A stretch of DNA of 64,000 bases from Armatimonadota bacterium (GCA_023511535.1 JAIMBK010000002.1:1900-65899); one strand, 5' to 3'. Numbered from the stretch's first letter, positions 1 through 64,000 are shown. A program made the numbers and translations. Notes: a model not told the origin generated them from the letters alone.

Positions 1-393
1 CCGGTCCCCGCCGTCGCGTACGAACAGCACGCCGGCGGCCAGGGTCTGCGCCAGGTGCTGCGCAACCTGCTCCCTTACCCTGGCCGGCTCATCCCATTGT
101 TGCCTGGCTCTTTGAAAATCCACCCCGTCCAGAGCCAGGTGAACGTGGCAGTCAACCAGGCCGGGAAGTACGGTCAGCTTAGAGCAATCGAGAAATTTCC
201 ACCCGCGCCGCCCGCCCGCGCCGGCCGAAATTTGTTCCGGCTCCTCCCCGGCGGGAGCGGGCAGAATTTTCTCAATCACTCCCCCCTGCAAATGCAAAAG
301 CACGTTTTGTTTTAAACTCTTGTCCTTCCCGGTAAACAGGTTACCCGCCCGGATAACCCAGGAATCCCGGGGACGCAAGACAATGATTTTCAA
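1..393 (-). CDS. amidohydrolase-family metal-dependent hydrolase, N-terminal part (gene runs off window start)
   Basis: Own minus-strand translation: LKIIVLRPRDSWVIRAGNLFTGKDK...LTVLPGLVDCHVHLALDG. 'PGLVDxHVH' is the amidohydrolase metal-binding signature. The TTG start at 393 is a guess. Absent from the ORF track because it is open at the edge. Confidence 0.55.
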   Translation of the reverse strand, partial: MKIIVLRPRDSWVIRAGNLFTGKDKSLKQNVLLHLQGGVIEKILPAPAGEEPEQISAGAGGRRGWKFLDCSKLTVLPGLVDCHVHLALDGVDFQRARQQWDEPARVREQVAQHLAQTLAAGVLFVRDGGDR

Positions 394-428
394 TTTCGCC
401 CGGCAACCCCGTAAATTAAAAGATTAAT

Positions 429-461
429 TTTGTGCCTTTGTGCCTGGGAAAACTTTGTGCC
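429..461 (+). repeat. three copies of octamer TTTGTGCC (429-436, 437-444, 454-461)
   Basis: Read directly from sequence; intergenic. Same motif family at 649-670, 10055-10078, 12668-12700(-), 14085-14114 and 34983-35009(-). Confidence 0.8.
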
Positions 462-648
462 TGAGCTTTAATTGAATCTCCCTTTACCATCTTATCATAA
501 TTACCGTTTTGTGAAAAGGTGTTCCCCGCTTCGGTTTTTTCCGTGCTCCGGGAGCCTGCCGGCAAAAAAACCCCGGTTACGCAAGGGGGTTGCTCGTGAA
601 GACTTCTCCAGTCACGTCTGTTTCTTTGGGCTTCTGTCACATCTGTTA

Positions 649-670
649 CTCCGTGCCTTTGTGCTTTGTG
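649..670 (+). repeat. TTTGTGCC-family array (CCGTGCC TTTGTGC TTTGTGCC)
   Basis: Read directly from sequence; intergenic between the amidohydrolase and exonuclease genes. Confidence 0.8.
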
Positions 671-753
671 CCTCCCCATGTAAAAATAGCTTTTTTATCC
701 TCTGTTGTTGCCGCAAAAAAGCGGCAAGGATCTGATTTCCAATCCTTTTTTCT

Positions 754-1506
754 TCACCGGATAAAAACCGGCTCTTCCTGGGCGAGCTGGATGCTTCGCT
801 TTAAAAAATAATCCAACTCCTGGAAAGTATAAACTTTTCGTTCTTTTAAGCCAGCCAGTAAATTCACAAAAAGACGGGCGGTCAAAAGGGCATCCCCCAG
901 CGCCGTATGCCGGCCGACCGGTTCGATGCCGAAACAAGCCAGCAGGCTGTCCAGGGAATAGTCCCCCCACGCCGGATGCAGAGCCCAGGCTAAAAGGGAC
1001 GTATCCAGCGCCCGGTTTTTAATTTTTACCTGGCAGTGCTGTTTAAGCTTTGTATTGATAAAACCGAGATCAAAGTCGATGCAATGCCCGACGATCACGC
1101 TGTTTCCCAGGAACTCCAGAAATTGAGGCAGGACGCCGAAAAAAGTGGGGCAGCCGACCAGCATCTCCCGCCCGATCCCGGTCAGGTCGACCACTTTCCG
1201 GGGCACTAAACGATAGGGATAAATTAACTGATGAAAAAATTTTTCCCGCCTTACCTCCCCGCCCTCCACTATGACGGCACCGATGGCGATGATTTCGTCA
1301 CCGCTGCCGTAAGCAAAGCCGGTGGTCTCCAGGTCCATGACCACAAACCGCAATTCGTCCAAAGATGCGGACAGAGAGATTTTTCTGTCGTTTCTGGCGA
1401 TAATCTCCCTGATCTCTTGAACCCTATCGGCGTCCAGGCAGCCGTTTTCCGGCCGGGGAAACAAAAGGCTTTTCACCCGTTGCAGAAGCGCGGCCAGCAT
1501 CAACAT
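754..1506 (-). CDS. DnaQ/DEDDh-type 3'-5' exonuclease (DNA pol III epsilon-like)
   Basis: 'FVVMDLETTGF' Exo I motif, 'VGHCIDFDLGFI' Exo II and 'HTALGDALLTARLF' Exo III (H-x4-D). Sits 15 nt downstream of the DUF294-type gene, a commonly seen pairing. Confidence 0.75.
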   Translation of the reverse strand: MLMLAALLQRVKSLLFPRPENGCLDADRVQEIREIIARNDRKISLSASLDELRFVVMDLETTGFAYGSGDEIIAIGAVIVEGGEVRREKFFHQLIYPYRLVPRKVVDLTGIGREMLVGCPTFFGVLPQFLEFLGNSVIVGHCIDFDLGFINTKLKQHCQVKIKNRALDTSLLAWALHPAWGDYSLDSLLACFGIEPVGRHTALGDALLTARLFVNLLAGLKERKVYTFQELDYFLKRSIQLAQEEPVFIR

Positions 1507-1521
1507 CCCACCCCCGGCAAG

Positions 1522-3441
1522 CTATGAGGTAAGGTACCTGAGCCAGTAATCGGTAAAGTGATTGCTGGTGAGTTTTTGCAGGCGCAAGATGGCTGCAAAA
1601 GCGTCCTTGAGGAGCGATTGCTCGGTTTTGTTCAGCTGGTAAGGGTTGATATAATTGTCCGCTTCTTTACCCTGCCGGACCTTTTTTAAATTCTCCCGGA
1701 TGCGCAGCATCATCAGGGTTTCAAAAGCATTTTGCACAAATTCACCGTCTTCTTTAGAGATAATCTCCCTCTTGGTAATCCGGGCCAGCCTGCCCAGGGT
1801 AGACGGTTCTTCAATTTCGTTCCGGACGGCAAAAACGCGCACGCAATTAATGATGTGCCGGCAGGCGGTTTTCAGGTTTATTTCATTTTTATGCGGCCCC
1901 GTCTTTTCGGTTGCAAACCCGCCGAAAAAAGTAAGCGGAACCCGCGTCCGCACCTCTTCTTCGGTTAAAAAGTGCGACGCCTTCACCGGCTTTTGAAAAA
2001 CGTGAAAAATATGCTGCCACAATTCCTGGCCCAGATTTTTCGCTCCGTAGACCGGCCGGAAATCCAAAAGAATGGTCAGCAGGCGGATGTCTTCCGGCTC
2101 GGCGCGGACAACCCAGGAGGTAACTACTTCCTTCCATTGCGTCAAAGATCGGCACCATTGCGGGTTGGAAGCCATCACCCCGCCCTTGCACCAGGCAAAA
2201 CCGGCGCGCACCAATTCTTCGGCGATCCGGGCGCCCAGGGTTTGAAAATACCGGGCACCGGCCGGGTCGCCGGCGGCGTAAATGATGGCGTTGTCCTGGT
2301 CGGTGCGCAGGCTCTGTTCCTTGCGGCCGGCGCTGCCCATATTGACCCAGCAATACTCCCCGGGGGGCGGGCCGTACCCTTTCTTGATCATTTCCTGTTC
2401 GCACAATTCGATTACCCGGCAGGTCAGGCGGTCGTGCATTTCGGTGATGATCTCGAACAGCTCCGGCACCGATGCCCGTTCGGCCACCAGGTAGTTTAAG
2501 AAATTATCCACTTCCTGGCCTATTTTCGCCAGATCGTCCAGGTTTTTGGCCGTCTCGATTTTATCCGTGACCCAGAGGCTGCCGGTACTTCTGGTTTTAA
2601 TTAAATCCCTTAAAGTGAGAATCCCGGCCAGCTTATCCCCGTCCATCACCACCAGATGCTTGACCTGGTGCTTCACCACGGCTAAAAGCGCCTGGTTGTA
2701 AAAATCATCGATCTGCACTCTGACCAGCTTTTCGTCCATCACCAGGTCGGCGCTCAAATTTTCCGCCTGCCAGGAAGGACGGGTCACCACTTTATGGACC
2801 AGGTCTTTTTCCGTGATCAGGCCGACGGGATAACCGGCGTCGTCGACTACAATCACCGAGCTAATCCGGTAGTCAGCCATTAAACGGGCAACGGAAGTGA
2901 CGGGCGTCTGCAGGCGGCAGGTAACGGGGGAGGGAGTCATGATTTCGCTGACCCTTTTCCGCAAAAGCGGAGATTCCGTCGTGCTGTACGCCTCGTAGGA
3001 TTGCTGGGCCACCGTTTCCTCGTAAAGCAGGCGCAGCCGCTCGGAAAGCAGGGCGGTGAAAAAGCCGGCAAATTCGGGGTGGCTGGCGATCAGTTCCTCT
3101 ATTTTTTCCCGCGGGACGAGCAGGCAGGTTAAATCTTCCGCTGCGCGCACCGAACCGCCGTACGACTTATCGGTCAGGAGGGCCGTCTCCCCAAAAAAAT
3201 CGTGCTGCCGGCGGTAGCTCACAACCGTTTCCTGGCCCCGGTCGTCGGTTAAAGTGACCTCTCCCAGCCCGGAGGCAATTAAAAAAAGAACCTGCAGGCT
3301 TTTTTGCCCCTGCCGGAAGACATACGCCCCCCGCGGGTAAGTTTTTACCTCCACGTGTCCGGCCAGTTCCGCCACCGTCGCTTCGTCCAGGGAACTAAAC
3401 GGCACACTCGCCTTTAAAACCTCTTTAACATTGACTTCCAC
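1522..3441 (-). CDS. cyclic-nucleotide-binding + CBS-pair + DUF294-type putative nucleotidyltransferase signal protein
   Basis: N-terminal cNMP-binding-like segment (FRQGQ...FFGETALL), tandem CBS segments (VSEIMTPSPVTC..., GILTLRDLI), then a C-terminal nucleotidyltransferase-like region (GSAGRKEQSLRTDQDNAIIY). Confidence 0.8.
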   Translation of the reverse strand: MEVNVKEVLKASVPFSSLDEATVAELAGHVEVKTYPRGAYVFRQGQKSLQVLFLIASGLGEVTLTDDRGQETVVSYRRQHDFFGETALLTDKSYGGSVRAAEDLTCLLVPREKIEELIASHPEFAGFFTALLSERLRLLYEETVAQQSYEAYSTTESPLLRKRVSEIMTPSPVTCRLQTPVTSVARLMADYRISSVIVVDDAGYPVGLITEKDLVHKVVTRPSWQAENLSADLVMDEKLVRVQIDDFYNQALLAVVKHQVKHLVVMDGDKLAGILTLRDLIKTRSTGSLWVTDKIETAKNLDDLAKIGQEVDNFLNYLVAERASVPELFEIITEMHDRLTCRVIELCEQEMIKKGYGPPPGEYCWVNMGSAGRKEQSLRTDQDNAIIYAAGDPAGARYFQTLGARIAEELVRAGFAWCKGGVMASNPQWCRSLTQWKEVVTSWVVRAEPEDIRLLTILLDFRPVYGAKNLGQELWQHIFHVFQKPVKASHFLTEEEVRTRVPLTFFGGFATEKTGPHKNEINLKTACRHIINCVRVFAVRNEIEEPSTLGRLARITKREIISKEDGEFVQNAFETLMMLRIRENLKKVRQGKEADNYINPYQLNKTEQSLLKDAFAAILRLQKLTSNHFTDYWLRYLTS

Positions 3442-3627
3442 CGAACAAGCCTCCCCGCCGGCCAGGGATAAAAACGCTTTCTCGCAATTTTAACATAAAA
3501 TTATTTTCTTAACAATAACAAAGTCAGGTTAAAAGCAAAAAGCCGTCAGCACATAACCAGGGCAACGCGCCGGCAAAGGCGGCTGCCGGTGGTTTTTCGC
3601 TAACGGCTGCCGGCGCTTTTAAACCCG

Positions 3628-4512
3628 CTATAGGAGTTTCAACTCCGCCAGCACCTTTTTGATGCTTTCCTTTTCCGCGGGCGTTGCCTCTACCAGGGGC
3701 AAACGCGGCGGTCCCGCCTGAAATCCCAGCATGTTCAAGGCGGCTTTCACCGGTACGGGGTTGGTGGTGATAAAAAGACCCTTGAAAATAGGATAAAGCT
3801 GCAGGTGAATCTGGGTGGCCAGAGTTACGTTCCCGGCCATAAAGGCGTTGACCATTTCCTTGATCCGGGGCCCCACCACGTGCGAAGCCACGCTCACCAC
3901 GCCTTTGGCCCCCAGGGAAAGCATGGGCAAAGTCAGGGAATCGTCCCCGCTGTAGATGGCGAAATGATCCGGGAGCAGGCGGCGCAGTTCGCTGACCTGA
4001 TCCATGCTCCCCGCCGCCTCTTTGATGGCGACAATGTTCTCGATTTCCGCCAGCCGGGCGACCGTTGCCGGGAGCAGGTTCACCCCCGTCCGGCCGGGGA
4101 TATTATAAAGCAAAACGGGCAAATTGGTGCTTTTGGCGATAGTTTTAAAATGCTGGTACAGCCCCTCCTGGGAGGGTTTATTGTAATACGGCGCCACCAG
4201 CATCACACCGTCCACGCCGACCTTTTCGGCCGCCTGGGTCAGGGCCACGCTGCCCGCCGTATCGTAACTGCCCGTACCGGCCAGAACCGTCGCCTGCCCG
4301 CCGACTTCCTCCACAATGACGCGAAACAGCTCAATCTTTTCTTCTTTGGACAAAGTCGGTGATTCACCTGTGGTGCCGGCTACCACGAGGCCGTCGGAAC
4401 CCGCTTCGGCCAGATGCCGGGCAAGTTTTCTGGCCTGATCGTAATTTACCGCCATATCCTTATCAAAGGGCGTCACCATGGCAGTAAGCACGCGCCCAAA
4501 ATCAGTAGCCAA
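3628..4512 (-). CDS. dapA: 4-hydroxy-tetrahydrodipicolinate synthase
   Basis: Full-length DapA-like sequence (TAMVTPF..., [34 protein letters not shown]). Confidence 0.95.
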
Positions 4513-4544
4513 AGTTTTTCACCTTCCTTACTCTTTAACTTTTT

Positions 4545-5771
4545 TTAGCTTTCCATAAACTGGCGGTGCAATGCCCGGACGGCTTTTTCCATGTCTTCTC
4601 TCTTGACCAGTACCCAGATCGTCGTATAAGAGTCATTTGCCTGGAGGATCTGGATATTCTCCCGCGTCAACGCTTCCACAATCGCCGCCATCACCCCCGG
4701 CACCCCGGTCATGCCGGCGCCCACGGCGGCTACTTTCGCGCAGTCGGGCGTTACGCCGGCTTTAAAACCGGCATTTTCCAAAATCTGGGCCGCCTTTTGC
4801 CAGACGTCCTCTTTAACTGTAAAAACCACCTCGTCCGGGTAAACGTTGATAAAATCCAGGCTGATCCCGGACAGGGCCAGGCTTTTGAAAAGCCGCCTTT
4901 GCCGGGTTAAGCCCTCCGTTCCCGTTTCTTCGGTGGCTACTTTAAACTGGACCAGGTTGGGAATCTGGGTAATTCCGGTAATGGTGCGGTCCCTGGTAAT
5001 ATCGATGGTCCCCCGGTACACTTCCCCGGAACTGGTCACCAGCGTGCCGGGGGTATCGCTAAAAGTTGAGCGCACCCGCAGCGGAATATTTCTTTGCATC
5101 ACAATTTCCACGGCGCGGGGATGAACCACCTTGGCCCCTTCGTGCGCCAGCTGGCAAATCTCGTCGTAGGTAACCTTTTCCAGGGCCTGCGCCCCGTCGA
5201 CGATCCGGGGGTCGGCGGTCATGATCCCCTCCACATCGGTATAAATATCCACGTAAGCGGCGTTTAAAGCCACCCCCAGGGCGGCGGCCGTGGTATCGCT
5301 GCCGCCCCTGCCCAGGGTGGTAATCTCGCCGTCTTCGGTAACCCCTTGAAAACCCGCCACGATGACAATTTTGCCTTCCTTCGCCTGCTTTAAAATATTT
5401 TCCGGTTTTACTTTCAAAATCCGGGCTTCGTTATAGCTGCCGTCGGTGATGATCCCCGCCTGGGCGCCCGTTAAAAAGACGGCCGGATGCCCTGCTTTCT
5501 GCAAAACGGCCGCCATGACCACGCCGGAAATAATTTCGCCGCAGGACATGAGCAGATCCATCTCCCGGGCGGAAAGATCCCGGTGCGCCTGCCGGGCAAA
5601 GTTAATTAAAGTATCGGTGGCGTAAGGGTCCCCCGCCCGCCCGATGGCCGAAACGACAACGACCGGCGTATATCCTTCTTCTTTGGCGGCGATTATTTTC
5701 CCGGCCACCCGCTCCCGCAATTCCGGAGTGGCCACGGAAGTACCGCCGAACTTTTGCACGATAAACCGCAT
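4545..5771 (-). CDS. dapG: aspartate kinase (DapG/LysC type)
   Basis: 'MRFIVQKFGGTSV' kinase N-terminus and C-terminal ACT-like region. I place the start at Met22 of the ORF (5771), 7 nt after the asd stop. The ORF-track N-terminal extension overlaps asd. Confidence 0.9.
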   Translation of the reverse strand: MRFIVQKFGGTSVATPELRERVAGKIIAAKEEGYTPVVVVSAIGRAGDPYATDTLINFARQAHRDLSAREMDLLMSCGEIISGVVMAAVLQKAGHPAVFLTGAQAGIITDGSYNEARILKVKPENILKQAKEGKIVIVAGFQGVTEDGEITTLGRGGSDTTAAALGVALNAAYVDIYTDVEGIMTADPRIVDGAQALEKVTYDEICQLAHEGAKVVHPRAVEIVMQRNIPLRVRSTFSDTPGTLVTSSGEVYRGTIDITRDRTITGITQIPNLVQFKVATEETGTEGLTRQRRLFKSLALSGISLDFINVYPDEVVFTVKEDVWQKAAQILENAGFKAGVTPDCAKVAAVGAGMTGVPGVMAAIVEALTRENIQILQANDSYTTIWVLVKREDMEKAVRALHRQFMES

Positions 5772-5778
5772 CCTCGTT

Positions 5779-6804
5779 CTATCTCCCCCGTAAACAACCG
5801 TACTGAATAACCAACTCCGCAATCTGTACCGCATTGGTCGCCGCCCCTTTGCGCAACTGGTCGGCCACCACCCACAGATTCAGACCGTTGGCCAGCGAAT
5901 TGTCCTCTCTGATCCGGCCCACAAAAACTTCGTCCCGGTGCGAGCAAAATAAGGGCATGGGATATTTTTTATTTGCCGGATCGTCCAGAACAACCACGCC
6001 GGGAAAGCCGGCCAGGACTTCCCGGGCCCGCTGCGCGGTCAATTTCTCGCGGGTTTCCACGTTGACCGATTCCGAGTGGCTCCGGTAAACCGGTACGCGC
6101 ACGGTGGTCGCGGTCACCGCCAGGTCGGGATCATGCATGATTTTGCGCGTTTCTTTGACCATCTTCCACTCTTCTTTAGTATAATCCATTTCCTGAAAGA
6201 CATCAATGTGCGGAATTAAATTAAAAGCAATCTGGTGGGCAAAAACTTTCGGCGGGAACTCAAGGCCCGCTAATACCGCCTTCGTCTGCTCCGTCAGTTC
6301 CTCGATGGCCTCCAGGCCCGCTCCGGAAACGGCCTGGTAAGTGGAAACAACCACCCTTTTTACGCCGGCCGCGTCAGCGACGGCTTTTAAAGGCACCACC
6401 ATAATGATGGTGGAACAATTGGGGTTGGCGATAATCCCCCGGTGCTGTTTGACATCTTCCGGATTGACCTCCGGAACCACCAGCGGAACGTCCGGATCCA
6501 GGCGGAAGTTGCTGCTGTTGTCGATCACCACGCACCCTTTTTCCACCGCCGCCGGCCCGAACTCCTTGCTGGCCGCCCCGCCGGCAAACAGGGCGATGTC
6601 CATGCCGCCAAAAGACTCGGGGGTCGTTTCCTCCACCGTGTACTCCTGCCCGCGAAAAACCAGCCGTTTACCGGCCGAGCGGGAGGTGGCGCAAAGCCTC
6701 AGCTGCCCGACCGGAAACCGCCGCTCCTCCAATACTTTTAAAATTTCCTGACCTACTGCTCCGGCCGCCCCAACAACCACCACATTATATTCCGGCAATA
6801 ACAC
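5779..6804 (-). CDS. asd: aspartate-semialdehyde dehydrogenase
   Basis: 'VVVVGAAGAVGQ' Rossmann motif and 'NPNCSTI' active-site Cys motif. Start likely GTG 6804 or TTG 6798, just after AAGGAGA. The upstream ORF extension is low complexity. Confidence 0.9.
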   Translation of the reverse strand: MLLPEYNVVVVGAAGAVGQEILKVLEERRFPVGQLRLCATSRSAGKRLVFRGQEYTVEETTPESFGGMDIALFAGGAASKEFGPAAVEKGCVVIDNSSNFRLDPDVPLVVPEVNPEDVKQHRGIIANPNCSTIIMVVPLKAVADAAGVKRVVVSTYQAVSGAGLEAIEELTEQTKAVLAGLEFPPKVFAHQIAFNLIPHIDVFQEMDYTKEEWKMVKETRKIMHDPDLAVTATTVRVPVYRSHSESVNVETREKLTAQRAREVLAGFPGVVVLDDPANKKYPMPLFCSHRDEVFVGRIREDNSLANGLNLWVVADQLRKGAATNAVQIAELVIQYGCLRGR

Positions 6805-6992
6805 CCATCTCCTTTGAATTAAAGATTCACCGCCAAAGCAAAAAGTTAAGCAAAGAAACAAAAAAAGGGACAAAAAGAAAGGCTTACGCGTATATTTTAA
6901 CTGCAAGAACGGGCGGGCGCAAGACCTCGGAAAAACTTCTGATTATTCAACAACTTTCGCCCCGGACAGGCAGGGGAAACCCGGCGTACCGG

Positions 6993-7589
6993 TCAGGTAA
7001 CCTGCACCAGCAACGGCTGGTATTGTTTTCCGGCGAGCGCCAGGACAACCGTATCCACCAACAGATCCATCCTGGCCTTTAAAGAGTTTGGTTTTTCCTG
7101 CGGGTTATCCTGCCCGAAAGGAACCAGGTAAATATTTTTCGTGTTTAAAAGCAGCCCGATGTTCCTGGCGTTCATCCCCAGGCCGTCGTTGGTGGAAATG
7201 GCCAGCACGACCGGGCGCTGGTTGCGCAAATGAGCCTTCACCGCCATTAACACGGGGGTGTCTACAATTCCATTGGCCAGCTTCGCCAGGGTATTCCCCG
7301 TACAGGGAGCAACCACCATGACATCCAGCATTTTTTCCGGCCCGATGGGTTCAGCCCCGACAATCGAGTTGATCACCGGCCTCCCGGTGATTTCCTTGAG
7401 CATCTCCTTCCATTGCCGGGCCGGCCCAAACCTGGTATCCGTTTGATCGACCGAGTAGCTGACTACCGGATAAACAATTGCCCCCTCCTGAACCAGGTTC
7501 TGCAGATGGGGCACCACTTCGGCAATCGTGCAGTGCGAACCGGTAAGCGCGAACCCGACCCGAACATTGGCTAAACGCACGCCAGGCAC
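6993..7589 (-). CDS. dpaB: dipicolinate synthase subunit B (flavoprotein-like)
   Basis: 'GFALTGSHCT...VAPCTGNTLAKLANGI' SpoVFB-type sequence. Sits in the dpaA-dpaB-asd-dapG-dapA order seen in Bacillus. Confidence 0.85.
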   Translation of the reverse strand: MPGVRLANVRVGFALTGSHCTIAEVVPHLQNLVQEGAIVYPVVSYSVDQTDTRFGPARQWKEMLKEITGRPVINSIVGAEPIGPEKMLDVMVVAPCTGNTLAKLANGIVDTPVLMAVKAHLRNQRPVVLAISTNDGLGMNARNIGLLLNTKNIYLVPFGQDNPQEKPNSLKARMDLLVDTVVLALAGKQYQPLLVQVT

Positions 7590-7615
7590 CTCCTGAAAAT
7601 GAAGGCCGGTGCTGT

Positions 7616-8509
7616 TTAAGGCGGCGGGGACAACAGTTCCGCCAGCAGCCTGGGAATCACCCGGGAAAGGACCCGGCCGGCCGTCTGCGGAGCAACCTTT
7701 CCGGGCAGGCCGGGGGCCAGGAAAGCTCTGATGCCCAAACGCCGGGCCGCCTCAAAATCAACGCCCCCCGGGGCGGACGCCAGATCAATAATTAAAACCT
7801 GCGGGGAAGCCTTCTGCAGCAAGGGCTCGGGAAGGACGAGAGCGGGAACGGTGTTAAAAATCACGTCTGCTTTGCCGATTAAATCAGGCAGCTCCGGAAA
7901 ATCGTAAGCCCGGCAATTCAGCTGGCAGGCGCGGGCGCGTTGGGCGGGGTTGCGGGCGATTACCGTCGTCCGCGCCCCCATCGCGACCAGGAGATAAGCC
8001 AGCGTGGCCCCCGTCCGCCCAAAGCCCAGCACAAAACTTTCGCTGCCGTGAATGGTGATCGGCAGCTTTTCCATTGCCAGCTGAATGGCTCCCTCGGCGG
8101 AGGGGATGGAGTTCAAGATGGCTACCTCGTCTATAGCGAGCAGTTCCACAAGCTTAAACCCCCGCCGGGCGGCGATGTTTTTCAAAACAGCCCTGGCCAC
8201 CCCCACAAAGACGGGCGTACCGGCCGGCAGGCAGCCAAAATCAGCTTCCGTAACAACCGGCGGTTTTTCCAGAAAAGGACAGTACAGCTCACCCCTTTCA
8301 CTGATTCCGGGAGCAGGCAAAACCACCGCCTGCGCCCCTGCCAAAGCTTCCGCCGGACTCTGGCAAACTGTAACCTTTCCCCCTTCCGGCGCGGGCAGCC
8401 CGAAAACCCGCACCGAAAAACCAAGGCCGGCCAGATGCCCGGCCAGGTACACTTCTCTGGCGTCGCCGCCCAAAATGGCGATTTTAATCCCGGGTAATTT
8501 CGCAAACAT
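7616..8509 (-). CDS. dpaA: dipicolinate synthase subunit A
   Basis: 'IAILGGDAREVYLAGHL' N-terminus and 'VLGFGRTGATLA' NAD-binding motif, SpoVFA-like. Immediately upstream of dpaB. Confidence 0.85.
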   Translation of the reverse strand: MFAKLPGIKIAILGGDAREVYLAGHLAGLGFSVRVFGLPAPEGGKVTVCQSPAEALAGAQAVVLPAPGISERGELYCPFLEKPPVVTEADFGCLPAGTPVFVGVARAVLKNIAARRGFKLVELLAIDEVAILNSIPSAEGAIQLAMEKLPITIHGSESFVLGFGRTGATLAYLLVAMGARTTVIARNPAQRARACQLNCRAYDFPELPDLIGKADVIFNTVPALVLPEPLLQKASPQVLIIDLASAPGGVDFEAARRLGIRAFLAPGLPGKVAPQTAGRVLSRVIPRLLAELLSPPP

Positions 8510-8529
8510 GGCAGGCCACCGCCCCTTTT

Positions 8530-8603
8530 GGTCGTTGGCGGTGGGTGGTGGGTCGTTGGGAATTTTTCCCTAACCACCAACCACTAACCACCAACCACCA
8601 ACC
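8530..8603. repeat. GGT-rich / ACC-rich inverted heptamer-repeat hairpin element in the dpaA 5' leader
   Basis: Left arm 8530-8560 GGTCGTTGGCGGTGGGTGGTGGGTCGTTGGG, 10-nt spacer, right arm 8571-8603 (AACCACC/AACCACT)n. A 30-nt core at 8572-8601 is identical to 37920-37949. Confidence 0.85.
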
Positions 8604-8656
8604 GGCCTTCTTCGTTTTACTTTCAATATATGACCCGCCAAAAAGGGAGGTGCTTG

Positions 8657-8678
8657 TCCGGAGCAGTCGTCGGTCGTC
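8657..8678 (+). repeat. tandem heptamer GTCGTCG x3
   Basis: gtcgtcggtcgtcggtcgtcgg read directly; intergenic between dapB and dpaA. Confidence 0.75.
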
Positions 8679-8738
8679 GGTCGTCGGAAAATTGCCTGCG
8701 GATAAATCAAGCTACTAAAAGGGTAAATTCGTTTTTGG

Positions 8739-9542
8739 TTACTCAAAGAGCAGGCTTTCCAGGCCTAAAACTATTTTATCCAGCTTCATAACCTTGCGAA
8801 TGGCCAGCAGAATACCGGGCATAAAGGATTCCCTGGAAATGGAATCGTGCCGGATGGTCAGGGTCTGGCCAACGCCGCCAAAGATCACCTCCTGGTGGGC
8901 AACCAGCCCCGGCAAGCGGATACTGTGCAGGCGAATTCCCCCGTTAAAACAACCTCCCCGGGCGCCGGGAAGCTTCTCGATTTCGGACCTCATCCCCTGC
9001 TGAAAATCTTCTCTCGCTGCCGTTATCGCCTGAGCGGTTTTCAAGGCCGTCCCCGAAGGGGCATCCAGCTTTTGATCGTGGTGGAGCTCGATAATTTCGA
9101 CGCAGGGAAAATATTTGGCCGCCTGTACGGCAAAATTAATCATCAATACGGCGCCGATGGCGAAATTAGGGGCGATAATGCCGCCGATTTTGGATTCCCG
9201 GGCGATCTCCGTAATTTCTTTGATTTCCCCGGCACTCATCCCCGTTGTACCGACCACTGGCCGCACTTTCCAGCGCAGGGCGGTCTTTGCGTTGGCCGCT
9301 GCTGCTTCGGGGACGGTAAAGTCCACCATAACGTCAGGTCTTTTCTGGCTTAATTCCTCCTCCAGGTCATTTTTCACCGGGACTCCGATTTCTTCCCCGC
9401 CCAGGAGGGCACCGATGTCCTGCTCCTCGCCGCGCACGTCCACTGCGCCCACCAGCCGGAGATCGCCGGCCGAGATAACGCTCTTGCAAACCTCCCGGCC
9501 CATCTTGCCCAGGGCGCCGGCAACCAAAACATTAATCATCAT
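8739..9542 (-). CDS. dapB: 4-hydroxy-tetrahydrodipicolinate reductase
   Basis: 'VLVAGALGKMGREV' NAD(P)-binding motif and 'ELHHDQKLDAPSGTA' DapB signature. Confidence 0.95.
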   Translation of the reverse strand: MMINVLVAGALGKMGREVCKSVISAGDLRLVGAVDVRGEEQDIGALLGGEEIGVPVKNDLEEELSQKRPDVMVDFTVPEAAAANAKTALRWKVRPVVGTTGMSAGEIKEITEIARESKIGGIIAPNFAIGAVLMINFAVQAAKYFPCVEIIELHHDQKLDAPSGTALKTAQAITAAREDFQQGMRSEIEKLPGARGGCFNGGIRLHSIRLPGLVAHQEVIFGGVGQTLTIRHDSISRESFMPGILLAIRKVMKLDKIVLGLESLLFE

Positions 9543-9678
9543 GGCGCGGGGCCTTGCCCCTTATTTCCTCCTTTTGTCTAAATTAAAAGATTTAACTTCG
9601 CTATAAAATATCCAAAAACCTCTTTTTAAATTCAAAAAAAACGGGTAACGTATAATCTTACCGGCGGCCAACCATAAT

Positions 9679-9717
9679 AAAAAAGCAGTGCCCGGGTACA
9701 TTTGAGCCGTCCGGGCA
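9679..9717 (-). terminator. putative rho-independent terminator after small ORF 9742-9978
   Basis: Minus-strand stem TGCCCGG/CCGGGCA (9711-9717 with 9689-9695), then CUGC + U6. The loop is long (15 nt), so confidence is only moderate. Confidence 0.45.
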
Positions 9718-9741
9718 TCCTTACGGGGGAATCCCTGTTTT

Positions 9742-9978
9742 CTATTCCTCCGGTTCTGGGATCGATTGCGGAAAAGCGTGCGGAAGGAAAAGGTTGGCGC
9801 TGTCCGTCCGTACTTCTGGAACCACCAGATTACCTCGCCCGCCGCCCGGCCACCCCGGATACCGGAAATCGGCGGAAAAAAAGCCGGAAGTGCCGGTCAC
9901 GAGATAGCAATACCTGACCTCCCCCGGATAATAAGTAAACCTTATCTCACTGAACTTTTTTCTTTCTTCCTCCACCAT
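9742..9978 (-). CDS. hypothetical small protein (78 aa)
   Basis: GGGAGGA lies 5 nt upstream of the ATG and a terminator-like hairpin lies downstream. I recognise no family. Confidence 0.4.
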   Translation of the reverse strand: MVEEERKKFSEIRFTYYPGEVRYCYLVTGTSGFFSADFRYPGWPGGGRGNLVVPEVRTDSANLFLPHAFPQSIPEPEE

Positions 9979-10054
9979 TTTTTCCTCCCGTTTCCCGACT
10001 CACAATGTTGCTCTATCCCGCCTTCGTACCTCCGGGTTCCTGTCCCTTTTTCCC

Positions 10055-10078
10055 TTTATGCCTTTGCGCCTCCGTGCC
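10055..10078 (+). repeat. TTTGTGCC-family array (TTTATGCC TTTGCGCC TCCGTGCC)
   Basis: Read directly; just 3' of the Clp-fold protease gene. Confidence 0.7.
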
Positions 10079-10080
10079 TC

Positions 10081-11067
10081 TCAGATCACCGTCCGCCACC
10101 CCTGTTTTAAAATGTTCACATTCACTTTTCCGGCTTCGGGAAAATCGCTCCTTTCCACCATCCCGGAAAAAATAAAACAATCCTGGCCGTACTCCGACTC
10201 GATGATGCCGCCGGCAACGTCGAATTCGGCGCGCGGCCCGTGCAGCAGCTGAACCGGGTTGAAAGGTTCGTTTAAACACAGCTCCCCGGCGTAGCACTGA
10301 TACAGGTCCCAAATAAATTTTTCCAGTTCCCGGGAGGGGTAGGCAACCGGCAAACCGATTTCTTCGGCGGCTTCCCGGCGGGAAATCATATGGTTATGGG
10401 CATAGAGCTTTTCCGTTAAATGATCGACGACTCTTTGGACCTCCGCCCGGACGTCGTGGTTTTTCCTTAAACCGAGCAGTCTGGCGGCGAGGGAGCGTAT
10501 GAGCAGGTAATTCCGGTGTACATTGCCCAGAGCAAGCGGATGAATGCGCTCGACCAGCAAGGCAAAAACCTTTCCCAACTCGGCCTCGCTGGTTAATCCG
10601 GCCACTTCCCTGGCCAGGGTCAGGTACGAGTAAACGTCTTCGATGTTTACCGGGATCCGGGCCACCGGATTGGCGGGATCTTGAGGGTTAAAGGCGTTTA
10701 CGACGCTGGGGTCGATGGGGCCCAACTCCCCCATTTTCCCCATCACGATTTCGTCCGCGCCCAGGCAGACCAGCGTTCCGGCGCTGTAGGCCCGGAAAGG
10801 CACCAGGACGTTAAATTCGTCGGCATATTCCCGGATCAGGTGCACCAGCCGCCAGGGCGTTAGAATGTCTCCTCCCCGGGTATAAAGAAACAAGTCGATT
10901 CTCTTTCGCCGCCCGATCATTTCCAGGTGGCGGTAAAAAACGGGCAGAACATCGGGCGCTATGCGGGTATTCACGTTTTCCCGGTCTCCGGTCAAATAGC
11001 AGATCACTGCCGACTCCCGCAGCCCGGCTATTTTCTGGATCGTTTTTACCCTTTTTTCCCTGCCCAA
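10081..11067 (-). CDS. SDH-family Clp-fold serine protease (ClpP/crotonase-like)
   Basis: 'IDLFLYTRGGDILTPWRLVHLIREY...FRAYSAGTLVCLGADEIVM' resembles the serine dehydrogenase proteinase family. Motif-level recognition only. Confidence 0.6.
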   Translation of the reverse strand: MGREKRVKTIQKIAGLRESAVICYLTGDRENVNTRIAPDVLPVFYRHLEMIGRRKRIDLFLYTRGGDILTPWRLVHLIREYADEFNVLVPFRAYSAGTLVCLGADEIVMGKMGELGPIDPSVVNAFNPQDPANPVARIPVNIEDVYSYLTLAREVAGLTSEAELGKVFALLVERIHPLALGNVHRNYLLIRSLAARLLGLRKNHDVRAEVQRVVDHLTEKLYAHNHMISRREAAEEIGLPVAYPSRELEKFIWDLYQCYAGELCLNEPFNPVQLLHGPRAEFDVAGGIIESEYGQDCFIFSGMVERSDFPEAGKVNVNILKQGWRTVI

Positions 11068-11224
11068 ATGCGGCCACCTCTACAGTTTAGTATTACCCGC
11101 CGAAGAAATCTTATGGTTGTTTTTTTTCGTTCTTCCCTGCTATAATAGTCAAGGTAATCTGCGCCATAAAACCATGCTGTCGCCAACGAAGGCGGCTTAA
11201 GTTTTCCAATCGTGCGGAGAGGAG

Positions 11225-12007
11225 ATGTGGAAATTGCTGGTTGATCTAAACCCCGTTGCTTTTCAAATCGGACCGCTGGCCGTGCGCTGGTACGGCATTT
11301 TTATGGCCCTTTCCTTTTTGTTCGCCGTCTGGTACATGTACGGGGAGGCCCGCCGGCGGGGCATCGACGAGGATTTTTTGTTAAATTTGAGCATTGTGGC
11401 CATTGTGGCGGGGGTGGCGGGGTCGCGCCTTTTGTTTGTGCTGGTCAATTACCCCGAATGGTTTATCCGCGATCCCCTGCAGGTGCTCAAAATTTATCAG
11501 GGTGGCCTGGCCTGGCACGGCGGCCTGTTCGGCGGCGCCCTGGCCGGCTGGTGGTACTGCCGGCGCAAAGGCGTCAGTTTCAACGTGCTGGCCGACCTGG
11601 GAGTGCCGGGAATTGCCCTCGGTTACGCCATGATTCGGGTGGCGAACATCTTCAACCAGGAGGTGCTGGGCAGGCCCACCGATTTCTGGTTTGACCGCTG
11701 GCCCGCCCAGCCCATCGGCACCGCCATCGGTTTGATTTTGCTGATCCGGTATTTCTACCTGAAAAGAAAGGATCTGCCGGCCGGGTACCAGTTCTGGTCG
11801 TTCGTTTTTTACCACCAGCTGCTCCGGGGGGCGGTGGAAGAAACTGTCCGGGAGATGCCGCTTGTTCTGATCGGTTACGTCGTTCCCCACTGGGGCCTGG
11901 GGTTTTTTACCATCGCCCAGCTGGCCACCCCGGTAATCATGGCCTTCGCCTACTGGATGATGCGGCAAACTTATACCAGGTGGCGCCGGAAGTTCAAGTT
12001 GGCCTGA
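11225..12007 (+). CDS. lgt: prolipoprotein diacylglyceryl transferase
   Basis: 'GPLAVRWYGIFMALSF', 'GSRLLFV' and 'GGLAWHGGLFGG' are typical Lgt motifs in a polytopic membrane protein. Confidence 0.9.
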   Translation: MWKLLVDLNPVAFQIGPLAVRWYGIFMALSFLFAVWYMYGEARRRGIDEDFLLNLSIVAIVAGVAGSRLLFVLVNYPEWFIRDPLQVLKIYQGGLAWHGGLFGGALAGWWYCRRKGVSFNVLADLGVPGIALGYAMIRVANIFNQEVLGRPTDFWFDRWPAQPIGTAIGLILLIRYFYLKRKDLPAGYQFWSFVFYHQLLRGAVEETVREMPLVLIGYVVPHWGLGFFTIAQLATPVIMAFAYWMMRQTYTRWRRKFKLA

Positions 12008-12240
12008 TCGATTTCGACGATAATTACCTCTTTCCCGATCCTGCGTACCGCTTCCCAGGGGATGATCAATTGCTGGCGATCCACCCAGAAGTTCAGCAGG
12101 TTGCCCTTGCGGGGCAAAATAATGGAGCAGACCCGGCCCGTTTCCGCGTCGATGGCCAGGTCGCTTTCCCCGACCACGCCCAGGCGCGCCCCGTTGGCAA
12201 GGTTGACAATTTCTTTCCCCGTCAACTCGAAAAGCCTCAT
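11971..12240 (-). CDS. ymxH: YlmC/YmxH-family sporulation protein (PRC-barrel)
   Basis: 'MRLFELTGKEIVNLANGARLGVVGESDLAIDAETGRVCSIILP' is typical of this family. Start moved to Met15 of the ORF. Confidence 0.8.
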   Translation of the reverse strand: MRLFELTGKEIVNLANGARLGVVGESDLAIDAETGRVCSIILPRKGNLLNFWVDRQQLIIPWEAVRRIGKEVIIVEIDQANLNFRRHLV

Positions 12241-12244
12241 TTTT

Positions 12245-12583
12245 TTACCACCTTCGTCGCAGCATAAACAACCTTGAAACAAAAGGCTGGACGATCGCCA
12301 GGCCGATGGAAAGCGCCGCCAGCGGTTCCACCTGGACCTGACCGAGCGGAACCCGGCTGGGCAGATCCACCTTCAAAAATTCCAGGAGCATCACCAGCGA
12401 CAGATAAATCCCGCCGGCCAGACCGACCAGGTTCAGCACCGCCCGGGAAAGGGGTGACGCCTTGGTCTCCGGAAAAGAATCCAGCGAACCGGTGCGCAGC
12501 AGATGAATTTTTACCCTTTCCCGGATCGACAGCCCCGCCAGCGCCAACACAATCAGCCCGAAAACAAGCGAGCCGGTCAGCAT
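12245..12583 (-). CDS. hypothetical small membrane protein
   Basis: Three hydrophobic segments. GGGAGGTGGG RBS before the internal Met (MLTGSLVF...), with TATAAT about 20 nt further upstream. Confidence 0.5.
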   Translation of the reverse strand: MLTGSLVFGLIVLALAGLSIRERVKIHLLRTGSLDSFPETKASPLSRAVLNLVGLAGGIYLSLVMLLEFLKVDLPSRVPLGQVQVEPLAALSIGLAIVQPFVSRLFMLRRRW

Positions 12584-12667
12584 TGTCCCACCTCCCATTA
12601 GCATTATATGGGAAAGGGACAGGTTTTAGGACTGGATTTTCCATAGCGCCTACTTTATAAAATATCA

Positions 12668-12700
12668 GGCACACAGTTCCCATGCACAAAGACACAAAGG
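12668..12700 (-). repeat. TTTGTGCC-family array (inverse orientation)
   Basis: GGCACACAG...TGCACAAAG ACACAAAGG on the plus strand. Confidence 0.7.
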
Positions 12701-14034
12701 AAAATATTCTTCTTTGCGCCTTGCCGGAGAAAGAAAAAATCTGCTATGATTACGTGGGGGTGGTGGCAATCAAACTGCTGTTTATGAAGCGAAAAGAAAC
12801 AAAGCAGTCTGCCTTAACGGCGAGGGAAGTGGAGGAGCAAACCCGCCTGGCGCTGGCGGCTGTCTTCGCGCAGAAAAAATTATCCCCGGGGGCGAGAGTG
12901 GCCATTACCGCCGGCAGCCGGGGAATTGCCAACTACCTGACTATCCTGCGCACGGTGGCGGAATTTATCCGGGAGCACGGCGCGGAGCCTTTCCTGGTGC
13001 CGGCCATGGGCAGCCACGGCGGCGGCACGGTGGCCGGGCGGCGGGCGGTGCTGGCCGGCCTGGGGATTACGGAAGAAAGTGTAGGCGCGCCTATCGTGGA
13101 TGGGGACGACGTGGTAGAAGTCGACCGGGCCGGCGGTCTGCCGGTTTATGCGGACGCCCGGGCGAAAGTGGCGGACGGTATCCTGCTGATCAACCGGATC
13201 AAGCCGCATACGGCCTTCCGGGGCGAGCGGGAAAGCGGCCTTTTAAAAATGCTGGTGGTGGGGCTGGGCAAGGTGCCGGGCGCCGCCCTGTTTCACCGGC
13301 AGCCGCCGGAGCATCTGGCCGGTACATTGGACGCCATGGGGCAGGTATTGCTGAAAAATTTGCCCGTTCTGGGCGGAATAGCCCTGGTGGAAGACGCCGC
13401 GGAACAAACAGTGCTGATCGAAGGCATCCCTGCCGGAGAGATCCCGGTCCGCGAAGCCGAACTTTTAAAAACGGCGCGCGCCCTTTTGCCCCGCCTCCCC
13501 TTTACCGGCGCCGATCTTCTGATCGTGGACGAAATGGGCAAAAACTTCAGCGGCACCGGCATGGATACCAATATTATCGGCCGTTTCCGGATCGAGGGGG
13601 TGCCGGAGCCGGAAAATCCGCCGGCGAAAAGAATCTTCGTCCGGTCCCTCTCTCCCCTGTCCGAAGGCAACGCCAACGGGATCGGCCTGGCCGACTTTAC
13701 CACGGCAAGGCTTGTCCGGGCCATGGACCGCCGGGCCACCTACCTGAACATCCTTACCACGGGATACCTTAACCGGGGGATGCTTCCCCTGATCTTTGAA
13801 ACCGACCGGGAGGCCCTGGAGGCAGCGGCCCAAAGCCTGAAAAAAACTCTGGCGGAATGCTCCGCGGCCTGGATCAAAAACACCCTCCACCTGCAGGAGA
13901 TCCTGGTTACACCGGACCTGGCTGGACCCTGCCGGGATGCCGGCTACGAACCGGTAAAAGAAGCGGAACTGGCTTTTGATGGGGACGGAAATCTAGTCCC
14001 CTGCTGGGGGAAAACAGGGGAACAATCCCCTTAA
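12682..14034 (+). CDS. conserved uncharacterised protein, possibly LarA_N/DUF2088-like (lactate-racemase-domain family); start uncertain
   Basis: 'ITAGSRGIANY...LVPAMGSHGGGT...INRIKPHTAF...ESGLLKMLVVGLGK' is a conserved family that I recall being annotated as lactate racemase domain-containing. The assignment is tentative. Met35 (12784) is an alternative start. Confidence 0.5.
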   Translation: MHKDTKENILLCALPEKEKICYDYVGVVAIKLLFMKRKETKQSALTAREVEEQTRLALAAVFAQKKLSPGARVAITAGSRGIANYLTILRTVAEFIREHGAEPFLVPAMGSHGGGTVAGRRAVLAGLGITEESVGAPIVDGDDVVEVDRAGGLPVYADARAKVADGILLINRIKPHTAFRGERESGLLKMLVVGLGKVPGAALFHRQPPEHLAGTLDAMGQVLLKNLPVLGGIALVEDAAEQTVLIEGIPAGEIPVREAELLKTARALLPRLPFTGADLLIVDEMGKNFSGTGMDTNIIGRFRIEGVPEPENPPAKRIFVRSLSPLSEGNANGIGLADFTTARLVRAMDRRATYLNILTTGYLNRGMLPLIFETDREALEAAAQSLKKTLAECSAAWIKNTLHLQEILVTPDLAGPCRDAGYEPVKEAELAFDGDGNLVPCWGKTGEQSP

Positions 14035-14084
14035 AACAAGGGGGAGCCTCCTTATTTTCACCTTCCCCCAACACAAGTATTTCC

Positions 14085-14114
14085 TTTGTGCCTTTGTACC
14101 TGTTGCCTCTGTCC
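14085..14114 (+). repeat. TTTGTGCC-family array in the glcD leader
   Basis: TTTGTGCC TTTGTACC TGTTGCC TCTGTCC, 28-57 nt upstream of the glcD ATG, in sense orientation. Confidence 0.75.
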
Positions 14115-14141
14115 TCTATTTTCGAAGGAGTAAGGCCGAAG

Positions 14142-15518
14142 ATGACGATAATTCAAAAACTGGCCGCCTTGGTCGGCCAACAAAATGTTTTCAGCACCCC
14201 CGAAGCGCGCTACGCCTACAGCTACGACGCCACCTTCCGGCGCTGCCAGCCGGACGTGGTGGTGCGGCCGGCGAACACGGAAGAGGTTTCGGGGATCTTA
14301 CGCCTGGCCTGGGAGACGCAAACCCCGGTGGTACCGCGGGGGGCGGGGACGGGCCTTTCCGGCGGGTCGGTACCGGTGCGGGGCGGAATCGCCCTGGATC
14401 TTACCCGGATGAATCGCATTCTGGAAATCAACACCGCCGATCTGCTGGCCGTAGTGGAGCCGGGGGTGGTAACGGACGATTTCGCCCGGGCCGTGGCCGA
14501 AAAAGGCTTTTTCTTCCCGCCGGACCCCTCCAGCAGCAAATCCTCCACCATCGGCGGCAACCTGGCCGAAAACGCCGGCGGCAGCCGGGCCTTCAAATAC
14601 GGCGTAATCAGGGATTACACCCTGGGTCTGGAGGTGGTCCTGGCCGACGGCCGGGTCATCCGCACCGGGGGGCGGACCATTAAAAACGTCTCCGGATACG
14701 ATCTGACCAGACTTTTCGTAGGATCCGAAGGGACCCTTGGGGTAATCACGCAGGCCATTTTGAGGTTCATCCCCCCGCCCGAGGCAACCCGCACGCTGCT
14801 CACCTTCTTTCCCCGCCTGGACGACGCGGCCCGTACCGTCAGCGCTATCATCGCCCGGGGAATTACGCCCGCCGCCCTGGAGTTCATGGACGACCAGAGC
14901 ATCCGGGTGGTGGAGGAATATTTGCACCTGGGCCTGCCCCTGGACGTGGAGGCGTTGCTCCTGATCGAGGTCGATGGGCCGGCCGCCGTGCTCGCGCAGC
15001 AAATTGCCGAAATCGCCGCCTTGTGCCGGGAAATGGGCTCCCGGGAAGTGCAGGTGGCCAGCACGGCCAGAGAAGCTGAAAACCTGTGGAAGGCGCGCAA
15101 AGCCATTTCTCCGGCGGTGGCCCGGATCAAGCCTACCAAAATCTCCGAGGACGCCACCGTGCCGCGCAGCCGGATCCCCGAAATGGTCAGGCGGCTGAAA
15201 GAAATTGCCGCCAAATACGATTTAAAGATCGTGATTTTCGGCCACGCCGGGGACGGCAACCTCCACCCGAACATCATGTGCGACGAGCGGGACGCCGACG
15301 AAATGCGGCGCGTGGAACAGGCGGTGGCCGAGATTTTCCAGGCCGCCCTGGAACTGGGCGGCACCCTTTCGGGCGAACACGGCATCGGCTTTTTGAAGGC
15401 GCCCTTTATGCCCCGGGAACACGGCGAAAACGGGCTTTGGGCCATGCGGTCAATCAAACAGGCCCTGGATCCCAGGGGAATCCTGAACCCGGGGAAAATC
15501 TTTCCGCTGGCTCAATAA
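14142..15518 (+). CDS. glcD: FAD-linked oxidase, glycolate oxidase GlcD / D-lactate dehydrogenase type
   Basis: 'PRGAGTGLSGGSVP' FAD-binding PCMH motif and C-terminal 'GTLSGEHGIGFLK'. Start placed at Met19 after GGAG. Confidence 0.85.
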   Translation: MTIIQKLAALVGQQNVFSTPEARYAYSYDATFRRCQPDVVVRPANTEEVSGILRLAWETQTPVVPRGAGTGLSGGSVPVRGGIALDLTRMNRILEINTADLLAVVEPGVVTDDFARAVAEKGFFFPPDPSSSKSSTIGGNLAENAGGSRAFKYGVIRDYTLGLEVVLADGRVIRTGGRTIKNVSGYDLTRLFVGSEGTLGVITQAILRFIPPPEATRTLLTFFPRLDDAARTVSAIIARGITPAALEFMDDQSIRVVEEYLHLGLPLDVEALLLIEVDGPAAVLAQQIAEIAALCREMGSREVQVASTAREAENLWKARKAISPAVARIKPTKISEDATVPRSRIPEMVRRLKEIAAKYDLKIVIFGHAGDGNLHPNIMCDERDADEMRRVEQAVAEIFQAALELGGTLSGEHGIGFLKAPFMPREHGENGLWAMRSIKQALDPRGILNPGKIFPLAQ

Positions 15519-15557
15519 GTTAATAATATAGGTGCCGGGCACCGGCTATTAACTTTT

Positions 15558-16910
15558 TTGGAAGGAGATATACCGATTAAGAAAGGTGTTTTGGACCCGC
15601 TGCCGGAAGAGCTCTATTTGCGGTGCGTGCACTGCGGGATGTGCGTGCGGAACTGTCCGACCTTTCAGGAAACCGGGCTGGAAATGGATTCACCCCGGGG
15701 ACGGGTGCAGTTGCTGCGGGGCCTCAACCGGGGTGAACTGGCTGCTGGTCCGGGCCTTTTCCGGACGATCTGGAGCTGCCTGGACTGCCGGGCCTGCGAG
15801 GCGGTCTGTCCGTCGGGGGTGCGCATCGGGTTTTTGGTGGAGGAGGCGCGCGGGCAGTTTTTCGAAGGCGGTTATCGGCGCAGCAAGGGGGCTTTCCTGC
15901 TGAACCTGGCCATGCGCTTTCTTTTCCCCTACCCCGGGCGACTGGAACTGGCCGGGCGGCTTTTGCGCTTTTACCAGCGCTCCGGCTTGCGGACCGCAGC
16001 CCGGCGGCTGGGCATCCTGAGGCTTTTTCCGCCCGCCGTCCGGGAAATAGAACGAATTTTACCGGAAGTCCCGGCCAAAACGGCCAGGGCAATTCTGACC
16101 GGGGCAAATCAAAACGGAAGGGAAGAAAACGGAACAGGGGTAAAGGCGGGAAACGGCCGCACCGCGGGCCTTTTTTTGGGCTGTGTGATGGACGTCCTTT
16201 TCGCCGAAATAAACCTGGCCACGGCCCGCCTCCTGGAGCGGCACGGCTTCCAGGTGACGGCCCCGGCCGGCCAGCGCTGCTGCGGTGCCCTGCACCTGCA
16301 TAACGGCAGCCGCGAGCAGGCCAAAAAGCTGGCCCGCCGGAATATCGACGCCTTCCTGGCGGCCGGGGTGGATTACGTAGTGACCAACGCCGGCGGGTGC
16401 GGGGCGGCTCTTCGGGAGTACCCGGAGCTTCTCGCCGGCGACCCCGTTTACGCGGACAGGGCGCGGGAATTTTCCCGGAAAGTAATTGACATCGCCCAGC
16501 TTCTGGAACAAACCGGTTTTCTCCCGCCGCGGGGCTCTTTCCCCCGCCAGGTTGCTTACCAGGCCTCCTGCCACCTGAAAAACGTCATGGGGGTCGCCGA
16601 CGCCCCCAAGCGTCTGCTCCGGCAGGTGCCGGGGCTCACGCTGCTGGAGATGCCCGACGAAGCCCGCTGCTGCGGCAGCGCCGGCATCTACAACCTCACC
16701 CACCCGGAAATGGCCGAGGCCCTTTTGCGCCGCAAGATGGCCGACCTCCCGCCCGGCACGGAGGTCATCGCCACCGGCAATCCCGGCTGCCTATTGCAGC
16801 TCATGCACGGGGCGGAAAAATACGGCCCGCCCGTGCAGGTCAAACACGTGGTCGAAATCCTGGAGGAGGCCTACGCGGCGGGTGAGCGCAAAAAAGTTAC
16901 CCTAACTTAA
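15558..16910 (+). CDS. glcF: Fe-S oxidoreductase, GlcF-like (2x[4Fe-4S] ferredoxin motifs + two CCG domains)
   Basis: 'CVHCGMCVRNCP' and 'CLDCRACEAVCP', plus two cysteine-rich CCG-type repeats ('CCGALH...', 'CCGSAG...GNPGC'). Confidence 0.85.
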   Translation: MEGDIPIKKGVLDPLPEELYLRCVHCGMCVRNCPTFQETGLEMDSPRGRVQLLRGLNRGELAAGPGLFRTIWSCLDCRACEAVCPSGVRIGFLVEEARGQFFEGGYRRSKGAFLLNLAMRFLFPYPGRLELAGRLLRFYQRSGLRTAARRLGILRLFPPAVREIERILPEVPAKTARAILTGANQNGREENGTGVKAGNGRTAGLFLGCVMDVLFAEINLATARLLERHGFQVTAPAGQRCCGALHLHNGSREQAKKLARRNIDAFLAAGVDYVVTNAGGCGAALREYPELLAGDPVYADRAREFSRKVIDIAQLLEQTGFLPPRGSFPRQVAYQASCHLKNVMGVADAPKRLLRQVPGLTLLEMPDEARCCGSAGIYNLTHPEMAEALLRRKMADLPPGTEVIATGNPGCLLQLMHGAEKYGPPVQVKHVVEILEEAYAAGERKKVTLT

Positions 16911-17330
16911 TTCAAGTATCCGGAGAAATTCGGCGGGCGTGATAATTTTTATCCCTTTGTACATACTTAATTCCAGGAGGTGTTTGTTTCCGCTGACAGT
17001 ATAATCTGCTTCCGATTCGACGGCGGTAGCAATGAAAATGTCGTCATCCGGATCGGCGCTCACTATTTTAACTTCCCTTTGACCGGGAACGACTGTAGCC
17101 AGGCGCTTTAGACCGGCAATAAATTTACCTGGTAAATTTTCCCCGAGATGATGAAAGTAACGCTTGATTTTTTCCCTGTGGAGGACTTCATTAATTTCGG
17201 CGATTATTTTTGGAGACACAACCAGCTCGAACTTCCCCGCCCGCCAGGCGGCAAGTAGCTTGGCCGGTGTTCCGCGAGGACTAATCAAGCCGGAAATCAA
17301 AACATTGGTGTCGAGGACCGCCTTTCTCAT
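16902..17330 (-). CDS. PIN-domain toxin (type II TA)
   Basis: 'AVLDTNVLISGLISPRGTPAKLL' PIN N-terminal acidic motif and a later 'DPDDDIFIATA'. ATGA start/stop overlap with the upstream antitoxin gene. Confidence 0.8.
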   Translation of the reverse strand: MRKAVLDTNVLISGLISPRGTPAKLLAAWRAGKFELVVSPKIIAEINEVLHREKIKRYFHHLGENLPGKFIAGLKRLATVVPGQREVKIVSADPDDDIFIATAVESEADYTVSGNKHLLELSMYKGIKIITPAEFLRILELS

Positions 17331-17602
17331 CTTTTTTTCCGGCGAACTTCTTGAACAGCTTCCAGAACGTCTTTTTCTGCCTGTTCTTGATCTGCATCTT
17401 TATTGGCCTCCCAAACCTCGCCAATTAAATTAAAAAACTCTTCCTTTTCTTTCTGCCATTTTTGATACTCGCTGATGGGGATAATAGCCGCCATCGGCTT
17501 TCCCCGCCGGGCAATGATAAATTGATTTCCGCTATAATAGGCTTCCTCTATAATTTGACCCAGCTTATCCCTGGCTTCCATGGGACTGATTATCCTTTCC
17601 AA
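17327..17602 (-). CDS. Phd/YefM-family antitoxin
   Basis: 'ISPMEARDKLGQIIEEAYYSGNQFIIARRGKPMAAIIPISEYQ' is a typical Phd/YefM N-terminal fold sequence. Start set at the TTG preceded by GGAGGTG. Confidence 0.75.
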   Translation of the reverse strand: MERIISPMEARDKLGQIIEEAYYSGNQFIIARRGKPMAAIIPISEYQKWQKEKEEFFNLIGEVWEANKDADQEQAEKDVLEAVQEVRRKKR

Positions 17603-17631
17603 ATAAAACACCTCCAAATTTGGCAATTAAG

Positions 17632-17647
17632 GTACTTTCCCAAGTAC
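17632..17647. promoter_or_regulatory. perfect palindrome GTACTT-N4-AAGTAC, candidate antitoxin operator
   Basis: Read directly. Lies just downstream of the predicted -10 box of the TA promoter and 30-45 nt upstream of the antitoxin start. Confidence 0.4.
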
Positions 17648-17651
17648 GAAT

Positions 17652-17680
17652 ATATTAGCATATTGCCATGGTAATGTCAA
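17652..17680 (-). promoter_or_regulatory. sigma-A-type promoter of the Phd/PIN operon
   Basis: Minus strand reads TTGACA - 17 nt - TAATAT (plus-strand tgtcaa 17675-17680, atatta 17652-17657). Confidence 0.5.
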
Positions 17681-17810
17681 AGTAAATTACATTTTCCATG
17701 ACTGAATTGCTCCGGGCCGGCAGGAATTCCTTTCTCCGGAGCGAATTTTTGTTTAAAATGACCATGGAAAAAGCCGGGATTACCAGCCAGACAGATAAGA
17801 GGGTCCGTTT

Positions 17811-20800
17811 ATGAGCGTAGAAATTGAAAAAATTGCCCTGGAACAGGCTGCCGTGGTCGCCAGGGAGTTGCGGCAGGCAGCAAACCGCGGCGGAACGGAA
17901 GCGGATTTCCGGCGGGAAGCCGCCCGGATTATGGAAGCGGCGGGCAGCGCAGCCGGCCTGACGATCGTTCCCCGGGACGAATTTTCCGTGGCCCGGGGTC
18001 GGGTGGATTCGGTTTATAACCGACTTATCCTGGAATATAAAAAACCGGGCATCCTTAAACCCACAAATAAGGGACACGCCAACCAGGAAGCGATCCGGCA
18101 GGTTAAAAATTACATCCTCGACGTAGCCGTAAGGGAACGCCGGGAAGCCCACCGGCTTTCCGGAGTGGTCACGGACGGCTTCCATTTCATTTTTGTCCGT
18201 CGCGTTGGCGAAGGCTGGTCTATCGATGACCCGGCCCCCGTCACCCCGGCCACAACGGAGCGTTTTCTACGCCTTCTCTTTTCGCTTTCCGCCGGAGCGG
18301 CACTCATCCCCGAAAATTTGCTCGAAGACTTCGGACCGCGTACACTACGTGCCCAACGGGCGGTGCGAGCGCTTTACACCGCTCTTCATACCAGCAAACA
18401 TCCCCTGGTGGTCAAGCTCTTTGAGCAATGGCGGCTCTTTTTCAGCGAAGCGACTGATTACAAAGAATGGGCTGAACGGATCGAAAACAAAGAAGAATTC
18501 CGTAACTTTGTCACCGGAATGGGAATCAGTCTGGAACTGCACGATCTTGAATACGAAATATCGGGAAGAAGGGCCGGGGCGAGAACGCACCGCGATCCCC
18601 ATTTAGCTGCCAGGGTCTTCTTCGCTCTCCATACCTACTACGCGCTGCTCATCAAACTGGTGGCCTCTCTTGCGGCAGCCCGGTTCGCCGGGAACTCCTC
18701 CGCTCCCCTGGCAAACTCCCCGGTTAAAGAAGGGGATGCCTTGCGGAGAACTTTCCTGGAACTGGAAAGGGGAGGTCTCTTTAGAGAATACGGAATTCGC
18801 AATTTCCTGGAGGGCGACTTTTTCGGATGGTACCTTGCCGCCTGGAACGAAGACATTGAAGAAGCAACCGGCCAGCTGGTCCAGCGCCTGGCCGAATACG
18901 ATCCGGGCGCCCTGGAACTGGCTCCGGAAAATGCCCGCGACCTTTTAAAGAAGCTTTATCACTATCTTTTGCCCCGGGAGATCCGCCACGATCTCGGCGA
19001 ATATTACACCCCGGACTGGCTGGCCGAGCGCCTCGTCCGGCAAACCCTCGGGCAGGCCGACCTCGGGAACGCGACCAGGCGCGTGCTCGATCCTTCTTGC
19101 GGGTCAGGTACTTTTCTGGTCATCCTCATCAAACATATCCGCGACCGGGCAGCGCGCAAAAATCAGAACCCTTCGGAAACATTGGAACTCATTTTGAAAA
19201 ACGTTGTCGGGATCGACCTGAACCCTCTGGCGGTAATCGCTGCCCGCACAAATTATCTCCTGGCCCTGGGCGACTTGTTGAAACACAGAAAAGGTGAAAT
19301 CGATATCCCCGTTTACCAGGCGGACTCAATTCTTACCCCTTCGCAGGGGACAGGCTTGTTCGACGGCGATGTTTACCCCTTAAAAACATCCGCCGGCGTT
19401 TTTCGCATCCCTGCCGTTTTTGCCGGCCAGGAACGAATGGACTGTCTAAGCAACGTTCTCGACGAAGCCGTTGAGGCGGGGATCGGGGAAGGCGCCTTTC
19501 TTGCCCGCCTGACAAAAGCAGCCCGGCTGGAGCCGGAGGAACTGTCGGCCGCCGAGAACGAACTGAAGGCTCTCTACCGGCAACTCCGGGAACTGCACGA
19601 ACAGGGCTTAAACGGCGTCTGGGCCCGGATCATTAAAAATGCTTTTGCGCCGCTTTTCCTTGAGCCTTGCCACTATATTGTCGGCAATCCCCCCTGGGTA
19701 AATTGGGAACACCTGCCGGATGAATACCGGCAGCAAACCAAGCCTTTATGGGAGCACTACGGTCTTTTCCCCCACGGCGGGATGGACACCATCCTCGGCA
19801 AAGGAAAGAAAGACATCTCCATGCTGATGACCTACGTGGCGGCGGACCGCTACTTGCGGCGGGGCGGCAAGCTGGGTTTCGTCCTTTCCCAAAGCCTTTT
19901 TAAAACTTCCGGGGCCGGGCAGGGTTTCCGGCGCTTTCTTTTACCCGACAAAACCCCCTTCGGCCCCCTGGCGGTGGAAGACATGGTGGAGCTGAAGCCC
20001 TTTGAAGGAGCGACGAACCGCACCGCCGTGGCCGTTTTTGCCAAGGGCCACCCGGTGCGCTACCCGGTATCTTACCAGTACTGGAAAAAGAGGAGCGAAG
20101 GCCGGGGGAGCGCCATCGGTTTCGATACACCGTACGAGGAAGTGACTACGGAAAAGGTTACCTTTCGCAAGTGGTTCGCCGAACCGGTGGACAGGGCGGA
20201 AGAGACCTCGGCCTGGATCACGGCCAGGGAACTGGCCCTGCGCGCTCTTCGCAAAGTTTTGGGTAAGTCACCTTACTCAGCACACGCAGGTTCATTTACA
20301 GGCGGCGTCAATGGGATTTACTGGGTGGAAATTACGGGGTTCAGGCCCGGCGGCCTGGCCATCGTCGCCAACATCACGGAAGGGGTCAGGCGGAAAATCC
20401 CCCCTACCCAGGCCGCGGTCGAACTCGACCTCCTCTACCCCCTGCTGCGCGGCCGCGACGTCCGCCGTTGGCAGGCCGCCCCGTCGGCGCACATTTTAAT
20501 GACGCAGGATCCGGCAACCCGGCGGGGCATTGCCAGAGAAAAAATGGAAGGGAATTACCCGAAAGCCCACGCCTACCTTTCCAGGTTCGAAAAAATCCTC
20601 CAAAACAGACCCGCTTTCCGCCGTTATTTCCGGGAAAATGACCCGTACTGGTCGATGTTTAACGTAAGCCCCTTTACCTTTTCCCCCTGGAAGGTCGTCT
20701 GGCGCGAGGTGGCCAATGAATTAGACGCCGCGGTGGTTGGCCAGATGCCCGCCGGCGACCGCGTTAAACCGGTAATTCCGGACCATACCTGTATTCTCGT

Positions 20801-21128
20801 CGAATGTAAAACGCAGCAAGAGGCGCATTATCTTTGCGCCGCCATCAATTCCAGCCCGGCCCGGCTGGCCGTCCGCAATTACATTGTGCTTCATCCCGAT
20901 CCCCATGTTTTAAACAACCTGAACATTCCTCGTTTTACCGCCGGGGACGAGCGGCACCGGACGCTGGCCGCCCTTTCCCGGGCGGCGCACGAAGCGGCCG
21001 CCAAAGGAGAGGCCGGGGAAATAAAGCGGATTGAAGACGAGATCGACCGGTGGGCCGCCCGGCTGTGGGGCCTGACCGGCGAGGAGCTGGCCGAAATCAA
21101 GCAATCGCTGGAGGAAAGCCTGAAATGA
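17811..21128 (+). CDS. type IIG/IIL-like fusion: N-terminal PD-(D/E)xK nuclease-like domain + gamma-class N6-adenine DNA methyltransferase + target-recognition region (1105 aa)
   Basis: D66-x8-E75-x-K77 in 'GRVDSVYNRLILEYKKPG' (18006-18041), 'EYYTPDWLAE', motif I 'VLDPSCGSGTF' (about 19083-19115), motif IV 'NPPW' (19686-19697), and a C-terminal 'RLWGLTGEELAEI' helix typical of Eco57I/MmeI/PglX-like enzymes. Confidence 0.8.
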   Translation: MSVEIEKIALEQAAVVARELRQAANRGGTEADFRREAARIMEAAGSAAGLTIVPRDEFSVARGRVDSVYNRLILEYKKPGILKPTNKGHANQEAIRQVKNYILDVAVRERREAHRLSGVVTDGFHFIFVRRVGEGWSIDDPAPVTPATTERFLRLLFSLSAGAALIPENLLEDFGPRTLRAQRAVRALYTALHTSKHPLVVKLFEQWRLFFSEATDYKEWAERIENKEEFRNFVTGMGISLELHDLEYEISGRRAGARTHRDPHLAARVFFALHTYYALLIKLVASLAAARFAGNSSAPLANSPVKEGDALRRTFLELERGGLFREYGIRNFLEGDFFGWYLAAWNEDIEEATGQLVQRLAEYDPGALELAPENARDLLKKLYHYLLPREIRHDLGEYYTPDWLAERLVRQTLGQADLGNATRRVLDPSCGSGTFLVILIKHIRDRAARKNQNPSETLELILKNVVGIDLNPLAVIAARTNYLLALGDLLKHRKGEIDIPVYQADSILTPSQGTGLFDGDVYPLKTSAGVFRIPAVFAGQERMDCLSNVLDEAVEAGIGEGAFLARLTKAARLEPEELSAAENELKALYRQLRELHEQGLNGVWARIIKNAFAPLFLEPCHYIVGNPPWVNWEHLPDEYRQQTKPLWEHYGLFPHGGMDTILGKGKKDISMLMTYVAADRYLRRGGKLGFVLSQSLFKTSGAGQGFRRFLLPDKTPFGPLAVEDMVELKPFEGATNRTAVAVFAKGHPVRYPVSYQYWKKRSEGRGSAIGFDTPYEEVTTEKVTFRKWFAEPVDRAEETSAWITARELALRALRKVLGKSPYSAHAGSFTGGVNGIYWVEITGFRPGGLAIVANITEGVRRKIPPTQAAVELDLLYPLLRGRDVRRWQAAPSAHILMTQDPATRRGIAREKMEGNYPKAHAYLSRFEKILQNRPAFRRYFRENDPYWSMFNVSPFTFSPWKVVWREVANELDAAVVGQMPAGDRVKPVIPDHTCILVECKTQQEAHYLCAAINSSPARLAVRNYIVLHPDPHVLNNLNIPRFTAGDERHRTLAALSRAAHEAAAKGEAGEIKRIEDEIDRWAARLWGLTGEELAEIKQSLEESLK

Positions 21129-22255
21129 GGAACCCTTTTGCCGGCCTCCAGCCGGCCCTCGCGGTGATCTGCCGGGAAGGCAAGGTTCTCCCGGCCACCG
21201 GGCAGGCGATGGAGGATCTGATGCGACCGGATCACGAAGAGGTCATTGACCGTCTTCGCACGGGCGACGAAAAAGTTTTGGACGTCCTCGCGGAAGCACC
21301 AAACCGCCGGCCCTGCGTGGAGTTGACGCCCCTTCACCGGACCAGGCGGCACCTGTTCCGTTATTTCCTGGACGGGTCGGCCCGGACCTTCTTCCTGGGC
21401 GACGTGGTGGAAGGCAACCGGCGCAGCCCGGTCCACGTTGCCCAAATCGGAGCGGCGGCGGTCTTCCGGAAGGACAACGGACAGATCAAGGTGGCCCGGG
21501 TAAAACACCGGATCGTGCTCATGATGGACAAAAATGCCGTCTCCTTCGGAGAAAAGGTCCAGGAACTGGTGCAAAGGGCCGGGCCCGGGTACGCCTTCCA
21601 CGATACCATGGAAGAAGACGGAGAAACGGAGCAGACCGCTCCGGGAAAAGAGCCCCGTTCCCGGGCGGCACATAAAGCACACCATCTGATGGCCAAACTC
21701 GAAGACGAACTCGGCCGCAGCCTGGAGCGCCCGGACGGGCACTGGCTGGTCCTGGACGGCAGCCTGGGCAAGGATTTGCACGCCTGGAAAAATGTCCGGC
21801 ATTTTCTGGGCGTAACCAAGTCTTTCAGCCGCGAACCGGTCTTTAAGCTTCCCGGCGCCCGGGGAGGAAAAATAGTCAATCTTTACGAACTCCTGGCCGG
21901 ACTCCCGTTTGCAGCGAGAACCTGCGCCTACGCAACCCGTGCCGGCAAGGCCGCCTTCTGGTACGTCCGGATCAGAGAGCAAAGACACCTGGATTATCCA
22001 CTGATGGGGGTGGTGAAGGTGGAACTCCCCAACCCGGCAGGCGAGGCGGTACCTTCCTCCCTCATCGACGAAATTTCGGCGGCGCTCGTCGCGGAACGCC
22101 AGGCAACGCCGCACGGCCGGGACAGCCGCTGGCACGCCCACCTTTATCCCGTCTATCTGGCGGAACAGGCGGTAAAAAACGGTTTTGTTACCCGGGATGT
22201 CCTGAAGGCGGGACTGAAGTGGCCGGTTGCCGCCGGCGGCCCTGCCTCACTTTGA
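21125..22255 (+). CDS. NurA-like nuclease (RNase-H-fold 5'-3' exo/endonuclease family), 376 aa
   Basis: Ordered motifs 'YFLDGSARTF', 'AKLEDELGR', 'WLVLDGSLGKDL' and C-terminal 'HLYPVYLAEQAV' match the NurA catalytic layout as I remember it. ATG 21125 overlaps the upstream stop (ATGA). Confidence 0.6.
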   Translation: MRNPFAGLQPALAVICREGKVLPATGQAMEDLMRPDHEEVIDRLRTGDEKVLDVLAEAPNRRPCVELTPLHRTRRHLFRYFLDGSARTFFLGDVVEGNRRSPVHVAQIGAAAVFRKDNGQIKVARVKHRIVLMMDKNAVSFGEKVQELVQRAGPGYAFHDTMEEDGETEQTAPGKEPRSRAAHKAHHLMAKLEDELGRSLERPDGHWLVLDGSLGKDLHAWKNVRHFLGVTKSFSREPVFKLPGARGGKIVNLYELLAGLPFAARTCAYATRAGKAAFWYVRIREQRHLDYPLMGVVKVELPNPAGEAVPSSLIDEISAALVAERQATPHGRDSRWHAHLYPVYLAEQAVKNGFVTRDVLKAGLKWPVAAGGPASL

Positions 22256-22283
22256 TTGATCGCAAAGGAGGTTCACAGCAGCT

Positions 22284-24050
22284 ATGGCGGAGGAAATGGA
22301 AAAAATGGTGAACGAACCGGTGAGCGAAGCAGGCCGGATCATCGGAAAGGCTTCGGCGACCGAACGCGAACCGAACTCTTCCGAAAAGTTTTTCTTCTGG
22401 CTGGCCCCCGAAGAAATCGTCAACCCCTTCGACATCGTTGAGGCGGAGCAGATGGAGGGTACCCGCACCTTCGGCCTGGTCACCAACATCAGGCAAATTA
22501 CCGATGCCCCGTCGCACCTTTCCAACTTTATCGCCAGCGATTTCGGGAGTACCGCGACAACGCCCCAGACCCCCCGCCAGGGGGCAAATGTGGCCGAGGT
22601 CAGCGTGCTGGCCAACCACGACCCCTCCGAACCCAAGCGCTACCCCATGGGTATTTACATGCCGGTGCAGAACGAAGCGCCGGTGCGGTTCGCGGAAGAA
22701 CAGGGGATCCACGTGGCCCTGGGCATCGACAAGATGTTCGAATACGAAAAAGAACACAGAGAAAAAATCACTATCCCTGCCGGACTGATCCGGATGTCCA
22801 ACGGCACCCGGGTACGCGTGTACCTCGATAAGCGGTACGTCCTGGGACCGGAGGGCGCCCACGTGAACATCGCCGGAATTTCCGGCCTGGCGACCAAAAC
22901 ATCCTACGCCCTGTTCCTTATCCAGTCAATCCTGCAAACCGCCGGCACCAAAGACATCGCGGTCATCCTGCTGAACGTCAAACAAAACGACCTCCTGGTC
23001 ATTGACCGGCCCCGGAAAGGGATGAAGCCGGAGGAGCACGAGCTCTGGGAGTTCCTCGGCCTCAGGCCCAAGCCCTTTGAAAATGTACGCTACCTGCTTC
23101 CCTGGGGAAAGGAAACCCAAACCACGGGGCTTCCCAATTGTTTCGGCGAGCCCCCGGACCAGTTCCTGACTTATGCCTATTCCTTAGAAGATGTGATCGG
23201 CAACCGGTTGCGTCCCGGTCCCGGCCTGGGCCTGCTCATTCGCGTTCCCGACCCGTGGGATACCCTGGGCGCTTTGATCGGGGAAATTCAACATGGAATC
23301 ATGAATCAAGAGCCCAGGTGGCGAAGCGTAACTACCTGGAACAGCCTCTTGAACGGCCCTCCCTTGATGGAGAAGGGCGTTCCCCAGGCGGTCGGCGAAG
23401 TCCGCGCTTCGTCCGTGGGGCGTTTTGTGCGCATCCTCCGCCGGGTGGTCCGCAACCGGCAGTCCGGGGTGTTCGTAGAGCAGCGCGCTGCGCGCCGAGC
23501 CGCCAACCTGGGGGACGAAATCCGCCGGATCGAGGGCGGGCAGATTACCGTGGTCGATCTTGCCAAACTAACCGACGAAGAACGGGCGCTGGTTTTCGGC
23601 CACATTATCCAGGAGGTTTACGGAATGTACGCCGAAGCCACCGTTGACGAAAGAAACGACCTCCCCAGGAGGGTGATCATTTTCGTCGACGAACTGAACA
23701 AATACGCGCCGGCCCGCCGGGGGGAAGGAGAGTCCTCAATTCTGGAATACGTGCTGGACATTGCGGCCCGGGGCCGTTCCCTGGGGGTAGTGCTGATTTC
23801 CGCCGAACAATTTATGAGCGAGGTTCACGGGCAGGTAATCGGAAATTGCGCGACAAAGGTAATCGGCCGGAGCGATTCTTCCGAACTCGCCGACGCCGCC
23901 TACCGGTTTATCGCCCAGGACGTGAAAGCGCACCTGACGCGCCTGGACAAGGGTGAGCTCCTGCTCGCCCATCCGATTTACCGGCAGCCGGTGAAGATTG
24001 AATTTCCAAAGCCCGCTTACCAGTTTATCGGGCATGAACACCTGAGATGA
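22284..24050 (+). CDS. HerA/FtsK-like hexameric ATPase (DUF87-type) with a non-canonical P-loop
   Basis: N-terminal barrel-like segment (GRIIGKASA...FFFWLAPEE...FGLVTNI), P-loop region 'AGISGLATKTS' (22875-22904), Walker B 'RVIIFVDELNKY', and 'RGRSLGVVLISAEQFMSEVHGQVIGNCATKVIGR' typical of HerA/FtsK. AAAGGAGG RBS upstream. Confidence 0.7.
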   Translation: MAEEMEKMVNEPVSEAGRIIGKASATEREPNSSEKFFFWLAPEEIVNPFDIVEAEQMEGTRTFGLVTNIRQITDAPSHLSNFIASDFGSTATTPQTPRQGANVAEVSVLANHDPSEPKRYPMGIYMPVQNEAPVRFAEEQGIHVALGIDKMFEYEKEHREKITIPAGLIRMSNGTRVRVYLDKRYVLGPEGAHVNIAGISGLATKTSYALFLIQSILQTAGTKDIAVILLNVKQNDLLVIDRPRKGMKPEEHELWEFLGLRPKPFENVRYLLPWGKETQTTGLPNCFGEPPDQFLTYAYSLEDVIGNRLRPGPGLGLLIRVPDPWDTLGALIGEIQHGIMNQEPRWRSVTTWNSLLNGPPLMEKGVPQAVGEVRASSVGRFVRILRRVVRNRQSGVFVEQRAARRAANLGDEIRRIEGGQITVVDLAKLTDEERALVFGHIIQEVYGMYAEATVDERNDLPRRVIIFVDELNKYAPARRGEGESSILEYVLDIAARGRSLGVVLISAEQFMSEVHGQVIGNCATKVIGRSDSSELADAAYRFIAQDVKAHLTRLDKGELLLAHPIYRQPVKIEFPKPAYQFIGHEHLR

Positions 24051-25291
24051 TGCCGACGATGGTAAACTACCCGGTTGAAGAAAGACAGGCCTGGCGGCGG
24101 TGGGTGACTCCAAAACCCTTGCAGGATAAGCCCATCCACCGCTGGTACGTTTTTCCGCACAGCTTTACCAGCGAGCTGGTTCACGCTCTGATTGAGGAAT
24201 GGGGCCTTGGGCCGGCAGATTACCTCCTCGACCCTTTTGCCGGGGCGGGGACAACCTTACTGGCGGCAAAAGAGAGAGGGATCCCGGCCGTCGGTTACGA
24301 TCTGTCTCCGCTGGCCGTGCTGGTCACCCGGGCGAAAATCGCCCATTACAGTTTGCCCGGCCTTTTCCGGACCTGGCACCGGCTTAAAGAGAGTCTGAAT
24401 CCCGGCCGCTGGACCGGTCCCGCCCGGAATTACCCCGACCTCGTCCAAAAAGCCCTCCCGAACCGTGTCCTGGCCGCTTTCGACGCAATTGACGGGAACA
24501 TCGCCGGCCTTTCGGGCACGGAAACGGAACGCTGCTTCTTCCGCACCGCCTTACTCGCCATTCTTCCCCGGTATAGCCGCGCCGTCGCCACCGGCGGGTG
24601 GCTGAAATGGGTCGCCAGCCAAGCCGACGTTGCCGATATCCCGGCCGCCCTGACCGGGCGCGTGGAAACGATGCTGGCGGATCTCCAGGAAGTAAAATTC
24701 CCGCGCCGTTCCCGGTGGTGGCGCATCGGGCGGGCGGATGCCCGGCAGCTTCCCGACCCCTCGTCCGTCTATTCGGCCGTCATCACTTCCCCGCCTTACC
24801 CCAATCGCCACGACTACACCCGGGTCTTCGGAATCGAGCTCATGTTTGGTTTCCTGGATTGGAGCGAGCTCCGGAAGCTCCGGTACCAGAGCTTCCACTC
24901 CCATCCCGAGGCCCGCCCGGAGCGGCCGGCGGCAAAAGACTACGCGCCTCCGGCGGGGCTCGTTCGGTCGGTTGCGGAGATCCGCGCCAAAAGCAACGAC
25001 CCCCGGGTTTCCCGGATGATCGAGGGGTATTTTCTCGACCTGTACATCTGCCTCCGGGAACTCCGGCGGGTCTGCCGGCCCGGGGCGAAAGTGGCGCTTG
25101 TGGTGGGAAATGCCCAGTACTGCGGGGAACCGGTGCTCGTCGACGAACTGACGGCCGAAATCGGGGAGCGGGCCGGTTTAACCTGCGAGAAACTCCTGGC
25201 GGTGCGCTACCGGGGCAACAGCGCCCAACAAATGGGTATTTACGGACGGAATCCTTCCCGGGAAAGCGTAGTTATCTTCCGGAACATATGA
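24047..25291 (+). CDS. DNA amino-methyltransferase (N6-adenine or N4-cytosine), motif I before motif IV
   Basis: 'LLDPFAGAGTTLLAAKERG...GYDLSPLA' (motif I) and 'VITSPPYPNRHDY' (motif IV, about 24787-24798). ATGA overlap with the HerA-like stop. Confidence 0.8.
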   Translation: MMPTMVNYPVEERQAWRRWVTPKPLQDKPIHRWYVFPHSFTSELVHALIEEWGLGPADYLLDPFAGAGTTLLAAKERGIPAVGYDLSPLAVLVTRAKIAHYSLPGLFRTWHRLKESLNPGRWTGPARNYPDLVQKALPNRVLAAFDAIDGNIAGLSGTETERCFFRTALLAILPRYSRAVATGGWLKWVASQADVADIPAALTGRVETMLADLQEVKFPRRSRWWRIGRADARQLPDPSSVYSAVITSPPYPNRHDYTRVFGIELMFGFLDWSELRKLRYQSFHSHPEARPERPAAKDYAPPAGLVRSVAEIRAKSNDPRVSRMIEGYFLDLYICLRELRRVCRPGAKVALVVGNAQYCGEPVLVDELTAEIGERAGLTCEKLLAVRYRGNSAQQMGIYGRNPSRESVVIFRNI

Positions 25292-25330
25292 TGAGGCCAT
25301 GAACCCCCAACCTCTTAAAAAACACTTTTC

Positions 25331-26593
25331 TCACATCGCCCGTCCCGCCGCCTGGTGCAGAGCGGCGCAGTCGTCCCACGGGCCGACGCTGGCGATGGCG
25401 AAGGTTTCCGGAACCAGCACGGTGCGGGCAAACTCCCTGATCTGCTCTGCCGTCACCTGGTTTATTTTTTCCACCACTTCTTCCGGCGGAACCACTTTTC
25501 CCAGGTAAAGCTGGGATTTGGCCAGCCTGCTCATCCGCGTGCTGACGTTTTCCAGGCTTAAAAATAAATTCCCCTTCATCTGGTCTTTGGCCCGGCGCAA
25601 TTCCTCGTCCGTAATCCCGTTTTGCTGGATGTTCCTGATTTCGTTGAAAACCAGTTCCATGACCGGCGCCACGTTATTTTTGCTTAAGCCCGCGTATACG
25701 CAAAAAAGCCCGGTGTCCCGGTAGCTGCTGTGGTAAGAGTAAATCGAGTAGACCAGGCCGCGGTTTTCGCGGATTTCCTGGAACAGCCGGGAACTTAAGC
25801 CGCCGCCCAAAATGGTGTTGATGATCTGGAACACGTAAATTTGCCCGTGGTCCAGGGGCAGCCCCGGCGCGCCCAGGCATAAGTGGATTTGCTCCGTTTC
25901 TTTTTGCCGGCAGGTGACCAGGTGCTGCGGCACGGGCCGGCTTTGTTCGCGGCGCGAAGCCTGCCCGTTCGCGTCTCGAAAAACCTTTTGGATTTTTTCC
26001 ACGGCCTGCTGGTGGTCGATATTCCCGGCCAGGGCCACAAGGAAATTCCCCGGGCGGTAATTTTCCTGAAAGTAAGCGAGGATTTGCTCCCGGCTTAAGC
26101 CCCCGATGATTTCGGCGTTGCCGATGATCGGGCGCCCCAGGGAATGGCCCTGCCAGATGGTGTTGGCAAAGACGTCGTGGACCAGTTCGTCGGGGGTGTC
26201 TTCGTACATCTTGATTTCTTCGACGATCACGTTTCTTTCCCGGTCGATATCCTCCGGTTTAAAAAGGGGGTTAAAAATCATGTCCGCCAGAACGTCCAGG
26301 GCAAGATCGAAGTATTCGTCCATCACCCGGGCGTAAAAACAGGTAAATTCTTTCGTGGTAAAGGCGTTTAACTGCCCGCCCACGGCGTCCAGCGCCTCGG
26401 CGATTTGCCTGGCCGTGCGCTTCCCGGTCCCCTTAAAAAGGAGGTGTTCAATAAAATGGGATACCCCCGCCAGCTCTTCCGGTTCGTCCCGCGAACCCAC
26501 GTCCACCCAGACACCCAGGGCGAGCGAGCGGACGTGGGGGATGTCTTCCGTCAAGATTTGCACTCCGTTGTCCAGCACCACTCTCTGGTACAT
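25331..26593 (-). CDS. mlpA: M16-family zinc peptidase (MlpA/YmxG-like)
   Basis: Inverted zincin motif 'HFIEH' in 'AGVSHFIEHLLFKGT'. Position directly after pnp, as in Bacillus. Confidence 0.9.
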   Translation of the reverse strand: MYQRVVLDNGVQILTEDIPHVRSLALGVWVDVGSRDEPEELAGVSHFIEHLLFKGTGKRTARQIAEALDAVGGQLNAFTTKEFTCFYARVMDEYFDLALDVLADMIFNPLFKPEDIDRERNVIVEEIKMYEDTPDELVHDVFANTIWQGHSLGRPIIGNAEIIGGLSREQILAYFQENYRPGNFLVALAGNIDHQQAVEKIQKVFRDANGQASRREQSRPVPQHLVTCRQKETEQIHLCLGAPGLPLDHGQIYVFQIINTILGGGLSSRLFQEIRENRGLVYSIYSYHSSYRDTGLFCVYAGLSKNNVAPVMELVFNEIRNIQQNGITDEELRRAKDQMKGNLFLSLENVSTRMSRLAKSQLYLGKVVPPEEVVEKINQVTAEQIREFARTVLVPETFAIASVGPWDDCAALHQAAGRAM

Positions 26594-26618
26594 AACGACT
26601 TAACTATCCCCCTCCAAA

Positions 26619-26633
26619 TGGTGGTTGGTGGTT
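26619..26633. repeat. short GGTTGGT-family tract (TGGTGGTTGGTGGTT) between pnp and mlpA
   Basis: Read directly. On the coding (minus) strand it reads AACCACCAACCACCA, immediately 5' of the mlpA GGAGGGGG RBS. Confidence 0.7.
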
Positions 26634-28843
26634 TACCTGCGCGCCTCCCTGGCCCGCGCCGGACGCCTGTGGGGAGCTCCCGCGCCGGGGGTGCGCCTGG
26701 GCTCCGCCGGCAGAGCATCTTTGCGGGAAAGGCGCAACCGTCCCTGGTTGTCGTAGCCCAGCACCTTGACCACGATGGTATCGCCTTCCTTCACCACGTC
26801 TTCCACCTTGTTGACGCGCTGGTGCGCCAGCTGCGAGATGTGGACCAGACCCTCCTTTCCGGGCAGGCCCAGGACTCCCGGAATAATTTCCACGAAACAC
26901 CCGAAATCGGTTACCCGGGTGACTTTTCCGGTGTAGATGGCGCCGGTAACGACTTCCTTCGTCAGGCTTTCGATAATTTCCATCGCCCGCCGGCCCCCCT
27001 TGGGGTCAACGGCGGCGATAAAAACCCGGCCGTCGTCTTCAATATCGATTTCGGCGTTGGTTTCTTCAATGATCTTTTTAATAATCCGGCCTCCGGGACC
27101 GATGACGTCCCTGATTTTATCCGGATCGATTACCATGTGCAGGATGCGCGGCGCATACGGCGACAGTTCCGGGCGGTAGGCGGGAATGACTTCCAGCATC
27201 TTCTGCAGGATGTACATCCGCCCCTCGTGGGCCTGGGCCAGGGCCTTCGCCAGGATTTCCTTCGTCACCCCGGGAATTTTGATATCCATCTGCAGGGCCG
27301 TTACCCCGCCGGCCGAACCGGCCACTTTAAAATCCATGTCCCCCAGGTGGTCTTCAATCCCCTGGATGTCCGTCAACACGGCCACTTCGTCGCCCTCTTT
27401 CACCAGGCCCATGGCCACCCCGGAAACCGGGGCCTTGATCGGCACGCCCGCGTCCATCAGGCTTAAACAGCTGCCGCAAACGCTCCCCATGGACGTGGAG
27501 CCGTTGGATTCCAGGACCTCGGACACAATCCGGATGGTGTAGGGAAAGACGTCTTCCCCCGGAATAACCGCCTCCAGCGCCCGCTCGGCCAGCGCGCCGT
27601 GCCCGATCTCCCGGCGCCCCGGGGACCGGATGGGCCTTACCTCCCCGGTGCTGTACGGCGGGAAATTGTAGTGGTGCATGAACCGCTTGGTCTCCTCCAC
27701 GTCCAGCCCGTCTAAAATCTGCTCGTCGGAAATGGGGCCCAGGGTCACGGTGGAAAGTACCTGCGTTTGCCCCCGCCGGAAAAGGGCCGATCCGTGCGTC
27801 CGGGGCAAGAGCCCCACCTCGATGGCCAGCGGGCGAACCTCGTCCAGGGTCCGGCCGTCGATGCGGATTTTGTGTTTGATAATGAACTCCCGGACGACTT
27901 TCTTTTCGGTGTTTTCCAAAACCTTTTGAATGCTTTTCTCTTCTTCGGGAAAGGTTTCTAAATACGCCTGCGCCAGCCGGGTTTTCACTTCTTCGAAGAA
28001 TTTTTCCCTTTCTTTTTTGTCCAGCCTTTCGGCGATGCAGCGCTGCACCGCGGCCCTGATTTTTTCCTCCGCCTCGCCGGCGATGGCCTGCTCCACCTCT
28101 GGATTAATTTCCTCGATTACCGGCTCGAACTTCGGCTTCGCCAGGCCGAGGGCCAGGGCTTCTTCCCGGAAAGCTTTTATAAAATTGACAATTTCTTTAA
28201 TCTTTTCGTGTCCGTAAGCAATTCCTTCGATAATGGTTTCCTCGGGCACCTCCCGGGCGCCGGCCTCCACCATCATTACGGCCTCCTCCGTGCCCGCCAC
28301 GACGAGATGCAGCTGATTTTTTTCCGCCTGGGCCAGGGTGGGGTTGAGGACAAACTGCCCGTCCACCAGACCCACGATCACGCCGCCGATGGGCCCGCCG
28401 AAAGGAATTTCGCTGATGTGCAGGGCGGCGGAAGCCCCGATCATAGCAGTGATCTCCGGCGCGTTGTCCTGGTCGACGGAGAGGACGGTTGCTACCACCT
28501 GCACCTCGTTCCGGAAGCCTTTAGGGAAAAGCGGGCGGATGGGGCGGTCAATCAGGCGGGCGCTCAAAATGGCCTTTTCGCTGGGCCGGCCTTCGCGCTT
28601 GATGAATCCGCCGGGGATCCGGCCCACCGCGTAAAGCCTCTCTTCATAATCCACCGTCAGCGGGAAAAAATCGATTCCTTCGCGGATCTCCGGCGCCATG
28701 GTGGCCGTGACCAGCACCACTGTATCGCCGTACCGGACCAGAACGGAGCCGCCGGCCTGCCGGGCCACTTTGCCCAGCTGCAGGGTCAGCCGCCGGCCCC
28801 CGATCTCGATTTCCTTTTCCAGGATTTTTTGTTCTTCAGACAT
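26633..28843 (-). CDS. pnp: polyribonucleotide nucleotidyltransferase (PNPase)
   Basis: Full-length PNPase: two RNase PH domains, KH and S1 ('[15 protein letters not shown]'), plus a basic C-terminal tail. Confidence 0.97.
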
Positions 28844-28910
28844 AAAAAATTAAACCTCCTGTTTTCTCTTCATTTTATTATCTCTCCTGATTTATTATCT
28901 CCTTCGGCGC

Positions 28911-28944
28911 AAAATTTTAGAAAAAGCGGGGTTAACCCCCGCTT
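28911..28944 (-). terminator. rho-independent terminator/attenuator between rpsO and pnp
   Basis: Minus strand AAGCGGGG-gttaa-CCCCGCTT followed by TTTTCTAAAATTTT. Confidence 0.65.
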
Positions 28945-28957
28945 CTCCCATCATTAC

Positions 28958-29227
28958 CTACCTGCGCAGACCTAACTTTTCAATCAACGTGCGGTAACGT
29001 TCGAAATTACGCTCCCGCAGGTAATTCAACAGCGCCCGCCGGTGGCCGACCATCTTTAAAAGCCCGCGCCGGGAATGGAAATCTTTTTTATGGATTTTCA
29101 GGTGCTCGGTAAGGTTGTTGATGCGCCGGGTTAAAAGAGCCACCTGCACTTCCGGCGAGCCGGTATCGTTTTCGTGCAATTTATACATTTCGATGACTGC
29201 CTGCTTCTCCGTTGCTGTAAAGGCCAT
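28958..29227 (-). CDS. rpsO: 30S ribosomal protein S15
   Basis: '[43 protein letters not shown]' is a canonical S15 sequence. Confidence 0.97.
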
Positions 29228-29318
29228 TTGTTCACCTCCCCGTAACCTGACCTAATCGCTGCCGGCTAAGTGAACCGTCGCCGCAGCGGCGCCGGCGACG
29301 CGTTACCTGGCTGGCAGT

Positions 29319-29540
29319 TCATTTCCCAATAATTGTAATCACCAGCCGGCCGTCGGGAATATCCTTGGCGACCAGATCGAAGACCCGGCCCGATTTGGCC
29401 AGGAAGCCCCGAAAACGGGTGGCCGTCGGGATCCGCCCCGGGATGCCGCCGGCGGCGTTAATGATGTCCGCCACCGTGATTTTATCCTGACGCAAGTCGT
29501 TCAGCCTTTTGCGGGCGTGTTCGGTGATGATGACGCGCAT
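29319..29540 (-). CDS. DUF4258-like small protein (putative toxin), 73 aa
   Basis: 'MRVIITEHARKRLNDL...' matches the I-x-T-x-HA-x-x-R N-terminus of DUF4258. Paralogous pattern at 35214-35471. Confidence 0.5.
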   Translation of the reverse strand: MRVIITEHARKRLNDLRQDKITVADIINAAGGIPGRIPTATRFRGFLAKSGRVFDLVAKDIPDGRLVITIIGK

Positions 29541-29541
29541 C

Positions 29542-29769
29542 TTACAAAAGGCCCCCGAGCGAAAAGAGATTGTCTTCTTCCTGGGCCAAAAAGGCGTAGA
29601 GGGCGTCCTGAAAAGCGGTAATGGCCGGGTCTTCCAGATTCGCCTGCCGGTAAATCTGCTCCAGCTCGTTTTTGAGTTCCTGGAACTCCTCGCTTAAGCA
29701 GATCAGGGCAATGGACCGGGCCCACTTTTTTATTTCCTCTTCCGGGGAATCAAACCGGGGCACCCCCAT
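29542..29769 (-). CDS. hypothetical 75-aa acidic protein (putative antitoxin partner)
   Basis: AAGGAGA lies 6 nt upstream of ATG 29769 and the gene abuts the downstream gene. The ORF-track 135-aa version has an unsupported N-terminal extension. Confidence 0.45.
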   Translation of the reverse strand: MGVPRFDSPEEEIKKWARSIALICLSEEFQELKNELEQIYRQANLEDPAITAFQDALYAFLAQEEDNLFSLGGLL

Positions 29770-29951
29770 GAAACGTCTCCTTTCCCGGGGCAGGGGGACT
29801 CTAACAGTGATCATTGTAGCATAATTGCGGGGAGAAGTAAACTTTCTTTCGGAAGACATTTGTATTTGCAAAACCAGGCCCGGGATTACCAGACCTGGTT
29901 TTGCATTTTCAGTGTGACCGGACCTCTGATGTTCCGCGTCCACCCCCAAAA

Positions 29952-30464
29952 CTACACATTGCTCAACGCACGGTGCAAGACGTCGAACCGCCGCTGTCCG
30001 CTGTAGTCGTCTACCTCTTCGTAAACCAGGGCCCCGGTCGGGCAGGCGCGTACGCAGGCCGGTATCCCCGTTTCATCCCGGCACTCCCGGTCGCACTTCA
30101 GGGCCATGGTACCATCCGCATCGCTACGAATTACACCATACGGGCAGACCATAACGCACATCCAGCAGGCAGTGCACTGCTGGACGCCGCCTACATTGGT
30201 CACGGTACCGTCCTCCTGCCGGTGCATGGCCCCGGCTATGCAGGCGTCAATACAGGGGGCATCCTGGCAGTGGCGGCAGTTCAGGGGGGCTTTGTGCTCA
30301 CCCACCTGGTGGACAAAAATGCGGGCGCGGGGTTTTTCACCGTTCAACACGGCGCCCAAGAGGCTGCCGGCGCTGGAGTGGGCCACGGCGCAGGCCAGGT
30401 GGCAGGAACGGCAGCCCAGGCAACGGTCGAAACGGATTAAGACTTCTTTCGGCATTCTGCTCAC
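29952..30464 (-). CDS. cooF: CooF-like 4Fe-4S ferredoxin-type electron-transfer protein
   Basis: Multiple CxxCxxCxxxC(P) motifs ('CLGCRSCHLAC', 'CRHCQDAPCIDAC', 'CTACWMCVMVCP', 'CVRACP'). Directly downstream of cooS. Confidence 0.8.
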   Translation of the reverse strand: MSRMPKEVLIRFDRCLGCRSCHLACAVAHSSAGSLLGAVLNGEKPRARIFVHQVGEHKAPLNCRHCQDAPCIDACIAGAMHRQEDGTVTNVGGVQQCTACWMCVMVCPYGVIRSDADGTMALKCDRECRDETGIPACVRACPTGALVYEEVDDYSGQRRFDVLHRALSNV

Positions 30465-30467
30465 CCC

Positions 30468-32330
30468 CTAAATGCCCAGAGCGGCCCGTTTAGCATCAAT
30501 ATGAGCGATGATTAATTCAGCTGCTTTGAAGGGGTCTGTTTCCACCGCAAAATAACCGCCCACCAGATCCCTTGCCTGCCTGGTAAGCAGATCCGCCACC
30601 ACGTTGCTCCCCAAAACGGGAGGTACCGTGCCTAAAACGGTGAAAATTCCGGAAGCAACCACATAGGCACCGATGCTTACCGCCTTTTCCGACATCCACT
30701 CGGGCGCCGCCCCGGCCACCGGGAGGTCGGCAATGTCCACGCCTAGTTCTCTGGCCAGTGCTGCGGCAACCGTCAGAATCCGGCTGATGTCTACACAGGA
30801 ACCCATGTGTAAAACAGGAGGCACGCCAAGCGCCCGGCAAACTTCCGCCAGGCCCGCGCCGGCCAGCTCCGCCGCCTCCGGTAGAAGCAGCCCCGCCTTG
30901 GCGCTGGCAATGGCCGCGCAGCCGGTTTCGATTACCAGCACGTCCCGGGCAATCAGGGCTTTCGCCATGTTCACATGGTTGTAATCATGGGTAACTTTCG
31001 GGTTATTGCAACCCACCAGAGCGGCAATTCCCCTGATCTTTTTGTTTTTCACGGCCTCTATGAGCGGGGTAAGGGTACCGCCCAGGGCGCTTAAAATAGC
31101 CTCCACACTGAAACCGGCCACGTATTCAGCGGTTTCTTCGGGAATAAAGACACGGTTTTTGTTCCGGTTGGGATAATTTTCGATGGCCTGACGAATAATT
31201 TCGCGGGCGGTTTCCATAGCGTTATGTTCATGAAACGGGATATGAATGGCTCCGGGGAATTTTGCCTTAGGCGAGGTGGAGATAAACTTTGTATGGTAGC
31301 AGGCAGCCAGCTGACCGAGGGCGGGCATGATGCACTGCACGTCAACCACAACCGCCTCCAGGGCCCCGGTAATTACTGCCAGTTCCTGCTGGAGGAAATT
31401 GCCGGCGACGGGAATGCCGTGGCGCATGAGAATTTCGTTGCCGGTACAGCACATCCCCACCAGGTTGATGCCGCTGGCTCCTTCGGCCCCGGCGGCGGAA
31501 ATTAAGTCGGGATCCTGTGCCGCCGCCACCAGCATCTCCGACAGGACGGGCTCGTGGCCGTGGACGAGAATATTCACCGCCTCTTTACTGATGACGCCCA
31601 GGTTGCTCCGGCCCCTCACCGGGCGGGGAGTGCCGAATAAAACATCGGAAAACTCCGTGGCCAGCAACGAACCGCCCCAACCGTCAGAGAGGCTGCAGCG
31701 CAGGCCGTGCAAAATGAGATTGGCCGGGTCGTTGTCCACGCCAACGTGGGTACGGTGCATGGCTTCCACCACTTCCCGGTCGATCCCGCGGGGGGTGATG
31801 CCTAGCTTTCCCCATATTTCTTTGCGTTTTTGGGGAACCCGGTCAACGGCCTGCAGGTAACCTTTCCTGGTCCCGAACTCCTCCAGAGCTGTTTCCGCCA
31901 GTTTTCCAGCTATGTCTTGAACCGTCTTCCCTTCGGTGGGAATGTCAAATTCCCGGGCCAGGGCCTTAAGTTTATTTTCATCTTTAATGGTATAATCCCT
32001 GATCTCCCCGGCAGCAACTCCCCTCAGGGTTTCGATAATGTCCCGTCCGTGGTCCGAATGCGCTGCCGCTCCGGCGGCAATCATCCTTAGCAGGTTTCGC
32101 GCCACTATAATATCACCTGTAGCCCCGCAAACTCCTTTCTGCGGACCATCTCCAAAGGGGTCGATGCGGCATGGGCCCATGTTACAGTTCCGGCAACAAA
32201 GACCCAGTTCGCCAAAACCGCACCGGGGCTGCTGCGCCAGGTAACGATCCCAGGCGGTTTGAAGACCTTCCTCACGGGCAATTTTAAGCATCTGCAGGGA
32301 AGCCGGGTCAATTGAACTGGTACCCTTCAT
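30468..32330 (-). CDS. cooS: anaerobic Ni-Fe carbon-monoxide dehydrogenase catalytic subunit
   Basis: 'CGFGELGLCCRNCNMGPCRI' cluster B/D motifs and full-length CooS similarity. Start at Met64 of the ORF (AAAGGAGAGG RBS). Confidence 0.95.
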   Translation of the reverse strand: MKGTSSIDPASLQMLKIAREEGLQTAWDRYLAQQPRCGFGELGLCCRNCNMGPCRIDPFGDGPQKGVCGATGDIIVARNLLRMIAAGAAAHSDHGRDIIETLRGVAAGEIRDYTIKDENKLKALAREFDIPTEGKTVQDIAGKLAETALEEFGTRKGYLQAVDRVPQKRKEIWGKLGITPRGIDREVVEAMHRTHVGVDNDPANLILHGLRCSLSDGWGGSLLATEFSDVLFGTPRPVRGRSNLGVISKEAVNILVHGHEPVLSEMLVAAAQDPDLISAAGAEGASGINLVGMCCTGNEILMRHGIPVAGNFLQQELAVITGALEAVVVDVQCIMPALGQLAACYHTKFISTSPKAKFPGAIHIPFHEHNAMETAREIIRQAIENYPNRNKNRVFIPEETAEYVAGFSVEAILSALGGTLTPLIEAVKNKKIRGIAALVGCNNPKVTHDYNHVNMAKALIARDVLVIETGCAAIASAKAGLLLPEAAELAGAGLAEVCRALGVPPVLHMGSCVDISRILTVAAALARELGVDIADLPVAGAAPEWMSEKAVSIGAYVVASGIFTVLGTVPPVLGSNVVADLLTRQARDLVGGYFAVETDPFKAAELIIAHIDAKRAALGI

Positions 32331-32401
32331 GGAATACCTCTCCTTTCTGCAAATTTGATCTTTCTGGATTCCCGGGCGGTATCTTAAGCGGCATCTTAAT
32401 T

Positions 32402-33688
32402 TTATGTAGCAGTATTTATGTAGCTGCTCTGACTGAGATCCCTTTTCCCTTGTTCTAAAAGGGTTCCTAAAGAGACGCTTCCCACCTGACCTTCCAGCAA
32501 CTGCCGGCGGTAAGCCCACGCCGGGCGGCCCGATTTCACCAGGGCCGTGTACACACCCGCGCCATCCACCTTACCGGCCAGGATGAAGCCCGTCAGACGC
32601 TCCCCGTCAAAGACCAGCCGCCGGTAAGTACGGTCCAGGGGATCATCTTGGGCCAGCACCTCTTCACCTTCCAGGTTCCCCACCGAAACCACGTCCACCC
32701 CACCAAAGCGGGCGCTGTTCAGCCTGGTGAGGGGAGCCGGGTAGGGACGGGTCATACCCAGCATATTGGCCGCCGCGTAGCGCCCCTGCTCAAAGGCCAG
32801 CGTCCACAGGGCTGAATTGACCTTCTGCCCGGTTAACCGGTCGGTTACCTGGATACAATCTCCCGCCGCATAAACATTCTCCAGGGAAGTGCGCATGTTG
32901 CCGTCCACCACAATACCTTGTCCCACCCTGCCGCCGGCCTTCTCCACCAGGCCGCTGTTCGGGCGCACACCCTTGGCCACCACGGCCAGCTCCGCGGGGA
33001 GTTCCCGGCCGTTTTCCAGTTCCGCCCCCGTCAGGAGGCCCCGGGATCCGGCGGCAAAGGCTTTTACCCGGGCGTTATAGATAAAATTGATACCCGCATT
33101 GAGCAGTTCCCGCTCCACCATGGCCGCCGCCCTTTCATCCAGCTGCCGGATGAGCAACCGCGGGCTGGTGATCACCACGGTAACCCGTTTCAGGCCCGCC
33201 TGTTTCAAGGCGAGGGCCGCCTTTAACCCCACCAGCCCGCCGCCCGCCACCACCGCCCCGGAAACCCGCGGGACCAGGGCGGACAGCCGCCGGGCATCAT
33301 GCAGGGTGCGCAGGGTAAAAACCCCTTCTGCCTTAGCCCCCGGCACCGCCGGGAGCACCGGACTGGCCCCGGTGGCCACCAGCAGGCGGTCGTAGCTCAG
33401 TTCCCGGCCGTCCCGCAAAACCAGCCTTTTCTCCCGGGGCCGTACCTCCACCGCCGCCACCCCGGCCAGCAGCTCCACCTCCAGCCGCCGGTAAAATTCC
33501 GCCGGCCGTAGCCTGATGGAATATTCTGTACTTTTGCCCGCCAATAAATCCGGCAACAAGCAACGGGAGTAGGCCCCCGTAAGCTCATCGCTTACGACGG
33601 TAATGCGGTGCTGGTGGCCGCCCAGGTGACGCATGGTCTCTACGGCCGCCACCCCCGCCGCACTGTTGCCTATAATCACAAAATGCAA
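32402..33688 (-). CDS. FAD/NAD(P)-dependent pyridine nucleotide-disulfide-family oxidoreductase (CODH-associated)
   Basis: 'VIIGNSAAGVAA' and 'AVVAGGGLVGLKAA' dinucleotide-binding motifs and 'YAAGDC'. First gene of the cooS cluster. Confidence 0.85.
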   Translation of the reverse strand: MHFVIIGNSAAGVAAVETMRHLGGHQHRITVVSDELTGAYSRCLLPDLLAGKSTEYSIRLRPAEFYRRLEVELLAGVAAVEVRPREKRLVLRDGRELSYDRLLVATGASPVLPAVPGAKAEGVFTLRTLHDARRLSALVPRVSGAVVAGGGLVGLKAALALKQAGLKRVTVVITSPRLLIRQLDERAAAMVERELLNAGINFIYNARVKAFAAGSRGLLTGAELENGRELPAELAVVAKGVRPNSGLVEKAGGRVGQGIVVDGNMRTSLENVYAAGDCIQVTDRLTGQKVNSALWTLAFEQGRYAAANMLGMTRPYPAPLTRLNSARFGGVDVVSVGNLEGEEVLAQDDPLDRTYRRLVFDGERLTGFILAGKVDGAGVYTALVKSGRPAWAYRRQLLEGQVGSVSLGTLLEQGKRDLSQSSYINTAT

Positions 33689-34010
33689 CTACTCACCCCC
33701 TTATTCAGGTCTAAAACTGTAATTTCCGGCGAGGTTTGGAAACTTAAAGCCCGCCTTAATTATAAACCTGAATTAATCTAACCAACAATACATGCTTCCC
33801 CGACGGCATCGCCGAAGAGATATCCAGGGCTCACCAGGGAACATGTTAAACTTTCATGCTTGATCGAACCAGAATATGTTACATATAAAATAAAGGATCC
33901 GCTGTAGTGGCAATCAGCACACTTTTGTTTTCGTATTTCCAGGTTTGATGCGGGTTTACGCCAGGTGAACTGATAAAATTTCTAATAAGTTGTCCATAGC
34001 AAATTGATAA

Positions 34011-34937
34011 TTAATTAATCTCTCGCGCCTTTAAAATATCCTGCTTAATCTGGGCGACCAAATCCTGGGGGGAAGCAAAACGTTTTTCCCCGCGGAGGCG
34101 CCGGATAAAATGGACCTGGATGGATTTCCCGTAAAGATCCCCTTGAAAGTCGAGGAGGTGCACTTCGATGTTCGGCCGGGCGTTCTGTCCGTAAAAGGTC
34201 GGCCGCATGCCGACGTTGGCCACCCCCAGGAAAATGTCCCCGTGGACCGGCACCCGCACAGAATATACGCCGTTGGCCGGAACCAGCACTCTGCCGTCCG
34301 GCTCCAGGTTGGCCGTCGGGAAGCCCAGCGTGCTCCCCCGCCGGTCACCGGCCACCACGACGCCTTCCACGAAGGGAAAATAGCCCAGGTACCGGGCGGC
34401 CTCCGCCACTTCCCCGGCTTTAAGCAATTGCCTGATCAGCGTGCTGCTGACGACCTGTCCATCGACGATCACCGGGGGGATGACGTGCAGGGTATAATTG
34501 CATTTTTCGCTGTACTCCCGGAGAAGAGCAGGCGTTCCCTTCCCCCGGCAGCCGAAAGTATAGTTGTAGCCGACAAAAACGGCGCGGACGCCTAAGCCCT
34601 GCCCGAGAATTTTTTCAATAAAATCTTCCGGGGTGGTGCGGGCGAAATCAACGGTGAAAGGAACCCGTAAAAGAACGTCCACGCCCAGGCGGGCGATCAT
34701 GTTCTCTTTGGCCTCGCGGGTCAAAAGCAGGGGAGGGGCGTTTTCGGGATGGAGAACGGCCGCCGGGTGGGGATGGAAGGTAAAGATCAGGGAGCAACCG
34801 CGCATTTTTTTTGCGTGCGCGACCAGTTCGCGAATCAATTTCTGGTGGCCCAGGTGCACCCCGTCAAAGTTGCCCAGGCCGACGGCCAGCCGCGGATATT
34901 TATCTTTGATGTTTTGCCAGGTCTCGTACACTTCCAC
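34011..34937 (-). CDS. ribF: bifunctional riboflavin kinase / FMN adenylyltransferase
   Basis: 'GNFDGVHLGHQKLI', 'TFHPHP' and C-terminal kinase 'GFPTANL...'. Confidence 0.95.
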   Translation of the reverse strand: MEVYETWQNIKDKYPRLAVGLGNFDGVHLGHQKLIRELVAHAKKMRGCSLIFTFHPHPAAVLHPENAPPLLLTREAKENMIARLGVDVLLRVPFTVDFARTTPEDFIEKILGQGLGVRAVFVGYNYTFGCRGKGTPALLREYSEKCNYTLHVIPPVIVDGQVVSSTLIRQLLKAGEVAEAARYLGYFPFVEGVVVAGDRRGSTLGFPTANLEPDGRVLVPANGVYSVRVPVHGDIFLGVANVGMRPTFYGQNARPNIEVHLLDFQGDLYGKSIQVHFIRRLRGEKRFASPQDLVAQIKQDILKAREIN

Positions 34938-34982
34938 CTGTTCCTCAAACCCCCAAAGTTTTGCCTAAATTTAACCAGAGAG

Positions 34983-35009
34983 GGCACAGAGAGCACGGAG
35001 TGCATAAGG
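34983..35009 (-). repeat. TTTGTGCC-family array in the ribF leader
   Basis: Plus strand GGCACAGAG AGCACGGAG TGCATAAGG. In sense orientation relative to ribF (start 34937). Confidence 0.65.
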
Positions 35010-35023
35010 ATCTGCAATATGGA

Positions 35024-35230
35024 TTAAATTGCTACCTCCATGCTTCCTTTTAACGAAGCCTTAATTACTTCCGCCAAAAATTCGCTTGCCTCGAGGATTT
35101 CAACAAGCACAGGCTCCCCTTCCTTGGTGAAATGAATGATCATCGATCCCGTTTCTTCGGCATAATCGATTTTTTTATCGGAAAGCTCAATTAATAATAT
35201 ATCAACTTGTTTGTCATACTTTACTTTCAT
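35024..35230 (-). CDS. DUF2283-family small protein (putative antitoxin)
   Basis: 'MKVKYDKQVDILLIELSDKKIDYAEE' is a typical DUF2283 N-terminus. Visibly low GC. Confidence 0.7.
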   Translation of the reverse strand: MKVKYDKQVDILLIELSDKKIDYAEETGSMIIHFTKEGEPVLVEILEASEFLAEVIKASLKGSMEVAI

Positions 35231-35471
35231 ATCTTTTCCTCCTTGCCGGATAAAAGGTTACCACCACAATTTTATCTTTAGCTTTTTCATAGACAACCCT
35301 CAGAAGATGTTCGTCATCAATAATTATCTCGGATATTTTCCGCCCGCGCTTTCCCTTCTTAATTCTTTCAGGGCTTTCGATTGCTTTGATTATATCATTT
35401 TCGGCGATGGGAAAACCGTGATTTTTCAAAATGGCAAATTTCTCTTTTGCGTGGTCGGTGAAGATAATCAT
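35214..35471 (-). CDS. DUF4258-family small protein (putative toxin)
   Basis: 'MIIFTDHAKEKFAILKNHGF' matches the DUF4258 pattern. Overlaps the downstream DUF2283 gene and is low GC. Start set at Met13 of the ORF. Confidence 0.65.
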   Translation of the reverse strand: MIIFTDHAKEKFAILKNHGFPIAENDIIKAIESPERIKKGKRGRKISEIIIDDEHLLRVVYEKAKDKIVVVTFYPARRKRYESKV

Positions 35472-35515
35472 TAAAAAGCTCGTCCTCTTTTCCTGTTCTT
35501 CACTCAAGGTAAGAA

Positions 35516-36454
35516 CTACAAAACTGTTTCCGGTTGAAAATAAGGTTTCCCCGTTGGGTCTTCCCGCTTGCGGGCGACGGCCAGCAGATCGCCGCCGGCA
35601 AGCAATCTGAACGGCCGGCCGCTCTCTAAACGATCTATTTCATCGCCGGATCCCGCAACGCCGGGCAGGTACAGCCGGTTGCCGGATTTTACGGCCGGGA
35701 CGGCGGTCGGTTTCACCTGCACGGCCGGCAGGTGGGCCAGCGCTTCGGCCGGACTCACCAGCACGCCGGGCAGGCCGCCCCGCCGGTGCAGCGCGGCGAT
35801 TTCCTCCAGCGGCAAAGCGTTTTCTAAGGTAAAGGGACCGGCCCTGGTTCGCACCAGCGCGCTCATGTGGGCGCCGCAGCCCAGTTTTTCCCCCAGGTCA
35901 ATACAGAGCGAACGGACGTAGGTCCCGGCCGAGCAGGAAAGTTCGAGTACGGCGCGGGGCGTTGCGGTGCCCAAACCGGAAACGCCAACCAGCCGCAGGT
36001 CAAAAATCATCACCGGACGGGGTTTTCGTTCTACTTCCAGACCCTGCCGGGCCAGCTCGTAAAGCCTTTTCCCCTGGTGCCAGACGGCCGAGGTCATGGG
36101 TGGAACCTGTTCAAGGGGGCCTTGAAAATGCTTGAGGGCGGCAAACAACTCTTCTTCGCTCAGGGCGGAAGCGTCGGCGGTGCGCACTACGTTACCGAAG
36201 CTGTCGCCCGTGGCGGTGGCAACTCCGAAGGTAACTTCCGCCCGGTAAGCCTTGTCGCCTGGCAGATAACGGATGATGCGGGTGGCCCTGCCCAGGCAGA
36301 CCGGCAGCACCCCGGTCGCCCCCGGGTCCAGCGTGCCCGTGTGGCCCGCTTTTTTTGCCCCGGTCAAACGGCGCAGATAGTCGACTACGTCGTGGGAGGT
36401 CATTCCGGGGGGCTTATGCACAATTAAAATACCATCCAGAGCCGCGGTCATCAA
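35516..36454 (-). CDS. truB: tRNA pseudouridine(55) synthase
   Basis: 'GILIVHKPPGMTSHDVV' and 'GHTGTLDPGATGVLPV' TruB motifs. Confidence 0.95.
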   Translation of the reverse strand: MMTAALDGILIVHKPPGMTSHDVVDYLRRLTGAKKAGHTGTLDPGATGVLPVCLGRATRIIRYLPGDKAYRAEVTFGVATATGDSFGNVVRTADASALSEEELFAALKHFQGPLEQVPPMTSAVWHQGKRLYELARQGLEVERKPRPVMIFDLRLVGVSGLGTATPRAVLELSCSAGTYVRSLCIDLGEKLGCGAHMSALVRTRAGPFTLENALPLEEIAALHRRGGLPGVLVSPAEALAHLPAVQVKPTAVPAVKSGNRLYLPGVAGSGDEIDRLESGRPFRLLAGGDLLAVARKREDPTGKPYFQPETVL

Positions 36455-37431
36455 GCCCCGCTCACCCTGATCGCTTCCAGCGCCGCCGCCACCACCTGCG
36501 TCTGCAGTGAGGGCAGTTCCCCCTCCAGCACGCAGCCGGCCGCGCGGACGTGGCCCCCGCCCCCGAAACGCGCCGCCAGGCGGTTCACGTCCACCGCTTC
36601 CTTCGACCGGAAGCTGATCTTATAGCGGCCGGGGGAAATTTCCCGGAACAAAAGGGCCACCTCCACCCCCCGCACGGAGCGGGCGTAATTGATCAACCCG
36701 TTGACGTGCTCGTCCCTGGCCTCCAAACTTTCGAGCAGCCTGCGGGTTACGCTCATCCAGGCCACCCGCCCGCAGGGAGTCAGGCTTAAGGTGGGTAAAA
36801 CCGCCTCCAGCACCCTTAAGTGGGCCAGCGGTTTTTGTTCGTAAAGCTGGATATTAATCTCGTGCACCGGCGCCCCGCGTTCAATCAGCGCCGCCGCCCG
36901 GCGGTGGGTTTCCGGCGTGGTGTTTTCGTATTGAAAGGAACCCGTATCGGTAACAATCCCCGTATATAAACAGGCGGCGATCCCGGGAGTGATTTCCACT
37001 CCCAGCAGGGCGCACAGATCCTGCACGATCTCGGCCGTCGCCGCCGCCCGCGGGTCGATATAATTGTAGTGGGCAAAGGAATGGGAACTGACGTGGTGAT
37101 CGATATTGCAAACGGTCAGGCGGCGCTCCAAAAGAGGGCGCAGCGCCCCCAGGCGCTCGGGAACGGAGCAGTCCAGGACCATGAAGGTGTCGTAATCGCC
37201 GCCCAGGGCGGTTTCCCCGGTTAAAAAATCCGCCGTCCCGGGCAAAAAGCGAAAAAGCTCCGGAACCGGGTCGGGCAGGGCCATGGTTGCTTCCTTGCCC
37301 AGCCGGGCAAGCGCCAGGCCCAGCGCGGCCACCGAACCGACGCAATCGCCGTCGGGCATGATATGTCCGCTGACAATTACTTTCCGGGATCTCTGCAACA
37401 CCCCGGCAATCGCCTGCAGATCACTCTTCAA
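36451..37431 (-). CDS. nrnA: DHH/DHHA1 phosphoesterase (NrnA-like oligoribonuclease/pAp phosphatase)
   Basis: '[16 protein letters not shown]' (DHH motifs I/II), 'DHH' in '[10 protein letters not shown]', and DHHA1 '[10 protein letters not shown]'. Start probably TTG 37431 after GGGGAGA. Confidence 0.85.
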
Positions 37432-37786
37432 CTCTATCTCCCCTGCCCTTAATTTCTTCCAGCAGCTCCATGACCCGGGCGCCCCGGGCAATTGAGGGAT
37501 CGAACTTAAAGGTGATTTCGGGCGTGTACCGCAGCCGGATCCGCCTGCCCAGCTCGCCGCGGATAAAACCCCGGGCCTTCTGCAGGGCTTCGATGGCGGC
37601 CCTTTGTTCTTCGGGAGAGCCGTAAACGCTGGCGTAAATTTTCGCCGTACGCAAATCCGGCGCTACCTCCACCGCCGTGATGGTCACAAAACCGATGCGC
37701 GGATCTTTCATTTCGTGGAAAAGCAGATCGGAAACTTCCTTTTTGATCGCTTCCGCCAGCCTTTCCGGACGGTAAGACATGGACAT
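37421..37786 (-). CDS. rbfA: ribosome-binding factor A
   Basis: '[17 protein letters not shown]...[24 protein letters not shown]' is canonical RbfA. Confidence 0.95.
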
Positions 37787-37796
37787 CCCCCCATTT

Positions 37797-37949
37797 GGTC
37801 GTGGGTCGTTGGTGGTTGGTCATTGGTGGTTGGTCGTGGGAATTATCATCGGGAATCACCTCTTCTGACGAAACACCACCAAAAAATTTGAAATAAACAA
37901 TTCTCCCGACTAAATCACCAACCACCAACCACTAACCACCAACCACCAA
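37797..37949. repeat. GGT-rich / ACC-rich inverted heptamer-repeat element filling the infB-rbfA intercistronic gap
   Basis: Left arm 37797-37840 (GGTCGTGGGTCGTTGGTGGTTGGTCATTGGTGGTTGGTCGTGGG) and right arm 37915-37949 (AACCACC/AACCACT repeats), separated by about 75 nt. Core 37920-37949 is identical to 8572-8601 and abuts the infB stop codon. Confidence 0.85.
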
Positions 37950-40784
37950 TTACGCCAGCTCCCGCTTGATCGTTTCGGTGGTGACGGCTTCGATGAGGTC
38001 GCCTTCTTCAATGTCGTTGAAGTTTTCCAAAGTCAATCCGCATTCGTAGCCTTCCGCCACTTCCCGGACGTCATCCTTAAAACGCTTCAGCGAATCCAGC
38101 CTGCCTTCGTAAACAAGCTTGCCGTCGCGGATGAGCTTTATTTTGGCGTCTCTGGTCAGCCTGCCTTCTTTCACGTAGCAACCGGCAATCGTCCCGACCC
38201 TGGAAACCTTAAAGATTTTCCGGACTTCCGCCCGGCCGATGGTCGTCTCCCGGTACTCCGGCTCCAGCAGACCGCTCATGGCCGCCTTGACGTCGTTGAT
38301 GGCGTCGTAGATCACCCGGTAGGTGCGGATGTCCACCTTTTCCGCCTCCGCCGCCCGGCGGGCATTGACGTCCGTCTTGACGTTGAACCCTAAAACGATG
38401 GCGCTGGAGGCCGAAGCCAGTAAAATATCCGTTTCGCTGATTAACCCCACGCCGCTGTGAATGATGTTCACCCGGACCTCGTCGGTGGAGAGGCTCTCCA
38501 GCGCTTTTTTCAACGCTTCCACGGAGCCCTGGACGTCGGCCTTCAGGATGATATTTAATTCTTTCATCTGGCCTTCCTGGATCTGCTTAAACAGGTCGTC
38601 CAGGGAAACCTTCGGCGCCGCGGCCTTGATTTCTTCTTCGCGCCTGCGCAGGATGCGTTTGGCGGCAATTTGCCGGGCCAGTTTTTCATCGGCCACCACA
38701 TACAGGAGATCCCCCGCCCGGGGAACTTCCGAAAAGCCCAGCACCTCTACCGGTGTCGAGGGCCCCGCGCTTTTGACGCGCCGGCCCAGGTGATCGGTCA
38801 TCGCCCTGACCCGGCCGGCAGCAGTTCCGGCCAGAACGCTGTCGCCCACGCGGAGGGTACCGTTTTGCACCAGCACGGTCGCCACCGGACCACGCCCTTT
38901 GTCCAGTTCCGCTTCGATAATCGTGCCGCGCGCCGGCCGGTTCGGGTTGGCCTTTAAGTCGCTGATTTCCGCCACCAGCAGGATCATTTCCAGCAGCGAC
39001 TTTAGACCCTGCCCGGTTTTCGCGCTCACCGGCACGCAAATGGTCTGGCCGCCCCACTCTTCGGGGACCAGTTCATATTCGGTTAACTGCCGCTTAACCC
39101 TTTCGGGGTCGGCTTCCGGTTTGTCAATTTTATTAATGGCCACAATGACCGGGGTGTTGGCCGCCTTGGCGTGGTTAATCGCCTCCACCGTTTGCGGCAT
39201 CACCCCATCGTCGGCAGCCACCACCAGCACCGCGATATCGGTAACGGAGGCGCCCCGGGCGCGCATGGCGGTAAAAGCCTCGTGGCCGGGCGTATCGATA
39301 AAAGTGATTTTCTGGTTATTATGCTCAACCTGATAGGCACCTATATGTTGGGTAATGCCGCCTACTTCGGTGGCCGTCACGTTGGTCTGCCGGATGGCGT
39401 CCAGGAGCGACGTCTTCCCGTGGTCAACGTGCCCCATCACGGTCACCACGCAGGGCCGCGGCTGCAGCAGGGCGGGATCGTCCTCCGGCTCCTGGCTGAG
39501 CAGGGCTTCCTGGTCCAGTTCAAATTTGACCTGCACCTCAAAGCCGAATTCTGCGGCCACGATAGCCGCCGTTTCGTGATCGATCTCCTGGTTGATGGTG
39601 GCCAGAACGCCCAGCGACATCAGCTTTTTGATCACCGCCGCCACGCTGATCTTCATTTTGCCGGCCAGTTCCTGGACCGTGATCGTCTCACCAATCACGA
39701 GCGGCTTTTTCTCCACCGCCGCCGGAGCCGTTTGTTTCGGCCGGGCTTCTTCCCGTTTGCGTTTTCCGCCGGGAATGGGGCGCAGCTTGCGTTCCGCCAG
39801 ACTATCTTCAACATCCCGCCATTCCCGGACCCGCTCGGGACGCCCGCGTTCTCTTTTGGCCTTTTCCGGGGGCTTTACCTCTTCCGGTACCCTCGGTACT
39901 TTCAGTTTCTCTTTTTCCGGCAAACCCTTTTTGCCGGGGACCGGCCCGCGGCTAATCTGCCCCCTGTCCGCCGGCGGCCTGGCCATTGTTTTCTTGGGGG
40001 GCGACTCCGGCTTCGGCCGCGCCTCGCCCGGTTTTCCGGCCGGTTTTGCTCCGGGGGCCGCTTTTGCCGCTGAAAAACCGTCCCGCCTGGACTCCGGCCT
40101 GGGTTCGGGCCTTACTTCCGTCCTGGGTTCGGGCCTCGCTTCGGGGGGCCTGGGTCCGGCCGGCCTGGGTCCGGCCGTTTTTGGTTCGGACAGTTCAACT
40201 TTCTTTTGTTCAACCGGCCCCGGTTCCGCCGGCCTGGCCGAAGAAACCGGGGAGACCCCTGGAGCAGGTCCGGCCGCCCTGGCCAGCGCACCGGGGAAGA
40301 AATCTCCCTTGGCAAAGGGACGCTCCAGGAAGCGCCGGTCCGGAGGCCGGGACGGAACCCGGTCGACCAGTCCCGGGCCGGGATCGTACCCTTTGTCCGG
40401 TCCATGTTCTTTGGGCCGGCTGATTTCAGCAGCCGGCGCCTTTTCGGCCGTTTTCTGCCCGGGCTGCTCTCCGGCCGCCTTTGGGGCGGATTTTTCCGTA
40501 GTCTTTCCTGGCTGAACGGAAGCGGCCTGCCCGGGAACTTCCGCCGCCGGTTTTACCTTCGCCGGGGTGGAAGCCGGAGCCGCCGGCCCTTTTGCTTTGA
40601 CTGTTTTCGTCTTTTTCCGTTCTCTTTCTGCGTTTATTTCCGCCACCAGGCGTTTGACGTCTGCTTCGTCCACCGCGCTTAACGCCGATTTTACCGGAAC
40701 GCCCAGGGAAGCAAGCCTTTGCATAACTTCTTTGCTTTCTATCTTGAGTTCTTTTGCCAGTTCGTGCACCCGTTTTTTGACCAT
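37950..40784 (-). CDS. infB: translation initiation factor IF-2
   Basis: '[13 protein letters not shown]' N-terminus, Pro/Ala/Lys-rich linker, and G domain '[16 protein letters not shown]'. Confidence 0.97.
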
Positions 40785-40802
40785 GAATTCACCTCCAAAA
40801 AA

Positions 40803-41075
40803 TCATGCCTCCTCGCCGAGCCCGTTCATCAAGTCCTCGATTACCTCCTTTGCCAGGGAACACTGCAAAGCTCTTTCAATGCTCCGCGCCTTGATCGCTT
40901 TCTGCACGCAAACCCGGTTGGGGCACACGTAAGCGCCCCGCCCCGCGCGCTTTCCGGTAGGGTCGATGGCAATTTTTTCTTCCGGGGTGCGGACAATCCT
41001 GATCAGTTCTTTTTTCGGCTTCATTTCCCGGCACCCCACGCACATGCGCAACGGTACTTTTTTCACCCTGGCCAT
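40803..41075 (-). CDS. ylxR: YlxR/RnpM-family RNA-binding protein (DUF448)
   Basis: 'PLRMCVGCREMKPKKELIRIV' is the DUF448 signature. Located between nusA and infB. Confidence 0.9.
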   Translation of the reverse strand: MARVKKVPLRMCVGCREMKPKKELIRIVRTPEEKIAIDPTGKRAGRGAYVCPNRVCVQKAIKARSIERALQCSLAKEVIEDLMNGLGEEA

Positions 41076-41085
41076 CGCAGCTCAC

Positions 41086-42162
41086 CTATGCGTCGGCATA
41101 ATATTCGGCGTACTCCTGCCGGTAAATTTCCTGGATTTGCGTTTCGCTCTTGATGTCGATTTTCCAGCCCGTCAGCTTTGCCGCCAGGCGGGCGTTCTGA
41201 CCGTCTTTGCCGATAGCCAGCGAAAGCTGGTAGTCGGGCACAATTACGCGCGCAATTTTTTCCTGCTCCCAGATTTCCACGGCGGTGACCTTCGCCGGGC
41301 TTAAAGAGGCGGCAATATACTTGGAGTAATCGGAATTCCACTTGATGACGTCAATCTTTTCGCCGTTCAATTCCCGAACAATGTTCTGGATGCGCGTACC
41401 CTTCGGCCCCACGCAGGCGCCCACCGGATCGACGTTTTCGTCCTGGGAGTAAACGGCGATTTTGGAGCGGTAGCCGGCTTCCCGGGCGATCCCTTTCAAC
41501 TCTACAATCCCTTCGTAAAGTTCCGGCACCTCCAGTTCCAAAAGCCGCTTTAAAAGACCGGGGTGGGTCCGGGAAACGAGGATTTGCGGCCCTTTCGTGG
41601 TCTTCCTGACCTCCAGGATATAGGTCTTCAACCGGCTTCCCGGGCGGTAAACCTCCCCGGGCAGCTGTTCCCCCGGAGTTAAAACAGCTTCCGCCTTCCC
41701 CAGTTCCAGGTAAACGTTCTTTTGCTCGGTGCGCTGGACGACTCCGGTCACAACGTCCCCTTCCCGGTTGGCATAATCCTCGTAAATCAGGTTGCGCTCC
41801 GCCTCCCGGATGCGCTGCATAACCACCTGTTTGGCCGTCTGGGCGGCAATGCGCCCGAAATTCCGGGGTGTGATTTCGGTTTCGATCACGTCCCCGACCT
41901 GATAATTGGGATCTTTCTGCCGCGCTTCGGCCAAAGCAATTTGAAACCGGGGATCCTCCACTTCCTCCACCACGGTCCGCTGGCTGAAGACCTGGAAATC
42001 GCCTGTTTCCCGGTTTATATGCACACGCGCGTTCTGGGCCGTGCCGAAATTGCGTTTATAGGCGGAAAGCAAGGCGGCCTCTATAGCCTCGACCAGTATG
42101 TCAACGGAAACACCCTTCTCTTTTTCTAAGGCATAAAGGGCTTCCAGAAACTCGTGGTTCAT
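41086..42162 (-). CDS. nusA: transcription termination/antitermination factor NusA
   Basis: '[18 protein letters not shown]' N-terminus, S1 domain and two KH domains. Start at Met23 of the ORF after GGAGG. Confidence 0.97.
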
Positions 42163-42181
42163 TTTGCAATCCCCTCCCTCC

Positions 42182-42661
42182 CTAAAATTCTGCAACCAGG
42201 CGGGCCGAAGCGATTCCGTCCAGGGCAATGGCTACTTCCCGGCCGTCAATCGTCAGCCTTACCTCTTCCTCGGAAGCTCCGATCAGCCGGCCGGTAAACT
42301 GTCTTCTGCCCGCGATGGGCGCGTACGTCTTGATCCTGGCCAGCCGGCCGGCAAAGCGCTGAAAATCGCCGGCTTTTTTCAAGGGCCGCTCGATCCCGGG
42401 GGAAGACACTTCCAGGACGTAGGAATTCGGAATGGGGTCTTTCTCATCCAGCAGCACGTCCAGCTTTTCCGAAAGCGCCTGGCAGTCGTCCAAAGTAACC
42501 CCGCCCGGTTTGTCGATAAAAACCCGCAGGTAGTAGCGGCCCGCTTCTTTGACGTATTCCACGTCCACCAGTTCCAGGTGCAATTCCTCGGCCAGCGGCA
42601 GGACCATCTCCGCGACCTGCGCCGTCACTTTTTTCCTCATCAGCCGGGGTACCCCTTCCAT
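42182..42661 (-). CDS. rimP: ribosome maturation factor RimP
   Basis: 'LELVDVEYVKEAGRYYLRVFIDKPGGVTLDDC' is typical RimP. Upstream of nusA. Confidence 0.9.
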   Translation of the reverse strand: MEGVPRLMRKKVTAQVAEMVLPLAEELHLELVDVEYVKEAGRYYLRVFIDKPGGVTLDDCQALSEKLDVLLDEKDPIPNSYVLEVSSPGIERPLKKAGDFQRFAGRLARIKTYAPIAGRRQFTGRLIGASEEEVRLTIDGREVAIALDGIASARLVAEF

Positions 42662-42965
42662 TTTTATCTTTATTTAAGACGAAAGAGTGGGCGCTACCCA
42701 CTCCTTTCTTCCAACAACTCGCTCACCAAACCGGTGTTTTCGCCGGAAAACCGCTCTCTCCCGGAAAACCACACCTAGTATACCACAGATCACTTCCGTT
42801 GACAAGAATATCAGGAGAAATAATTTATCAAAGGATCTTTAAAAAACTGCCGTGCCGCCGGTAGAATCCCGCCGGTAGAACCAACCGGGCGCCGGGGAGG
42901 TTCAAAAGCAAGCCAATGCGTGAAAAGCAATGCCCGGGGAGCGGCCATGTGGCCATCCATTCATA

Positions 42966-42994
42966 TTGACAGGTTTGGGGGTAATCTGTTATAT
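42966..42994 (+). promoter_or_regulatory. candidate sigma-A promoter for the XRE regulator gene
   Basis: TTGACA (42966-42971) - 17 nt - TTATAT, then a GAGGGTG RBS before ATG 43024. Confidence 0.4.
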
Positions 42995-43023
42995 GTAAGC
43001 AAACGATCCGAGGGTGCACTTTT

Positions 43024-43305
43024 ATGGGATATAAAGAAATCGGGCGCAAAATCCAAAAAGCACGGGAAGAGGCGGGGTTAAACCAGGAGGAACTGGCCGC
43101 GCGGATCGGCTTGAGCCAGGCCACCCTGTCCAACTACGAACTGGGGAAGCGCCGTCTGTACCTGGCCCAGCTGGAAGCCATCAGCCGCGAACTGGGCAAG
43201 CCGCTGCAGTATTTTTTGGAGGAAAACGACCGGCTGCCCGGCTCTCCCGGGCGGGCGTATCGGATAAAACCGGGGGGATGTCCGGAGGTAAAACATATGG
43301 TATAA
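43024..43305 (+). CDS. XRE-family helix-turn-helix transcriptional regulator
   Basis: 'IGRKIQKAREEAGLNQEELAARIGLSQATLSNYELGKR' is a classic HTH_3/XRE motif. Confidence 0.8.
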   Translation: MGYKEIGRKIQKAREEAGLNQEELAARIGLSQATLSNYELGKRRLYLAQLEAISRELGKPLQYFLEENDRLPGSPGRAYRIKPGGCPEVKHMV

Positions 43306-43339
43306 TTTTCTTAGAAAACGGAAAGGCAGGTGACCCCGA

Positions 43340-43585
43340 ATGAATTGGCAGGAGATAAGAAAGCTCTATCCCGATCAGTATGTCCTGGTCAAGATCCTGA
43401 AGTCCCGGACGGAAGGAAACAGGGAAATCATCGAGGACGTCGCCTTATTGCGTAACATTACCGACCCTGTTGAAGCTACCCGTGAGCTTACAAGAAGCAA
43501 GGGAGATACGCTTGTTTACCATACCGGCAATGAAGAGATGGTCCTGGAGATCAGAACAAGACCCGGCTACAGGGGAGTAATTTAA
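43340..43585 (+). CDS. hypothetical small protein (possibly DUF5678-like)
   Basis: 81 aa with compact spacing to its neighbours. 'YPDQYVLVK...' resembles DUF5678, but this is a weak recollection. Confidence 0.4.
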   Translation: MNWQEIRKLYPDQYVLVKILKSRTEGNREIIEDVALLRNITDPVEATRELTRSKGDTLVYHTGNEEMVLEIRTRPGYRGVI

Positions 43586-43589
43586 ACAG

Positions 43590-43781
43590 ATGAAGATCCA
43601 TTTCAGAGATGGACTGCTGTTTATTTCCCTGGAAATTATGTACAGGGGTAAGAAACAGACGGTAGAAAACATGGTGTTGGACACCGGTGCCGCCCGCACG
43701 GTAATTTCCCCGGACGCTGGTTGTTCACAACTCCCTGCAGGTTTTGGGCGGCATCGGTTACACAAACGTATTCCCGCTTGA
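43590..43781 (+). pseudogene. truncated retropepsin-like aspartyl protease (only about the first 45 codons look native)
   Basis: 'MVLDTGAARTVISPD' carries the D-T-G-A catalytic motif. The reading frame runs into the unrelated acyl-CoA dehydrogenase remnant near 43715. Confidence 0.5.
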
Positions 43782-43962
43782 ACGGATCTATCGCGACCTG
43801 CGGCTGGCCTCGATCTGGACCGGCACCAACGAGATCATGTCGGCAATTATTGCCAGCGAATGGTACAAAGAGTTTTTGGGATCGAAGAGGGACGGTTTAG
43901 CGCGCGACTTTGAAGCCGATGCCGAAGGCGCCGACGCCGTTGAGGAAAAGATATATGAATAA
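43711..43962 (+). pseudogene. C-terminal fragment of an acyl-CoA dehydrogenase gene
   Basis: Own extension of the frame gives '...VVHNSLQVLGGIGYTNVFPLERIYRDLRLASIWTGTNEIM', the conserved ACAD C-terminal helical motif. No N-terminal or middle domains lie upstream. Confidence 0.7.
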
Positions 43963-44136
43963 GGAACATGAGTTATGCACTTAGTGACACCGAAGCCCGG
44001 TGTTTTCAAATGTGAAGCTTATTGGTCTGATAGATCAGAAACAGGATGGTTCGGCGGTAACCTGAAGTGGAACCAATTATCATCAAGTGCATAAGCCGTG
44101 TTAAAAAGTAATTCGTTCGTTAAAACGCGTTAAATG

Positions 44137-44158
44137 CATTTTGCTCCAGAGCAAAATG
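44137..44158. promoter_or_regulatory. perfect 10-bp-arm palindrome CATTTTGCTC-CA-GAGCAAAATG followed by TATTTTTGTT
   Basis: Read directly. AT-rich spacer about 135 nt upstream of the DUF1156 methylase start. Could be a terminator relic or an operator. Confidence 0.35.
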
Positions 44159-44294
44159 TATTTTTGTTAGTTATAAATATTTCTTGCCTAAAAGGAAATT
44201 TTGCTTTCTTCCGCGAATTCTATTTTTATGCCCAAAACTGGAAAACGGTACGCAAAAACATTTACAAAACTCTTTTCATCCGGGAGGAAGGCTC

Positions 44295-46583
44295 TTGAGA
44301 GACATCGCCCCAGGCAAACAGACCGGTCCCCAAGGCGCGCTCCCCGTTAATTCTCACCAAAAAGAAAAACAACCCAAAGGAATTGAGCGCTGTTTTGACG
44401 TCCCTTTTGTAACCGGCCTGGCCAGGCGGGAAAAACAAATTCAACAAAACTACCGGCCGGTAATTGCCGTGCACAAGTGGTTCGCCCGCCGGCCGGGTAC
44501 GCTGTTTCGCGCCCTGCTCGTGGCCGAATTCGTTGCCGGACATTTGCCAACGAGCTACTTTCGTTCCCACAACCTGAAAGGAATACGCGTCGCCGACCCG
44601 TTTATGGGCGGAGGAACACCGCTACTGGAAGCAAACCGTTTAGGGTGTGACGTTTTAGGATACGATATCAATCCCATGGCTTACTGGATTGTCCGGCAGG
44701 AAATTCAACAACTCGATTTAAATGCCTATGCGGTTGCGGCCAGGGCTGTAGGGGAGCGGCTGGAAAAAGAGATCGGTTTTTTATACCGGACCAGTTGCAT
44801 TTACTGCCAGAATCCGGAGGCGCACGTAAAATATTTCCTCTGGGTTAAAGTGCAGCGCTGCCTGGAATGTCATCGCGAATACGCTCTTTTCCCCGGTTAT
44901 CTGCTGGCCGAAAATCGCCGGCACACTCACGATGTCCTGATCTGCCCAAACTGTGGAGAGCTGAATGAAGTAGACAACAGGCGCCAGCCGGGAAATTGCC
45001 GGAGTTGCGGCTCGGCGCTTGTGCTTACCGGTCCCGCCCGCCGGAACCGGTGCCCGTGCCCTCACTGCGGCAAAATAAATACGTATCCCAACAGCGAATC
45101 TGGACCGCCGGGACATCGTTTGGTTGCCATCGAATATCACTGTCCCCGGTGCCGCGTCAAACACCAGGGACGTTTTTTCAAAAAGCCGGACGAAGCAGAT
45201 TTAGCCAGATATCAACAAGCCGTGGCTATGTGGCAAGCCCTTACTCCTGTTTTCGTCCCCGACGAACAAATACCCGCCGGGGACGAAACGGATCGTTTGC
45301 ACCACTGGGGTTATCATTACTACCGGGAAATGTTCAACGAAAGGCAGCTTTTAGGATTAGAGCTGATTTGCCGGATGGTTACGGAACAGAAAAATCAAGA
45401 GGTGCGAAACGCTTTAGCCACTAATCTCTCCGATTTGCTCCGCTATCAAAACATGCTTTGCCGGTACGATTCCTACGCCTTGAAATCCCTGGATATTTTC
45501 TCGGTGCACGGTTTTCCGGTGGGTCTTTTGCAATGCGAGTCAAATCTTTTGGGTATCAAAAGCCCGCAAGGAACCAATATCGGCAGCGGGGGCTGGTCCA
45601 ACATCGTCGACAAGTTCATCAGGGCCAAAGAGTATTGCCGGCATCCCTTCGAGGTTACTTATTCCGGCGGGCGAAAGAGGATCGTCATGATCAACGGGGA
45701 ATGGATCGGCGAAACACGGGAGTGCGCCGGGCAACTGGAAAAAAAGGGGGTCGACCTGCGCTGCGCAAGCGCCACAACCGCTGAATTGCTGGCGCAAAGC
45801 TTGGATGCTGTGGTTACGGATCCCCCCTACTTCGCTAATGTTCAATACGCTGAATTGATGGACTTTTGTTATGTCTGGCTGCGCCGGCTCATTGCAAGCA
45901 ACGAACCTTGCTTCGCCGGCCCCAGCACGCGCAACGAAAACGAACTAACCGGCAACACCACCATGGAGCGCGGACTCGATTATTTTACGCAGGGCCTGGC
46001 CCAGGTTTTTCGCCGCTTTACGGTTGCCTTAAAACCGGGAGCGCCTTTCGTTTTCACTTTTCACCACAATTCTCCCGAGGCTTACTACCCCGTAGCCGTG
46101 GCCCTTCTGGACGCGGGTCTGGTTTGCACCGCTGCCATCCCCTGCCCCGCCGAGATGAGTGCCTCAATCCACATTAATGGCACCAGTTCATCGATTGTCG
46201 ACACCGTTTTTGTCAACCGGTCTACCGGCACCATTTCCCGGCGGACCCTCACCAGGGATGCCGCTACAATTGCCCAATTGGTCCTGGAGGATCTGGAAAA
46301 ATTGGCAGCAGGCGGCCTGAAACCAACCCTGGGCGACACCCGGTGCCTTCTCTTCGGCCATCTGACGCGCCTGGCCGTGTGGTATCTGCGCAATAACTGG
46401 AATGCAACGCTTTCCTCCCCGGAAAAGTTAAATCGAGTGGCCCGGTTTTTCCAGGAATCCGGGGGAGAAAAAATAATCGACTATTACATACCTAAAAACG
46501 TGATGATCTGCTCAAAAAGAACAGGCGCAATCCGGGAAGCAGACCTTAGTTACGGGGATGAAGATGATGAGATACCCTTTTGA
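44295..46583 (+). CDS. DUF1156-type DNA methyltransferase with multiple zinc ribbons
   Basis: 'RPVIAVHKWFARRPGTLFRALL' (DUF1156 signature), motif I 'DPFMGGGTPLLEANRLG...GYDINPMA', four CxxC...CxxC pairs, and motif IV 'VVTDPPYFANVQY' (about 45817-45828). Start set at TTG 44295 after GGAGGAAGG. Confidence 0.8.
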   Translation: MRDIAPGKQTGPQGALPVNSHQKEKQPKGIERCFDVPFVTGLARREKQIQQNYRPVIAVHKWFARRPGTLFRALLVAEFVAGHLPTSYFRSHNLKGIRVADPFMGGGTPLLEANRLGCDVLGYDINPMAYWIVRQEIQQLDLNAYAVAARAVGERLEKEIGFLYRTSCIYCQNPEAHVKYFLWVKVQRCLECHREYALFPGYLLAENRRHTHDVLICPNCGELNEVDNRRQPGNCRSCGSALVLTGPARRNRCPCPHCGKINTYPNSESGPPGHRLVAIEYHCPRCRVKHQGRFFKKPDEADLARYQQAVAMWQALTPVFVPDEQIPAGDETDRLHHWGYHYYREMFNERQLLGLELICRMVTEQKNQEVRNALATNLSDLLRYQNMLCRYDSYALKSLDIFSVHGFPVGLLQCESNLLGIKSPQGTNIGSGGWSNIVDKFIRAKEYCRHPFEVTYSGGRKRIVMINGEWIGETRECAGQLEKKGVDLRCASATTAELLAQSLDAVVTDPPYFANVQYAELMDFCYVWLRRLIASNEPCFAGPSTRNENELTGNTTMERGLDYFTQGLAQVFRRFTVALKPGAPFVFTFHHNSPEAYYPVAVALLDAGLVCTAAIPCPAEMSASIHINGTSSSIVDTVFVNRSTGTISRRTLTRDAATIAQLVLEDLEKLAAGGLKPTLGDTRCLLFGHLTRLAVWYLRNNWNATLSSPEKLNRVARFFQESGGEKIIDYYIPKNVMICSKRTGAIREADLSYGDEDDEIPF

Positions 46584-47052
46584 AGTTTCCTTTGCCGATC
46601 TGAAGACCAACCTGGACAACTTTGTTTCCGTTTTTTTTCTTGTCGGGGACAGCCTGGAATCGGCGATTGAAGACATTCTTGCCCGGGCGGGGATTAGTTA
46701 TCGAAAAACGAAACGGGCGGAAAAAATTCCCGGGTTTGATCAGGCTCCAGATTTTGTAATTCCTGATGAATTTGCCCCTAGGGTGGTCATCGAAGCAAAA
46801 ATCACTGAAGATGACGGCACTGCCCGGGATAAGGTAACCCGCATCCAGCACCTGGCCAGTCTCAGTATCCAGGGGCAACCAGACGGAACCCCCCGCTTTG
46901 AAGTTATCGCCTGCATCGCCGGCCGCGGTTTTGGAGTCCGCCGGGAAGATATGAAAAAGTTAATTCTGGCTACGCAGGGGAAGGTGTTTACCCTGAAAAC
47001 TTTGCACAAGCTCGTCGATTATACCAATTTACGGGAATTCCGGACACGGTAG
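46558..47052 (+). CDS. small PD-(D/E)xK restriction-endonuclease-like protein (164 aa)
   Basis: 'APDFVIPDEFAPRVVIEAKITEDDGTARDK' gives PD...(E)xK spacing. Overlaps the methylase 3' end by 26 nt. Confidence 0.55.
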   Translation: MKMMRYPFEVSFADLKTNLDNFVSVFFLVGDSLESAIEDILARAGISYRKTKRAEKIPGFDQAPDFVIPDEFAPRVVIEAKITEDDGTARDKVTRIQHLASLSIQGQPDGTPRFEVIACIAGRGFGVRREDMKKLILATQGKVFTLKTLHKLVDYTNLREFRTR

Positions 47053-47159
47053 AAAAACTGTTCAGATTATTTTATAATAAAATATAGAAGCTAAGTTTAG
47101 TTGGAAAAACTTCTTCTTGAAAATGAAGGCCTGCTGAAAGCGCCGGGTGAACGTTTCCA

Positions 47160-47576
47160 ATGCCTGAACCAACCCCCGAAAAGTTTCAGGAATACGTGGA
47201 CGGCTGGCGAGCGGGGCTGGCCCAAAAGAAAAAGCAAATGGATGTCAGCGCCCGCCAGGCGTTAAACGCCGCCCGTTCGCTGGCCGGCCTGCTGGCTACC
47301 GAGCCGGGAGTGCGCCGGGTTTGGCTTTTTGGCTCACTCGCTCTTTATTTAAAAGGGCTTCGTAAATTTACGGCAACATCGGATATTGATTTGGCGGTAG
47401 AAGGGTTGCCGCCGGAAAGATTTTTTCCTGTTTTATCTCTGCTGGACCAAAATAGCCCCAGGCAGGTCGACCTCGTCGACATTGCTGACTGTTCGCCGTT
47501 ATTGCGTAGATGTATTTTAGAAAGGGGTTTGCTTTTATATGAAAGAACGGGAACAGCTCCTGACTCTGGCTGGTGA
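47160..47576 (+). CDS. minimal nucleotidyltransferase (MNT-type antitoxin)
   Basis: 'VWLFGSLALY...SDIDLAVEG' has G-S and D-x-D nucleotidyltransferase motifs. Confidence 0.7.
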   Translation: MPEPTPEKFQEYVDGWRAGLAQKKKQMDVSARQALNAARSLAGLLATEPGVRRVWLFGSLALYLKGLRKFTATSDIDLAVEGLPPERFFPVLSLLDQNSPRQVDLVDIADCSPLLRRCILERGLLLYERTGTAPDSGW

Positions 47577-48033
47577 ATTATCCGACCACTTGAGAGAGCT
47601 CGAAATAATTTGCCAGCACGGCAAGCAATGGCTGGACGCCCTTTCCGGCAAAAACCCCGGTATTTTGGATTTGCGTTCTTTGGGAAGCATCCTGCATGAT
47701 TTTTATACCGCGATTGAAGACATTTTCGAGTTGATCGCCGGCGACGTTAATGGCAATCTACCGCAGGATTCCAGGTGGCACAAGCGACTGCTTCATTTAA
47801 TGACCCTGGAAATACCGAAGCTGCGACCGCCTGTAATCTCTAAGCAGCTTGAAACCCAACTCGACGAATACTTGCGCTTCCGGCACATTTTCCGTAATAT
47901 CTACGGTCATCAGTTGCAATGGACCCGGATGGCCGGTCTCATCCACAATCTGGAAACTACGTGTAAAAGTGTGGCCGTGGAAATCGAAGCCTTTCGTAAA
48001 TTTCTGCTCCGCCTGGCGGATGAGCTTGAATAA
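47539..48033 (+). CDS. HEPN-domain protein (putative HepT-like toxin)
   Basis: 'FRHIFRNIYGHQL' contains R-x4-H (RNIYGH). Overlaps the MNT gene by 38 nt. Confidence 0.6.
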   Translation: MKEREQLLTLAGELSDHLRELEIICQHGKQWLDALSGKNPGILDLRSLGSILHDFYTAIEDIFELIAGDVNGNLPQDSRWHKRLLHLMTLEIPKLRPPVISKQLETQLDEYLRFRHIFRNIYGHQLQWTRMAGLIHNLETTCKSVAVEIEAFRKFLLRLADELE

Positions 48034-48133
48034 AAAGAGCAATTACCTATTCACGCTGGAATTTCGTTAAAATAGGCCGACTTTCCGGCCTATCAAGGTT
48101 TAGAACACACGTGTTTGCAGGGGGAAGTTAAAT

Positions 48134-48550
48134 TTGACCAGGAAAAAAGTACTCTTCCTGTGCACCGGCAACTCCTGCCGCAGCCAGATGGCTGAAGGAT
48201 GGGCAAAGGCCCTGGCCGGGGATAAATGGGAGGTACATAGCGCCGGAACCAATCCTGCAGGCGTAAACCCGCTCGCCGTGCAGGTGATGGCCGAAGCCGG
48301 CGTCGACATCTCCTCTCAAACGTCCAAACCCATTGACCTGGATTTGCTGAACACGGCGGATCTGGTGGTCACTTTATGCGGCGACGCCGCCGAAAGCTGC
48401 CCCGTCACCCCGCCCGTGGTACGCCACCTGCACTGGCCGTTAGCCGACCCGGCCAAAGCAACGGGCACCGGGGAAGAGATCCTGGCCGCCTTCCGCGCCG
48501 CCCGGGACGAAATAAAGCAGCGGTTGGCGAAGCTTCTTTTAGAACTATAA
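48134..48550 (+). CDS. arsC: arsenate reductase, LMW-PTPase/thioredoxin-coupled type
   Basis: '[18 protein letters not shown]' C-x5-R P-loop, and later 'CGD...C' redox cysteines. Confidence 0.9.
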
Positions 48551-48554
48551 AATA

Positions 48555-48719
48555 TTAGGAGGCTCCCCCACGAAAAGATAGGCCGCCGGTAAAGATCGGG
48601 CGGGCGAAGGGCTCGATAAAGTAAACGATTCGCAGGTCTCCATGACGCAAACGGTATTTTCCCTTTAATTCACAGCGAAGCGCTTTAATGTCAAGATCCC
48701 TTCGGGAGGGATCCCGTTT
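48555..48719 (-). pseudogene. RelE/ParE-family toxin remnant (C-terminal two-thirds, no start codon)
   Basis: Own minus-strand translation: '...DIKALRCELKGKYRLRHGDLRIVYFIEPFARPIFTGG...*'. 'YRLRxGDxRIVY' is the RelE/ParE core motif. An in-frame stop lies immediately upstream at 48720-48722. Confidence 0.4.
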
Positions 48720-48803
48720 TCAAATCACCCTTATTTCAATCTATCTACCTGCTATTTTTGATTTTATACTTAGCCCCGCTTATCTTTTCAGGGCCATGAT
48801 CCC

Positions 48804-49595
48804 TTACGCCATGGCCTTGTTGATTTCCTCCACCAGCTTCCCTACCTCCTGCTGGGTGAGGCCCACGTTCAGTTCCAGCCGGGCGATATATTCGTCCACT
48901 TCCTGATTGGTTTTCCGGAGCCTGGAAATCTGTTCTTCCTGAATTTCGATTTCCCGGTCCAGTTCCTCTAAGTCCACGCCCAAATCAAACCTCCGGTTTA
49001 AAAAGCTGAGCACCGCCTTGTTCGCCTTCGGATCACTTTTTTCGGCCAGGTAAAAGGGGACGTTCACCCAAAAACTGACCGCCGGGATGTTTCTTTGCCG
49101 GGCGATCCACAAAAGAAAGCCGCTCATCGAGGTGGTCCCCTGGTAATCGAGGTTTATGTCCAGGTCGTAAGCGGCCAGGCTTTCCTTCAGTTCCTCGCCA
49201 TTGACCACGGCCAAAATTTTTCTGGCGTCGGTGTGGGCGATCATGGAAACCAGCCCCCCAATGGTATAGACGCCCCGGGCGTTAAATTTTTCCGCCGCCA
49301 GGTCTAAAACCTTGCTTAAAAAATGGTATCTTTTCGAAGCGGGCTGGTCGCTTTGCAAAAGAATAAAATCCTTTCCCTCCAGAAAGAAAAATTTCGCCCG
49401 GGGAAAGCGGAGGACGTCCCCCTTGATTTCCACTCCGCTTAAGGAGAAAAACCCCAGCGGCTCAATTTCTTCGCCTTCCCGCAGGGGAAGGTGCTTCCGC
49501 AGGTAATTGCCCACCCGCCAGCCTACCTCCCCCGCATCCGGGGTCCAGCCGACAACCAGAAACGGTTCCTTTGCGCCGGGGGTTTCTTTAATCAT
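48804..49595 (-). CDS. PAC2 (proteasome-assembly-chaperone-2-like) family protein
   Basis: 'EPFLVVGWTPDAGEVGWRVGNYL' N-terminal motif and a coiled-coil-like acidic C-terminus. Confidence 0.65.
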   Translation of the reverse strand: MIKETPGAKEPFLVVGWTPDAGEVGWRVGNYLRKHLPLREGEEIEPLGFFSLSGVEIKGDVLRFPRAKFFFLEGKDFILLQSDQPASKRYHFLSKVLDLAAEKFNARGVYTIGGLVSMIAHTDARKILAVVNGEELKESLAAYDLDINLDYQGTTSMSGFLLWIARQRNIPAVSFWVNVPFYLAEKSDPKANKAVLSFLNRRFDLGVDLEELDREIEIQEEQISRLRKTNQEVDEYIARLELNVGLTQQEVGKLVEEINKAMA

Positions 49596-50493
49596 GTTTT
49601 CCTCCCCTCCTGAAAAATTCTTCCACTTCCTTAATTATCCTTTCCTTTTCTTCGTCGGTAATCGGGCCGGGTTCGGCCTCCTTAACGGGCGTAAAATGCT
49701 TCAGCTTATCCAGTTCCTCCCGGATGACCGGCGGCAGGTTTTGATAAATGCCCTCGATCTCCCGCTCCACGTTGTTGGCGAAGGCATTGATATTGCCCAG
49801 GTCAATCTGGACGCCCAGGCTTTCGGCAAAAACTTCCAGAATCGACCGGGAGGCCTTGGGATACAAAATGGTGTAAGGCCCCGGAAAATGAGCGATATAC
49901 ATGGGCACTTCGCCTAAAAAACAAATTCCTTCCAGTTTCCTCTTTCTGGCCACCCCCAGGAGCACGCCGTTTAACCCGGTGATGTTGCCCCGCCCCTCCC
50001 GGTCGTCAAGCTCGCTCATCACAATTGTGTTCCCGTATTTCTTGACCTCGCCGATCAACCCTTTATCGTTGGGCACAGCCCACACCCGGGGCCGGGCCGT
50101 GTGGTGAATGGGCGCCACCGCCGCGCCGGCGGTATAAACCCGCCGGCAGCCGAGCTCCACCGCCACGTCCAAAACCAGGTTGGCCATTTCGTAAATCTCG
50201 TCCTCCCCGGCAGGCTGCATCTCCGCCAGGAAGATGATCAGATCGCGCTCCCCTTTTTTATAGAAAAATTTACAGGTGGGAAATTCCATCTCCTGCAGCA
50301 CTCCGTTTTTGATGGTTACCCCCCTGGGAAAGAAAAAATGCCACGGTTCCAGTTCGCCGAACTCTTCCGCCGTCAGCCTGTTCTTCAGGTAGTTGACGGC
50401 AATCAGGCCGATGTTACCGATTCCCGGCCAGGCGGCGATCAGGTATGGTTCGTGAACGGCCGGTTTTTTCGCAATCTTCAGCTTGCCGGACAT
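49588..50493 (-). CDS. PAC2 family protein (paralogue)
   Basis: 'EPYLIAAWPGIGNIGLIAVNYL' motif. 8-nt overlap with the downstream paralogue. Confidence 0.65.
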   Translation of the reverse strand: MSGKLKIAKKPAVHEPYLIAAWPGIGNIGLIAVNYLKNRLTAEEFGELEPWHFFFPRGVTIKNGVLQEMEFPTCKFFYKKGERDLIIFLAEMQPAGEDEIYEMANLVLDVAVELGCRRVYTAGAAVAPIHHTARPRVWAVPNDKGLIGEVKKYGNTIVMSELDDREGRGNITGLNGVLLGVARKRKLEGICFLGEVPMYIAHFPGPYTILYPKASRSILEVFAESLGVQIDLGNINAFANNVEREIEGIYQNLPPVIREELDKLKHFTPVKEAEPGPITDEEKERIIKEVEEFFRRGGKHD

Positions 50494-50753
50494 TTGTTCC
50501 GCCCCCTTTCCTGTTTACCGGCAGCCGGGCAACCAGACGCCCGTCGGCGCGGCGCGCGGGAAGGACCGCCCAAAAAGGTTCCCTAAAAAATCGTATCCCG
50601 CAAGATCATCATAGCAAAAAAAGAGGACCGGCGCCAGTCTCTTTTTCCCGCCCCAAAAGCGGGGCGGCCGGGATGAATGGCTGCTCCGGGCCGCCTGGTG
50701 AAAAATTATAAAAATAACCTGGGAAGAGCATTGAAATGGAAACGCTTTTTTGT

Positions 50754-51899
50754 CTACCCCCGGCGCGCGGTCAGGCTGCGCCCGGCCACCACCCGCATGA
50801 TGTCGTTGGTGCCGTCGGCCGGGACGAGCAGCTGGGCGTCCCGGCAGTAACGCTCCGCGGCATACCCTTTGATGCAGCCGTACGCACCGTGGATGTCCAT
50901 GGCCTTGCGGGCGCAGCGCAGGGCGGCTTCGGTGGCAAAAAATTTCGTGGCCGCAATTTCCGTATCGGCGCGCCGCCCCTGGTCCAGGAGCCAGGCCGCC
51001 CGGTAGGCGAGCAGGCGGCTCGCTTCCAGGTCGGCGTACATTTCGGCAATCCGGAAGTGCACGGCGGGCAGGGCGCTGATCGGCTTCCCGTAGAGGACCC
51101 TTTCGCCGGCAAACTTTACGGCCGCCTCCAGGGAGGCCTGCATGAGCCCCAGGGCAACGCCCACAATGCCGGTGCGCCCGTAATCGCTGACTCCTTTTAA
51201 AGCAATGGCCAGCCCCTGTCCCTCTTCCCCCAGCAGGTTTTCTTTCGGTACCCGGCAATTTTCCAGGACCAGTTCCCCGGTGACGCACCCGTGGAAGCCG
51301 ATCTTTTTCTCCGCCCGGCCGGGGTGAAAACCGGGCGTCCCCTTTTCCACGAGAAAGGCGCTGAATTCCTTTTTCGGCGCATCCTTCGTCCTGGCGATAA
51401 AAACGCCCAGATCGGCGATGTGCGAGTTTGTAATGAAAACTTTGCGGCCGTTCAATAAATAATGGTCCCCGCAGTCCAGAGCTTCCGTGGCGATTCCCGC
51501 GGGGTCGGACCCCCCGCCGGCTTCCGTAATGGCGGCGGCGGCCAGCATTTCCCCTTTCGCCAGGGGGCGCATGTATCTTTCTTTCTGCCCCGCGCTGCCG
51601 AACTCCCGCACGCAGCCCGCACCGAACTGCAGGCACTGCAGGGACATGCTCATGGCGGCGGAAACGCGCCCCAGTTCTTCCAAAAGGATCATCCGGGCCA
51701 GGTGCCCCAGGCCCGTCCCGCCCTCTTCGGCGGGCACCGTCACGCCTAAATACCCCTGGGCGCCCATCTTCTTGATTAAATCCAGCGGCACCTCGTCGGT
51801 TCTCTCCATTTCCTCCACCAGGGGAGCAACTTCCCGTTCGGCAAATTCTCTGACTGCTTTGCGCAAAAGCTCCTGTCCGGGGGCAGGTTGGAAATTCAT
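50754..51899 (-). CDS. acyl-CoA dehydrogenase
   Basis: Full three-domain ACAD ('ITEAGGGSDPAG', 'KVFITNS', 'HGAYGCIKGYAAERYCRDA'). Confidence 0.9.
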   Translation of the reverse strand: MNFQPAPGQELLRKAVREFAEREVAPLVEEMERTDEVPLDLIKKMGAQGYLGVTVPAEEGGTGLGHLARMILLEELGRVSAAMSMSLQCLQFGAGCVREFGSAGQKERYMRPLAKGEMLAAAAITEAGGGSDPAGIATEALDCGDHYLLNGRKVFITNSHIADLGVFIARTKDAPKKEFSAFLVEKGTPGFHPGRAEKKIGFHGCVTGELVLENCRVPKENLLGEEGQGLAIALKGVSDYGRTGIVGVALGLMQASLEAAVKFAGERVLYGKPISALPAVHFRIAEMYADLEASRLLAYRAAWLLDQGRRADTEIAATKFFATEAALRCARKAMDIHGAYGCIKGYAAERYCRDAQLLVPADGTNDIMRVVAGRSLTARRG

Positions 51900-52025
51900 T
51901 TTATCCGACTTCTCCCTTCAAGATAGAAATTTGGGAATTGGGGTAAGAGCCTTTTCCCCGGGGACGACTTCTTCATCCCCGGATAACCTTTTTACAATTA
52001 TTCGCTTTCCCTTTTCGTTTTCCTT

Positions 52026-53273
52026 TCAGGACCCCGGCGAAAATTCGCCGACGATCAGGCATGCGTTTTGCCCCCCGAAGCCGAAGGCATTCGACATGGC
52101 GATCCGGACTTCGGCGCGTCTGGCCCGGTTGGGCACGTAATCCAGGTCGCACTCGGGATCCGGCTCTTCGTAATTGATCGTCGGGGGAACGAGCTTTTCC
52201 TGGACGGCTTTGACGCAGGTGATCAGCTCGACGACCCCGCCGGCGCCCATTAAATGCCCGGTGGCGCCTTTGGTCGAGCTGACGGGAATCCGGTAAGCGC
52301 GGGGGCCGAAGACGCTCTTGATGGCCAGGGTCTCGATTTTATCGCCCAGGGGGGTGGAGGTGCCGTGGGCGTTGATATAGTCTACATCACCGGGCGACAG
52401 GCCCGCCTTTTCCAGCGCCCGCTGCATGCACCGGATTTCGCCGGAGCCGTCCGGCGCCGGCGCGGTGATGTGGTAGCCTTCCCCGCAGTTGGCGTAAGCG
52501 AGCAGTTCGGCCTGCACGGGCGCGCCCCTTTTCCGGGCGTGCGCCAGGGTTTCCAGGACGATTGCCCCGCCCCCTTCCCCCAGGACCATCCCGTCCCGGC
52601 GGCGGTCGAAAGGCCGGCAGGCTTTTTCCGGCTCTTTGTTGTTGGTGGAAACCGCCCGGGTGGCGTGCAGCCCGGCAATCACCAGCGTACAGAACAGCGA
52701 TTCCGTCCCGGCGGCAATCATCACATCCGCTTCGCCCAGCTGCAAAAACATGGCCGCCACGCCCACCGCGTCCCCGCCGGAGGCGCAGGCGGTGCTGACG
52801 GTTACACTGGGCCCTTTTAAACCGTAAATGATCGCTATGTGCGTCGCCGCCAGATTCCCCAGCATTTTCGTGATAAAATGCGGGCTGAGGCGCAGCGAGC
52901 CGGTGCGGGTGATCCGGTCCTGGGCTGCCGCAATGGAAGCGATCCCCCCGATGGAAGTACCCAGCGCCACCCCTACGCGATAGGGATCCTCGGCAGAAAG
53001 GTCCAAGCCGCTCTCTTGGATGGCCATCTGCATGGCCGCAATGGCGTAATGGGCAAAGGGATCGGTTTCTTTCACCAGCTTTTTAGACAGGTAGTCCTCC
53101 GGCGCGAAACCCTTCACTTCCGCGCCGATCTGACAGGGCAGCCCGTCGGGAGGAAAACGGGTGATCCTGCCCACGCCGCCTTTACCGCCGACTAAAGCGC
53201 GCCAGTATTCCGCAACGCCGATGCCGATGGGGGTAACCGCCCCCATTCCGGTGATGACGATCCGCTCCCGCAC
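52026..53273 (-). CDS. fabF: beta-ketoacyl-ACP synthase II-like condensing enzyme
   Basis: 'IVITGMGAVTPIG', active-site 'STACASG', 'HGTSTPLGD' and 'GHLMGAGG'. Confidence 0.9.
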   Translation of the reverse strand: MRERIVITGMGAVTPIGIGVAEYWRALVGGKGGVGRITRFPPDGLPCQIGAEVKGFAPEDYLSKKLVKETDPFAHYAIAAMQMAIQESGLDLSAEDPYRVGVALGTSIGGIASIAAAQDRITRTGSLRLSPHFITKMLGNLAATHIAIIYGLKGPSVTVSTACASGGDAVGVAAMFLQLGEADVMIAAGTESLFCTLVIAGLHATRAVSTNNKEPEKACRPFDRRRDGMVLGEGGGAIVLETLAHARKRGAPVQAELLAYANCGEGYHITAPAPDGSGEIRCMQRALEKAGLSPGDVDYINAHGTSTPLGDKIETLAIKSVFGPRAYRIPVSSTKGATGHLMGAGGVVELITCVKAVQEKLVPPTINYEEPDPECDLDYVPNRARRAEVRIAMSNAFGFGGQNACLIVGEFSPGS

Positions 53274-53378
53274 TTTTCATCCTCCCCGGATTAGCCGATG
53301 AAGAGGTCAAACCCCGGGCAGCTTAGAGCGGCCCGGCGAGGCTCCCCGATCTTTAATCCGTTTCTTTCATCCGTTGCC

Positions 53379-55139
53379 TTAAACCTCGGTGTTTTCCTGG
53401 GTTTTCTCTTCCAGCAGCTTTTGCGCGTACTCCACCAGCTTAAATTTCTGAATCTTCCCCGTGGCGGTAAAAGGCAACTCCCGGCCGGAAACGAAAAACA
53501 CGTAACGGGGAATTTTAAATTTGGCCAGTTTATCCTTGCAAAAGCCGATTATTTCCCGCCGCGTAGCCGACTCCCCGGCCTTCAGCTCGATAAAGGCAAC
53601 GCCCACCTCACCCATGATCTCGTGGGGCACACCCACCACGTAAACCTGGTTGACCTTCGGGTGGGTGCTGATAATATCCTCGATTTCCCTGGGAATAACG
53701 TTTTCCCCGGAAGTTTTGTAAATCTCCTTGCTCCGCCCGGTAAACTGAAAATACCCGTCGGGGTGGAGGATCAGCAGGTCGCCCGTGCGCAGCCAGCCGT
53801 CTTTGTCGATCAGTTCGGCGTTGAGCTGGGGACGCTTGTAATACCCCCGGCAAACCGTGTTCCCCCGGCAGAGCAGCTCGCCCTCCCTGCCCGGCGGCAA
53901 TTCTTCCCCGGTTTCCACGTCAACGATTTTCACCTGGACGTTGCGCCCCGCAAACTCTGGAACGCCGCTGCAGTTCGGCGCCATTAACTCGCCTACCCGG
54001 GTGGCCACGATCTCCAGGGTTTCCCCGGGGAAAGTCAACGTAATCGCCCCCCCGGCCTCGGTTAATCCGTAGGCCGTACCGATCTCCATCAGCTTTAACT
54101 CCTCCACCGCCCTTTTCCAAAGGGGCAGCGGCGCCGGGGTGGCGGCGCAAAAAACGGAGCGCAGGGAGGAAAGATCGTACTTTTGCCGCTCCGGGTGGTT
54201 AATGATGGCCAGTAAAATAGAAGGCACGCAGGTTATTTCGTTGGCTTTGTATTTTTCCATCAGCCACAATGCTTCGGCCGGACTGAACTGGGGATGGGTA
54301 ATCAAGCTGCCGCCGATAAATGTAGAAAGCATGATCAATACATTCCAGGCAAAGATGTGGTAAAAAGGCAGCGGCGAATAAAACCGCCGGCCGTTCTCGA
54401 TGGCCCGGTGAACACAGATGCTGAAGATATTGCGCAAACTCATGTCGTGGCTTAACATGGCCCCCTTGGGCAAGGTGGTGGTCCCGGAAGTATACATGAT
54501 GTCAAAAATGTCGTCGGGATAGGCGTTGGCCGCCTGCACCCTTTTCAACTGATCAACTGGAATTTTTTCCCCAAGCTCGTACAGGGCATAAAAATCAATC
54601 AGTCCGGGGTAGTCATATTTTTTGCCGGCCGGCGAAAAACACACCAGGTGGCGCAGCTTCGGCAGGCGGGGGTAGCGCGGGGAGCGATCCTTCGGCTTTT
54701 GGGCCGCCTCCGGACAGATTGCCAGCATGATTTGCACAAAATCCTGCCTGCCCAGGCGGTCGTTGAAAATCACCGCCACGGCATCGGAATCCTCCAGCTG
54801 GAAAAACAGCTCCCTTTCCAGCAACATGGTGTTCAAGGCCACTGCCACGGCGCCGATTTTGGCCAGGGCCAGCTTGGCGACGATAAATTCCGGGTAGTTG
54901 CCGATGACGATGGCCACGTGCTCCCGGGGGCGAATCCCCAGCGCTAAAAGACCCCGGGCAAAAAGCTCGACCCTTTGGTGGAACCAGGCATAGGTGTATG
55001 CCTGTTCGGGAGTATACAGCAAAACACGCTCACCATATTTTTCTACCGCCCGGTCAAAATGCCCGGCAGTCGTCCGGCGCGTCCAGACCGGGTATTCGTC
55101 CAGCAAATACTGAACGCGTTGCCGAAATTCATCCTTCAC
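53379..55139 (-). CDS. AMP-dependent acyl-CoA synthetase/ligase
   Basis: 'IMYTSGTTTLPKGAMLSH' AMP-binding motif, 'GYGLTE'-like 'TAYGLTEAG', and C-terminal 'TGKIQKFKL'. Confidence 0.9.
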   Translation of the reverse strand: MKDEFRQRVQYLLDEYPVWTRRTTAGHFDRAVEKYGERVLLYTPEQAYTYAWFHQRVELFARGLLALGIRPREHVAIVIGNYPEFIVAKLALAKIGAVAVALNTMLLERELFFQLEDSDAVAVIFNDRLGRQDFVQIMLAICPEAAQKPKDRSPRYPRLPKLRHLVCFSPAGKKYDYPGLIDFYALYELGEKIPVDQLKRVQAANAYPDDIFDIMYTSGTTTLPKGAMLSHDMSLRNIFSICVHRAIENGRRFYSPLPFYHIFAWNVLIMLSTFIGGSLITHPQFSPAEALWLMEKYKANEITCVPSILLAIINHPERQKYDLSSLRSVFCAATPAPLPLWKRAVEELKLMEIGTAYGLTEAGGAITLTFPGETLEIVATRVGELMAPNCSGVPEFAGRNVQVKIVDVETGEELPPGREGELLCRGNTVCRGYYKRPQLNAELIDKDGWLRTGDLLILHPDGYFQFTGRSKEIYKTSGENVIPREIEDIISTHPKVNQVYVVGVPHEIMGEVGVAFIELKAGESATRREIIGFCKDKLAKFKIPRYVFFVSGRELPFTATGKIQKFKLVEYAQKLLEEKTQENTEV

Positions 55140-55158
55140 GACAGAACTCCCCCTTGTC

Positions 55159-55605
55159 TCAAGCGCTGCCGTTGACGGCGCGGTTGATTTCTTCCCACAG
55201 CGCGGGGTGTCTTTTTTTCACGTCAAATGGTTTTCCGCGCCTGTCCACGTAGGCGTGGGCGGTCATCCCTTCGGCGGCCAGCAGGCCGTCTTCCTGCCGG
55301 AACACCCGGTAACGGAACTCCAGGCGCGAGCGCGTCAATCTGGTTAAACGGGTTTCCAGCAGAATTTTCTCCTCCGGCTGCAGAGAATGTTTGTAGCGGC
55401 AGCCGGCCTCGATGGCTACCAGCTCGATACCCCGCTCGTGGAAAGTGGTTCGATACGGCAACCCGATCCGTTCAAACAATTCGATCCGCCCGTCCGAAAA
55501 CCAGTCGAAATATTTTATGTAATAAACGATTCCGGCCGCGTCGCAATCACCCCAGCGCACTTTCATCGCCAACCGGCAAACCGCCTTCTCTTCTTTTGGC
55601 TCCAT
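55159..55605 (-). CDS. 4HBT/YbgC-type acyl-CoA thioesterase (hotdog fold)
   Basis: 'VRWGDCDAAGIVYYIKYFDWF' is a typical 4HBT N-terminal catalytic Asp region. Confidence 0.8.
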   Translation of the reverse strand: MEPKEEKAVCRLAMKVRWGDCDAAGIVYYIKYFDWFSDGRIELFERIGLPYRTTFHERGIELVAIEAGCRYKHSLQPEEKILLETRLTRLTRSRLEFRYRVFRQEDGLLAAEGMTAHAYVDRRGKPFDVKKRHPALWEEINRAVNGSA

Positions 55606-55737
55606 GAATCATTCCTCCCTTAACCCCCCCTCCCCCCATAAAATTTGAAAGTTGACAAAGTTTTCTTTATTTAAGGTAGCACAATGGTAAAAGAAAGTAA
55701 AACCCCAAGAAACCAAAATACTCGAAGAAAAGAACAA

Positions 55738-55766
55738 TTGTGTTTATAAACATGATATGGTACAAT
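55738..55766 (+). promoter_or_regulatory. candidate extended -10 promoter (TTGTGT-17-TGgTACAAT)
   Basis: Read directly. About 210 nt upstream of the MBL-fold gene, so the assignment is weak. Confidence 0.3.
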
Positions 55767-55978
55767 TTGGGTAATTATTCGGCCCAAAACAGAAACAGAG
55801 TCACCGGAGAAGAAGGGACACAGGAAAAGCGGCAGAGGGGAAAAGAGGGGGAACCCGGCGGAAAGGAGGTGCAAAAAGGAAGGACGCCAGAAAAATGCTA
55901 AACCGGGAACGCTCTATAAAAAACGCTCTTTAAAAATATTTAGAAAGGAGGCCGAACTGGTTTTTACAAACCAGAAAG

Positions 55979-56683
55979 ATGATGGCAAAGGCAAAAGTAA
56001 AGTGGCTTTCGCACGCCGGTTTTCAAATTACCTCGGAGGAGGGGAAAGTCATCCTGATCGACCCCTGGCTGGAGGGGAACCCGCTGGCGCCCTGCGGCGC
56101 AAAAGAGATCAAAACCGCCGACCTGGTGCTGGTCACCCACGACCACTTCGACCACGCGGGAAACGCCGCCCAAATCGCCAAAAACACCGGCGCCGTACTG
56201 GTGGGCATGCCGGAAACGGTAGAGCGTCTAAGCGCCGAGGCGGGGCTTCCCGAAGGGCAGATTGTTTTCGGGATGGGCATGAACATCGGCGGCACCTACC
56301 GGGTGGACGGGATTGCGGTGACCATGACCCAGGCCTTCCATTCCTCCCGGACGGGCGCCCCGTGCGGCTATATCATCACCCTGGAAAACGGTTTCACAAT
56401 TTACCACGCCGGGGACACGGGTATCTTTTCCGCCATGAAAATTCTGGGCGAACTCTACCCGCTGGACCTGGCCCTTTTGCCCATCGGCGGCGTCTTTACC
56501 ATGGACCCGCGGCAGGCCGCGGCGGCGGCAAAACTGCTCGGGGCGAAAAAGGTTGTTCCCATGCATTACAAAACCTTCCCGATCCTCGTCCAGGAGGCCG
56601 CCCCCTTTGTCGAGGCCGTGCAAAAAGAAGCCCCGGAAGTGGAGGTCGTCGTGCTTGCACCCGGCGAGGAACGCCTTCTCTAA
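55979..56683 (+). CDS. UPF0173-type metallo-beta-lactamase-fold hydrolase
   Basis: 'VKWLSHAGFQI...LVLVTHDHFDHAGN' H-x-H-x-D-H-like metal motif. Confidence 0.85.
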   Translation: MMAKAKVKWLSHAGFQITSEEGKVILIDPWLEGNPLAPCGAKEIKTADLVLVTHDHFDHAGNAAQIAKNTGAVLVGMPETVERLSAEAGLPEGQIVFGMGMNIGGTYRVDGIAVTMTQAFHSSRTGAPCGYIITLENGFTIYHAGDTGIFSAMKILGELYPLDLALLPIGGVFTMDPRQAAAAAKLLGAKKVVPMHYKTFPILVQEAAPFVEAVQKEAPEVEVVVLAPGEERLL

Positions 56684-56723
56684 AGCGCGGCCGGGCGGCC
56701 CTTTTTGCCGGAAAACCGTTACA

Positions 56724-56763
56724 AGCCTGCTCCTGGCTGAAAAAAGCAGGCTTTCTTTTTTTC
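56724..56763 (+). terminator. rho-independent terminator
   Basis: AGCCTGCT (56724-56731) pairs with AGCAGGCT (56745-56752), followed by TTCTTTTTTTC. Confidence 0.7.
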
Positions 56764-56858
56764 TGACATTAATTTCCTCGCCGGGGAACTTGCTCCCTGT
56801 ACATAAACAGGCACCAGTTGCAAAAAATAATCAAACAGGAATTTTCTCCTGAGAAAGG

Positions 56859-58580
56859 ATGCGGACCCGGTTGAGGTTCCCCGGCTTTTTATTCCCACGG
56901 TCAAAAAAGAGGAAAAAACTCTCGGCCGGCCGGCAGGAAGTTTCCCGGCCGGCGAAAGAGGGCGGCCCCCCGGAAATGGAAGCGGCCGGCGGCGGCGCCG
57001 GGGCTCCTTCGGCCGCCGGCGTCAGCACCTCCGTAAAAAATCCCGGGTGGAAAGAGCTCCCGTTAAGCAGCACCCTGGATGAAAATTTACAGAACTTAAA
57101 GGCCGTCTTTGCCCACTGCAGCGACATCGTCTTTCGGGAATTCAACTTCGCCCAAAACAAAAACGTCCGCCTGGCCCTCATCTACACTGACGGCCTGGTG
57201 GACAAGAGCCTGGTCAGCGACCAGATCATGAAAGCCCTGTCTTTAGAGGTGCCCCTGGTTACTTCCGGAAAAGAGATCGGGAAGGAACAGGCGCTGGAGT
57301 TTATTGTCCGGCAGGGCCTGTGCGTCCACCAGGTGGAATATGCGGACCGGCTGGAAAAAGCGGTGAACGCCGTTTTAGCGGGCGACACCGTCCTGCTGGT
57401 GGACGGGCACGCCACCGCGCTGATCAACGGCGTCCGCAGCTGGGAAGCCCGCTCCGTGGAGGACTCTTTAACCGATAAACTGGTCCGCGGCCCCCGGGAG
57501 AGCTTCGTGGAGACTCTGCGCACCAATACTTCCCTGCTCCGGCGGCGGATTAAAAATCCGGCGCTGAAAATAGAAACGATCACCGTGGGCCGGGTAACCC
57601 GGACCGAGGTGGCCGTTGCTTACGTGGAAGGGATTGTGCAGCCCGGACTGCTCGGCGAGGTCAAGGAACGCCTGCGGCGGATCGACATCGACGGCGTTTT
57701 GGAAGGCGGTCAAATTGAAGAGCTGATTGAAGACAACCCCTTAAGCCCGTTTTGCTCCATCAACCACACCGACCGGGTGGACAAGGTGGCGGCCCAACTC
57801 CTGGAAGGAAGGGTGGCCGTCATAACGGACGGCACTCCCTACGTGCTCACCGTCCCGGCCCTGTTTATAGAAATCATCCAGGACCCGGAAGATTATTACC
57901 AGCGCTACATCTTCAGTTCCCTGGTCAGAATCATCCGGTTTATTGCGGTATTTGCCGTTTTGCTTACCACCCCTCTATACGTGTCCATCATTACGTACAA
58001 CCCTGAACTGCTTCCCACCCCCTTATTGCTCAGCATCGCCGCCCAGCGGGAGGGCGTGCCTTTGCCGGCCTTCGTGGAGGTTCTGCTGATGGAATTCGTC
58101 TTTGAAGTGCTCCGGGAAGCAGGCCTGCGCATGCCCCAGCCCCTGGGGCAGGCGGTCAGCATCGTGGGCGCGCTGGTGCTGGGGGAGGCCGCCGTGCGGG
58201 GGGGGCTGGTAGGGGCGGCTACGGTGATCGTCGTCGCCCTGACCGGGGTGGCCTCGTTTTCCTTTTGTTACACGGGCAGCACCACGGTCCGGGTAATCCG
58301 CTTTCCTTTGCTCTTCATGGCCGGCTTTATGGGTCTATACGGGGTTTTAATCAGCGTGTTTACCCTGGTGGTGCACCTGGCTTCCCTGCGCTCTTTCGGC
58401 GTACCCTTTCTTTCCCCGGCAGCGCCGCTGGTTCTTTCCGACCAGAAAGATTTTCTCGTCCGCGCCCCCTGGTGGGCCATGTTCCGGCGCCCCCGCTTAA
58501 TCGCCGGTGTCAACCCGCAAAGGGAAGATCCCGGCCAAAAGCCCCGCCCGCCGGCCGGGCCCGGGAAAGCGGGGCGCTGA
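56859..58580 (+). CDS. spore germination receptor subunit A (GerA/GerK family); start uncertain
   Basis: 'LDENLQNLKAVFAHCSDIVFREF...', 'TPYVLTVPALF' and C-terminal TM helices typical of Ger(x)A. Confidence 0.85.
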   Translation: MRTRLRFPGFLFPRSKKRKKLSAGRQEVSRPAKEGGPPEMEAAGGGAGAPSAAGVSTSVKNPGWKELPLSSTLDENLQNLKAVFAHCSDIVFREFNFAQNKNVRLALIYTDGLVDKSLVSDQIMKALSLEVPLVTSGKEIGKEQALEFIVRQGLCVHQVEYADRLEKAVNAVLAGDTVLLVDGHATALINGVRSWEARSVEDSLTDKLVRGPRESFVETLRTNTSLLRRRIKNPALKIETITVGRVTRTEVAVAYVEGIVQPGLLGEVKERLRRIDIDGVLEGGQIEELIEDNPLSPFCSINHTDRVDKVAAQLLEGRVAVITDGTPYVLTVPALFIEIIQDPEDYYQRYIFSSLVRIIRFIAVFAVLLTTPLYVSIITYNPELLPTPLLLSIAAQREGVPLPAFVEVLLMEFVFEVLREAGLRMPQPLGQAVSIVGALVLGEAAVRGGLVGAATVIVVALTGVASFSFCYTGSTTVRVIRFPLLFMAGFMGLYGVLISVFTLVVHLASLRSFGVPFLSPAAPLVLSDQKDFLVRAPWWAMFRRPRLIAGVNPQREDPGQKPRPPAGPGKAGR

Positions 58581-58584
58581 AGGC

Positions 58585-59682
58585 ATGTCCCTGGAAAAAG
58601 GCAAGATCAGCAGTTTACAGGCCGTTCTCTTGCTGGCTCAGGTGGTCCTGGCCACGGCGGTGCTGACCGCCCCCAGCCTGCCCATCGCCTACGCCGGGCA
58701 GGACGCCTGGTTGTGCATTTTGCTGGCCGGTGTGGGGGGGCTTTTAATCGCCTGCCTGATGGTCAATTTAAGCCGGCGCTTTCCCGGTGAGACCCTTTTC
58801 GAATATCTCGAGGATATTTTGGGAAAAATCCCGGGAAAAATTGTTTCCTTTTTGTACCTGTGGTTTTTCCTCCACATCGTTACCGTGGTGGTCAGGGAAT
58901 TCGGCGCCTTGCTCAACCCCATTTTTTTGCCGGAGACTCCTTTGGTGGTGATCCACATCCTGGCCCTGGCCCCGGTGGCCTATATGCTCTGGCAGGGCCT
59001 GGAAGTAATGGCCCGGACGAATGAAATTTTTGCCTCATTGCTCCTTTTCGGGGTTATTCTGGTCATTCTGGCTGCCCCCCAGATAAAATTGACTAACTTT
59101 TTGCCGGTTTTGGACGCCGGGCCCGTTCCTCTGCTGAAAGGAACCCTGGCTCCCCTGGCCTGGTTCGGCGAGCTGATCACCGTCGCCGTCTTCCTGCCCT
59201 ACTTTAACCGCCCCCGGGACGGCTACCGCATCGCCGGCCTGGCGGTTTGCATGATCACCTTCATGCTCGGCCTGGCGGTTTTTCTGACCATCGCCGTCTT
59301 CGGCCCGTATGTTCCGGCCAGCTACCTTTTCCCCACTTTTAACGCCGTCCGCCTGATTCAGCTGGCCAATTTCGTAGAACGCCTGGAAATTCTGGTGGTG
59401 GTCATCTGGGTGGCCGGGGGTCTTTTAAAAATCGGCGCCTTCTACTGGATTATCGTGCTGGGCGCCGCCCAGACGCTGGGTCTGCGCACGTACCGCCCCT
59501 TAATCCTGCCGGTCGGGGTGATCATCCTGGCGCTTTCCTTTATTTTTCACCGCAACAACCTGGAGATGGTCCGCTACATCGGGTTGACCTGGCCTTTTTA
59601 CGGCCTGACCCACGAACTGCTGCTCCCGCTTCTTCTTTTCGGAACCGCCCTCCTCAGGGGAAAAAGGAGAAAAAAGAAGTGA
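58585..59682 (+). CDS. spore germination receptor subunit B (APC-type permease-like)
   Basis: 'ISSLQAVLLLAQVVLATAVLTAP' and about 10 TM segments. Start at Met27 of the ORF, just after the A-subunit stop. Confidence 0.85.
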   Translation: MSLEKGKISSLQAVLLLAQVVLATAVLTAPSLPIAYAGQDAWLCILLAGVGGLLIACLMVNLSRRFPGETLFEYLEDILGKIPGKIVSFLYLWFFLHIVTVVVREFGALLNPIFLPETPLVVIHILALAPVAYMLWQGLEVMARTNEIFASLLLFGVILVILAAPQIKLTNFLPVLDAGPVPLLKGTLAPLAWFGELITVAVFLPYFNRPRDGYRIAGLAVCMITFMLGLAVFLTIAVFGPYVPASYLFPTFNAVRLIQLANFVERLEILVVVIWVAGGLLKIGAFYWIIVLGAAQTLGLRTYRPLILPVGVIILALSFIFHRNNLEMVRYIGLTWPFYGLTHELLLPLLLFGTALLRGKRRKKK

Positions 59683-60872
59683 AAAAAATCGTCCTGCTGC
59701 TTCTCCTTTTTCTTTTTATTTTCAGCGGCGGTTGCTGGGACCGCCGGGAGCTGAACGAACACGCCATTATCCTGGGTGCCGGCGTCGACCGCCGCGCAGA
59801 CGGCGCCTGCGAGCTGACCCTGCAACTGGCCAGGCCGGGCGCCTTCGGCGGCGGCATGGAAGGGGGGGGAGCGGGAAACGTCATCCTGGGCCAGGACGTT
59901 GTCTGGGTGGTTTCCGCCGCCGGGGAGGACATCTACGACGCCCAGCGCGACCTGGCCCGGCAGGTGTCCCGCCATCTTTACTGGAGCCACAACGCCTTGC
60001 TGGTTTTCGGCGAAGGGCTGGCCCGGCAGGGAGTGCGCGAAGCGACCAATTTTTTTCACCGCCACCCCCAGTCGCGGGAAACCATGTGGGTCATGGTGGC
60101 TGAGGGCACGGCCAAAAACGTCCTGCAGAGCCACTCCGAACTGGAGAAAACCTCCGCCCAGGCCATCGGTTTTCTGGCCCGGGCGAAAGCGGGGCACGCC
60201 GTCAAATTTATCGATTTAATCAAAGACCTGGCCTCTCCGGGCGCCAACCCGGCGCTCACCCGCCTGGAACTGGTTAAACAGGGCGAACCCCAGGGACCGG
60301 GAACAGAAAAGAAATACGAACACAAAGAGGTTGTCTTTACGGGCACGGCCGTTTTCCGCGACGATAAACTGGCCGGCTGGCTGGATAAGCAGGAAACCAG
60401 GGGCCTTTTGTGGCTGCGGGGGGAAATGAAAAAAGGGGTCGTCACGGTCCCCTCGCCGGTGGAGCCGCAAAAAAAGATATCGTTCGACATCACCCGGAGC
60501 AAGACAAAAGTGGAACCTTTTTACGACGGCGGAACGATCTCTTTTCTGGTCAAGATAACTACGGAAGGCAATCTCGTGGAGCAACAGTCAAAGGAAGACC
60601 TCCTGGCGCCCGGGGTACTCCCGGAACTGGAAAAAAGGCTGGCCGAAGACATCGAAGAAAGGTGCCGGGCGGCCCTGGAAAAAGCGCAAGGCGAATACGG
60701 GACGGACGTTTTCCGCTTCGGTGAGGCCTTCCACCGGAAATACAAAAAAGAGTGGCGGGAACTCAAAAACCGGTGGGACGAAGAATTCGCCGGCGCGGAA
60801 ATTTCCGTTACCGCCCGGGTGCGCATCCGCAATACCGGCCTGCTGACCAGGCGCGCCAGCCTGAAAAGATAA
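59679..60872 (+). CDS. spore germination receptor subunit C lipoprotein (Ger(x)C)
   Basis: Lipobox 'FIFSGGCWDRRELNEHAII' and a Ger(x)C-like body. 4-nt overlap with subunit B. Confidence 0.85.
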   Translation: MKKIVLLLLLFLFIFSGGCWDRRELNEHAIILGAGVDRRADGACELTLQLARPGAFGGGMEGGGAGNVILGQDVVWVVSAAGEDIYDAQRDLARQVSRHLYWSHNALLVFGEGLARQGVREATNFFHRHPQSRETMWVMVAEGTAKNVLQSHSELEKTSAQAIGFLARAKAGHAVKFIDLIKDLASPGANPALTRLELVKQGEPQGPGTEKKYEHKEVVFTGTAVFRDDKLAGWLDKQETRGLLWLRGEMKKGVVTVPSPVEPQKKISFDITRSKTKVEPFYDGGTISFLVKITTEGNLVEQQSKEDLLAPGVLPELEKRLAEDIEERCRAALEKAQGEYGTDVFRFGEAFHRKYKKEWRELKNRWDEEFAGAEISVTARVRIRNTGLLTRRASLKR

Positions 60873-60941
60873 TGGCAAGTTCCCCGTGAAAACGTTCGTT
60901 CTCTCCATTAATCATATTTTCTGAGGGAGTGCTTTCAAGAA

Positions 60942-61163
60942 GTGATTGTGCTGGCCTTTCTCGCTTTTCTCTTCATCATGGCCATCGAAGTGCCCGGCCT
61001 GGTGAAAAAAAAGATGTGGCGGGAGTTAATCGCCTTCGCTGTCTTTTTGTGGATCGGCATGTCCTTAAGCATCCTCCAAATCCTGGGCGTTGAACCGCCC
61101 AGTCCAATAAAATTCATCGAAGCTTTATATAAGCCCCTTGCCGAATGGTTGAAGGCGCCGTAA
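60942..61163 (+). CDS. hypothetical small membrane protein (73 aa)
   Basis: Two clear hydrophobic helices. No family recognised. Confidence 0.4.
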   Translation: MIVLAFLAFLFIMAIEVPGLVKKKMWRELIAFAVFLWIGMSLSILQILGVEPPSPIKFIEALYKPLAEWLKAP

Positions 61164-61319
61164 CCGGGTCATCAACGCCCCGGCGTGGTCTTTTTTGCCA
61201 CCGCAAGGCATATTTTACACGGCTATTTTTAAGCGATCCGAACATACTACCGGATAGACAAAGAAGTTGCTCGTGAGGGAACCCGTATTCCCACAAAGGA
61301 TAAAAATATATCCAGGAAG

Positions 61320-61347
61320 AGGATGACCCCGATTCCCAACTCCTAAT
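61320..61347 (+). repeat. degenerate heptamer array GATTCCC AACTCCT AATTCCC AATCCCT
   Basis: Read directly. G-poor tract 38-65 nt upstream of ATG 61385. Confidence 0.7.
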
Positions 61348-61384
61348 TCCCAATCCCTGTTTTTGAGGGGGGGTCTTTTCAACC

Positions 61385-61882
61385 ATGAAAATCAAGGACA
61401 GGCTTCTGCTCGGAGTCGTTGCGGGCCTGGGCGGTAATCTGGTCAAGTTAAGCATCGGCGGAATCGCCAAAAGAAAAGGCTTCGCCGAAATCAACGGCCC
61501 GGAAAAGGCGGCCGGCATGCTCATCCCGCCCCACCGGCTGGGCGACCCGCTGGGGAAGGCGGCCGGCTACCTGGCGGACAGTGTGGTGGCCAGCATAATC
61601 GGCATCCTTTTTACCTACGCGTTATCCGTTACCGGCAAGGAAAAGGCCGCCCTGAAAGGCGCCTTAATCGGCCAGGCGTCCTGGGCTGCCCTGTACGGTG
61701 CGCTGTGCACCATGGGAGCGACGCAGGCCCAACCGGTATCCCCGAAAACGGTGTTGAGCGAACTGGTGGGCCACACCGCATACGGCGCGTTAACCGCTTA
61801 CCTGATCGCCCGCCTCGGCGACCCGGACCTTTTCACCGGAAAGGTTCCCTTGAGCGCCAGTCCGGTAAGACTAACCCGGTAA
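61385..61882 (+). CDS. hypothetical membrane protein (165 aa)
   Basis: Gly/Ala-rich hydrophobic segments. No family recognised. Confidence 0.5.
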   Translation: MKIKDRLLLGVVAGLGGNLVKLSIGGIAKRKGFAEINGPEKAAGMLIPPHRLGDPLGKAAGYLADSVVASIIGILFTYALSVTGKEKAALKGALIGQASWAALYGALCTMGATQAQPVSPKTVLSELVGHTAYGALTAYLIARLGDPDLFTGKVPLSASPVRLTR

Positions 61883-62045
61883 ATGAAATCCGGCCCGCCC
61901 GGATCAAGCGGCGGCTATTCAAAAAACAGGTAATCAGGGGGGCGTTTCCCCGGCAACTCCGCAGAGGGGCAGCCGGGTTCGGGGTTAAATACCGGCAAGC
62001 GAAAGCAAAACCGGACGGGTAAATTCACCAGGGGGAAGAAACAAG

Positions 62046-62294
62046 GTGGATATAGATATTTCGTGGGAATACTGGAAAAAAATATTAAAAACGACAATCA
62101 ACGCGGCAGAGTTCGTTGGTTTGTCCGAGGACCGGATCAAAGACGCCGCCTACCGCCTGGGGGGATTTCTGGCTGGTCACGTCGAACCGGGGAACCGGGA
62201 GCAGGCACTGCTCCAGGAATTGTGGCGGGAAGCAACCGAGGAGGAGCGCCGGGCGCTGGCCTCAATGCTGGTGAAGCTGGTGGATCAAGAATGA
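62046..62294 (+). CDS. DUF3243 (YmfJ-like) small protein
   Basis: 'WEYWKKIL...AAYRLGGFLAGHVEPGNREQALLQELWREATEEERRALASMLVKLV' matches my recollection of the YmfJ/DUF3243 pattern. Confidence 0.6.
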   Translation: MDIDISWEYWKKILKTTINAAEFVGLSEDRIKDAAYRLGGFLAGHVEPGNREQALLQELWREATEEERRALASMLVKLVDQE

Positions 62295-63328
62295 AAAAAC
62301 AAGAAGCTGAAGAAAACGGGGCTGCGGAGATTCGACCCCCCGTTATTTTCCTGGGAACCAACACCTGCGCCGGCGACATGTTTTCCCTGCTCAACTCCCT
62401 CGCTCCCGGCTACCGGGAAATGCTCACCGACCTGATTGACTGCCGCTACAATTACCTGCTGATGGCGGCGGAGGGGGAAATGGCCCTTAACGCGCTGGAG
62501 GAAACCGTAAAGCAATTCTCCGGCAGATATATCCTGGTGGTCGAAGGCTCGGTCCCCACCCGCTCCAACGGCCTGTACTGCGTCATCGGTTACAAGAACG
62601 GCCGGGCGGTGACTGCCTTGCAGGCGGTGCGGGAACTGGGTCCCGGGGCCCGCTACGTGGTGGCCCTGGGCACCTGCGCGGCTTTCGGCGGGCCGTACGC
62701 AGCCGCCCCCAATCCGTCGGGATCCGTACCGGTCCAGGCCGTTCTTGACCGGCCGGTGATCAACGTACCCGGCTGCCCCGTCCACCCGGACTGGATAATG
62801 GGCACGCTGGCGCACCTGGTGCTCTATGGAGAGCCCGAACTGGACGATTTCAACCGGCCGAAGCTTTTCTACAGGGAAACCATCCACAACCTCTGCCAGC
62901 GGCGCCACTACTTCGACAGCGGCATTTTCGCCAGCAAGCCGGGCGAGCCCTGGTGCATGTATAAAATCGGGTGCAAGGGGCCGGTCACCCACGCCGACTG
63001 CCCCAACCGCCAGTGGAGCGGCGAACACCTGAGCTGGCCGGTAAAGGCCAACACCCCCTGCATCGGCTGCACCAGCCCCGAATTCCCCGAAGGCGACATG
63101 CCTTTTTTCGAGCACCTGCCCGATGTAAAACTGCCGGGCATCCGGACCACTGCCGACGGCGTGGGGAAGGCGGCCGGAATCATCACCTTCTTAAGCATCG
63201 GCGCCCACCTGGCCGGCGCCATCCTCACCGGCCGGCTGGCGCACACCTTCAAAAAAGGTTTTTCGGAAAAAGGAGCCGGGAAGATAAAAGATAGTTTACG
63301 GAAGCTGTTGAGGAAAAGCGTAAGTTAA
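62291..63328 (+). CDS. [NiFe] hydrogenase small subunit (no recognisable Tat signal; C-terminal hydrophobic helix)
   Basis: 'ILVVEGSVPT', 'GTCAAFGGP', 'NVPGCPVHPDW' and distal/medial cluster Cys motifs ('CKGPVTHADCP', 'CIGCTSPEFP'). ATG 62291 overlaps the upstream stop (ATGA). Confidence 0.85.
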   Translation: MKKQEAEENGAAEIRPPVIFLGTNTCAGDMFSLLNSLAPGYREMLTDLIDCRYNYLLMAAEGEMALNALEETVKQFSGRYILVVEGSVPTRSNGLYCVIGYKNGRAVTALQAVRELGPGARYVVALGTCAAFGGPYAAAPNPSGSVPVQAVLDRPVINVPGCPVHPDWIMGTLAHLVLYGEPELDDFNRPKLFYRETIHNLCQRRHYFDSGIFASKPGEPWCMYKIGCKGPVTHADCPNRQWSGEHLSWPVKANTPCIGCTSPEFPEGDMPFFEHLPDVKLPGIRTTADGVGKAAGIITFLSIGAHLAGAILTGRLAHTFKKGFSEKGAGKIKDSLRKLLRKSVS

Positions 63329-63436
63329 GTGCCAGGCACCTAACTTAATGGCAGAAAGCTATTTTCGAGGGAGTTGCCATGACGAACATTTGTTCTCTCC
63401 ATAAAGTAATGAAAATAATTATGTAAAAGTATTTAC

Positions 63437-63475
63437 CCCTAATTCCTAACCCCTAATTCCTAATTCCTATTTCCT
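63437..63475 (+). repeat. tandem heptamer array (CCTAATT/CCTAACC/CCTATTT) x5.5
   Basis: Read directly. Ends 4 nt before the GAGGAG / GGAGGA RBS of the hydrogenase large-subunit gene. Confidence 0.8.
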
Positions 63476-63497
63476 GAGGAGTTGGAGGACAGCCGGC

Positions 63498-64000
63498 TTG
63501 CCAAAGATCATGATCGGTCCGGTCCCCCGGGCGAACAACGTGGTCGCCCTGGAGGTTACCATTGAAAACAAAAAAGTGGTCGACGCCCGCTGCACGGGGG
63601 TTTTTTTCCGCGGTTTCGAGCTGATCCTGCGGGGCCGGGACCCCCGGGACGCTCCTTACCTCACCCTGCGGATCTGCGGCATCTGCTCCTCGGTGCACGG
63701 CACAGCGGCCGCGCTGGCTTTAGAAGACGCCGCCGGCGTGCGCCCCCCGAAAAACGGCAACCTGCTGCGCAACCTGATTCACGCTGCCGATACGCTCCAG
63801 AATCACATCCGCCACTTTTACCTGTTCAGCCTGCCGGATTACGTCAAGGGCCCGGATCTCGGCCCCTTCCGGCCCGCCTACACAACCGGCTGCCGCCTCC
63901 CGCCCAAGGACAACGACGCCCTGGTCCAGCACTACTTTCAAGCCCTGGAAATCAGCCGGCTGTGCCACGAACTGGTCGTCCTGCTGGGCGGCAAGGTTCC
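63498..64000 (+). CDS. [NiFe] hydrogenase large subunit, N-terminal part (runs off window end)
   Basis: Own translation: '(L)PKIMIGPVPRANNVVALEVTIENKKVVDARCTGVFFRGFELILRGRDPRDAPYLTLRICGICSSVHG' contains the R-x-C-G-x-C-x3-H Ni-binding L1 motif. Start is TTG 63498 or ATG 63510. Confidence 0.85.
   Translation, partial: MPKIMIGPVPRANNVVALEVTIENKKVVDARCTGVFFRGFELILRGRDPRDAPYLTLRICGICSSVHGTAAALALEDAAGVRPPKNGNLLRNLIHAADTLQNHIRHFYLFSLPDYVKGPDLGPFRPAYTTGCRLPPKDNDALVQHYFQALEISRLCHELVVLLGGKV

What the first reader, a model, noticed from the sequence alone, without database searches (positions are those of the whole stretch)
17811..25291. Candidate undescribed defence system: type IIG-like nuclease/methylase - NurA - HerA - second methylase in one translationally coupled operon
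Four same-strand genes are joined by ATGA stop/start overlaps at 21125-21128 (A/B) and 24047-24050 (C/D), and by a 28-nt B/C gap carrying AAAGGAGG. That indicates a single operon with coupled stoichiometry. A (1105 aa) has an HSDR_N/Mrr-like D-x8-E-x-K motif, gamma-class N6-adenine methylase motifs (VLDPSCGSGTF, NPPW) and an Eco57I/MmeI/PglX-style C-terminal region. B (376 aa) has the FLDGS ... EDE ... LVLDGSL ... YPVYLAEQA motif order of NurA nucleases. C (588 aa) is HerA/FtsK-like (Walker B VIIFVDELNKY, LISAEQ...NCATKVIGR). D (414 aa) is a separate amino-methylase (DPFAGAGTT, SPPY). Established knowledge: HerA-NurA is a DNA-end-resection translocase-nuclease machine in archaea and Deinococcus, and HerA pairs with SIR2 or DUF4297 effectors in known anti-phage systems. 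I know of no described system in which a HerA-NurA pair is nested between a restriction/modification fusion and a companion methylase. Working model (inference): A and D mark self DNA, A or NurA nicks or cleaves unmodified DNA, and the HerA-NurA complex then processively degrades it. The alternative is an Eco57I-like type IIG system (A+D) that has captured an independent HerA-NurA module.
Basis: partly seen in the sequence, partly recalled or inferred. Interest (0 to 1): 0.9.

Follow-up and report, generated by a model that had tools for sequence, protein, structure and literature searches.

The report
Restriction enzyme coupled to NurA-HerA
The four genes are real and form one conserved operon, but it is not undescribed: it is a new copy of the Thermus "tdtA/DNA-secretion" operon (Tth111II-type restriction-methylase, NurA-like nuclease, HerA-like ATPase, second methylase), and whether that operon serves defence or DNA donation is still open.

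Summary
Observation confirmed: four same-strand genes, at the stated coordinates, with ATGA overlaps at A/B and C/D.

- **A** is a full-length member of the Thermus TspDTI/Tth111II/TsoI family of type IIG enzymes: 46% identity to TsoI over 1,100 residues.
- **B** is a divergent NurA. It has no Pfam hit, but its model's best structural matches are Deinococcus NurA and TM1739.
- **C** is a bacterial HerA (E=1e-44 to Deinococcus HerA).
- **D** is an N4/N6 methylase.

The claim that the arrangement is undescribed fails. Blesa et al. 2017 described the same four-gene operon in Thermus thermophilus ICETh1: Tth111II 1106 aa, NurA-like 377 aa, TdtA 568 aa, methylase 410 aa. The first three genes are needed for DNA donation ("transjugation").

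- Translated Thermus primers reproduce B's RYFLDG and GVVKVE peptides exactly.
- The published flank of tspDTIRM encodes a B homologue that starts at an ATGA overlap.

New here:
- The cassette keeps its order in about 30 genomes of more than 12 phyla. C is 77-88% identical across them.
- It has no conserved ICE or defence-island context.
- A's DNA-recognition domain is swapped between near-identical strains.

Most likely mechanism: site-specific nicking or cutting by A feeds a NurA-HerA nuclease-translocase.

Verdict: new member of a known kind; moderate interest.

The parts
17811..21128 (+). Gene A: type IIG/IIC/IIS restriction-methylase fusion of the TspDTI/Tth111II/TsoI (Thermus) subfamily, 1105 aa
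   Evidence: BLASTP to published TsoI: 46% identity over 1-1102 vs 1-1104, 917 bits. PADLOC REase_MTase_IIG PDLC03630, full length, 1180 bits. Pfam N6_Mtase/MmeI_Mtase/Eco57I. FVTGMG 233-238 and IVGNPPW 623-629 parallel Tth111II's FARGMG 234-239 and VVGNPPW 614-620.
17811..18410 (+). A, N-terminal PD-(D/E)XK nuclease domain (residues ~1-200); D66, E75, K77
   Evidence: D66 and E75 are identical in all 17 orthologues that cover this region; K77 is K in 16 and E in 1. They align with TsoI's D-EXE catalytic centre.
18919..20210 (+). A, gamma-class N6-adenine methylase core (residues ~370-800); motif I DPSCGSG 427-433, motif IV NPPW 626-629
   Evidence: TspDTI family motifs are DPACGSG and NPPW (PMC3384240).
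20211..20990 (+). A, C-terminal target-recognition domain (residues ~801-1060); hypervariable
   Evidence: Mean pairwise identity is 48-61% here against 75-84% in the methylase core. Window vs the near-identical L004: 40% identity at residues 901-950 in an otherwise ~100% identical protein. DNA identity is 83% at 20501-21000 against a 97-100% background.
21125..22255 (+). Gene B: divergent NurA-like (RNase H-fold) nuclease, 376 aa; ATGA overlap with A
   Evidence: AF2 model (pLDDT 74). Foldseek top hits: 7f6d_G D. radiodurans NurA (E=2e-11) and 1zup TM1739 (E=3e-6). Profile vs PDB: 7f6d_H NurA, E=0.013. D83, D211, E300, D333, H337, H339 and E347 are invariant. No Pfam, NCBIfam or PADLOC hit.
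22264..22271 (+). Shine-Dalgarno-like AAAGGAGG in the 28-nt B/C spacer
   Evidence: Read from the sequence.
22284..24050 (+). Gene C: bacterial-type HerA/FtsK-superfamily ATPase (TdtA-like), 588 aa; Walker A GISGLATKTS 198-207, Walker B D469/E470, R496/R498
   Evidence: Profile vs PDB: D. radiodurans HerA 7f6d_B, E=1.2e-44, two colinear stretches. PADLOC mad8 1.3e-14 and HerA 6e-12, C-terminal part only. Motifs invariant in 19 cassettes. 58.5% identical to the ATPase that follows a TsoI-like enzyme in L037.
24047..25291 (+). Gene D: stand-alone N4/N6 amino-methylase, 414 aa; motif I DPFAGAGTT 62-70, motif IV SPPY 248-251; ATGA overlap with C
   Evidence: Pfam N6_N4_Mtase 5e-9. PADLOC MTase_II PDLC03224 7e-58 over 18-412. 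Motifs invariant. It is the most variable gene of the cassette, at 41-70% identity.

Best explanation
The locus is a Bacillota copy of a conserved, horizontally spread four-gene operon. The operon was first described in Thermus thermophilus ICETh1 as the tdtA or 'DNA secretion system' operon.

Components:
- A: a Tth111II/TspDTI-type type IIG restriction-methylase.
- B: a NurA-like nuclease.
- C: a HerA/TdtA-like hexameric ATPase.
- D: a separate N4/N6 methylase.

Proposed mechanism:
1. A binds an asymmetric 5-6 bp site read by its variable C-terminal domain. It either methylates the site or nicks/cuts about 11/9 nt downstream. This is shown for Thermus relatives and inferred here.
2. These enzymes mostly nick, turn over poorly and digest incompletely. 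The nick or end is therefore handed to a NurA-HerA complex, which uses ATP to unwind, translocate and degrade or process the DNA (inferred).
3. A's own methylase, and possibly D, mark resident DNA (inferred).

The biological outcome is unresolved. I put destruction of unmodified incoming DNA (restriction/defence) at about 0.5 as the primary role. I put mobilisation of chromosomal DNA for transfer, as reported in Thermus, at about 0.3. The two need not exclude each other.
For: Identity of the parts:
- A.
- B.
- C.
- D.

Link to the Thermus operon:
- Same order and near-identical sizes: 1106/377/568/410 aa against 1105/376/588/414 aa (TdtA length).
- A is 46% identical over its full length to TsoI. 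TsoI is 50% identical to Tth111II.
- Thermus RT-PCR primers placed at the gene junctions translate to RYFLDG (= B 79-84, 6/6) and GVVKVE (= B 295-300, 6/6). Primer 3Fw gives IPRYEP, matching the A-like C-terminus in L037 at 5/6 (IPRYDP); AB192 gives DVRRWY, matching window A 883-888 (DVRRWQ) at 5/6. Control primers reach 5/7 identities at best.
- The published tspDTIRM downstream flank holds an ORF that starts at an ATGA overlap and is 44% identical to B 8-122, E=4e-30.
- Bridging locus L037: a TsoI-like enzyme (62% identity) followed by B-like and C-like genes. Its C-like protein is 58.5% identical to C.

Functional coupling:
- ATGA overlaps.
- Cassette order kept across more than 12 phyla.
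- All catalytic motifs invariant.
- No other conserved neighbour: of 125 flanking ORFs in 29 loci, no Pfam family recurs in more than 3.

Genetics in Thermus: loss of A, B or C lowers DNA donation by 3-5 logs or abolishes it. Loss of D has a minor effect.

Biochemistry of Tth111II: mainly top-strand nicking, low turnover, one-strand methylation.

For a restriction-type role:
- The recognition domain of A is the fastest-evolving part and was swapped between two near-identical strains.
- No integrase or tRNA lies next to the cassette in the window, and neither integrase nor conjugation genes appear among the families that recur in the flanks elsewhere.
Against: - No direct alignment of C and D with TTC1879 and TTC1880 was possible. 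The tdtA primers give only 4/6 matches, which is within the range of the control primers.
- No phage or plasmid challenge data exist for any member. The only experimental phenotype is DNA donation.
- The cassette is not embedded in recognisable defence islands, and no relatives were found in viral contigs.
- D's variable region does not co-vary with A's recognition domain once cassette phylogeny is controlled (partial Mantel r=0.09, p=0.28). D as A's cognate protective methylase is therefore unsupported. In Thermus, D can be deleted.
- The model of C was poor (pLDDT 54), so no structural statement on a B-C complex can be made.
Confidence: 0.8

Rival explanations
1. Dedicated DNA-donation ('transjugation') machinery, as proposed for Thermus. 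A nicks the host's own chromosome at many sites. NurA trims the ends. The HerA-like TdtA hexamer at the membrane pumps dsDNA out to a competent neighbour. Restriction is not the selected function.
For: This is the only experimental evidence for this operon family. TTC1877, TTC1878 and TTC1879 are required for donation. TdtA forms ATPase hexamers with a pore of about 32 A and fractionates with the membrane. Transfer frequency tracks Tth111II site density. C also gives a weak NCBIfam hit to the archaeal DNA-import ATPase CedB (3e-5).
Against: - In the window there is no integrase, tRNA or att-like context.
- Across 29 loci no ICE, conjugation or competence genes recur.
- The cassette occurs in monoderm and diderm phyla, and a near-identical C is labelled archaeal. 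That argues for an envelope-independent, cytoplasmic activity.
- Hypervariable recognition domains are the hallmark of R-M specificity turnover.
- The Thermus 'retro-transfer' model itself invokes cutting of unmodified recipient DNA.
Confidence: 0.3
2. A previously undescribed anti-phage defence system.
For: No PADLOC, NCBIfam or Pfam model recognises B, and no model covers the four genes as one system. No paper found treats the operon as a defence system.
Against: The operon, its gene order, co-transcription and mutant phenotypes were published in 2017 and 2020. Furuta et al. 2010 had already listed TTC1877 and TTC1880 as a mobile R-M unit (cited). 'Undescribed' therefore does not hold. Only the defence function is untested.
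Confidence: 0.05
3. Two independent modules that happen to sit together: an Eco57I-like type IIG system (A+D) into which a housekeeping HerA-NurA repair pair was inserted.
For: HerA-NurA pairs act on their own in DNA-end resection (D. radiodurans structure 7F6D). Variants without A (L016) or without D (L037) exist.
Against: - The A-B-C-D order is kept in 25 of the 33 loci, across more than 12 phyla.
- A/B and C/D share ATGA overlaps here, and A/B also does in TspDTI.
- In Thermus the repair-type HerA (TTC0147) is a separate paralogue, only 31% identical to TdtA.
- B's family is small and distinct: 422 clusters among 1.84 billion representatives.
- A, B and C mutants share one phenotype.
Confidence: 0.05

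Closest known systems
tdtA / DSS operon of ICETh1, Thermus thermophilus HB27 (TTC1877-TTC1880; Blesa et al. 2017 PLoS Genet, PMC5365140; PMC7767461)
   Same: The same four gene families in the same order, with near-identical sizes. A belongs to the same enzyme subfamily. B shares exact peptides with TTC1878. The genes are co-transcribed or translationally coupled.
   Different: The window copy is not in an ICE: there is no integrase, tRNA or direct-repeat context. A has the canonical D-ExK nuclease motif instead of the Thermus D-ExE. The host is an uncultured Bacillota MAG. C is 20 residues longer. Function has not been tested.
Thermus-family type IIC/IIG/IIS enzymes TspDTI, Tth111II/TthHB27I and TsoI (REBASE prototypes; PMC3384240, PMC3751577, PMC3899748)
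   Same: Architecture R-helical-MTase-TRD, about 1100 aa. Motif I is DPxCGSG, motif IV is NPPW. 46% identity to TsoI end to end.
   Different: Those papers treated the enzymes as solitary R-M proteins and reported nothing relevant in the flanks. The recognition domain differs, so the specificity is unknown.
Bacterial HerA-NurA end-resection complex (Deinococcus radiodurans DR0837/DR0836, PDB 7F6D)
   Same: C matches DrHerA at E=1e-44, including the unusual Walker A GISG(L/V)ATKTSYA. DrNurA is the best structural match to the model of B. The genes are adjacent.
   Different: The housekeeping pair is not linked to R-M genes. B is too divergent for the Pfam NurA model. In Thermus the repair paralogue and the operon paralogue are distinct genes.
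HerA-containing anti-phage systems (SIR2-HerA, DUF4297-HerA, MADS mad8)
   Same: A HerA-type ATPase is paired with an effector. C's C-terminal ATPase core hits mad8 and PADLOC HerA models.
   Different: There is no SIR2 or DUF4297 effector and no other MADS genes. The hits cover only residues ~410-580. The effector here is NurA plus a type IIG enzyme.
Eco57I-type type IIG systems with a separate companion methylase
   Same: An R-M fusion plus a stand-alone methylase in one operon. A has a Pfam Eco57I domain hit.
   Different: Two extra genes lie between them. There is no evidence that D shares A's specificity. D is dispensable in Thermus.

Membership tests
TspDTI subfamily of Thermus-type type IIC/IIG/IIS restriction-methylases | Single ~1100-aa polypeptide: N-terminal PD-(D/E)XK nuclease, helical linker, gamma-class m6A methylase, C-terminal TRD | tested here: met
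   Full-length colinear alignment to TsoI, 46% identity, 917 bits. PADLOC IIG model matched over 16-1102.
TspDTI subfamily of Thermus-type type IIC/IIG/IIS restriction-methylases | Motif I DPACGSG-like and motif IV NPPW (as opposed to NPPY in the TspGWI/TaqII subfamily) | tested here: met
   DPSCGSG 427-433 and NPPW 626-629, invariant in 19 orthologues.
TspDTI subfamily of Thermus-type type IIC/IIG/IIS restriction-methylases | Atypical D-EXE nuclease motif of the four characterised members | tested here: not met
   A has D66-x8-E75-x-K77. The TspDTI paper notes that other, putative homologues carry the typical D-EXK. This is therefore a subfamily variant and not an exclusion.
TspDTI subfamily of Thermus-type type IIC/IIG/IIS restriction-methylases | SAM-stimulated cleavage 11/9 nt from an asymmetric site; one-strand methylation | not testable with these tools
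   Needs purified enzyme and a methylome.
NurA nuclease family | RNase H-like NurA fold | tested here: met
   Foldseek of the AF2 model (pLDDT 74, pTM 0.77): 7f6d_G NurA E=2e-11 and 1zup TM1739 E=3e-6, both at probability 1.00. The next hits are at E>=0.04.
NurA nuclease family | Match to the Pfam NurA model PF09376 | tested here: not met
   No Pfam hit at E<=0.1. Among 62 distant relatives of B, only 6 reach NurA, best E=2.2e-4. The sequence profile vs PDB NurA is marginal, E=0.013.
NurA nuclease family | Conserved acidic/histidine catalytic residues | tested here: inconclusive
   D83, D211, E300, D333, H337, H339 and E347 are invariant. They were not mapped residue by residue onto a solved NurA active site.
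NurA nuclease family | Encoded next to a HerA ATPase | tested here: met
   B lies directly upstream of C, 28-nt spacer. The same holds in all related loci.
HerA/FtsK-superfamily ATPase (bacterial HerA clade) | Sequence homology to a solved HerA, including Walker A, Walker B and arginine finger | tested here: met
   7f6d_B E=1.2e-44 over query 124-271 and 415-578. K205, D469/E470 and R496/R498 are invariant.
HerA/FtsK-superfamily ATPase (bacterial HerA clade) | N-terminal HAS-barrel and hexameric ring | tested here: inconclusive
   The AF2 model was poor (pLDDT 54; residues 1-149 below 50), so the fold was not searched. The hexamer is shown only for Thermus TdtA.
ICETh1 tdtA/DSS operon | Gene order: type IIG enzyme - NurA-like - HerA-like - PF01555 methylase, co-transcribed | tested here: met
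   Order and sizes match. ATGA overlaps indicate coupling.
ICETh1 tdtA/DSS operon | Sequence homology of A and B to TTC1877 and TTC1878 | tested here: met
   A vs TsoI, plus Tth111II motif positions. Thermus primers encode RYFLDG and GVVKVE, identical to B. TspDTI flank ORF vs B, E=4e-30.
ICETh1 tdtA/DSS operon | Sequence homology of C and D to TdtA (TTC1879) and TTC1880 | tested here: inconclusive
   The Thermus sequences could not be fetched. The tdtA primer peptides give 4/6 matches, within control range. Indirect support: position, size, HerA family, and 58.5% identity of C to the ATPase of the TsoI-like locus L037.
ICETh1 tdtA/DSS operon | Carried on an integrative element (integrase, tRNA target, direct repeats) | tested here: not met
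   No tRNA in the 64-kb window. The neighbours are a PIN/Phd pair and housekeeping genes. No integrase appears among the recurrent flank families in 29 loci.
ICETh1 tdtA/DSS operon | Required for DNA donation in transjugation | not testable with these tools
   Genetic assay only.
MADS / SIR2-HerA / DUF4297-HerA defence systems | Signature partner genes (mad1-7; SIR2; DUF4297) | tested here: not met
   PADLOC: only partial mad8/HerA hits for C and weak mad2 methylase-domain hits for A and D. There are no SIR2 or DUF4297 hits, and B has no hit at all.

The most novel reading that the evidence does not exclude
The Tth111II-NurA-TdtA-methylase cassette is primarily a widespread, cross-phylum restriction system. 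In it a weakly cutting type IIG enzyme licenses a dedicated NurA-HerA machine to destroy unmodified DNA. The Thermus 'transjugation' phenotype is then a by-product of that DNA processing. This would make it a new class of ATP-dependent R-M system, and it would mean that the classical commercial enzymes TspDTI, TsoI and Tth111II have been studied without their natural partners.
Probability: 0.4. Interest if true: 0.75.

Novelty: new member of a known kind. Interest (0 to 1): 0.5.

Why it matters
The finding links three literatures that have not been joined:
- the biochemistry of the Thermus type IIG enzymes, whose puzzling incomplete cleavage and nicking would make sense if NurA-HerA finishes the job;
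- bacterial HerA-NurA;
- the Thermus transjugation system.

It also shows that the operon is not a Thermus curiosity. It is a tightly conserved cassette spread over many phyla, usually outside ICEs, with a recognition domain that is swapped between strains.

This makes the open question, defence or DNA donation, directly testable with a compact four-gene construct.

For annotation, B-type proteins (currently 'hypothetical', no Pfam) can be named NurA-like. The cassette could be added to defence-system and MGE finders as a candidate.

Tried and rejected
- **Structure of C:** pLDDT 54, too poor for a fold search. I relied on sequence homology to 7F6D instead.
- **Fetching Thermus homologues:**
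  - The plasmid collection held only 24-37% identical relatives.
  - The last protein search, with the TspDTI-flank peptide, returned mostly fragments and no Thermus record, but it gave the bridging locus L037.
- **tdtA primers as proof of C = TdtA:** best 4/6, within control range, so inconclusive.
- **Test that D's variable region tracks A's recognition domain:** no signal after controlling for cassette phylogeny (partial Mantel r=0.09, p=0.28). In the single close pair, window vs L004, D does diverge more (5%) than B and C (0.5-1.4%). This is weak and unresolved.
- **Conserved accessory genes, ICE or defence-island context:** none.
- **Phage carriage:** no relatives in IMG/VR.
- **Promoter and terminator scan:** nothing above shuffled expectation on the + strand.
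- **Rfam and tandem repeats:** nothing relevant.
- **Literature:** searches for a named HerA-NurA-methylase defence system found none. MADS, the Dnd 'HerA capture' systems, SIR2-HerA and DUF4297-HerA are all different.

Full report
**1. Observation**

ATGA stop/start overlaps occur at 21125-21128 and 24047-24050. A 28-nt B/C spacer carries AAAGGAGG at 22264-22271. The longest ORF for B starts at a GTG at 21050. Orthologues, however, align from the ATG at 21125, with P4, F5, L8 and P10 invariant.

**2. What the four proteins are**

*A.* A hits Pfam N6_Mtase, MmeI_Mtase and Eco57I. It matches a REBASE-derived PADLOC type IIG model over its full length, at 1180 bits. The TsoI sequence is printed in Additional file 3 of PMC3384240. 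Against it, A aligns end to end (1-1102 vs 1-1104) at 46% identity and 917 bits. TsoI, TspDTI and Tth111II/TthHB27I form the 'TspDTI subfamily' of Thermus type IIC/IIG/IIS enzymes. Their features are motif I DPACGSG, motif IV NPPW, an R-helical-MTase-TRD layout, and cleavage 11/9 nt from an asymmetric site. A has DPSCGSG and NPPW. Its FVTGMG 233-238 and IVGNPPW 623-629 sit within nine residues of Tth111II's FARGMG 234-239 and VVGNPPW 614-620. A carries the canonical D66-E75-x-K77 where the four characterised Thermus enzymes have D-ExE.

*B.* B has no hit in Pfam, NCBIfam or PADLOC.
- A profile of 40 orthologues finds D. radiodurans NurA (7f6d_H) as the best PDB sequence match, at a marginal E=0.013.
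- An AlphaFold model (pLDDT 74, pTM 0.77) has exactly two significant Foldseek matches: D. radiodurans NurA (E=2e-11) and TM1739, the Thermotoga NurA-type RNase H-fold nuclease (E=3e-6). Everything else is at E>=0.04.
- In 1.84 billion representative proteins the B profile finds only 422 clusters. Its distant full-length relatives (hhalign E=6e-55 to B's family) reach Pfam NurA weakly in 6 of 62 cases.

B is therefore a divergent NurA-superfamily nuclease. D83, D211, E300, D333, H337, H339 and E347 are invariant.

*C.* C matches D. radiodurans HerA (7f6d_B) at E=1.2e-44 in two colinear stretches that include the unusual Walker A. PADLOC mad8 and HerA models hit only its C-terminal ATPase core. 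The structure model was too poor to use.

*D.* D is a PF01555 amino-methylase. Motif I lies before motif IV (SPPY), and it scores 7e-58 against a REBASE-derived type II methylase model.

**3. The arrangement is conserved and self-contained**

- B homologues of 70-78% identity and C homologues of 78-88% identity occur in MAGs labelled Bacillota, Acidobacteriota, Nitrospirota, Thermodesulfobacteriota, Planctomycetota, Omnitrophota, Bacteroidota, Elusimicrobiota, Actinomycetota, Methylomirabilota, Chloroflexota, Verrucomicrobiota, Deinococcota and Acetobacteraceae. One is labelled as a Methanomethylicaceae archaeon; this is a MAG label, so treat it with caution.
- In three contigs looked up by protein and 33 genome loci, tblastn finds A-B-C-D in the same order wherever the contig allows.
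- Conservation falls in the order C (77-88%), then B (54-79%), then A (56-75%), then D (41-70%).
- Exceptions:
  - L016 lacks A.
  - L012 and L028 carry a three-gene insert between C and D.
  - L030, L032 and L035 are decaying copies.
  - L037 has a frameshifted B and no D.
- Of 125 ORFs flanking the cassette in 29 loci, 146 Pfam families were hit and none recurs in more than three loci. There is no conserved fifth gene and no consistent ICE, conjugation or defence-island context.
- Close relatives are absent from IMG/VR viral contigs.

**4. It has been described before**

A full-text search for NurA, HerA and restriction-modification led to Blesa et al. 2017 (PMC5365140). In T. thermophilus HB27 the mobile element ICEth1 carries a four-gene operon:
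- TTC1877: Tth111II, type IIG, 1106 aa.
- TTC1878: NurA-like, 377 aa.
- TTC1879: TdtA, HerA/FtsK ATPase, 568 aa.
- TTC1880: PF01555 methylase, 410 aa.

The four are co-transcribed. TdtA forms ATPase hexamers. Deleting tdtA abolishes DNA donation in 'transjugation'. Deleting the nurA-like gene lowers it 4-5 logs, and deleting Tth111II lowers it about 3 logs. A 2020 paper calls the operon the DNA secretion system (DSS) and reports that loss of the methylase has only minor effects (PMC7767461). The authors propose that the restriction enzyme nicks or cuts the chromosome at many sites and that NurA-TdtA uses these as transfer origins.

I could not retrieve the Thermus proteins, so I tested the equivalence in three other ways.

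1. A vs TsoI (section 2); TsoI is 50% identical to Tth111II.
2. The paper's primer table, translated in six frames and compared with A-D.
   - 4Rv gives RYFLDG, identical to B 79-84.
   - 5Fw gives GVVKVE, identical to B 295-300.
   - AB192 gives DVRRWY, against A 883-888 DVRRWQ.
   - 3Fw gives IPRYEP, against IPRYDP near the C-terminus of an A homologue.
   - The positions fit the RT-PCR design across the gene junctions.
   - Fifteen primers from outside the operon give 5/7 identities at best.
   - The tdtA primers give only 4/6 (IRHVTD vs C 69-74 IRQITD), which is not significant by itself.
3. The published sequence downstream of tspDTIRM (Additional file 2 of PMC3384240). It contains an ORF that starts at an ATGA overlap with the tspDTIRM stop codon and is 44% identical to B residues 8-122, E=4e-30. 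The TspDTI and TsoI papers state that nothing relevant was found in the flanks.

A search with the TspDTI-flank peptide (item 3) led to locus L037. It has an A-like protein 62% identical to TsoI, followed by a split B-like gene and a 566-aa C-like protein 58.5% identical to C.

Together these results show that the window operon and the Thermus operon are the same kind of cassette. For C and D this rests on indirect evidence.

**5. Local context and micro-evolution**

In the window the cassette lies between a divergently oriented PIN_3/Phd-YefM toxin-antitoxin pair plus glycolate-oxidase-like genes on the upstream side and peptidase M16 plus PNPase on the downstream side. There is no tRNA in the 64 kb.

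The closest genome locus is L004 (Bacillota MAG158).
- It shares the upstream flank at 85-95% DNA identity and the cassette at 97-100%.
- The exceptions within the cassette are A's recognition domain (83% at 20501-21000) and parts of D.
- Homology stops exactly at D's stop codon, 25291.
- At the protein level, A is about 100% identical except for residues 801-950, with 40% identity at 901-950. B is 99.5% and C 98.6% identical.

This is a recombinational swap of the target-recognition domain, as seen in R-M systems.

Across 19 complete cassettes:
- A's TRD is the least conserved part of A.
- Its divergence is only weakly related to that of the rest of the cassette (Mantel r 0.27-0.50).
- It does not co-vary with D's variable region once C distance is controlled (r=0.09, p=0.28).

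I therefore find no general support for D being A's cognate methylase.

**6. Mechanism**

*Shown for relatives:* Tth111II binds CAARCA, methylates one strand, mainly nicks the top strand, turns over poorly and needs several sites for double-strand cleavage.

*Established knowledge:* HerA hexamers with NurA dimers load at DNA ends and unwind and degrade DNA (7F6D).

*Inferred here:* A supplies sequence-specific nicks or ends on unmodified DNA. NurA-HerA converts them into processive degradation or translocation. Methylation by A, and perhaps by D, spares resident DNA.

The outcome can be read two ways.
- As restriction. Favoured by the R-M ancestry, TRD turnover, lack of ICE or conjugation context, and spread across very different cell envelopes.
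- As DNA donation. Favoured by the only genetic data available.

I put these at about 0.5 and 0.3. They are not mutually exclusive: the Thermus 'retro-transfer' model already assumes that the enzyme attacks unmodified recipient DNA.

**7. Novelty and score**

New from this work:
- a Bacillota member outside any ICE;
- the breadth and unusually strong conservation of the cassette;
- the TRD swap;
- the overlooked NurA gene next to TspDTI.

No paper found treats the operon as a defence system, and no PADLOC model covers it as a unit.

I rate it a new member of a known kind, interest 0.5. There is a 0.4 chance that it is in fact a widespread ATP-dependent restriction system whose Thermus phenotype is secondary.

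Noticed in passing
window 16902-17626 (- strand): A PIN_3 toxin (16902-17330, 142 aa) and a Phd/YefM antitoxin (17327-17626, 99 aa) sit directly upstream of the cassette and diverge from it. A promoter-like site (TTGACA-17-TAATAT with TG, 17680-17652, - strand) lies just before the antitoxin.
   Followed up: partly
window 20211-20990 vs L004: Between two near-identical genomes, only A's recognition domain is replaced: residues 901-950 are 40% identical while the rest of A is ~100%. This looks like a recombinational specificity switch.
   Followed up: yes
window 25291/25292: DNA homology to the closest genome (L004, MAG158) ends exactly at the stop codon of D. The downstream genes differ (peptidase M16 and PNPase here). 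The cassette's 3' end is therefore a synteny breakpoint.
   Followed up: partly
window 22284-24050 and all related loci: C is 77-88% identical in amino acids across more than 12 phyla, while DNA identity is only ~73-76% (window vs L005). That is unusually strong purifying selection for a gene of a mobile or defence-type cassette. Unexplained.
   Followed up: no
L028:11658-14724 and L012 (between C and D): Two Acidobacteriota cassettes carry a ~3-kb, three-gene insert between C and D. It includes a STAND/AAA-type NTPase with weak BrxC/D, NACHT and nSTAND1 hits, plus two proteins with no Pfam hit.
   Followed up: partly
L016:8743-12976: A Bryobacteraceae locus has B-C-D but no A. Upstream are a zinc-ribbon protein and GFO/IDH/MocA oxidoreductases, so the NurA-HerA-methylase trio can persist without the type IIG enzyme.
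   Followed up: partly
L037:6687-14626: A cassette of the TsoI-like clade: the A-like protein is 62% identical to TsoI, B is split by a frameshift (152 + 220 aa), and D is absent. Three tandem Uma2-family endonuclease genes lie on the opposite strand where D would be.
   Followed up: partly
L030, L032, L035: Decaying copies of the cassette. L030 has an insertion in A and a frameshift in C. L032 has internal deletions in A, C and D. L035 keeps only short remnants.
   Followed up: no
PMC3384240 Additional file 2, bases 3334-3732 of the tspDTIRM contig: The published flank of the commercial enzyme TspDTI encodes the N-terminus of a NurA-like protein, starting at an ATGA overlap with the tspDTIRM stop codon. 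The original paper reported no relevant flanking genes.
   Followed up: yes
B orthologues in L006, L012, L016, L028: B falls into two sequence types: ~54-57% versus 65-79% identity to the window B. These types do not follow C's similarity, which suggests recombination inside the cassette.
   Followed up: no
window 42001-48000: A stretch of lower G+C (0.51-0.53 against 0.56-0.61 elsewhere). Not examined.
   Followed up: no
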